DNA from: Candidatus Electronema aureum
GTDB taxonomy: Bacteria > Desulfobacterota > Desulfobulbia > Desulfobulbales > Desulfobulbaceae
Length of the DNA: 32,000 nucleotides
NCBI GenBank assembly: GCA_004284765.1
Contig: NQJD01000001.1
Coordinates: forward strand, 150,001 to 182,000
Reading direction: 5' to 3'
The notes under the pieces were generated by a model, which worked only from the letters and a program-made list of their open reading frames with translations, was not told where the DNA came from and did no database searches. The position numbers and the translations under genes were made by a program. Positions 1 through 32,000 of the stretch are shown here, in pieces (positions within the stretch are counted from its first letter, which is position 1; each line of letters starts with the position of its first letter).

Positions 1-174
1 CAAGCCATCCAAGTCAAGTGGAGGGCGAAATTAAGGAAGACGCAAACAGTATGCGCCAAAATTTTACGAATCAGACGGTGTTGAAAATGCCAACGATCGT
101 GTACACTAATCTGGTCTGTTTTGAAAAGTCTTGTCAAATGGGAGCCTGCTGGTGTAGTGCAGGTCAATCCCAAC

Positions 175-2217
175 CTATTTGTCCGGCGGCAGGACTTCTG
201 GTAGCGTAATCACCACCCAAGCCCCTTCGCTTTCTTTTCCGTCCATCGTCACGGTGCAGTTCATCTCGGTAAGCATCTTTTTGACGATGGTCAGACCCAG
301 CCCGGTGCCGTTGATTCGGGTGGTGAAAAAGGGCGTGAAGAGCTGTTTGCGTACCTGCGGGGAGATGCCGCAACCGTTGTCCTGAAAACGAAGTTGAATG
401 CAATGCGGCTTACTGCGGGCTAACGAAATAATAATAACCGGGCTGATCTGTTTTTTCAGCGCATTGACCGAGTTCGTCAGCAGATTAAGCAGCACCTGAT
501 GCAGGGCGCGCTCATCAGCCAAACAATGCAGCGCACCTTCAGTCACTAACTCCAGTCGAATGCCTTTGTGCCGCAGGTCTTGCTCGTGCAGCCGTTTGAA
601 TTTTTGGACAAAGGCGGTCAGATCAAGCGGCGCGGCCTGCTGGTTTTCCATCAGATTAAAATTTTTCAAAGCAGAAAGCAGATACTCCATCCGGTTGATC
701 TCGCCCATTGAACGGTCAAGAAATTCGCGAATTTTCTCCCGACTCAGGGTGTCCATCTGCCGTCGCAGCACACTGAGAGCCATTTTCAGCGAATTGAGCG
801 GATTGGCTAACTCGTGCCGAACTCCCGAAAAAACAAAGCCAACATTTTCCATCAAATTAGCCGCAGCCGCGATGCACTCTAACCGTTTTTTCTCGGTTTG
901 ATCGCGACGAATGACACAAAAGCTGTTCACTTGGCCGTGATCGTCCTTTGTCGGCACTGTTACCACCGATTCATCGTACAGCGAGCCGTCCTTGTGGCGA
1001 CTGCGTAGCTCGCCGTGCCACTGGCCTTTTTGGGCCGCGCTGTCGAGAATCTGCGGCCAGTCTGGTTGCTCTTCGCTGCCGATGATCAGTTCGCTCAGGC
1101 TGTGTCCGGCTAACTCATCAGGCCGCCAGCCCGTGACTGACTGACTGGCAGGGTTGGCATACTGGATCAGACCAGTGCGGTCGGTGATCAGCACACAGTC
1201 GGCAAATTCCCGAATCGCTGCGGCTAACCGTTGCCGTTCCTCCGATTCTTGGCCGCGCTGGAGAGCCGTGCCAATAACATCAGCGGAAATCATCATCGCC
1301 CGTACTAACGAGGCCTCCCAAGAGCGTTTAGCCAAACTACAATCAAAGCCAAGACAACCGCGCACAGTTTTTGCCACATAAACTGGTAGAATCAGACAAG
1401 TACGAATGTGGTGCTTCTCCATTTCTTCCAGCACCGAGGCTGGCAAACCACTGTCCACGCCAATCAACGGCTTGCCAGTTTTCAGCGCGACAGCTGGCTG
1501 TCGCCAAGCGGACAGCAAATCAACACTGGAGCAATCGGGTGGACAGTCCGGTCTTGACCACGAGTAATCCTGCTGTGCCTCCACGCCCTCGGCAAAAATG
1601 CGGAGATAGACATGCTCACAATTGACCGTGCCGCCGAGATAGCTGAGGACTTCGTTGATCACATCTTGCCAGCGTGGTGCTTGAAGAAAGGTTTTGGCTA
1701 CATAATTGACCGCACAGAGGATTTGATCGCGTTGCAGCAAATTGCGCCGCACCTGCTCTTGCATGATCAGCGATTCCTTCAGTCGCTCGTTCGTCAGAGC
1801 TAAATCGCGGGCTTGCTGCGCTAATTTCTCATTGGCTGATTTGCGCTCTAAGACATTCCGCACCCGGACACAAAGTCGCTCCCGGCTGATCGGCTTGCGG
1901 AGAAAATCTGCGGCACCTGCGCCGAAGCTGCGGAATTCGCTCTCGTCCTGTTCTGCTCCGGTGAGAAAAATCACCGGAATTCCCAAGGTGTCGGCATCGG
2001 CTTTGAGCTTTTTGCACACATCAAAACCGGAGATGTCGGGCAGATTGATGTCTAAAAGGATTAAGTCAGGATGCGCTGTTCTCGCCAAACTGAGGCCAGC
2101 TCTGCCGTCTGCGGCCTTGAGTACCTGATATTTTTCCTGTTCGAGGACATAATGCAGCAGGCCCAGCACAGCAGGCTCGTCGTCAACCGCAAGGATGCGG
2201 GCAGCTTGGTTGTTCAT
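175..2217 (-). CDS. Hybrid sensor histidine kinase (REC - coiled coil - GAF-like - PAS - HisKA - HATPase_c)
   Basis: 680-aa ORF with ATG at 2217. N-terminal receiver motifs ILAVDDE, LILLDINLPDISG, FLRKP. H-box SGVRHELANPLNSL. ATPase N/G boxes LLNLLTNSVNA, DNGCGI, GTGLGLTIVK. Confidence 0.9.
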   Translation of the reverse strand: MNNQAARILAVDDEPAVLGLLHYVLEQEKYQVLKAADGRAGLSLARTAHPDLILLDINLPDISGFDVCKKLKADADTLGIPVIFLTGAEQDESEFRSFGAGAADFLRKPISRERLCVRVRNVLERKSANEKLAQQARDLALTNERLKESLIMQEQVRRNLLQRDQILCAVNYVAKTFLQAPRWQDVINEVLSYLGGTVNCEHVYLRIFAEGVEAQQDYSWSRPDCPPDCSSVDLLSAWRQPAVALKTGKPLIGVDSGLPASVLEEMEKHHIRTCLILPVYVAKTVRGCLGFDCSLAKRSWEASLVRAMMISADVIGTALQRGQESEERQRLAAAIREFADCVLITDRTGLIQYANPASQSVTGWRPDELAGHSLSELIIGSEEQPDWPQILDSAAQKGQWHGELRSRHKDGSLYDESVVTVPTKDDHGQVNSFCVIRRDQTEKKRLECIAAAANLMENVGFVFSGVRHELANPLNSLKMALSVLRRQMDTLSREKIREFLDRSMGEINRMEYLLSALKNFNLMENQQAAPLDLTAFVQKFKRLHEQDLRHKGIRLELVTEGALHCLADERALHQVLLNLLTNSVNALKKQISPVIIISLARSKPHCIQLRFQDNGCGISPQVRKQLFTPFFTTRINGTGLGLTIVKKMLTEMNCTVTMDGKESEGAWVVITLPEVLPPDK

Positions 2218-2407
2218 CGCGTTTTTCCGAAAAGGGCGGAGCAGTTTTCCCGCATCATTAGAGTCGGGAGGGACAGCTGGAATTTGTTGCCGCCGCTGTC
2301 AGATTTCTGTTTATTTCAGACAGAGTTGCTGCTACATTGAACCGCAAGGCCGCTTTCCGTGCGCCGCGCGACGGCGACTTTTTCCCGCAGCAAAGGAGAT
2401 AGCGCAC

Positions 2408-3232
2408 ATGCAGACCGCAGACCAAACAGAAACCAGTATAACCGCCTTGACAGGCAAAGACAATCTTCCGCCCCGGCCTGCTCGTAAACAGGTGCTGATT
2501 GTTGATGACGATCAGTCCTTGCTGGCCAGCATTCGCGCTGGGTTAGAGCAGCATCCCGGCTTCCGAGTGCTGACTGCGGCGAGTGGCAGCGAAGCCTTGG
2601 GCATCATCGACAGCAACAGTCTTGATCTGGCCGTGCTTGACCTCAGTATGCCGGACATGGACGGGCTTCAGTTGCTTGCCGCCCTGAGTGAATCTTTTCC
2701 CGAAATTCCCAGCATTGTTATGACCGGTTTCAGTTCACCGCTGATGAAGCAGCAGCTGAAACAGGCAGGCGCGCTCAAAGTGCTGGAAAAACCCCTCGAT
2801 ATTGAAACGTTAGAGCGGGAAATCAGCCGGGTAATCAAGGGCGACGACGGATGCTGCTGCCACTTACCGTTAGAAATCTTCCTCCAGTTAGCCGCGATGG
2901 AACATAAAACCATTCATCTCAAAGTCTTCCGTCCTGACGGATGCTGCGGCAGCTTCTTTTTCCGCGAAGGTCTGCTGATTGACGCAGAACAGGGTAACTT
3001 GTCCGGTGACAACGCGGTCTTGGCTATGCTTGAATGGCAGGACTTCACCTTAGGACTGAAAGAATACAGTCCGCCTTTTCCTGAACCCAGAGTCAACTCC
3101 GCTTTAGCTTATTTGCTGCTCAGAACCAGTTGCCGCTTGGATCAGTACAGCAACAGTGCCTGCTTAGACCAGGCGAAAGGGGAACTGCTCCGCCTCCAGC
3201 AGGAAAATAGCGTAGGCATTGATTGCCCATGA
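2408..3232 (+). CDS. Response regulator, REC + PATAN/DUF4388-type domain
   Basis: ATG at 2408 follows AAAGGAGA (2392-2399). REC motifs LIVDDD, VLDLSMPDMDG, MTGF, EKP. The C-terminal stretch LPLEIFLQLAAMEHKTIHLKVF..GSFFFREGLLIDAE..AVLAMLEW fits the DUF4388/PATAN pattern. The longer track ORF start (2195) overlaps the divergent kinase gene and is not believed. Confidence 0.8.
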   Translation: MQTADQTETSITALTGKDNLPPRPARKQVLIVDDDQSLLASIRAGLEQHPGFRVLTAASGSEALGIIDSNSLDLAVLDLSMPDMDGLQLLAALSESFPEIPSIVMTGFSSPLMKQQLKQAGALKVLEKPLDIETLEREISRVIKGDDGCCCHLPLEIFLQLAAMEHKTIHLKVFRPDGCCGSFFFREGLLIDAEQGNLSGDNAVLAMLEWQDFTLGLKEYSPPFPEPRVNSALAYLLLRTSCRLDQYSNSACLDQAKGELLRLQQENSVGIDCP

Positions 3233-4392
3233 AGGTGCTAATCGTTGATGACGAGCCGGAGCTGCTCTTGAGCATTAAATCCGGCTTTGAACACAACGAA
3301 CGGTTTCAAATAGTGACTGCGGAGAACGGTAGGGATGCCCTTGACCTCCTTGATCGGGGCAGGTTTGATCTGGTGGTGACAGACTTGCGGATGCCGATTA
3401 TGGACGGCATTGAGCTGCTCTCGGTGATGAGCGAATCCTTTCCTGAGGTGCCGCATATTGTCATGACCGCCTTCAGTACGCCACTGATAGACAAGCAGCT
3501 AAAAAAAGCTGGCACGCTTAATATTCTCGAAAAACCTTTTGACATCGAAGCATTAGAGCAGGCTATCAATAAAGCCTTAGATGTCCACGAGGAACAAAGC
3601 CGCAGTCTTTTTGGTCTTGCCCTCAGCAGCTTTCTCCAGATGGTGGCAATGGAGGAAAAAACTGTTCACATCAAGGTGTTTCATCCCTCTGGTAAAAACG
3701 GTAGCCTGTTTTTTCGGGAAGGCGAGTTGATCGACGCGGAGGTTGATCATCTGACCGGCGATGAGGCGGCTTTGGAAATGCTGGCGTGGGAGGACACGAG
3801 GGTGAGCATGAAGGAATTTCCTGCACCCTCACCCGGCACTCGGATGCAGTCTGAGCTACTGCCGCTGTTGTTCGCAGCAGCCAAGCGTGAAGACGAAGAC
3901 GGCGGCAATCACGAGGAGTTCGATAATCCTTTAGAGACGGCGAGACAAGAATTTACCCGGCTCAAGGAAGAACATGATCAACCAACGGCTCCACACAACA
4001 CTTTGACAGCAAAAGGAGAAACTATGGGTATCAAGGAATTGCTCAAAAAAATGGCAGATGAGATGGACGGTGTGTTGGCGATTCAGGTGACTGGCATGGA
4101 TGGTATCACCTTGGCTCTGCATAATCCCACTGGCGCAGATGTTGAGGCGTTTTCGGCCAAGTTTGCGATGGTGATGAAATTGGTGGAAAAATCAGTTGAT
4201 TCGCTCAAGGGCTTGGGTGAGCTGGAGGAAAATTTGGTTCAGACCAAGAACGCTTGGGTACTGACTCGCTTTATCACCCCGCAGCATTACATCGGCATTG
4301 CGGTCAGCCGTGAAGGTACGCTCGGCAACGTGCGCTTAGTCGGTCAACGTTACATTGAGCATCTGCGCAAACAGCTGGTCAAACCAGAGTAA
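3229..4392 (+). CDS. Response regulator, REC + PATAN/DUF4388 + C-terminal Roadblock/LC7 domain
   Basis: ATG at 3229 overlaps the upstream stop (ATGA, 3229-3232). It is a paralog of the upstream gene (VLIVDDEPELLLS, VVTDLRMPIMDG, MTAF, EKP; SSFLQMVAMEEKTVHIKVF..GSLFFREGELIDAE). The last ~120 aa (MDGVLAIQVTGMDGITLAL...NAWVLTRFI..HYIGIAVSREGTLGNVRL) fit the Roadblock/LC7 (MglB-like) pattern. Confidence 0.8.
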   Translation: MKVLIVDDEPELLLSIKSGFEHNERFQIVTAENGRDALDLLDRGRFDLVVTDLRMPIMDGIELLSVMSESFPEVPHIVMTAFSTPLIDKQLKKAGTLNILEKPFDIEALEQAINKALDVHEEQSRSLFGLALSSFLQMVAMEEKTVHIKVFHPSGKNGSLFFREGELIDAEVDHLTGDEAALEMLAWEDTRVSMKEFPAPSPGTRMQSELLPLLFAAAKREDEDGGNHEEFDNPLETARQEFTRLKEEHDQPTAPHNTLTAKGETMGIKELLKKMADEMDGVLAIQVTGMDGITLALHNPTGADVEAFSAKFAMVMKLVEKSVDSLKGLGELEENLVQTKNAWVLTRFITPQHYIGIAVSREGTLGNVRLVGQRYIEHLRKQLVKPE

Positions 4393-4426
4393 TTTCCATT
4401 CAATCCTTTTATTACAAGGAGAGCGC

Positions 4427-4900
4427 ATGGCAGCTGAAGAAGAAAGTGATAAAAAACTCATGCGGCTGATGAGCCTGATGATTGCGGGCATGGCCAAAGG
4501 ACTGTATGAGATGTTCGGTGAAGCGGCTTTTGCAGTGATGAGCGAAACCGGTAAAAGCATTCTAGAAATCTTGGAAAAGGAGATGAACCTCAAGGTTGAC
4601 GGGGAAGAGCCGAGTGAGGTGCTGAATGCTATCGGCCGCATCTTTGCTGATGAAATGGGCTTTGTCGATTCCTTTGCGGTTATCCGAGAGGGAAACCGAT
4701 TGACCGTGACGGTACACGGCTGTCAGGGGTGGGACATGACTCAAGCCGTCCTCAAGACCGGCGTGGAAGTCCCCTTCACCTGCCCGATCATGAATGTTTG
4801 TCAGGCCGCCCTGATCCGCATGGGCAGTCCAGCCCGAAAAACCATTTCGCCGATCCCAGAAACCCACGGTTCGACTATTGTTTTCACGCTGATTGAATAA
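4427..4900 (+). CDS. Small soluble protein, V4R-like (putative small-molecule-binding) domain
   Basis: ATG at 4427 follows AAGGAGAG (4417-4424). The 157-aa product has a helical N-terminal half followed by LTVTVHGCQGW..VPFTCPIMNVCQAAL..GSTIVFTLIE. This resembles the Cys-containing beta-rich V4R / COG1719 'hydrocarbon-binding' pattern. The assignment rests on pattern only. Confidence 0.45.
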   Translation: MAAEEESDKKLMRLMSLMIAGMAKGLYEMFGEAAFAVMSETGKSILEILEKEMNLKVDGEEPSEVLNAIGRIFADEMGFVDSFAVIREGNRLTVTVHGCQGWDMTQAVLKTGVEVPFTCPIMNVCQAALIRMGSPARKTISPIPETHGSTIVFTLIE

Positions 4901-4906
4901 GGCGGT

Positions 4907-4946
4907 GCGGCGAAATTGCAACTGAATTTTTTGCGAATTTCGCCGC
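4907..4946 (+). promoter_or_regulatory. Strong intra-operon stem-loop (11-bp perfect stem) without a U-tract
   Basis: GCGGCGAAATT (4907-4917) pairs perfectly with AATTTCGCCGC (4936-4946). It sits 7 nt after the stop of the V4R-like gene, in the 152-nt gap before the next gene. No T-run follows it. Confidence 0.5.
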
Positions 4947-5052
4947 GCACTTTCTTCACATCCTGCTTTTCCCTGCCGTTTTTTTCTGCTACAGTACAAT
5001 ACAAGTTTGCGTATCGCAGGTGGCATCGTGTTTTTCACGCAAGGAATAACCT

Positions 5053-5649
5053 ATGGATGTGCAGAAAAAACTGTCCCGGCTGGCCGAGATTGACGGTTTT
5101 CTCGGCACGGCTCTCTTTTCTGCCGAGGGCCGTTTGCTGGCCAAATGCGAACCCTTTGATTTTGACCTCAAATTGGTCGCCTCTCTTGCCAACGGCGTGC
5201 TGGTCAATGCGCAAAAGGCCTCTCTTGACATGGGCTTTGGTCGCTGCCAGTTCACTTATGTTCATACGGAAAAAGCACTGATTTTGATACGCTGCCTCAA
5301 TGAAGGCAGAAATCCACTGCGCACTGAGCCGGGCAAGTGCCACATTCATTTAGTGCTGTTAGTTGACAACCCGGACAGCTTCGGCATTGCCAAGTTAGAA
5401 ATCAACAAAGTGATCGAGTCGTTGGCTGAGGATTTCCGAATGCCGGAAACAACCCTCCAATTGCCAAAGCGAAAACCGCTCCAGCCCGCACAAGCAGCTC
5501 GGCAGCAAGAACAACAGCGGCAGCCGCCTGCGGCAGTGCAGCGGCATCATCTGCGCGATGTAGCTGAGTCGTTGGATAATGAAAAAATTGACGCGATGTT
5601 TGATGGCCTGTTGATGCAGCCCGCGAGAATGGCAGAAGAGTACACATGA
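5053..5649 (+). CDS. Roadblock/LC7 domain protein with Q/P/A-rich C-terminal tail
   Basis: ATG at 5053 follows AAGGAA. LSRLAEIDGFLGTALFSAEGRLLA...KALILIRCL...HIHLVLLVDNPDSFGIAKLEINKVIESL fits the Roadblock/LC7 pattern. The tail PQAARQQEQQRQPPAAVQ is low complexity. Confidence 0.75.
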   Translation: MDVQKKLSRLAEIDGFLGTALFSAEGRLLAKCEPFDFDLKLVASLANGVLVNAQKASLDMGFGRCQFTYVHTEKALILIRCLNEGRNPLRTEPGKCHIHLVLLVDNPDSFGIAKLEINKVIESLAEDFRMPETTLQLPKRKPLQPAQAARQQEQQRQPPAAVQRHHLRDVAESLDNEKIDAMFDGLLMQPARMAEEYT

Positions 5650-6014
5650 CCAAACAGAACTGCTGGGAGGTGAAACAGTGCGGACGGCAGCCGGGCGGCA
5701 GCAATGTGAAGCGGGACGGTGTTTGTCCAGCCTCTACGCTCACCGCAGTCAATGGCACCAACGGTGGTCGCAACGGCGGGCGGGCTTGCTGGGCCTTGAC
5801 CGGTACGATGTCTGGTCCGGCGGAAAAAGTGCAGGGTATCTTTGCTCGTGACATCACCACGTGCCATTCTTGTCGCTTTTACGAGCAGGTGATGTGCGAG
5901 GAATTAGACAATTTTGAAGGCACGGTGCAAATCGTGCGCAAGCTGCGGGACCGCATTTCCCAAGCCGCGAGTTTTCCCTTCATCCAATCTGGAACAAACA
6001 ATGGAGCAAAGTAA
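5646..6014 (+). CDS. Small Cys/Trp-rich protein resembling the 'two-CW' domain family
   Basis: ATG at 5646 overlaps the upstream stop (ATGA). The 122-aa product has Cys at 6, 12, 27, 48, 73, 76 and 84. It carries two CW dipeptides (NCWEVKQCGRQPGG and GGRACWALTGT) and CHSCRFY. No TM segment or signal peptide is visible. Confidence 0.6.
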   Translation: MTKQNCWEVKQCGRQPGGSNVKRDGVCPASTLTAVNGTNGGRNGGRACWALTGTMSGPAEKVQGIFARDITTCHSCRFYEQVMCEELDNFEGTVQIVRKLRDRISQAASFPFIQSGTNNGAK

Positions 6015-6381
6015 GAAATGTGTGCTGGCTGTTGACGACACGCCCAGCTATCTCATGTTGCTGAACATGATTTTGCAGAAAAATTATGCAGTCAAGGCCG
6101 CGCCCAAAGGCGAGATTGCCCTGAAAATTGTGCGCCAAAATCCAGCGGCGGTAGATTTAATTCTTTTAGACATCATGATGGAAGGTATGGACGGTTTCGC
6201 GGTCTGCCAAGAGCTGAAGGCTGATCCGGCTACTGCTCGTATTCCAGTGATTTTCATCTCTGGCAAAGAAGATGAGGCCGATCGAGAGAAAGGGTTGGCC
6301 TTGGGCGCAGTGGATTTTATCGTCAAACCCTTTGCTGCCGACACTGTGCTAGCCACCGTGGCCCGGCATCTGCCGACCTGA
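6001..6381 (+). CDS. Single-domain CheY-like response regulator
   Basis: ATG at 6001 overlaps the upstream gene by 14 nt. Motifs VLAVDDTP, LILLDIMMEGMDG, IFISGK, FIVKPF. The track ORF start at 5914 lies inside the upstream gene. Confidence 0.85.
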   Translation: MEQSKKCVLAVDDTPSYLMLLNMILQKNYAVKAAPKGEIALKIVRQNPAAVDLILLDIMMEGMDGFAVCQELKADPATARIPVIFISGKEDEADREKGLALGAVDFIVKPFAADTVLATVARHLPT

Positions 6382-6387
6382 GGAGCT

Positions 6388-7875
6388 TCAGACCGCTGTT
6401 TCGCTTCCAAGACACACCGCAAAAGTCGTTCCTTCTCCTTCCTTACTTTGCACGGTGATGGTTCCGCCGTGCTTTTCAACGATATTTTTAGTGATCGACA
6501 GTCCCAAGCCGGTGCCACGATTTTTGTCCGTATAAAAGGGGATAAAAATTTGCGTCATCTTCTCTTCAGACATACCACATCCGGTGTCGGTGATTTCTAA
6601 CATCGCGCCGCCCTCAGGCAGCGGACGAGTACGAATGGTCAAGGTGCCGCCTTTCTCCGACATAGCATGAACAGCATTGAAGACAATGTTCAGTAAAACC
6701 TGATATATTTGCTCGCCGTCCATCAGAATTTCCGACAAAGCGGAATCCAGTTCCAGCATTGGTTTGATCTGTTTGGCCGTGAATTCCGCCTCCATAAACA
6801 CGGTCATTCGTTCAACCAAGCTGTTGAGCGAGCCTGAAGATAGGGTTAAATCCTTGGGTCGAGCAAAATCGAGGAATTCTCGGACAATACCGTCTAACCG
6901 GGTGGTTTCTTGAACGATGATCGCCGCTAAATGCTCATTACCTGGCGCAACTTTGCTGATTCGTTTGGCAATGATTTCGGCTGTTGAGCGAACGATACCG
7001 AGCGGATTTTTGATCTCGTGCGAAACTGAGGCAATCATCTTGCCAAGTGCTGCTAACCGTTTGGATTCATGCAGCTGCTTCTCTAATTCCCGCCGCTCCT
7101 GTGCCCTTGCCTCCATGATCCGATCAGCCCGAATAACGATGGCACTAAGGACGGCGAACAAAATGCTCATCACGACTAACGAGACAAGGATAATTTTGAA
7201 CTGGAGCGAGATGAGAGCCTCCATGTCTGCGGACAAATCCTGCGTCACTGCCACTACGCCCATGATTTCCCCCTGCCCGCTGCCTCTGTCTTGACGAAAG
7301 GGGACGTACGTTTGCAGCAGACAAGATACTGGTGGTCTGCCGGGCAAGAGTAGGTTGAGCATAGAGCCGCTGGACATCAGCACAGTTGAACTTTCACCCA
7401 GCAGAGCTTTCTGGTACTCGATACCGCCCGCATTTTTTTTTCCCACCAGTGCGTTTTCGGTCGCATAAGAGATAATATTCTCGCGAGAATCAAAAATAGT
7501 CACTGATTTGATGCTCATGCCCCGGGTGATGTCAGTGATAATCAGGTCTAACTGTTCGAATTGCACCGGGTCAGAGAGAGCAATACGTCCGTAGCGGACA
7601 AAGGTAGGCAGAACAAAGAGATAGAAAACTTGTCGATTGAGGCTTTCAGCAAACATGCGGGAATAAATTTCGCTTCGCTCCAAGATAGTTTTGCGGGTGT
7701 TGCGGGAAAAACTCCACGTCAAAATCAGCGAGGCGAGCAAAATCACTGTCAGCGAGGTAAAGGAAAAATATTTAACTAAGGCAAAGGGCTGTTGCCCACC
7801 GATGTCTTCCTGCTCTGCGGAGCTGCTATCTTGCGAGGATTTTTTGGTGAAATAATCAGATATATGAAATTTCAT
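6388..7875 (-). CDS. Membrane sensor histidine kinase (two TM segments flanking an extracytoplasmic sensor domain, HisKA, HATPase_c)
   Basis: H-box SVSHEIKNPLGIV. N/G boxes LLNIVFNAVHA, DTGCGM, GTGLGLSITK. Hydrophobic segments FSFTSLTVILLASLILTW and IILVSLVVMSILFAVLSAIVI. The start could be ATG 7875 or TTG 7884. It converges on the CheY gene with a 6-nt gap. Confidence 0.88.
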   Translation of the reverse strand: MKFHISDYFTKKSSQDSSSAEQEDIGGQQPFALVKYFSFTSLTVILLASLILTWSFSRNTRKTILERSEIYSRMFAESLNRQVFYLFVLPTFVRYGRIALSDPVQFEQLDLIITDITRGMSIKSVTIFDSRENIISYATENALVGKKNAGGIEYQKALLGESSTVLMSSGSMLNLLLPGRPPVSCLLQTYVPFRQDRGSGQGEIMGVVAVTQDLSADMEALISLQFKIILVSLVVMSILFAVLSAIVIRADRIMEARAQERRELEKQLHESKRLAALGKMIASVSHEIKNPLGIVRSTAEIIAKRISKVAPGNEHLAAIIVQETTRLDGIVREFLDFARPKDLTLSSGSLNSLVERMTVFMEAEFTAKQIKPMLELDSALSEILMDGEQIYQVLLNIVFNAVHAMSEKGGTLTIRTRPLPEGGAMLEITDTGCGMSEEKMTQIFIPFYTDKNRGTGLGLSITKNIVEKHGGTITVQSKEGEGTTFAVCLGSETAV

Positions 7876-8130
7876 TGCCAACAAAAGAGGTCAAGGGAGC
7901 GATGGCTGCGCACAAACTGTAATTTGACTCATTGTACCGTATTTTGCAGAAAGCACGCAGTCCTTTTACCGTACAAGAGCAAAAACTATACCTCTTGCAT
8001 AATTGCTACCGCCTTTTGTACAGGCAGAAAACATATAACTCCGCTTGTCCAGCAGCCCCGGTTTCTCACCGTGCTGGAGCTACGCCCAAATTATTGTTGA
8101 GGAAATGTCTTCCTTCAGTCGTCGGTTGAT

Positions 8131-8167
8131 CAAAAGGGAAAACTTCTCGTTTTTACGGCGTTTTCCC
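8131..8167 (-). terminator. Candidate terminator hairpin for the AT-rich island transcript
   Basis: GGGAAAAC (8136-8143) pairs with GTTTTCCC (8160-8167). On the minus strand the stem is followed by TTTT. The 16-nt loop and short U-run make it weak. Confidence 0.3.
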
Positions 8168-8318
8168 TTCCGCAGCAAGGCTTTTCTCAATGTTTTTGAG
8201 TTCACGCTGAAATTTCTGCTTTAGGGCGGCGGCGTTGGCGACTTTTTCTACGAGCAGCCGGTATTGCCGCCGTTTTTCGGCAGCCTCATGCAAGGCCAGT
8301 TGGTCATGAACCGCCTTC

Positions 8319-9254
8319 CTACCTTACTGGCGGCATCGCTTCAAGTCCAACAGCGAAAAGCTTGCGGTAGCTTGCATAGCATCTTCTTGCCCGTCGATAT
8401 TGCTCAAGGTTTGCTATCCGAGCCTTTTCCAGATCAAGCGGTGGAATCCCTATGCCAAAACTATAAATTGGGCCTACATTACCGTTTGGTGTCTCTATAT
8501 AGGTACCATCAGGTTGTTTAGTCGGTGTGCTGCGCTCCTCAACAGAACGAACAACGATTCGGACATGGCCTAAGCCAAGCCGAGGCCCGATAATGTGGCT
8601 ATGCAGATTGCGGTAGTTCGAGGTTTCTTTTTTGTAAGCCTCATTGTCTATAGCTCGAAGTAATTCCATGAACTCTGTTCCTTCCGGCCAAATCGAAATC
8701 AACGTGGACAGACGGTTCTCTTTCTTTTGTCTGCTCATATGATTTGGCTTTTTTATCTCATCAGGCGTTTTAGGATCGCCTTTAAGGTAGTCCTGATACC
8801 CCTTTTCAACCATTAATCGTACCTGATGCATCGTATTGGTGACGACAAAGGTAAGTCTATCGCGACTCGAACTCGGCTGAAACAGACAGTAGAATATAAG
8901 TGTCTCAAGAAATGCTCTCCGCAATTCCCACGCTTTTGCTTCGTCTGTACTGAAGAACTGAAGAACTTTGTTCCAAGCGTACCAGTTGCGCAATGATTCA
9001 TGCCATTGGTTTAAATCATTTGTTAGCTCTCTTAACTCACTTTTGACCATGTCATTAATGATACTCCGACGATTAACGTCGAGATGTATATCATCAAACT
9101 GCCAGTGGCGAGCATCAATCGCTTCCTCGAAATCATAAGGAAGATAGCCTTCTGATGGCTCCAAATCGCCTCTCTTGAGTTCTGTTAGGTAGGCATCAAA
9201 GGAGATACGAAGAAACTTTTGGTAATCTTCTGCGATTTTTATCTTTTTATCCAT
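8319..9254 (-). CDS. Hypothetical protein with HEPN-like RNxxxH motif (Abi-like candidate)
   Basis: 311-aa ORF with ATG at 9254, visibly AT-richer than its neighbours. It is mostly helical/charged. SNYRNLHSH (R215..H220, nt 8595-8612) matches the Rx4-6H HEPN signature with the typical polar residue after R. I recognise no other family. Confidence 0.4.
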   Translation of the reverse strand: MDKKIKIAEDYQKFLRISFDAYLTELKRGDLEPSEGYLPYDFEEAIDARHWQFDDIHLDVNRRSIINDMVKSELRELTNDLNQWHESLRNWYAWNKVLQFFSTDEAKAWELRRAFLETLIFYCLFQPSSSRDRLTFVVTNTMHQVRLMVEKGYQDYLKGDPKTPDEIKKPNHMSRQKKENRLSTLISIWPEGTEFMELLRAIDNEAYKKETSNYRNLHSHIIGPRLGLGHVRIVVRSVEERSTPTKQPDGTYIETPNGNVGPIYSFGIGIPPLDLEKARIANLEQYRRARRCYASYRKLFAVGLEAMPPVR

Positions 9255-9297
9255 ATTGTTATATTCACCCAGAACTTATTTCTTGCACAAGAAAATT

Positions 9298-9894
9298 TCA
9301 ATCATCTCGTAGCTCAGTTTTCTTACCTCGCCTGAATTGCTCCCTAATCACCGTTGAAGAAACATCCTCCTTCAGCCGGTTGATGAGCAAGATGAATTCC
9401 GCCCCATCCGCCCGCAGCCAGCGCATTCCCGCCGCATCCGGTAAGAACGGGCCGGGCAGCCGCTCCATCGCCTGCCGCATGGCCGCGAGCGGAATGCCGG
9501 GCCGGGAGATGACGATGAATTTCGTCAGCTTGAGCAAATCCTGAAAACGATGCCAGAGATGGATATCGAGCAGGGAATCCGCGCCGAGGAGGAAATAAAA
9601 CTGCCCGGTCAGCCGCTTGCGCAGCTCCCGCAGGGTGTCCACGGTGTAGGAAGGCGCGGGCAGCTCGGCCTCAATCAGCGAGATGCTGAAGCGGTCGCAG
9701 CCAGCCAAGGCCGCTTCCAGCATGGCGACGCGCTGGGCGTAATTGGCCCAAGTTTTCCGCTTGTGGGGCGGATCAGCCGCCGGAATGAACAGCACCTGAT
9801 CCAAGCGCAGCTCTTCGGCGGCCTGCTCCGCAATCGCCAGATGCCCGGCATGAACTGGGTCAAAAGTGCCGCCGAAGAGGCCAATTCGCTCCAT
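9298..9894 (-). CDS. nadD: Nicotinate-nucleotide adenylyltransferase
   Basis: GLFGGTFDPVHAGHL (HxGH nucleotidyltransferase motif), LFIPAADPPHK, SSTVIRE. It sits immediately downstream of proA, the usual arrangement. Confidence 0.92.
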   Translation of the reverse strand: MERIGLFGGTFDPVHAGHLAIAEQAAEELRLDQVLFIPAADPPHKRKTWANYAQRVAMLEAALAGCDRFSISLIEAELPAPSYTVDTLRELRKRLTGQFYFLLGADSLLDIHLWHRFQDLLKLTKFIVISRPGIPLAAMRQAMERLPGPFLPDAAGMRWLRADGAEFILLINRLKEDVSSTVIREQFRRGKKTELRDD

Positions 9895-9899
9895 CGCCC

Positions 9900-11165
<1,266 letters not shown>

Positions 11166-11192
11166 GATGTTTCTCGTTGTCAGGATCAGTAA

Positions 11193-12527
11193 TTATTGCC
11201 TAGGCGCATCCAAATAGAGATTCAACCGGTTCTTTTTTAGATAATCGAGCTTCCATCCGAGCTTGGTATCATGAGGCTTTGGATGAATTATAAAGCCGCT
11301 CAACTGAGTGCTGCGCTCGACATTTTCTGTCTTGAGATACGCTTGCTTCCATCGCTCTTTTCCTTCGCAGAGCCAGGTAGAATATTTTGTATTCGATGTG
11401 CCGATAGAAATCGTGGTGATGAAAAAAAGTGCTATACAGACCAGCAACACCCTTTCCGGCATTTTCTCCCTTGTGACGGTAAAGAGGTAGAGCGCAAAAA
11501 AGCCAGGGGTCATATAAGGGATATACCGGGAAGCTGCCGCTGCTCCCAACCCAAGACATGCCCGGCCTATCGCAAGATTGAGAGAAAAGATCAGGGTGAA
11601 GATGATCAACACGATGATGATCTGGTTTCGAGGTACTTCTTTATCATCTACGCTTGTTGCAATATCTTTCCCAGATCGGAAAATGACATACAGCATGTAG
11701 AAAATAATCGGGGCGGCGATGAAATACAAGACAATATTCGACATCCTCATCCCGATAAACGTTGCAAACGCGATGAGAATGAATTTTACATAAATAAACG
11801 AATGCGGATGTGGAAAAACAAATCCTTCTAATGCACTGTTGAATGTATAGTTGAGAAAGAATGAAGCAATTGAGGCAACCGAGATGAAGAAAAAGACGAC
11901 CGCAAGCCTTTTTCTTCTCGAATCATTATTCTTCACAGCAAGAGCAAACTCAGACAGAAAGAGCAACGGCGTGACGCAGCCGATAAAAATACCGAAGCCG
12001 GTGTACAGCGTCATGAAGTTGATTGCTGCGCAGAGCGTATAGCGCAGCGGGATATTCTGTATCATCCAGCAGAGAGCAAAGAGCGTAATCAGCAACAATG
12101 GCATGGCACCATGCGAGACATTCGGTGTATTTGCAAATAGCTCGAACTGCAATGGGGAAAGATAGAGCAGCGGAATGACGAGATCAAATGCTGTGATGTT
12201 GCCAGCAAGCCGCCATTTGAGCGCGAGGGCAGTCAATGCGGCAAGACAGATGACTGTGCCGATCATGAAGCATTCAATTCTGGTGTTCCAGCCGGAAAGA
12301 TCAGCGGTCAGCTTTGTCAGGAAAAAGCCGACTCCTTGACGATGCGGCCCGTGCTGCCAAGAAAAAAGCTCCCACGGCCCTTTCTGCTCAAACAGCCCGC
12401 CCATGAAATCCCATTGATCCAAGAAGAGCATATTGACGCTGTATTTGTCGATCAGGATAAACCATCTTGCAAGAATAAAGATAGAAAGCGCAACCGCTAC
12501 ACTATTGATCAGTAAATATTTTCTCAT
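11193..12527 (-). CDS. Polytopic inner-membrane protein (about 11-12 TM; GT-C-like glycosyltransferase/polymerase candidate)
   Basis: AT-rich, very hydrophobic ORF. ATG at 12527 (MRKYLL) is preferred over TTG at 12539. An early loop reads FLDQWDF...HGPHRQG, and a ~70-aa soluble C-terminus follows the TM segments. The family is not recognised with confidence. Confidence 0.5.
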   Translation of the reverse strand: MRKYLLINSVAVALSIFILARWFILIDKYSVNMLFLDQWDFMGGLFEQKGPWELFSWQHGPHRQGVGFFLTKLTADLSGWNTRIECFMIGTVICLAALTALALKWRLAGNITAFDLVIPLLYLSPLQFELFANTPNVSHGAMPLLLITLFALCWMIQNIPLRYTLCAAINFMTLYTGFGIFIGCVTPLLFLSEFALAVKNNDSRRKRLAVVFFFISVASIASFFLNYTFNSALEGFVFPHPHSFIYVKFILIAFATFIGMRMSNIVLYFIAAPIIFYMLYVIFRSGKDIATSVDDKEVPRNQIIIVLIIFTLIFSLNLAIGRACLGLGAAAASRYIPYMTPGFFALYLFTVTREKMPERVLLVCIALFFITTISIGTSNTKYSTWLCEGKERWKQAYLKTENVERSTQLSGFIIHPKPHDTKLGWKLDYLKKNRLNLYLDAPRQ

Positions 12528-13027
12528 GACTGAACGCAATCAACTGTGTAGATTAATCTCAATCTCAACGCTTCTTTCGAAAATATTCGTCATGTATTTT
12601 CCTGACCAGCTCCTGCGGTGACGCTCCTTCTTCATTGGAGATGCCCCGGGCGGTGTATAATAGATGATAGATGGTTGAAAGTATCTTTAGGCAGGAAAAA
12701 AGAGCAACTATACCTAATGTGCAACTCTTAAAGAAGATTCCCGATCCATTGGATAGCTCCTGAATAGCGGTAGGCAAACCCTATTCACCAGGAGCACGCG
12801 ATCTATTTAAAAAAACGGGATGAAGTCAGAAGGAAGGCTTTATGTATATCGAAAAATGGAAAAATTTCCATAGAAGCCAACATTGTGTTGAAAAAAGAAC
12901 AGAGCTGCCGTCCTGTGGAAATATGTTTTGAGATTTATTAACCACTGCAACGATTGCATTTTATTTCATTGATCGTTTACAGTTAACCATTACCGAAATA
13001 TTATCAGCAGATTTTCCCTATATCGCT

Positions 13028-15397
13028 TCACACTTTCTCAATCAGCACATTCCACTGCCCGCCGCTCTTCTCCTGCCGTAAAATGCGGTGGCCTTCCAGT
13101 CGCACTGAGCCGGGCACGTTTTCAATCGGCTCGCCATCATCAAGGATAATTTCCAAAGTCTCGCCGGGATTTATGCAAGAAAGTAGCACCTTAGTACGGG
13201 CAAAGTTGAGTGGGCATTTGATTCCGCTCAAATCTTTAAATTTATCTGCCTTGATCTTGTCCGCAGATGTTACTGATTGCTGTATCGTACCTGCTACTGG
13301 ATTGCCGCTTTCGCCCGGAAAACGCATGGTGCTATCCATCTTCTCATACAGCTCGGTCATCTCGCGGCCTAATGCGATAATTTTGTTAGGATGACTGAGC
13401 AACTCATCCGTTTTACCACTGAAGGCGAGATCAACAATAAAACGGTGTTCTGCGCTGACCAAACCGGTGTCGAGGAAATGCCGAGCAAAAAGGCTGAAGG
13501 TGTCCGCCTCGTTTTTGGGTTCCTCACCTCGCGTCACTAATAGCATCCGGGCGGAGCGAAAGAGAATATCGTGCAGCACGTCAGCCGGCACAGCTTGGCC
13601 ATTCGTCAGGGATTTTAACTGCTTTTTGATTTCCCGGTCATCCACGTCAATCATATCGTACATGCCCGCTGAACACTCGGCCCGGCCCATGTCCTTGACC
13701 GAAAAAAGTTGCTCTGCGCCGTGGTCGAAGTAGTAATTCTTGTCCTCTTCAAACGACGGAATACTGTTGTATGTGGCTGCACAGAGATCAGCTACCATCG
13801 CCTTGCCGCTGCTGTTCCACCAGCTACTGAAATTATATGCCGGATCGGCGACTTTAAAATTTGCGTACATTTTCAGCACCTCGACTACAAAACGCGGCAG
13901 GTCAAAGGAATGTACCCAGCCAACCACCTCGCCCAGTCGAAGCTGGCCTTGGCTGATACCGCCGTTGCCCAGCACGTTGTAGGTCGGTAGAGCGCGACCC
14001 TGCACGTGCCGCACTTTGCCGTGAAAAGCTATGTCGCCGATCCAATGGTTGGCGCAGGAATTGGGGCAGCCGCTGATGCGGATTTGCACGTCGTCAGGCA
14101 GGGGGAAATCCGCACGGTCGAGGGCGCGGAACACTGCCTGCGCCGCTGGCCGAGGCCGGTTGATGCCGACTTGGCAAGTTTGTGCGCCAGTGCAGGGAAC
14201 TAAGCTCCCGTAGATCACCGGGTTATCACTCAGGGTCGTGCAGGCAGCAATGACGTGGAGCAGGTTGGGCAAAAAACGCTCTGGGATGTTGCGGAGATAG
14301 AGGTTCTGATCCGTGCCGCAGCGCAGGGTATTTTCGCCAAAAAGTTGAAGAAAATTTGTCAGTCGTTGGCAATCTTCTGGCGACAAATCACCCAGCAGTA
14401 ACGGCAACCGGACGGCGTACAGCCCCTCTTGCTTCTGTTTGGTGACATGGCGTTCTTTCCACATCGCAAAACCGGGCGCAGGCTCCACCAGCGGCTCTAA
14501 GGCAATGGCGCAGTTGAGGTTGGCCGCGTTGTCAATCGACGTAATTTGCAAATTGGGGCTGCCTTGGGCCAGCACTTGAGCAAATTCCTCCTGATATGCG
14601 GCGCAGAAGGCGGTCTCGCCCATCTCGTCATGAATGAGAAATTTGATCCGATTACGGTGCTTGTTCTTGCGGTTGCCGTGGGCATGAAAGAGATTCTTGA
14701 TCGCCCGAACAGCATGATACACCTGCGGCTCTGGTAAAAATTCTTGCAGCAGGATGCCGACCTTCGGTCTTGCACCTAATCCGCCGCCAGCATAAAGCTG
14801 ATAGCCGCGTTCGCCCGCAGCATTCAGGCAAGCGATGAAGCCAATGTCCTGCACCAGCGCAAAGGCGGCATCGTCGCTGCGAGAGGTGAAGGCAGTTTTG
14901 ATCTTGCGCGGCAGCTCCCAGCTGTCTGGCTCGGCAACCATGCGAGTAGTCAGAGCCACGGCGCAGGGTTGTACGTCAAAGATATCCTGCGGGCTGATAC
15001 CGGAATCCGGGTTGGCAACAATGTTGCGGATGGTATTACCGCCGCCGCCCAAGCAGGACAGGCCAGCCTCGCGCAGCCGCAGCAGCACGAGAACGAGATT
15101 TTCCTCTTGAACACCGTGCAGCTGGATTTCCGCCCTTGTGGTCACATGCACTCGGCTATCGCCGTATTGCCGGGATAACTCACCCGCTGCGGCTAACTGC
15201 TGCGGGCTGAGGATGCCGCCTGCACAGCGGATGCGGAACATGTAGGTGGTATAATTTCGTTCCAGATATACCCCCATTTTTACCCGTTTGGCAGTGAAAG
15301 CCGTCTCGTGCAGTCTTCCGGCTTGGAACTCGGCCAAATCCTGCTCAAAGCGGCGGATGTCCGCCTCCAACGACACGGAAATCTCGTAATGCAGCAT
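13028..15397 (-). CDS. Sirohaem-[4Fe-4S] sulfite/nitrite reductase haemoprotein fused to an unassigned helical domain and a C-terminal TusA/SirA-like domain
   Basis: ATG at 15397 follows GAGGGA (the track start at 15430 is TTG). Cluster/sirohaem cysteines CTGAQTC (Cx5C) and CPNSC (Cx3C). C-terminal LSGIKCPLNFARTKV..GETLEIILDD..VPGSV resembles TusA (CPxP-type active Cys at nt 13214-13216). Confidence 0.85.
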   Translation of the reverse strand: MLHYEISVSLEADIRRFEQDLAEFQAGRLHETAFTAKRVKMGVYLERNYTTYMFRIRCAGGILSPQQLAAAGELSRQYGDSRVHVTTRAEIQLHGVQEENLVLVLLRLREAGLSCLGGGGNTIRNIVANPDSGISPQDIFDVQPCAVALTTRMVAEPDSWELPRKIKTAFTSRSDDAAFALVQDIGFIACLNAAGERGYQLYAGGGLGARPKVGILLQEFLPEPQVYHAVRAIKNLFHAHGNRKNKHRNRIKFLIHDEMGETAFCAAYQEEFAQVLAQGSPNLQITSIDNAANLNCAIALEPLVEPAPGFAMWKERHVTKQKQEGLYAVRLPLLLGDLSPEDCQRLTNFLQLFGENTLRCGTDQNLYLRNIPERFLPNLLHVIAACTTLSDNPVIYGSLVPCTGAQTCQVGINRPRPAAQAVFRALDRADFPLPDDVQIRISGCPNSCANHWIGDIAFHGKVRHVQGRALPTYNVLGNGGISQGQLRLGEVVGWVHSFDLPRFVVEVLKMYANFKVADPAYNFSSWWNSSGKAMVADLCAATYNSIPSFEEDKNYYFDHGAEQLFSVKDMGRAECSAGMYDMIDVDDREIKKQLKSLTNGQAVPADVLHDILFRSARMLLVTRGEEPKNEADTFSLFARHFLDTGLVSAEHRFIVDLAFSGKTDELLSHPNKIIALGREMTELYEKMDSTMRFPGESGNPVAGTIQQSVTSADKIKADKFKDLSGIKCPLNFARTKVLLSCINPGETLEIILDDGEPIENVPGSVRLEGHRILRQEKSGGQWNVLIEKV

Positions 15398-15438
15398 TTT
15401 TTCCCTCTTCAACGTAGCTTCGAGTGACAACGGATTTT

Positions 15439-16155
15439 TTACCTTGTTGCTATCCCTTCTGCGATTTCCTGCTGAAGGCTGCGGATCAGTGAAATCGGGT
15501 CGTTACTGTCGCGAATGGGCCTGCCGATGACCACATGATCCGCGCCGCTGATGATGGCGTTTTTGGCTGTGGCAATCCGCTTCTGATCATCGCTGCCGTC
15601 ATCAATGTTTGCCCCAGGTCGGATGCCCGGCGTGACTACAAGAAAATTCTTTCCCAGTTCATCCCGCAACGGCCCGGCCTCCAGCGCGGAAGCCACTACG
15701 CCATCGCAGCCAATCTCCAAGGCTTTCCGTGAGCGCAGCAGCACTAAGTCGGCAATGCTGCCGCTCATGCCCATTGCCCGCAGGTCATCTTCGCAAAAAC
15801 TGGTCAGCACAGTGACAGCGAGAATCTTGAGATCGCCTTTGTCCTGCACCGCCGCTCGCACAATGGCATCGTTGCCATGCACGGTGGCAAACGTCACGCC
15901 CCGATTTTTCAGCTGCCCGACCGCCAGCTTTACCGTTTCCGGGATGTCGAAAAATTTGAGATCAACCATGACGTTACAGCCGCGCCGGACTAACGCATCA
16001 ATGGTTTGAAAGCCGCTGGCGAGAAAGAGCTGCAAGCCAACCTTGAAAAATTTAATCTCGCTGTCTAATCGCTCAATCAAGCGCATCGCCTCTTCGTGGG
16101 AAGCCACATCTAAGGCGAAAATAATCCGCTCGTTAAGCGGGATGTTTTTGTCCAT
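15439..16155 (-). CDS. pyrF: Orotidine 5'-phosphate decarboxylase
   Basis: IIFALDV, DLKFFDIPETV, TVHG, VTPGIR motifs. 238 aa. Confidence 0.93.
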   Translation of the reverse strand: MDKNIPLNERIIFALDVASHEEAMRLIERLDSEIKFFKVGLQLFLASGFQTIDALVRRGCNVMVDLKFFDIPETVKLAVGQLKNRGVTFATVHGNDAIVRAAVQDKGDLKILAVTVLTSFCEDDLRAMGMSGSIADLVLLRSRKALEIGCDGVVASALEAGPLRDELGKNFLVVTPGIRPGANIDDGSDDQKRIATAKNAIISGADHVVIGRPIRDSNDPISLIRSLQQEIAEGIATR

Positions 16156-16157
16156 GA

Positions 16158-16973
16158 TTACCTCGAAACGGTTGGCTGGTGTTTCCGCCGCAGCCAGTAC
16201 AGCACGATGCCCGCACAGAGCATGGCCGCACAGAGCAGTTGCCCCATACTCATATCGAAAAAAAGTAGGCCGATCTGCGGGTCTGGCTCGCGGAAAAATT
16301 CAATTAGGTAACGAAAAATACCGTAAAAAATCAAAAAAAGTGCCAGCAGGCTGCCGTGCGGCCACAGCCTTTTAAGCGAATTCTGCCAAGGTTTCGCCCG
16401 GAGCGGCCAGAGAATGAGAAAAAGCAGCAATCCTTCTAACAGTGCCTCGTAGAGCTGGGAAGGATGCCGAGGCAGCGAGCCACCGAGAGGGAAAATCATG
16501 CCCCAAGCAGCCTCGGTGGTCCGTCCGTACAATTCGCCGTTCATAAAATTGCCGATCCTGCCCAAGCCTAAACCGATGGGCACTGTGACCACATATACAT
16601 CTGCTGCCTTCCAAAAATCCAGCTGAGTCCGGCGACAAAAAAGCAGGCCAGCAATCAACACGCCGATCACCCCGCCGTGAAAGGACATCCCGCCCTGCCA
16701 CGTGGCAAAGACTTCTATCGGATGTACCAAATAATAGGTCAGATTATAGAAAAGGACATAGCCTATCCGTCCGCCGAGAATAACTCCAACGATCAAGGCT
16801 AAATTAAGATTATCAAGCTGTTCAAGCAGTTGTTGCCAACCGAACTGTTTAGCCTGTCGCCTGACTAAAAAATAAGAAGCCGTAAAGCCAAGGACATACA
16901 TCAGCCCGTACCAGCGTACCGCCAAGGGGCCGACGGCAAAAATAACTGGATCGATGTCAGGATATGCAAGCAT
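16158..16973 (-). CDS. lgt: Prolipoprotein diacylglyceryl transferase
   Basis: GPLAVRWYGLMYVLGF, GGRIGYVLFYN, GGMSFHGGVIG, GRIGNFMNGELYGR, HPSQLYEALLEG. Its stop lies 2 nt before the pyrF start. Confidence 0.95.
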   Translation of the reverse strand: MLAYPDIDPVIFAVGPLAVRWYGLMYVLGFTASYFLVRRQAKQFGWQQLLEQLDNLNLALIVGVILGGRIGYVLFYNLTYYLVHPIEVFATWQGGMSFHGGVIGVLIAGLLFCRRTQLDFWKAADVYVVTVPIGLGLGRIGNFMNGELYGRTTEAAWGMIFPLGGSLPRHPSQLYEALLEGLLLFLILWPLRAKPWQNSLKRLWPHGSLLALFLIFYGIFRYLIEFFREPDPQIGLLFFDMSMGQLLCAAMLCAGIVLYWLRRKHQPTVSR

Positions 16974-16991
16974 GAAAAACTCAGTTGATTC

Positions 16992-18317
16992 TTATTTTAT
17001 GACTTCCCAGCTACTGATAATAGTGACGATGTCTTTCTTCTCTTGCTCGGAAAGATAATGAGGATCTCCAGTGCCTTCCGCCATGATACTAACGGTTTTC
17101 TCCCATTCTTCTTGATTTTTATTCGCCTGATGCAATCGCTCTGTGTCGTGGCAGCGTCCGCATTTGCTATTGATCAAGGGATGATCAGTATGAGATGATT
17201 TTGGTGGCGTATAAATCTCATGGCCCTGTTTATCCCGTTCCTCGATCGGAAGACTGAGAAATTCGATAATTTGCTGTTTCTCTTGCTCGGAAAGATATCC
17301 GGGATTGCCAGTTATTTCAATCATGTTGTTGATAGTTTCAGTCCAAACTTCCTTTGTCTTTTTTGCAATAAGTACCTGATCTAACTTATGACAGCCTGCA
17401 CTACATTTGCGAGCGACTAAGCTCCGCACTCCGGTAACTATGGATGGGGGAAGTGTGCTTCCAGTTTCTATATTCCATAATTTTTCCATATCGTTAGCGA
17501 GAAATCCAGCAATAGTATTTTTTTCCTCCTCGGAAAGATACTTGGGGTCGCCGGTGAGAGTGATCATTCTCTCGACCGTCTCGCGCCAACGCTGCTCGTT
17601 CTTCTTTGCTGCGGATATCTTATTCAATTTATGGCACATTGTTGTACATTTGACCAAAATCAGCTTTTTTTTCTGCTGTATTTCATCATGCAATCGCTTT
17701 TCATTCAAGTAGGCAGCAATGACTCCGGCTTCAGCACTACTGATGTCGGAGGAATCAAAGGCGGCCATTTTGCTGACAGTTGGAGTCCATTCAGTTACGG
17801 TAGCGGCGTAGATGCGATCAAGCGTATGACATTTGCTGCATTTTTTACTCATGATGACATGACCAGATTCCATGCTCACCTCTGGTGTAGAGATGGTCTT
17901 TTCCCCGCTGTGCTGCTTGTTGTAATAGTAAGCAGCCATCGCAGTAAGACCAAAAGAGAGGCCAAAAATTGCAGTTCCCAGCAGAATCAACTTGGTGCTG
18001 ATCAGGGCTTTCTGTCGGGCGACTACCACTTTAATCATGATCAGCGGCACCAACAACAAAGCAAGAATCATGACTGGTGCAGGCATATCTCCCTGAAAAC
18101 TGCCAGTTCTAAACACCATGTAGGCGAGCATCCCTGCAAACAGTACCAAAAAAAGATAGCCGAGAAAACGCTGTACGACAGCTCTGTTATTTTTTTCGCT
18201 GTTTTCCTGTGGAGTGCTGTTCATTTCCAGCATGATCAGCACGGTGACACCAGCAATCACGATTAATAAAATCGCCAGCATGAACGAAAATTGATAATAC
18301 AATTGATTATTATACAT
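16992..18317 (-). CDS. Membrane-anchored tetrahaem c-type cytochrome built from four repeated modules
   Basis: Four N-terminal hydrophobic helices are followed by four haem motifs: CSKCH (C160), CTTMCH (C224), CSAGCH (C305), CGRCH (C386). Each is followed by ..W..TV..M....G.P.YLSE.EK..I..F. The repeat is visible in the DNA (TCTTGCTCGGAAAGATA at ~17040 and ~17280). Confidence 0.8.
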   Translation of the reverse strand: MYNNQLYYQFSFMLAILLIVIAGVTVLIMLEMNSTPQENSEKNNRAVVQRFLGYLFLVLFAGMLAYMVFRTGSFQGDMPAPVMILALLLVPLIMIKVVVARQKALISTKLILLGTAIFGLSFGLTAMAAYYYNKQHSGEKTISTPEVSMESGHVIMSKKCSKCHTLDRIYAATVTEWTPTVSKMAAFDSSDISSAEAGVIAAYLNEKRLHDEIQQKKKLILVKCTTMCHKLNKISAAKKNEQRWRETVERMITLTGDPKYLSEEEKNTIAGFLANDMEKLWNIETGSTLPPSIVTGVRSLVARKCSAGCHKLDQVLIAKKTKEVWTETINNMIEITGNPGYLSEQEKQQIIEFLSLPIEERDKQGHEIYTPPKSSHTDHPLINSKCGRCHDTERLHQANKNQEEWEKTVSIMAEGTGDPHYLSEQEKKDIVTIISSWEVIK

Positions 18318-18360
18318 ATTTCTCTTGCCTGATTTACGCGAGCCTTGAAGCTACCCTCAG

Positions 18361-18397
18361 TAAAAAAATCCACTGCCGGTCTCCTCCAGCCCGGCAG
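18361..18397 (-). terminator. Rho-independent terminator after the upstream cytochrome gene
   Basis: CTGCCGG (18373-18379) pairs with CCGGCAG (18391-18397). On the minus strand the stem is followed by TGGATTTTTTTA (A-run 18362-18368 on plus). It lies between the two cytochrome genes. Confidence 0.55.
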
Positions 18398-18514
18398 ACG
18401 CAGATTTTTTTCCGGCTCCGTCCTGCATCAGAAGGAGTTTCTGTTTAAAGTTTATCCTGTTTCCTTCTGTAGTTCAACCTCCGGTCTGGTTTTCTCTCTT
18501 TGAGCGGGGAAAAT

Positions 18515-20110
18515 TCATCGTTTCGGACAGCGTATTTTGGCTGCTTTATCGGCAAAGACAAAATGGTCATCGTGTTCCGGCGTGTGGCAACTTTTGCAGG
18601 TTTGCTCATCAGGCTTGGGCATAGGAACCGACACCTGTGCTGGAGACGCAGCATGGCCCGCTGCCGGGCCGTGGCAATTTTCACAGCCCACGTTTTTTAA
18701 CTGATCGGGTAGGTGATCAAGCAATTTGTCCGCCTTCACTGTAGCCAAATCGCGCGTAGGTAAGGTGACATGGCAAACCAAGCAGTCTTGGTTGAACTGC
18801 TGATTTTTTCCTTCCAGCGTTCGCACGCTCTGGGCATGGCGGGTCTTCTGCCAGAATGCCATCTGCTCGGCATGACATTCTCCGCATTTTTGCCAGCCCA
18901 CCAAAGTCTTGAGCAGGGCTGCGCTGTTCTCCGTCGCTGATCGCTCTTGATTCAGATTATTGACCTTTTGCTTGGTCTGCATCATAATTTCGCGTACTTT
19001 AGGGTCTTCCGGTAACGAAGATTCTAAGGCAATAAACTGGTTGCTGAAGCGACAAAAATTTTCGCCGTCCGGCTGTTTCTTGTCCTGTAGGGTTTTAATT
19101 TTTCTTTCAGCCTCTTTTTTCTCCGTCAATAGCTTCTGATAGCCAATGTCGTCCTTGACTAAACTTTTACCCTCAGGTTGCTGCTCCAACCGGCTTATTT
19201 GCAAAGTGATCTGATCAAGCCGATTTTGTTCCAATCGAATTTTACTCAGATCACTTTCCTCCCATTTTTCCGCTTCAGTCCAGCTGATGCGCATCATACC
19301 CAAGGTCTTGCCCCGTGCGCCTGTTTGCGCGAACAGCGTATCACCGACCATGAAGGGATAGGTTGCCGCCGCTGCTGGGCCAGAGGCAAGAAGCAAATGC
19401 ACCGCCGGATATGCCTCAGCGATTTCCTTATTCACCTCATAAGGATAGCTGGAAAGCAGAATAATCATCTCCGCCTTGCCTTTGACCTGCTCAAGTGCCT
19501 TAGGCAGGGTTTCCTTCCACGGCAGCACCGTGTAGCCTGTTTTATCTGGCGCGGAATCCAGCACCATCTGTCCGCCAGTGAGACCTAATACGGCCACCTG
19601 TAGCCCAGCGGTCTCTGGCAATAGCCAAGGATTGAAAACTAATTGCTTTTTCTTGGCATCGACCAAATTCATGGAGAGCCAAGTCAGCTTCTGTTCCTTC
19701 TGCATTTTTTTGAGCAACTCCACTCCGCCTGCCAAATCATGGGCCTCAAGACCAACTGCCCGACAGTTCATAGACTGCATGGCCTCGGCGATACCTGCGG
19801 CAGTGATTCGTTCCTGTTCCTCCTGCCCGGACGGTAAGCTGCTCTGTTTAAAAAGCAGGCCACCACCGTCTAAAAACAGCCACGGTAATTTTTCTAACTC
19901 GGCAAAACGGCTTATTTGTGAGGCTGCTCTGGACAGACCGCCTAACTGCCGCGATTTGCACCCACAGGGTTCAGTTTCACCATGCACATCATTGCTATAA
20001 AAAAGAAGAAATTCAGCAGTCATACCCGGCGCGACTGTCAGCAGGAGAAACAAAGCTATCAACACAATTCGGTTTAGCATTTTTCGCATACTCTTACCAT
20101 CTTGTTTCAT
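18515..20110 (-). CDS. Periplasmic protein: metallophosphoesterase/5'-nucleotidase-like N-terminal domain + coiled coil + C-terminal tetrahaem (cytochrome c554-like) domain
   Basis: Signal-peptide-like MRKMLNRIVLIALFLLLTVAPGMTA. FYSNDVHGETEPCGC resembles the NDxHG phosphoesterase motif. Four CxxCH motifs: CGECH, CLVCH, CENCH, CKSCH. The start is uncertain (ATG at 20110, 20089 or 20080; the track start is 20200). Confidence 0.75.
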   Translation of the reverse strand: MKQDGKSMRKMLNRIVLIALFLLLTVAPGMTAEFLLFYSNDVHGETEPCGCKSRQLGGLSRAASQISRFAELEKLPWLFLDGGGLLFKQSSLPSGQEEQERITAAGIAEAMQSMNCRAVGLEAHDLAGGVELLKKMQKEQKLTWLSMNLVDAKKKQLVFNPWLLPETAGLQVAVLGLTGGQMVLDSAPDKTGYTVLPWKETLPKALEQVKGKAEMIILLSSYPYEVNKEIAEAYPAVHLLLASGPAAAATYPFMVGDTLFAQTGARGKTLGMMRISWTEAEKWEESDLSKIRLEQNRLDQITLQISRLEQQPEGKSLVKDDIGYQKLLTEKKEAERKIKTLQDKKQPDGENFCRFSNQFIALESSLPEDPKVREIMMQTKQKVNNLNQERSATENSAALLKTLVGWQKCGECHAEQMAFWQKTRHAQSVRTLEGKNQQFNQDCLVCHVTLPTRDLATVKADKLLDHLPDQLKNVGCENCHGPAAGHAASPAQVSVPMPKPDEQTCKSCHTPEHDDHFVFADKAAKIRCPKR

Positions 20111-20283
20111 GGGTATTTCTGGTCGTGCAACAGACCGCTTCACAGAGGCAGTGCGTGATATTTGATCTTTTTTATTATTCACTTTTTCCTGATGCAGCAC
20201 AAGGAATTACTGCCACTAAAAGGAAACAGGAGCCAATCCCCGCATTTCCGGCAACCAGTTCCTTTTTTCAGCGCGTTTCTCTC

Positions 20284-20312
20284 TTGACAATAAGAATAAA
20301 ATTGAGCATAAT
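20284..20312 (+). promoter_or_regulatory. Sigma70-type promoter for the tRNA gene
   Basis: TTGACA (20284-20289), exact 17-nt spacer, CATAAT (20307-20312). The mature tRNA 5' end is 19 nt downstream. Confidence 0.7.
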
Positions 20313-20330
20313 AATCGACCTTGCAATCAA

Positions 20331-20407
20331 GGCGATGTAGCTCAGTTGGTTAGAGCATACGGCTCATATCCGTAGTGTCCGGGGTTCAAGTCCCTGCATC
20401 GCCACCA
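20331..20407 (+). tRNA. tRNA with CAT anticodon, most likely elongator tRNA-Met (tRNA-Ile2/lysidine type not excluded)
   Basis: Hand-folded cloverleaf. Acceptor GGCGATG/CATCGCC. D-arm GCTCAGTTGGTTAGAGC. Anticodon stem TACGG/CCGTA with loop CTCATAT. T-arm CGGGG-TTCAAGT-CCCTG. CCA is encoded. The D-arm is identical to that of classic elongator Met tRNAs. Confidence 0.9.
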
Positions 20408-20431
20408 AAAATATCCGGCTTGTCCGTTATG

Positions 20432-20467
20432 ACCTCGACTCCTGAATAAGGATTCGAGGTTTTTTTG
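20432..20467 (+). terminator. Rho-independent terminator of the tRNA transcript
   Basis: ACCTCGACTCCT (20432-20443) pairs with AGGATTCGAGGT (20449-20460) with one mismatch. TTTTTTTGTTT follows. Confidence 0.8.
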
Positions 20468-20537
20468 TTTGTCCAGCAAAGGAAAAACTGCTCGCTAAAG
20501 AAATGTTGCTGGGAAAGGGGGGCAAGGGCGGGATTTC

Positions 20538-20562
20538 GGGTCGAGATGACCTATCTCGACCC
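20538..20562 (-). terminator. Perfect 10-bp hairpin just downstream of the DsbC-like gene (no U-tract)
   Basis: GGGTCGAGAT (20538-20547), 5-nt loop, ATCTCGACCC (20553-20562). It lies 18 nt after the stop at 20580. Neither strand has a T-run, so terminator function is uncertain. Confidence 0.3.
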
Positions 20563-20579
20563 AACTGCTTACAGTCAGC

Positions 20580-21389
20580 TTACTGACTAACTGTTTCCTT
20601 TATTGCCGCGACAATGTCCTCTGCCGTTTTATAACCTGGCAGCACCCGACCGTCCGGCGTGATCAACGTTGGCGTGGTAGCAATGTGCAGTTCTTTGGCC
20701 AACGCGATATTTTTGTCAATCTGGTCGGTTTCGCAGTCCGCCGCAGGCACCGGTTTGCCTTTCAGGGCATCGCTGAGTAGAACAGCGGCCCGACTGTTAT
20801 CACCTTTGGTTTTGGCGCAGACAATTGCCTTGGCTTTGGGCAATGAACCCGGATGCAAGGGCAGCGGAAAAAGCTTAATAAAAAAAGCCAGCTCAGGATG
20901 CTGGGCCACCACTTTTTCCATCTCTGGGTGGAGCTTGGCGCAGAATTTGCATTCAGGGTCGTCGAAGACGATGATTTTGCCTGCCGCATCCGCCTTGCCA
21001 ATCACGACTGCGTCATCTAACGAAATTTTGCTCACATCGATTTTGTTCATACTGACAAACTTCCGCTCGCTCAAGTCTTCGTTGCTCTCCAGCTTGATCA
21101 CGCTGCCACTGATCAGGTATTTCTTAGAAAAATCAATATACAGCGGCACCTTCTGGCCTTCATAAACCGCATCTACGTCCCAAAGGCCTGGCACCTCGCT
21201 GCGCCTGACATCCAGCACCTCGCTCACCTTCCCTTTGAGCAAATCAGAGACTTCTTTTTTGCTAACAGAGTGGCAGTCCCGACAGTCACCTGCGCCACAG
21301 CCCGCCGCTTCGTGAGGCGAAGCGGAAGCAGAAGAGGCGGCAAGCAAGACGCAGCCAAAAACAAATGCGGCGATATTCAATTTTATCAT
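20580..21389 (-). CDS. DsbC/DsbG-family periplasmic thiol:disulfide oxidoreductase with an extra N-terminal CxxCH motif
   Basis: Signal peptide ..FVFGCVLLAASSASA. DsbC-type N-domain (PGLWDVDAVYEGQKVPLYIDFSKKYLISG). Thioredoxin-fold active site DDPECKFCAKLHPE. The mature N-terminus reads GCGAGDCRDCHS. ATG at 21389 is preferred over TTG at 21401. Confidence 0.8.
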   Translation of the reverse strand: MIKLNIAAFVFGCVLLAASSASASPHEAAGCGAGDCRDCHSVSKKEVSDLLKGKVSEVLDVRRSEVPGLWDVDAVYEGQKVPLYIDFSKKYLISGSVIKLESNEDLSERKFVSMNKIDVSKISLDDAVVIGKADAAGKIIVFDDPECKFCAKLHPEMEKVVAQHPELAFFIKLFPLPLHPGSLPKAKAIVCAKTKGDNSRAAVLLSDALKGKPVPAADCETDQIDKNIALAKELHIATTPTLITPDGRVLPGYKTAEDIVAAIKETVSQ

Positions 21390-21608
21390 GATGAAAAGCA
21401 ATGGGTTGAGGAAGCGGTGAAGCAGACCGACTTACGGCCTACAAACGAAACAAGCGATATGCAATGTACGATTTTTACCGCAGGAAATCAAGCATGTTGT
21501 TCAAAGAAGAGAAGCAGCGGGGGGCGACATGCCGCAGCGTAGATCACAGCGACTTGGCTTAGTGGCGCATCTGCCGGAGAAGGAAATTTTTTTCCTCGCT
21601 GATACAAA

Positions 21609-21724
21609 TAGGAGTTACGCAGTTGGTTTTACAACCATTTGATTTTGTTCAACTGGCGATTCATGCGACAAAAAAATAACCTACTGCAATAATTGAACTT
21701 CTGATTTCAACTGCGTAACTCCTA
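21609..21724. repeat. 116-bp element bounded by perfect 17-bp inverted repeats (MITE-like or large hairpin)
   Basis: TAGGAGTTACGCAGTTG (21609-21625) is the exact reverse complement of CAACTGCGTAACTCCTA (21708-21724). There is no ORF inside. It abuts the IS remnant terminus at 21725. Confidence 0.6.
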
Positions 21725-22368
21725 GGTAAATTCAATGTATTTTTGGTAGTCCTTAAGGCGTAGTGGCTAAATTTGGAGCTATATTTTCATTGTAATGATG
21801 AATAAAATTCCAAAGTACCCCGATATGATTCTTCATATTTTTAGAAAATGAAAGCGTTTTTCTTCCAAGACGTGAAACGCGCTACCGCAAAGCAAGATTG
21901 AACCGTTCGATATGACTTGTCTTTCGGCTATCCTTTCCGACGAAAAAGTCTGCCTTGAGGAAAAATTTCTTATATGCTGACCAAAAATCAGTATAAAACA
22001 CAGCATTTTTCTTGCATGATTCCGAAAGTGAATTCCAAAGGCCGAGTGCGCCTTCATTATCCCTGCTTCTTGCATATGCTCCGGCAATTTTTCTCGAATA
22101 TCTATCAATCGCAAGCCATATCTCATCACATTGCAGAATCAGACCTCTTTTTTAAAAACATCTTCTGTCCGTTTCGGAACATGTTCATATTTTTTTGTTT
22201 ATATAATTCTGAATTCAAACTTCAGATATCCCTGTGACTCTCGAAATTCCTGCTGATGAAATCTTTTCAAGAAGCAGCTTGTCAACGAGATTCCATGTTT
22301 CATGAGGAATTATTTTATTTGACTGGTTCTCAATAAACTGACGGCGGCATTCTTTGCAGGAAAATTTT
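21725..22368 (-). pseudogene. Degenerate, 5'-truncated IS1-family element (copy A)
   Basis: The minus strand reads an insA fragment (..KFSCKECRRQFIENQ..LLLEKISSAGISRVTGISEV). It then reads an insB-like frame CDEIWLAIDRYSRKIAGAY...DFWSAYKKF...SRKTSHIERFNLALR*RVSRLGRKTLSFSKN..HIGVLWNFIHHYN. That frame has an in-frame TAG (21882-21884) and lacks the SFV..K.N..W segment after DEIW. The terminus is GGTAAATTCAATGT at 21725. Confidence 0.75.
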
Positions 22369-22390
22369 GGTAATAGAGATCTGTGAGTGA

Positions 22391-22825
22391 TCAATGAAAT
22401 AAAATACAATCGTTGTAGTGATTAATAAATCTCCAAACAGATGCAGTTAAGTTTTCAATGCTTCTCGAAAACGACAATGTCTTCCTGACTAATGCCGACA
22501 CTCTCTGCCTGAATGTTAAATTAATCCTTTCGATATGACTTGTTTTTCCGCTTCCTTTACTGACAACGCTGTGTCTTTCCGCAGGAAATACTTTTCCGTA
22601 AGAGGCCAAGCCGTCTGTGAAAAATATTCCGTTCTTTTTGCAGTCTTCAGAAAGTGACTTCCACAGGGCAGCAGCTCCGGCATCGTCTCTTTTTCCGACA
22701 TGAGCACCAACAATGAGCTTTGTTCTTCTTTCAGAAGCAAGCCATATCCATATGTCATTCTCTTTGCTTCCGACAAAAGTCCACATCTCGTCGGCTTCTA
22801 TAAAAATTTTTCCAGCTTTAGACAT
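22391..22825 (-). CDS. insB: IS1-family InsB' (DDE catalytic part, expressed as an InsAB' fusion by -1 frameshift)
   Basis: EADEMWTFVGSK.NDIWIW, FFTDGLASY, SGKTSHIERINLTFRQRVSALVRKTLSFS. It is in the -1 frame relative to insA and overlaps it by 28 nt. Confidence 0.85.
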   Translation of the reverse strand: MSKAGKIFIEADEMWTFVGSKENDIWIWLASERRTKLIVGAHVGKRDDAGAAALWKSLSEDCKKNGIFFTDGLASYGKVFPAERHSVVSKGSGKTSHIERINLTFRQRVSALVRKTLSFSRSIENLTASVWRFINHYNDCILFH

Positions 22826-23112
22826 GCAGAAAGCCTTTCTTCTGACTTCATCCCGTTTTTTTTAATATACTCCTGAAGCCATCTTTTTGAGATGGAAACT
22901 GCTCTTGCGATTCCTGCTATAGAAATTTTTTCAAGCAGAAGCCTGTCAACTATCCGCCATTCAGCATCAGAAATTTGTCTGTTTTGAGGGTGTTCAACAA
23001 ATTGACGCGAGCATTCTTTGCATAAGAACTTCTTCTTTCCATTTGCTATGGAGCCGTTTTTAACAACATACGAAGAGCCACATTTTGGACATTGCACCGC
23101 TATTTTCTCCAT
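22798..23112 (-). CDS. insA: IS1-family InsA (zinc-ribbon + HTH DNA-binding protein)
   Basis: CPKCGSSYVVKNG...FLCKECSRQF zinc-ribbon motif. HTH-like LLLEKISIAGIARAVSISKRWLQEYIKK. Confidence 0.85.
   Translation of the reverse strand: MEKIAVQCPKCGSSYVVKNGSIANGKKKFLCKECSRQFVEHPQNRQISDAEWRIVDRLLLEKISIAGIARAVSISKRWLQEYIKKNGMKSEERLSACLKLEKFL
22855..22865 (-). promoter_or_regulatory. Programmed -1 ribosomal frameshift site (A8C slippery run)
   Basis: The minus strand reads TTAAAAAAAAC inside insA codons I-K-K-N. Slipping -1 here reads KKKRDEVRRKAFCMSKAGKIFIEADEMW, i.e. directly into the insB frame. This is analogous to the A6C site of E. coli IS1. Confidence 0.7.
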
Positions 23113-23282
23113 AGTTAAATTTTTTCTTTCATAAGAACGGCGTTTGGCTGGCGGGCATTCGCCCTCTGAAAACTGAGACCAAGTCGGAAGTCAACTTTTT
23201 CAATATTATATTGTTTTTAATGGTAAATTCAATGTGTTTTTTAGGGAGCCGTCCGCTTTGCCACTCATGGTTCACCATTACC

Positions 23283-23870
23283 CTATCCTTTTACTCCACT
23301 GTAATACCGCTGCCCGGCGCAGGCTCGGCAGATAATCTTGTTATCCTGTTCTATTTCGCGGCAATCCTGTACATAATCGCCGCATTGAGCGCACTGCACA
23401 CGGCGTAGTGGGCGGCCCGGCATATCGCATTCTGGAATATTTGCCTTAACCTCTTGTATTGTAAATAATTCATCCTCCGGCATAACCCGGTAGGCTTCTA
23501 ACTGCCGCTGGTATTTATCTGCCAATTCAGGACAGTATTTTGTTGATAACTCGCGGGCTTCCTCTCGCGCTGTGACTCGCACCGCTTGGCCGGTTTTTAA
23601 ATTGACAAAAGTGGCAGCCATGATCCCGAAGTCCATCCAGCGGAGAGAGCGTTTGCCCAAGCTGCACCCGGTCACAGACTGAATGGCATCGGTGGCACAG
23701 CGATCTATTTCCACGATAACGTAGAGCTTTTTTCGGTCAACACCCTTGGGATCATCAACGCCGATATGCCGCAGGCCGAGCAAGGCCATTCGTACTCCAA
23801 TCACTTGGCCAGCGCAGAGATGACCGTGAATCTTGGCGGAAACTTCCAGCAATTCTGCAAAAGACTGCAT
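23283..23870 (-). CDS. FmdE/FwdE-family protein with C-terminal zinc ribbon
   Basis: HGHLCAGQVIGVRM, VEIDRCATDAIQSVTGCSLGKR, and C-terminal CAQCGDYV...ICRACAG. The stop codon (23283-23285) directly abuts the IS end. Confidence 0.8.
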   Translation of the reverse strand: MQSFAELLEVSAKIHGHLCAGQVIGVRMALLGLRHIGVDDPKGVDRKKLYVIVEIDRCATDAIQSVTGCSLGKRSLRWMDFGIMAATFVNLKTGQAVRVTAREEARELSTKYCPELADKYQRQLEAYRVMPEDELFTIQEVKANIPECDMPGRPLRRVQCAQCGDYVQDCREIEQDNKIICRACAGQRYYSGVKG

Positions 23871-23882
23871 CGTTTGCTTTCC

Positions 23883-24938
23883 TCAGTGGCCCGTTGCTGT
23901 CGGCAAAGAGTGGGAAATGGAATTGAATAACTCCATACAGAAGCGGCAGGTCTCGCAGCGGTTGTTGCAAACTGAGAGCATGTTGGCGAAATCAAAGGAA
24001 AGTCCGCTGTTGTCCACATATAACTCTGAAGCTAACCAATGTGAGGAATCGAGTAACTCCAGCAGATTATCCTTCCAGCTGCGGTCAATGTAGGCGGTGA
24101 TGATCCGCCGCAGCGCGGTGCTATTTAAGTTTCGCCCACTGATTTTGATGAGATCGACATCATAGAGATAAGAATCAACATCTTCTGGGCGGATGAAAGG
24201 CGACTGAAGAATGCGGTAGGGCTGCTTTTTCAGCAGCTGTTTACAGCCTAAATTGTTGTTAATTTTATTGCTACTGCTGCCGTCGGTGCAGTTGTCCAAG
24301 GCGATGTAGGCATCATGGGCGGAACGGTAAGGGCAGTAGGGCAGGCAGCCCTCATTGCCCACTAACTCCAGCTTGAGATCGGACAGTCCTTCCCGGCACC
24401 AGCGGGCTATTTCTGTTAATTTATTTAGGTTGCGATTAAGAGAACGATCTAACACGATCCGAGTTGGCTGGTGAAAGTGGGTTTCACCGATGTATGCCAA
24501 ATGCGCGTCGATTTTTCCTTGCGAATCGAGCAGGGTATTAATGCCCGGTACTGCTTCTAACTGGGCAGCCAACTCAGGTGCCTCATTAGACAAACACTGA
24601 AGCAGGTAATGATCGCAATAAATAATACCGCTGATCACCTTCCGCTCAACGCAAAATTCCAGTGAACTGATTAAGGTCCGCAGCTGCTGTTTATCTGTGA
24701 GGAGTGCTGGGCCGTAAAATCGGCTATTAAGCAAGGCGTAGCGTTTGGGAATGGAGATTTGATCAAGCAAACCTGCTAAAACATCAACTGTCTCCACGGA
24801 CTTTGAATGCGCACGATTATCCATGCGCTGTACGCCAGGCAGACTGAAATGGACACTGTCGATGTGACCGCTGTTGCTGTTGAGAAACTCGATATAGGCT
24901 TCTTCAGGTAGAAAGGGTACATCAAGAAAAGGTGTCAT
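23883..24938 (-). CDS. U32-like (TIM-barrel type) protein with Cys-rich C-terminus; family uncertain
   Basis: 351 aa, starting 7 nt after the stop of the upstream U32 gene. The N-terminus LDVPFLPEEAYIEFLNSNSGHIDSVHFSLPG loosely parallels U32 N-termini. Cysteine motifs NEGCLPYCPY and C-terminal CNNRCETCRFC (Cx3Cx2Cx2C). Confidence 0.4.
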   Translation of the reverse strand: MTPFLDVPFLPEEAYIEFLNSNSGHIDSVHFSLPGVQRMDNRAHSKSVETVDVLAGLLDQISIPKRYALLNSRFYGPALLTDKQQLRTLISSLEFCVERKVISGIIYCDHYLLQCLSNEAPELAAQLEAVPGINTLLDSQGKIDAHLAYIGETHFHQPTRIVLDRSLNRNLNKLTEIARWCREGLSDLKLELVGNEGCLPYCPYRSAHDAYIALDNCTDGSSSNKINNNLGCKQLLKKQPYRILQSPFIRPEDVDSYLYDVDLIKISGRNLNSTALRRIITAYIDRSWKDNLLELLDSSHWLASELYVDNSGLSFDFANMLSVCNNRCETCRFCMELFNSISHSLPTATGH

Positions 24939-24945
24939 AATTCAA

Positions 24946-26211
24946 TTATGTTGATGATTGTTGATGCTGATCAAATCGTTTGCGGAACAGATCACTGGCC
25001 CGCAGGCTCTCAGGCGCAGGCTCCAAGACAGGCGTGACAAGGCAGCCTGGATTAGCCCGCCGTATCGCTGTCCCATCGGCTGCGGTCATGGCTAATACCG
25101 TGCAAACCGTCGGCTCCAGCTTGCAGCCCAGATGCTCAATTTGGTCGCCGAGTTCCAGCACATTGCGAGTTTCCAGCAGCAGCGGTTCTGTACCGCGCAC
25201 AATGCCGACTGGGGCGAAGGGCTGAATCTCCCTCATTCTATCATAAAGCATGGCAGTAGATGAAGGGCTGGCAGTAAAAAAGTTTTCTGTCTGGCCGCGC
25301 GTACCGATTTTGTCGATTTCCTCGGCAAAAACGGGCGGCAGAATGATTTTTTCCCAAGGTTGGTCTGCTTCCCGCTGTGCTTTTATGTAATCCAGCGCGG
25401 CCCGATAAACTCTGACCGCCGCACCCACGTAGCCAACGGATTTCATTCGTCCTTCGATTTTGATTGAATTCACTCCGGCAGCGGCCAGTTCAGGGAGTCG
25501 TCCCAGCAGACAGAGGTCGCGGGAATTGAAAATATAGGTACCTCGCTCATCCTCAAAAACTGGGAAATATTGGCCGGGCCGCTTTTCCTCCAACAGGCAA
25601 TACGAATAGCGGCAGGCATGGGCACAGTCGCCGAGATTGGCACTGCGGCCTGTCATATAACTGGAAAGCAGGCAGCGACCTGAATAGGAAATGCAAAGTG
25701 CGCCGTGGACAAAGACCTCCAGCTGCGCCGTTGTGGTCTGTCGGATCGCGCGGATTTCCTCCAACCCCAGCTCACGGGCCAAATTCAGCCGTTTCACGCC
25801 TTGCTCGACCCAAAAACGAACGCTGGCTCTGTTCGTCACATTCGCCTGAGTGGAAAGATGAAGCGGCAGATCAGGCACCGCCTCCCGACAGAGTAGGAGA
25901 ATGCCTGGATCAGCGACAATCAGGGCATCTGCGCCCGCCTCTTGCAGAAAAAGTAGGTATTCCTCTAAGCCGTTCAAGTCGCGGTTATGGGCAAAAATAT
26001 TGACTGTGACATAAACTTTCACTCCATGCTGATGGGCATAGACGACCGCCTCGCGCAAGCCGGGACGATCAAAGTTGCCTGCTTGCGCTCGTAGGCTCCA
26101 ACTCGCGCCACCGAGATAAACGGCATCTGCGCCGTAATGGATAGCGGCAGTGAGCTTTTCTCGGCTGCCTGCCGGAGCTAACAGTTCTGGGATATTTATT
26201 TCTGTCTTCAT
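24946..26211 (-). CDS. Peptidase U32 family protein (TrhP/RlhA/UbiU-like Fe-S enzyme family)
   Basis: ELLAPAGS..AAIHYGADAVYLGG, the U32 signature EVFVHGALCISYSGRCLLSS, and GDCAHACR. The C-terminal beta-barrel-like region is typical of YegQ-type members. Confidence 0.85.
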   Translation of the reverse strand: MKTEINIPELLAPAGSREKLTAAIHYGADAVYLGGASWSLRAQAGNFDRPGLREAVVYAHQHGVKVYVTVNIFAHNRDLNGLEEYLLFLQEAGADALIVADPGILLLCREAVPDLPLHLSTQANVTNRASVRFWVEQGVKRLNLARELGLEEIRAIRQTTTAQLEVFVHGALCISYSGRCLLSSYMTGRSANLGDCAHACRYSYCLLEEKRPGQYFPVFEDERGTYIFNSRDLCLLGRLPELAAAGVNSIKIEGRMKSVGYVGAAVRVYRAALDYIKAQREADQPWEKIILPPVFAEEIDKIGTRGQTENFFTASPSSTAMLYDRMREIQPFAPVGIVRGTEPLLLETRNVLELGDQIEHLGCKLEPTVCTVLAMTAADGTAIRRANPGCLVTPVLEPAPESLRASDLFRKRFDQHQQSST

Positions 26212-26449
26212 GCGGATGTTTGTGGGATGCGGTTGATGAATGATTCGGTGCAGCGGGTCGGTAGAAAAGCGGCAAAAACAGCAGCTCCGTCTTGACCAGC
26301 ACTGATTTTACGGCTATCGTGAAGTGCGTTCTCACCATAAAATGCAAGGACTCCCCTGTCAACAAGATCGGCAGCTGCCAGACGGTTCTTTTTGTTTGTG
26401 TAGCGGGCAGTTCTTGCATTCTTTTGTGATTTTTATTATTTGATACAGC

Positions 26450-26851
26450 ATGAATCAAGAACAACAGCAGGAAAATACAGTCCGCATTGACAAATGGCTC
26501 TGGGCGGCTCGGTTTTTCAAAACCCGCGCTTTAGCCTCGGCAGCAGTCAGCAGCGGCCATGTGCAGATTGACGGCAGTCGGATGAAGCCGTCACGCAATG
26601 TACAAATCGGCAACCGGCTGCACATCCGGCGTGGCGAAGAGGAATACGAAATCGACGTGCTGGCCTTGAGTGAGCGACGCGGCCCGGCCAAGGAAGCGGC
26701 TTGGCTCTATGCAGAAACCGAGGAGTCCATCAAGCAACGCGAGGTGGCCCGTGAACAGCGCAAATTAATCGCTGGGCCGATAGCTCGACCAGAAAGTCGG
26801 CCTGACAAACGAGACCGGCGTAAAATCCGACAGTTTTTGTTGAAAGAATGA
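26450..26851 (+). CDS. hslR: Hsp15-like S4-domain RNA-binding protein
   Basis: VRIDKWLWAARFFKTRALA...V..G.V.I.G...KPS..V..G (S4 motif). Basic C-terminal tail. 133 aa. Confidence 0.85.
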   Translation: MNQEQQQENTVRIDKWLWAARFFKTRALASAAVSSGHVQIDGSRMKPSRNVQIGNRLHIRRGEEEYEIDVLALSERRGPAKEAAWLYAETEESIKQREVAREQRKLIAGPIARPESRPDKRDRRKIRQFLLKE

Positions 26852-26903
26852 ACTATAGGGGCATCTACCCTTGAAAAATAAGGCAACCAAAGAGTGAAGA
26901 GAT

Positions 26904-27524
26904 ATGAACAAAGCAACACGGGCGTTAATCAGCCTGACTGACAAATCCGGGATTGAAGATTTTGCCAAGGCGTTGACCGAAATGGGGATTGAAATTCTCT
27001 CCACTGGCGGCACAGCCAAAAAACTGCGCGACAACGGCATTCCGGTTAAGGATGTTTCTGATTTCACCGGTTTCCCGGAAATTCTTGATGGCCGAGTGAA
27101 AACCCTGCATCCTTTAGTGCATGGTGGTATTCTCAATCAACGGGACAATGCCGAGCATCAGCAACAATGCGGTGAACACGGTATCAAACCCATCGACATT
27201 GTGGCGGTGAATCTTTACGCCTTTGGCAAAACCGTAGCTGATCCCAAGTGCAGCTTGGCTGATGCAATTGAAAATATCGACATTGGCGGGCCAACTCTGC
27301 TTCGCGCTTCAGCAAAGAATTTCCATGATGTAACCGTGATTGTTGATCCGGCAGACTACAGCCAAGTGTTGGCGGAAATTCGCGCGCAGGGCAACACAAC
27401 CCTAAAAACCCGCTTCAGGCTGGCGGTTAAAGTCTTCCAGCTGACTTCATCCTACGACACCGCAATTGCCGACTGGCTGACCAAGGTTGATGCGGACAGC
27501 AATCCCTATTTCGAGGGCAGATAA
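26904..27524 (+). CDS. purH: Stand-alone IMP cyclohydrolase (PurH N-terminal MGS-like domain only)
   Basis: [32 protein letters not shown]...[27 protein letters not shown] and [20 protein letters not shown]. The ORF stops after ~206 aa, with no AICAR transformylase domain. The stop TAA is immediately followed by the purN ATG. Confidence 0.85.
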
Positions 27525-28100
27525 ATGCAGAAAATGGCGGTGCTACTCTCCGGTTCCGGCAGAACCTTGGACAATTTTCATCAGAGGATTCAAGCGGGTA
27601 TTCTCAATGCCGAGATTCAGGTGGTGATCTCTAATGTTGCTGATGCGCTGGGCTTGGAAAAGGCGAAACGTTATGGCTATCCGGCCTTTCACGCGGTCGG
27701 TAGCGCGACCACCAACGCAATTCTGGCCCGTTACGACATCAATCTGATCGCGCTGGCCGGATATCTCAAACTCTACCAGCCACCAGAAGCCCTAAAACGT
27801 CGGGTGATCAATATCCATCCCTCGTTAATTCCTGCCTTTTGCGGGCCGGGTTTTTACGGCCATCACGTCCACGAGGCGGTGTTGGCTAAAGGTTGCACGG
27901 TCAGTGGTTGCACCGTCCATTTTGCTAATGAAATCTACGACGAAGGGCCGATTATCATGCAGCGTTGTGTAAGCATCGACGACTGCCAAACCGCAGATGA
28001 AATTGCTGACCGAGTTTTCGCCTTGGAATGCGAGGTTTATCCCGAAGCCATCAATTTGGTGGACGAAAAGGGTGCAGAGCATTTCTGGCACAGAGGATAA
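27525..28100 (+). CDS. purN: Phosphoribosylglycinamide formyltransferase
   Basis: AVLLSGSGRTL, LAGYLKL, INIHPSLIPAF.G, GCTVHF..E.YDEGPII.Q. 191 aa. Confidence 0.9.
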   Translation: MQKMAVLLSGSGRTLDNFHQRIQAGILNAEIQVVISNVADALGLEKAKRYGYPAFHAVGSATTNAILARYDINLIALAGYLKLYQPPEALKRRVINIHPSLIPAFCGPGFYGHHVHEAVLAKGCTVSGCTVHFANEIYDEGPIIMQRCVSIDDCQTADEIADRVFALECEVYPEAINLVDEKGAEHFWHRG

Positions 28101-28138
28101 GCGGGTTCTTTAATCTCTTTGATCGTTAAGAAGGCAAG

Positions 28139-29539
28139 ATGCACGACTGTCCTGATTTGCAGAGAATGTGCCAGCGGGTACGTGAGAAGTCTGTTAGCTA
28201 TGAGCAGTATAATTTTACCTGCTATTTTGATGACTTCCTCAAGGCGTTCTTTGATCTCGCCCAAGAATATGAATCGCTGAACGATTTCTACCGAATTTGC
28301 GTGGCCGTGCCTTTGGAGATGCTCGACATTTCCAGTGCGCTTTACCTCTATGATGAGAAAGATCAGGCACTGTATTTGATCTGCGACTGTAGGCAAGGCG
28401 TACATCAAAAGAAGGAGCCTGCGCCAGATAATATCATCCTTTGCAACGAGCCGTATCGTAGCGGTGATAGTTATGTGATGCCGATTTGTAGCAAGGCGCA
28501 GATGGAGTTGAATGAACCACCGGACGAGGAAAATCATCCGCCGCAGTGTCCGAGTCCCGGGCGACTGCACGGCAAAAATCGGGTGCTGGGTATGTACAGC
28601 ATCTCGCCCTTTGAGAAGCTGTCTAAAAATGATCGATTTTTCTTCACTAAATATACCAACCGAATTGGCTATAGTCTGCACAATCGACTGATGGCTTTGC
28701 AGAACATAGAGCATCTCAAGTTTATCAACACATTGGTGCTGGATATTGAACACAATGTAATTGTGCCGAATATGTATTTCCGGCACCTGTTTAATAAGCT
28801 AAAGAAAAGCATTGCGGAGATTGAAACACTACGCGAGGATATATGCAACGTAGCTGATTCAGAAAAAGCCGAAGAGCGGGATGCCTGTATAGATCGCTGC
28901 ACAGCCTTCCAAAAAAGCCTGATGTTTCATCACGGCGAGTTAGTCAAGCATCACCAGAACATCAGCCTCTTTCTCGAAAGCCTGTTCCGGCGTGAGCATT
29001 TTGAACGAGGCTGCATGATTCTACATCCTAAACAGTGCTTTGTTGAAAAGGAAATTATTCTTCCGCAGTTAGAGCATTATGACAGCCGCTTTCGCTCCGC
29101 CAACATCTCAGTGGAGCGGCCCGGTAACATGCTCTATGAGGAATTTCAGCTTTATGTCGATATTGGTCTGCTTTCGCAGGTTTATGCTAATCTTTTCTCC
29201 AACGCGACCAAATATACCCGCGAAATTATCACTCACGAAGGCAAGCCGCGCAAGGCTGTGGCGTATGGCCGTGAGGTAGTCGATAATTTCCCTGAATGCG
29301 GAGAAAAAGGAATTAAATTCAATGTGTTCAGCACTGGACCGCATTTGGACAAAGAGGATGCGCGGCATATTTTTCAAGAAGGAGTGCGCGGTAAGGACAG
29401 TCAAGGTATTCACGGGACAGGCCACGGTCTTTCCTTTGTCCAGCACGTGGTTGAGCTACACGGCGGCATTGTCGGCTACGAGGCCACTGCCGAGGGCAAC
29501 AACTTTTACTTCATCCTGCCCATCGTTTCCGCAGCCTAA
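28139..29539 (+). CDS. Cytoplasmic sensor kinase-like protein (GAF-like N-terminal region, atypical H-box, HATPase_c)
   Basis: ATG at 28139 follows AAGAAGG. C-terminal ATPase motifs YANLFSNATKY, GTGHGLSFVQHVVELHGG. Candidate phospho-acceptor region LVLDIEHNVIVP. No TM segments. Confidence 0.7.
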   Translation: MHDCPDLQRMCQRVREKSVSYEQYNFTCYFDDFLKAFFDLAQEYESLNDFYRICVAVPLEMLDISSALYLYDEKDQALYLICDCRQGVHQKKEPAPDNIILCNEPYRSGDSYVMPICSKAQMELNEPPDEENHPPQCPSPGRLHGKNRVLGMYSISPFEKLSKNDRFFFTKYTNRIGYSLHNRLMALQNIEHLKFINTLVLDIEHNVIVPNMYFRHLFNKLKKSIAEIETLREDICNVADSEKAEERDACIDRCTAFQKSLMFHHGELVKHHQNISLFLESLFRREHFERGCMILHPKQCFVEKEIILPQLEHYDSRFRSANISVERPGNMLYEEFQLYVDIGLLSQVYANLFSNATKYTREIITHEGKPRKAVAYGREVVDNFPECGEKGIKFNVFSTGPHLDKEDARHIFQEGVRGKDSQGIHGTGHGLSFVQHVVELHGGIVGYEATAEGNNFYFILPIVSAA

Positions 29540-29560
29540 GAGGCGGAAAAGCGAGGAAAC

Positions 29561-30661
29561 TTGAATCAACCTCCGCTGATAGTTCACACCGATTGGTCGC
29601 GCTCTTGGGGTGGACAGGAAATTCGGACGCTTACCGAGCTACGCGAGATGCGAAAACTCGGCTTTCGCACTGCCTTGATTGTGCGCGAGGGTGCAGAGCT
29701 GGCGCACCGCTGCGAGCAGGAAGGCTTTCCGGTTTATTGCATCGATTTTTCTTCCAAATTCAATCTGCCTGCTTGGCTGCAACTTCTAAAATTGCTTTGG
29801 CGGCTGCGGCCAGCGGTAGTCAACACCCATTCCTCTGAAGATTCTTGGATGGCGGGCTGCGCTGCTCGTATCTGCGGGGTACCGCTGATTGCTCGCACCC
29901 GACACGTGCTGGAACCCATTTCCTCCTCTTTCAGTTACCGAGCTTTTCCCCATGTCATCTTTGCTTGCAGCGAGGCCATTGCCAAACAGTTAGCTGAACA
30001 AGGGGTGCCGCGCCGAAAGATTGTGGTGCAATCCACTGGCATTGACGAGGAACGTTTTTGTTTTTCCGCGCAAGACCGAGAGGAAGTACGGCAGCAGTAC
30101 AATATAGGCGATCAGGATATCCTTGTCGGCAACGTAGCTTTTCTTCGCCATTACAAGGGACACGAGTTTATTGCTCGGACAGCAGCAGCACTGCCTGATC
30201 GGTTCAAATTCATGATCGTCGGTGGCGGTAATGGTCGTGCAATCTTAGAGAAGGACATTGCCAAGGCAGGAGTGCAGAATCGTTTTATTCTCATCGGGCA
30301 TCGCGAAGACCCAGAGCGTTTTTTCTCTGCCTTTGACCTCATCTTTTTCTCTTCCTATGAAACCGAAGGTATTTCTCAATCCTTCATTCAGGGTTTGCTT
30401 TACGGCATTCCGCTCTTGACCTGCCGCACTCCTTCTCTTCTGGAACCACTGGAGTTTGTGCAAAAATACAAGCTGGTGGATTACGGAGATGTGGAGGCAG
30501 CGAAAGCAGCTCTGCTGGAGTTAGCCACGCATACTGTCCATGATGAAGAGCACGTGCGACAACAACGCGAGGATATTGCCGGGAAATACGGCCTACGAAA
30601 GATGGTGGAGAATATCGTCAGGGTATATGGCGAGCAAGGGGTGATGCTGAATCACCCCTGA
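29561..30661 (+). CDS. Glycosyltransferase, GT4/GT-B family
   Basis: TTG start at 29561 follows GAGGAA. GGQEIRTL..L...G, a C-terminal E..G......A...G.P pattern (SYETEGISQSFIQGLLYGIPLLT). Confidence 0.8.
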   Translation: MNQPPLIVHTDWSRSWGGQEIRTLTELREMRKLGFRTALIVREGAELAHRCEQEGFPVYCIDFSSKFNLPAWLQLLKLLWRLRPAVVNTHSSEDSWMAGCAARICGVPLIARTRHVLEPISSSFSYRAFPHVIFACSEAIAKQLAEQGVPRRKIVVQSTGIDEERFCFSAQDREEVRQQYNIGDQDILVGNVAFLRHYKGHEFIARTAAALPDRFKFMIVGGGNGRAILEKDIAKAGVQNRFILIGHREDPERFFSAFDLIFFSSYETEGISQSFIQGLLYGIPLLTCRTPSLLEPLEFVQKYKLVDYGDVEAAKAALLELATHTVHDEEHVRQQREDIAGKYGLRKMVENIVRVYGEQGVMLNHP

Positions 30662-31666
30662 CCCTACTACCTGATCATCCTCATATAAGACCGCAAACTG
30701 ACCCGGCGTGATTGCCCGCTGCGGCTCCTTGAAGAAAACCCGCCAGCAACCGTTTTCCGTAGGTACAGCCTTTGCTTCAGCAGCTTGATGGCGCGAACGA
30801 AGTTGCACTCTACCTTGCCATTGCTCCGATGGCTCGATCTGCCACTGCATATCGGCTAGCAACAGCTCACGCTGGAACAGCTCTTGGTTTTTGCCAACGA
30901 TCACTACGTTCCGCTCCGCATCCAAGCCGGTCACATACCAAGGGGTTGCATCCGGCAAGCCCAGCCCACGCCGCTGCCCAACGGTGTAATTCCAGATGCC
31001 CTGATGCGAACCAAGCACCTTGCCCTGTTCGGTGATAATCTCACCGCTGCGGGCCTCTATCCCCTGTTGATCGAGAAAACCAGCTAAATCCTGACCGGCA
31101 AGAAAGCAAACATCTTGGCTTTCGCCGCCTTCTTCAAAATTGGAGAAGCCCATTGCCCGCGCACGCGCAAATACGTCTTGCTTCCGCCAAGTTCCTAGCG
31201 GTAGGATAAGCCGAGAAAGCTGCTTCGCAGTCAAGCGGCAGAGAAAATAAGACTGATCCTTAGCCGAATCAAGACCGCGCCGCAAGCTACCGCTCTCAAC
31301 CCGCGCATAATGGCCGGTGGCCATTGCGTCCATGCTCTTAGCGGCCATTGCTTCCAGTAGCAGGCCGAACTTGATCAGCCGATTGCAGATGATGCAGGGA
31401 TTGGGCGTGAGTCCCTGCCTGTAGGTGGCGGTAAATGAGGCAATAATCTGCTGCTGAAATTGCTCGCGCCGGTCAACAAGATGAAGCGGAATGCCGAGGC
31501 GATCTGCAATATTCTGCACCTTGCCGACCTGCTGCTCGCTGTCCGGCAGTAGGAGCATGAAAAAGCCTTGCACGGCAAAACCCTGCTCCAGCAGCAGCGC
31601 GACGGCGATCGTGGAATCAACGCCGCCGCTGAGGGCGATGCCGATATTTCGGGGAAAAAGTAGCAT
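30593..31666 (-). CDS. mnmA: tRNA-specific 2-thiouridylase
   Basis: PP-loop IALSGGVDSTIA, NPCIICNRLIKF, TGHYAR, KDQSYFL. 357 aa. The 3' end overlaps the convergent glycosyltransferase gene by 69 nt. Confidence 0.92.
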   Translation of the reverse strand: MLLFPRNIGIALSGGVDSTIAVALLLEQGFAVQGFFMLLLPDSEQQVGKVQNIADRLGIPLHLVDRREQFQQQIIASFTATYRQGLTPNPCIICNRLIKFGLLLEAMAAKSMDAMATGHYARVESGSLRRGLDSAKDQSYFLCRLTAKQLSRLILPLGTWRKQDVFARARAMGFSNFEEGGESQDVCFLAGQDLAGFLDQQGIEARSGEIITEQGKVLGSHQGIWNYTVGQRRGLGLPDATPWYVTGLDAERNVVIVGKNQELFQRELLLADMQWQIEPSEQWQGRVQLRSRHQAAEAKAVPTENGCWRVFFKEPQRAITPGQFAVLYEDDQVVGSGVIQHHPLLAIYPDDILHHLS

Positions 31667-31916
31667 GGGATTATTTTCAATTAACCTAGCCCTGCATAGT
31701 ATTCTTGATACTTCCTGTTGCCTTCAGGCGTGTTGTCATGATCCGGGCCGCGCCACCACTTGTCAGCAAGAAAATCTTCACGAGGCAGATAGCGGATATT
31801 GTAGGATTGCGGAACCGTGAGGGCGTTGACTTCGGGCCGCTATTGGATCGTTGCCATGATCGTTCTCCAAGGCAAAGGGAATGATGCGCCAGCATGGAAG
31901 GAAATTGCTTTCAGGC

Positions 31917-31945
31917 AGCGTAAGGCGATCCCCAGGCTTTGTCAA
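31917..31945 (-). promoter_or_regulatory. Candidate sigma70 promoter upstream of the small ORF / mnmA
   Basis: The minus strand reads TTGACA (31945-31940), a 17-nt spacer, then TACGCT (31922-31917). The -10 element is weak. Confidence 0.3.
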
Positions 31946-32000
31946 GGAATCTATTAAGGGTTGAATATGCAGCGATGCAGCTAGCTTCCCATCCCCCCAT

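Follow-up and report, generated by a model that had tools for sequence, protein, structure and literature searches.

Which output does a bacterial signaling locus control when it encodes kinases, receivers, and Roadblock proteins but no GTPase? In Candidatus Electronema aureum, such a locus spans positions 175 to 7875 of the 32-kb stretch of DNA analyzed here (the window). Open reading frames (ORFs) were found at all positions given in an earlier note on this DNA, and the junctions it described were recovered: ATGA overlaps at 3229 to 3232 (G1 stop and G2 start) and 5646 to 5649, a 14-nt overlap at 6001 to 6014 (G6 start and G5 end), and a 6-nt gap at 6382 to 6387 between the convergent genes G6 and HK2. 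HMM searches showed that its domain inventory was correct overall, except that one V4R assignment stands by fold only and one GAF match is weak. Compared with Electronema sp. PJ, all eight genes had dN/dS values of 0.02 to 0.10 (dS > 1; 0.065 for HK1 and 0.023 for HK2); judging from these substitution ratios, all eight are under purifying selection. No catalytic, DNA-binding, or nucleotide-binding output domain was recognizable in any of the six small proteins (G1 to G6), and Pfam scans of the other ORFs in the window revealed no pilus, gliding, or chemotaxis gene. The reported absence of a P-loop GTPase in or beside the cluster was confirmed window-wide, with no Ras-like GTPase detected by Pfam (other ORFs of at least 110 aa) or by motif and phmmer searches (ORFs of at least 60 aa). 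Roadblock proteins without a GTPase are not unusual per se: among 749 prokaryotic MglB homologues, 328 are orphans (PMC4316618). We conclude that this is a conserved signaling cluster that encodes neither an enzyme nor a GTPase as its output, stably located in the chromosome among housekeeping genes.

The two kinases flank the cluster, both on the minus strand. HK1 (175 to 2217; Pfam) is a soluble hybrid histidine kinase with REC, weak GAF-like (20.7 bits versus a Pfam cutoff of 22.4), PAS, HisKA, and HATPase regions. It is divergent from G1, a position kept in the loci of cable bacteria and of Desulfobulbaceae/Desulfocapsaceae. HK2 (6388 to 7875; Pfam) is a membrane histidine kinase in which two hydrophobic segments on either side of an ∼165-aa loop are followed by HisKA and HATPase domains; translation could alternatively start from a TTG at 7884, and the public record gives 495 aa. 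Among the related loci compared, HK2 was found only in Electronema, as were orthologues of G6 (6001 to 6381, plus strand), a single-domain CheY-like receiver (REC, 93.7 bits; Pfam). Both kinases retain the H-box (HELANP in HK1 and HEIKNP in HK2), and all four REC domains retain the DD/D/T(S)/K residues.

The first two plus-strand genes encode receivers joined to candidate protein-interaction domains. G1 (2408 to 3232) is a response regulator with a REC domain (90.7 bits) followed by PATAN (DUF4388). Its PATAN match was under the Pfam cutoff (21.9 versus 25 bits); G1 and G2 are 47% identical across REC and PATAN (E = 1 × 10−75), and PATAN scored 37.5 bits in G2 (3229 to 4392), which has the same REC-PATAN order and a C-terminal Roadblock domain. 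The latter scored below the Robl_LC7 cutoff in E. aureum (18.2 versus 23 bits; Pfam); Robl_LC7 was matched by 28 of the 32 orthologous or paralogous G2-type Roadblock domains (best E = 1.2 × 10−9). The best PDB match of the G2-type Roadblock profile was Myxococcus xanthus MglC (7ct3; E = 1.1 × 10−11), Streptomyces CvnB5 matched weakly (E = 0.0017), and the comparison with MglB was not significant (E ∼ 1). By profile similarity, therefore, the G2 Roadblock domain is MglC-like and not MglB-like. As an adaptor, MglC links the response regulator RomR to MglB (PMC10329633); in Synechocystis, PATAN serves as an output domain for protein interactions, with PilB1 and PilC as its binding partners (bioRxiv 10.1101/2021.06.11.447907).

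A second Roadblock domain is encoded by G4 (5053 to 5649, plus strand; Robl_LC7, 28.5 bits; Pfam). Comparison of orthologues showed that it is followed by a variable, low-complexity linker (Q/P/A-rich in E. aureum) and a conserved C-terminal peptide, LRDVAESLDNEKIDAMFDGLL. In the PDB search, G4 matched archaeal Roadblock proteins only (best 7f8m; E = 2.3 × 10−4) and did not match MglB. Its Roadblock module is thus generic, and the assignment of the Roadblock modules as MglB-type in the earlier note was borne out for neither G2 nor G4. G5 (5646 to 6014, plus strand) is a stand-alone two-CW domain protein (NCBIfam two_CW_domain, NF045718; 93.3 bits versus a cutoff of 35) with six conserved cysteines (C6, C12, C27, C48, C73, and C76), and all of its homologues are likewise small and stand-alone. 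Among the related loci compared, G4 was present in cable bacteria only, and it is paired with G5 in Electronema and in those Electrothrix loci long enough to include both.

Between these gene groups lies G3 (4427 to 4900, plus strand), a protein of 157 aa with no V4R or other HMM match in local libraries and no PDB sequence match; its precomputed Pfam assignment is PF27323 (“RdxA_C”). The AlphaFold model (pLDDT 88) gave Foldseek matches to Bet3/TRAPPC3, Thorarchaeota TRAPPC3, the V4R sensor domains of PoxR/MopR/DmpR, and H-NOX. The predicted structure is thus a V4R/Bet3 ligand-binding fold, and the earlier description of G3 as V4R-like holds for the fold but without HMM support. Bet3 has been proposed to descend from V4R (PMC2253512, PMC10933270). 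The G3 family is small, with 95 clusters in a set of 1.84 billion representatives; in its alignment, Cys99 and Cys119 are invariant and Cys125 is near-invariant. The earlier picture of six tightly packed genes failed at this point, since a gap of 152 nt (4901 to 5052; RNAfold, −42 kcal/mol) lies between G3 and G4 and includes a stable, GC-rich hairpin on the plus strand immediately 3′ of the G3 stop (4905 to 4948). A hairpin differing in sequence occurs at the same place in five of six Electronema genomes, indicating conserved structure. A simple terminator scan did not call the 4905 to 4948 hairpin, because its loop is too long and its T-run is weak. A single six-gene operon is therefore doubtful; the cluster probably comprises two transcription units, or else a single one with attenuation, and because the hairpin follows G3, G1 to G3 and G4 to G6 may be expressed separately.

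The earlier note had allowed that the arrangement might not be conserved outside this genome; synteny extended well beyond Electronema. The cluster was syntenic in six Electronema genomes, and its core was syntenic in 36 loci from cable bacteria, other Desulfobulbales, Desulfobacterales, Aminicenantes, Anaerolineales, Coatesbacteria, WOR-3, and KSB1; the cassette is also present in the cultured gammaproteobacterium Thiorhodovibrio frisius. Wherever a related locus includes enough upstream sequence, a Roadblock protein or domain orthologous to that of G2 lies immediately upstream of the V4R gene, and the widespread core order is Roadblock, V4R, amidoligase, amidotransferase, Roadblock. Exactly at the site of the 152-nt gap, 28 related loci carry three extra genes: an amidoligase of ∼430 aa (X), a class II (Ntn) amidotransferase (Y), and a small Roadblock protein. 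X had no match to local Pfam models; it has a predicted glutamine synthetase/YbdK/Dop fold and is named “Amidoligase enzyme” by two sources. Y matches GATase_6 and retains the N-terminal catalytic cysteine (Cys2, MCG...). These three central genes were absent from all six Electronema genomes examined, and tblastn detected no remnants of them. The Electronema cluster is therefore a genus-specific reduced form of a multiphylum cassette that lost its middle three genes. G4 and G5 were gained in cable bacteria, and G6 and HK2 were gained in Electronema. The module is thus trimmed, as the earlier note had considered, but the missing part is an amidoligase, an amidotransferase, and a third Roadblock protein, not a GTPase. 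Nor was an mglA-like GTPase, which the note had envisaged as a possible routine neighbor, routinely adjacent in relatives, being present in 1 of 36 loci (L033, in which MglB and MglA directly follow the cassette).

We tentatively favor, at a probability of roughly 0.4, a phosphorelay of two kinases and three receivers that governs an adaptor complex, as opposed to an enzyme or a transcription factor, and acts by protein contacts with machinery whose genes lie elsewhere. HK1 would sense in the cytoplasm, through its PAS and GAF-like regions, and HK2 through its extracytoplasmic loop, and both would phosphorylate the receivers of G1, G2, and G6, altering partner engagement by the PATAN domains and the G2 Roadblock domain. 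The latter may pair with the Roadblock domain of G4, which would stand in for the lost small Roadblock protein, and this platform could bind G3 (through a small-ligand or zinc site) and G5 (through a metal or redox site). Output contacts would be made by the PATAN domains and, in G4, by the conserved C-terminal peptide. The likeliest target, by analogy with cyanobacterial PatA-type regulators (in which domain order is reversed, PATAN then REC), would be the type IV pilus or gliding polarity apparatus of the filament, which may include an MglA-type GTPase. Consistent with this reading, the L033 cassette is flanked by a PilT-like ATPase and the MglB-MglA pair; counting against motility, the genes that commonly adjoin the cassette beyond cable bacteria encode sigma-54 NtrC-type regulators and are not motility genes. 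In the ancestral cassette, the Roadblock/V4R platform may have been coupled to the amidoligase and amidotransferase, as regulator or as product sensor. Since this ancestral partner was a ligase and not a motor, a metabolic-regulatory role unrelated to motility might have been retained by the proteins of Electronema.

It is unlikely, though plausible, that the cluster is instead a classical small-GTPase regulator set acting in trans, in which the phosphorelay tunes GAP, GEF, or adaptor activity and the Roadblock proteins, alone or with V4R as in TRAPP (Bet3 plus longin), serve an MglA/SofG-like GTPase elsewhere. MglA-MglB pairs occur elsewhere in the genomes of the cultured relatives Desulfobulbus propionicus (Despr_1662) and Desulfotalea psychrophila (DP2776), and PATAN adjoins MglA in Desulfococcus oleovorans (PMC4316618 supplement); PATAN-MglA/MglB neighborhoods are already on record (PMC4316618; bioRxiv 10.1101/2021.06.11.447907). 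MglC, to which the G2 Roadblock domain is most closely related among solved structures, acts within the MglA polarity module, the fold of G3 is that of the TRAPP subunit Bet3, and L033 does carry MglB and MglA. However, 35 of 36 loci and the window lack a GTPase, neither Roadblock module matched MglB significantly, and the conserved cassette partner is an ATP-dependent ligase instead. The MglB of L033 belongs to a different Roadblock family, with no link to the cassette Roadblock proteins by iterative search and no similarity to G4.

We regard as rather improbable that two unrelated modules were juxtaposed by the deletion and form no common complex, with HK1 and G1 to G3 as a cassette remnant and G4, G5, G6, and HK2 as a redox- or metal-sensing two-component unit. 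The 152-nt gap with its conserved hairpin and the restriction of G6/HK2 to Electronema and of G4/G5 to cable bacteria are consistent with such a split. So are the two-CW proteins of three other taxa examined, which lack linked Roadblock genes (in one, the gene is translationally coupled to a peroxiredoxin-TPR gene). In Electrothrix, however, G4 comes next after the small Roadblock gene of the cassette, which it overlaps by 8 nt in L012 and follows at a distance of 18 nt in L025 and 75 nt in L008; therefore, G4 and G5 were in the cassette operon before the deletion. Moreover, the deletion cost G2 its presumed Roadblock partner, and the only other Roadblock protein nearby is G4.

Loss of the central genes without remnants from six genomes might also mark the regulators as functionless leftovers of the amidoligase and amidotransferase, heading for loss. 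This is highly improbable, given that all eight genes are intact and constrained, the arrangement is retained across six Electronema species or strains, and G6 and HK2 are new gains. An antiphage defense or conflict system, raised because phages and mobile elements carry amidoligase-amidotransferase pairs (the PF12224-PF13522 pair is common in phages [PMC10580990], and Y matches a phage amidotransferase family in PHROGs), is scarcely credible, since PADLOC matched only generic receiver domains, PHROGs had no match for G3, G4, G5, X, or the small Roadblock protein, the locus is chromosomally stable amid housekeeping genes, and the enzyme pair is absent from the window.

As the earlier note had supposed, no characterized system with this architecture was found in the literature searched, nor was an X-Y type pair set between Roadblock and V4R genes; the ancestral cassette is undescribed, and the E. 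aureum cluster is an uncharacterized variant of known parts. X and Y of the relatives resemble the amidoligase (PF12224) and GATase_6 (PF13522) pair of Iyer et al. (2009), although X lacks a local Pfam match and the E. aureum window lacks the pair. As in the TRAPP core and Asgard TRAPPC3-Roadblock, a Bet3/V4R-fold protein is encoded with Roadblock-superfamily proteins; unlike TRAPP, there is no Rab-like GTPase substrate, the likeness of G3 is one of fold (7 to 17% identity), and in the bacterial cassette the coupling is instead to a ligase-amidotransferase pair. The Streptomyces conservon (CvnA to CvnD) likewise combines a sensor kinase and a Roadblock protein in one cluster, whereas E. aureum lacks the DUF742 protein and the CvnD GTPase and has canonical HisKA kinases with cognate receivers. 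PatA-type regulators (PixG, PixE, LsiR, and PatA) also join PATAN and REC in one protein, with PATAN as the output that binds the pilus motor PilB1 and PilC. G1 and G2 differ in their REC-PATAN order, in the Roadblock domain added to G2, in their classical histidine kinase partners rather than a Che-like system, and in a window without pilus genes. Relative to the RomR/MglC/MglB module of M. xanthus, G2 fuses receiver and Roadblock with PATAN between them, the sequence of G4 is not that of an MglB, and no MglA, RomX, or RomY gene lies near the cluster; the Myxococcus module, in turn, has no counterparts of the V4R and two-CW proteins. Nevertheless, in both systems a response regulator is joined to a Roadblock adaptor that recruits, or in E. 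aureum may recruit, a second Roadblock protein, and G4, like MglB, consists of a Roadblock domain with a C-terminal extension.

All eight open reading frames proposed for the cluster were found where the earlier note had placed them: a hybrid histidine kinase (HK1, 175 to 2217, minus strand) divergent from six plus-strand genes (G1 to G6), and a convergent membrane histidine kinase (HK2, 6388 to 7875, minus strand). The ATGA overlaps joining G1 to G2 (3229 to 3232) and G4 to G5 (5646 to 5649) were both read in the sequence, as were a 14-nt overlap of G5 and G6 (the ATG at 6001 precedes the TAA at 6012 to 6014 by 14 nt) and a 6-nt spacer between the stop codons of the CheY-like gene G6 and HK2. 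The six genes had been described as tightly packed; however, spacing is not uniform, with 152 nt separating G3 from G4. The G2 protein has an identical copy on OW818638.1 (a 2.94-Mb chromosome; assembly GCA_942492785.1), and G5 is listed publicly as a hypothetical protein of the freshwater cable bacterium Candidatus Electronema aureum.

Profile searches backed the REC, PATAN, Roadblock, two-CW and kinase modules of the proposed domain inventory, while the V4R module failed by sequence and held by predicted fold. HK1 matched REC, PAS, HisKA, and HATPase, with a GAF match slightly below threshold (Pfam/NCBIfam); HK2 matched HisKA and HATPase (Pfam) and has two hydrophobic segments flanking a loop of ∼165 residues. 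G1 (2408 to 3232) matched REC and, slightly below threshold, DUF4388/PATAN (21.9 bits; Pfam), and G2 (3229 to 4392) matched REC, PATAN/DUF4388 (37.5 bits) and, below threshold, Robl_LC7 (Pfam). These two subthreshold calls stand, since G1 and G2 are tandem paralogues (47% identity across REC and PATAN; E = 1e-75) and 28 of 32 orthologous or paralogous G2-type Roadblock domains match Robl_LC7 (best E = 1.2e-9). In Pfam, G4 (5053 to 5649) matched Robl_LC7 above threshold and G6 (6001 to 6381) matched REC; G5 (5646 to 6014) scored 93.3 bits against the NCBIfam model two_CW_domain (NF045718; curated cutoff, 35). The acidic pocket, phospho-acceptor Asp, Thr/Ser, and Lys (DD, D, T/S, K) are kept in all four receivers and the H-box in both kinases, so that the HisKA/HATPase and receiver domains carry the residues expected of two-component proteins. 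Comparison with Electronema sp. PJ gave dN/dS values of 0.02 to 0.10 for all eight genes, indicating purifying selection. Synonymous sites are near-saturated or saturated (dS of 1.1 to 1.6 in seven genes and 3.1 in HK2); nevertheless, the direction of selection on all eight genes is unambiguous.

G3 (4427 to 4900, plus strand) drew no V4R match from Pfam or NCBIfam HMMs and none by PDB sequence search, and public precomputed annotation assigns it to Pfam PF27323 ("RdxA_C"). Because the V4R call lacked sequence confirmation, we predicted the structure with AlphaFold from 26 homologues (pLDDT 88; pTM 0.82). In a Foldseek search against the PDB, the model matched Bet3/TRAPPC3 of mouse, yeast, fly, and Thorarchaeota, the V4R sensor domains of PoxR, MopR, and DmpR, and also H-NOX (TM up to 0.62, probability 1.00, over these matches). 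TM values were 0.61 for Bet3 (1wc8), 0.58 to 0.60 for Thorarchaeota TRAPPC3, and 0.57 to 0.60 for PoxR (probability 1.00 each). The set of folds matched is precisely that of the V4R-related folds listed in PMC10933270, and the model places G3 in the two-layer alpha/beta V4R fold. Among C99, C119, and C125, the alignment of G3 homologues contains two invariant cysteines and one near-invariant one; these are candidate ligands for the Zn site of Cys (or His/Glu) residues that ties the sheet to a helix in the V4R/Bet3 superfamily.

Related loci were collected by scanning the G3 alignment over one genome per species (GTDB), and open reading frames were called in all of them and labeled by domain queries from the window and by iterative searches. 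The scan returned 36 loci, ranging over Electronema, Electrothrix, other Desulfobulbaceae, Desulfocapsaceae, and Desulfobacterales, and also over Aminicenantes, Anaerolineales, Coatesbacteria, WOR-3, and KSB1; conservation of the neighborhood therefore extends beyond the source genome into several phyla. A further cassette was found by look-up in Thiorhodovibrio frisius, a cultured gammaproteobacterium. A G2-type Roadblock directly precedes the V4R gene in the window and in all related loci whose sequence reaches far enough upstream. This upstream Roadblock stands alone in T. frisius, Anaerolineales, Coatesbacteria, and KSB1; several Thermodesulfobacteriota have it as a fusion with PATAN, and Desulfobulbales and others as a fusion with REC-PATAN. 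The V4R gene is then followed in 28 loci by a highly conserved gene, X, encoding a protein of ∼430 aa; after X come Y (∼260 aa), in about 25 of the 28, and, in many, Z, a Roadblock paralogue of ∼131 aa. X, Y, and Z are absent from all six Electronema loci, the window included, precisely at the position of the 152-nt gap. Electrothrix keeps all three, and G4 and G5 orthologues come next; in L012, Z and the start of G4 share 8 nt. G6 and HK2 occur in Electronema loci only, and the divergent position of HK1 is kept in cable bacteria and their Desulfobulbales relatives. The window cluster is a trimmed form of a larger Roadblock-V4R-amidoligase-amidotransferase-Roadblock cassette.

Individual loci vary on this plan. 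In some Electrothrix genomes, an additional REC-PATAN-Roadblock paralogue separates the V4R gene from the amidoligase gene (L009:10605-11813 and L013:7946-9106); of these, L009 then lacks Z. Y is split into ORFs of 123 and 149 aa in Candidatus Electrothrix laxa (L008:11839-12691), by a frameshift or a sequencing error, and is seemingly absent from Electrothrix gigas (L015). Beyond the cable bacteria, the cassette frequently has as a neighbor an NtrC-type, sigma-54-dependent response regulator, in many cases together with a histidine kinase (L020, L022, L023, L026 to L028, L030, L031, and L034; e.g., L022:6868-8268). Directly 3′ of the V4R gene lies a beta-carbonic anhydrase gene in the Coatesbacteria and WOR-3 loci and a hexapeptide-repeat protein gene in a KSB1 locus (L036:5372-5998, L038:2862-3500, L039:1810-2427); the carbonic anhydrase neighbor may point to a link with CO2 or bicarbonate.

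The two enzymes lost from Electronema were identified from families and folds. Y matches the GATase_6/GATase_4 and phage amidotransferase families and begins Met-Cys-Gly in all loci, which is the N-terminal nucleophile of class II amidotransferases. X had no match in Pfam, NCBIfam, PHROGs, or the PDB (searched with a single sequence and with a profile), and its homologues are named "Amidoligase enzyme" by two sources. Its AlphaFold model (pLDDT 89) matched structures confined to the glutamine synthetase/YbdK/gamma-glutamylcysteine ligase/Dop superfamily; TM values were low (0.3 to 0.43), and the top matches all belonged to this one superfamily, with probability up to 1.00. From the predicted fold and the two source names, X is a predicted amidoligase of the glutamine synthetase fold. 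Motifs of the family include KIGTELEF, TCGLHFH, LCRRRQHN, and SNNDGxLATSDT (examples at L009:11856-13148, L012:2223-3512, and L045:10001-11287, with 25 further loci). Some X proteins have a Walker A-like motif around residue 280; its reading as an NTPase site was considered and set aside, as the motif is unconserved across the family. Amidoligase and GATase_6 form a known recurrent pair, for instance in phages, whose recognition is credited to Iyer et al. 2009 (PMC10580990); in the literature searched, we found no description of the pair embedded between Roadblock and V4R genes. A role in anti-phage defense was dismissed, with no support from PADLOC and with the PHROGs results also against it.

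Remnants of X, Y, and Z were sought in the window by tblastn, which gave chance-level matches only. The 152-nt gap instead contains a hairpin of ∼17 pairs (4905 to 4948) that begins four bases past the G3 stop codon. It has a weak T-run and is no textbook terminator, and a simple promoter/terminator scan missed it, returning counts not above those of shuffled sequence. A hairpin is found at the same place in five of the six Electronema genomes (the window, L006, L007, L014, and L018), with the structure kept although the sequence differs. This recurrence speaks for a function in termination, attenuation, or transcript stability.

The cluster had been thought to contain MglB-type Roadblock proteins, a view that the searches overturned. 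A profile built from 32 G2-type and small (Z-type) Roadblock domains found its best solved relative in Myxococcus xanthus MglC (7ct3; E = 1.1e-11; profile positions 13 to 126 on MglC 5 to 118), followed by archaeal Roadblock proteins, Rv3364c, and CvnB5, whereas MglB structures scored E = 0.7 to 1.7. By this profile match, the G2 Roadblock domain is MglC-like over its whole length. MglC is an adaptor linking the response regulator RomR to MglB and no GAP (PMC10329633). G4 matched only an archaeal Roadblock protein in the PDB search (E = 2.3e-4), with no MglB match, and did not resemble the true MglB found in L033. Its orthologues have in common a Roadblock domain, a linker of unconserved composition (Q/P/A-rich in Electronema, charged in Electrothrix), and a strongly conserved C-terminal peptide, L-x-D/E-V/I-x-E-S-L-D-N-E-x-I-D-x-x-F-D-x-L-L (window 5560 to 5649; orthologues L007 to L025). 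This peptide looks like a docking motif.

Homologues of the two-CW protein G5 are all stand-alone proteins of about 100 to 130 aa. The family conserves six cysteines along with the two CW pairs (C6-W7 and C48-W49), a cysteine pattern suggestive of a metal or redox site. A seventh cysteine (GTLCG) is conserved in the non-cable homologues; cable bacteria have GTMSGPAE in its place. In three non-cable neighborhoods, no Roadblock gene lay beside the two-CW gene; two-CW is thus ruled out as a general companion of Roadblock proteins, and the pairing is specific to cable bacteria. Outside cable bacteria, two-CW genes also occur as a tandem pair (L046:6001-6321 and 6323-6622), and one overlaps the stop of a peroxiredoxin/thioredoxin-TPR gene (L047:4964-6333).

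No ORF of the 32-kb window matched the Ras, Arf, Roc, or EF-Tu families or showed the small-GTPase combination of Walker A and NKxD motifs, bearing out the claim that the operon has no GTPase in or near it. Its absence is less unusual than was assumed, since orphan Roadblock proteins account for 328 of 749 prokaryotic MglB homologues, none of them studied by 2014 (PMC4316618). The earlier note had also allowed that the cluster might be a trimmed known module, routinely adjacent to mglA in relatives. Trimming was borne out by the missing X, Y, and Z; loss of an mglA-like GTPase was not, because only one of the 36 related loci carries such a gene. At this locus, a Deltaproteobacteria MAG (L033:3621-4703, 11978-12397, and 12461-13081), the cassette has a PilT-like ATPase on one side, a few kilobases upstream, and a true MglB plus MglA-like pair on the other. 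The GTPase is MglA-like (motifs GPGRGGKT, TVPGQ, and NKAD; Pfam Ras, 34.5 bits), and iterative searches did not link the Roadblock protein before it to those of the cassette. MglA-like GTPases are encoded in the relatives Desulfobulbus propionicus and Desulfotalea psychrophila (PMC4316618).

The cluster is surrounded in the window by housekeeping and redox genes, including purine and pyrimidine genes. A sulfite/nitrite reductase-like protein with a C-terminal TusA and, further on, two multiheme c-type cytochrome genes are encoded on the minus strand (13028 to 15430 and 16992 to 20200). An IS1-family transposase fragment (22391 to 22825, minus strand) sits where the GC content of the window is lowest (0.39, at 22 to 23 kb). 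Adjoining HK2 is a 311-aa ORF with no Pfam or NCBIfam match (8319 to 9254, minus strand), which recurs at the equivalent position on a metagenomic contig of the organism that was assembled separately (L002).

Taken together, the proteins of the cluster supply sensing and phosphotransfer, along with four kinds of module for protein interaction or ligand binding; among them there is no enzymatic output, no DNA-binding domain, and no NTPase. PATAN is an output domain shown by experiment to bind, in Synechocystis, both the pilus extension ATPase and the platform protein (bioRxiv 10.1101/2021.06.11.447907), and PATAN genes near mglA/mglB have been noted previously (PMC4316618; bioRxiv 10.1101/2021.06.11.447907). 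Given the lack of an output domain, PATAN as a binding output, its occurrence near mglA/mglB, and the commonness of orphan Roadblocks, we suggest that the phosphorelay would control an adaptor complex acting on machinery encoded elsewhere. By analogy, the target would most likely be a pilus or gliding polarity apparatus, which could include an MglA-type GTPase from another part of the genome, since cultured Desulfobulbales relatives encode one.

The reduced version is what the window carries; the cassette with its enzymes is the more interesting form. That form suggests, speculatively, that the original client of the Roadblock/V4R platform was another one, an ATP-dependent ligase system. A joint reading, to which we give a probability of roughly 0.12, is that the Roadblock pair and the Bet3/V4R protein form a bacterial TRAPP/Ragulator-like platform, rewired in cable bacteria towards gliding. 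The ancestral client would be the ligase of the glutamine synthetase fold with its Ntn amidotransferase, not a small GTPase, and the V4R protein would sense what the ligase makes, either a small amide or a tagged protein. Cable bacteria would have added a cysteine-rich two-CW redox or metal sensor, and Electronema would have dropped the enzymes altogether and come under two kinases, such that redox or oxygen information would be converted to control of filament gliding.

Orphan Roadblocks are nearly half of prokaryotic MglB homologues, and one family of them here gains a conserved multi-phylum context that points to an ATP-dependent ligase system instead of GTPases. Its constant Bet3/V4R-fold partner bears on the pre-eukaryotic origin of Roadblock/longin and Bet3-type platforms. 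The cluster is also a candidate sensory module that differs between freshwater Electronema and marine Electrothrix and could feed into cable-bacterium gliding and oxygen- and sulfide-seeking, both poorly understood. Presence in cultured T. frisius opens the function of the cassette to experiment.

Consistent with the earlier note, no characterized system with this architecture is described in the literature searched, although the parts themselves are known. The kinase-Roadblock-DUF742-GTPase set of the conservon (CvnA-D) is incomplete here, as no cluster protein matches DUF742 or a GTPase family. The MglA/MglB module, whose cognate GTPase gene lies no more than about four genes away, differs in that the 32-kb window holds neither an MglB-family Roadblock nor an MglA-like GTPase. 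PatA-type regulators, like G1 and G2, combine PATAN and REC in one protein. They are, however, associated with a Che-like system and type IV pili, whereas the window has no che or pil genes, and PATAN is their N-terminal domain, whereas in both G1 and G2 that position is taken by REC.
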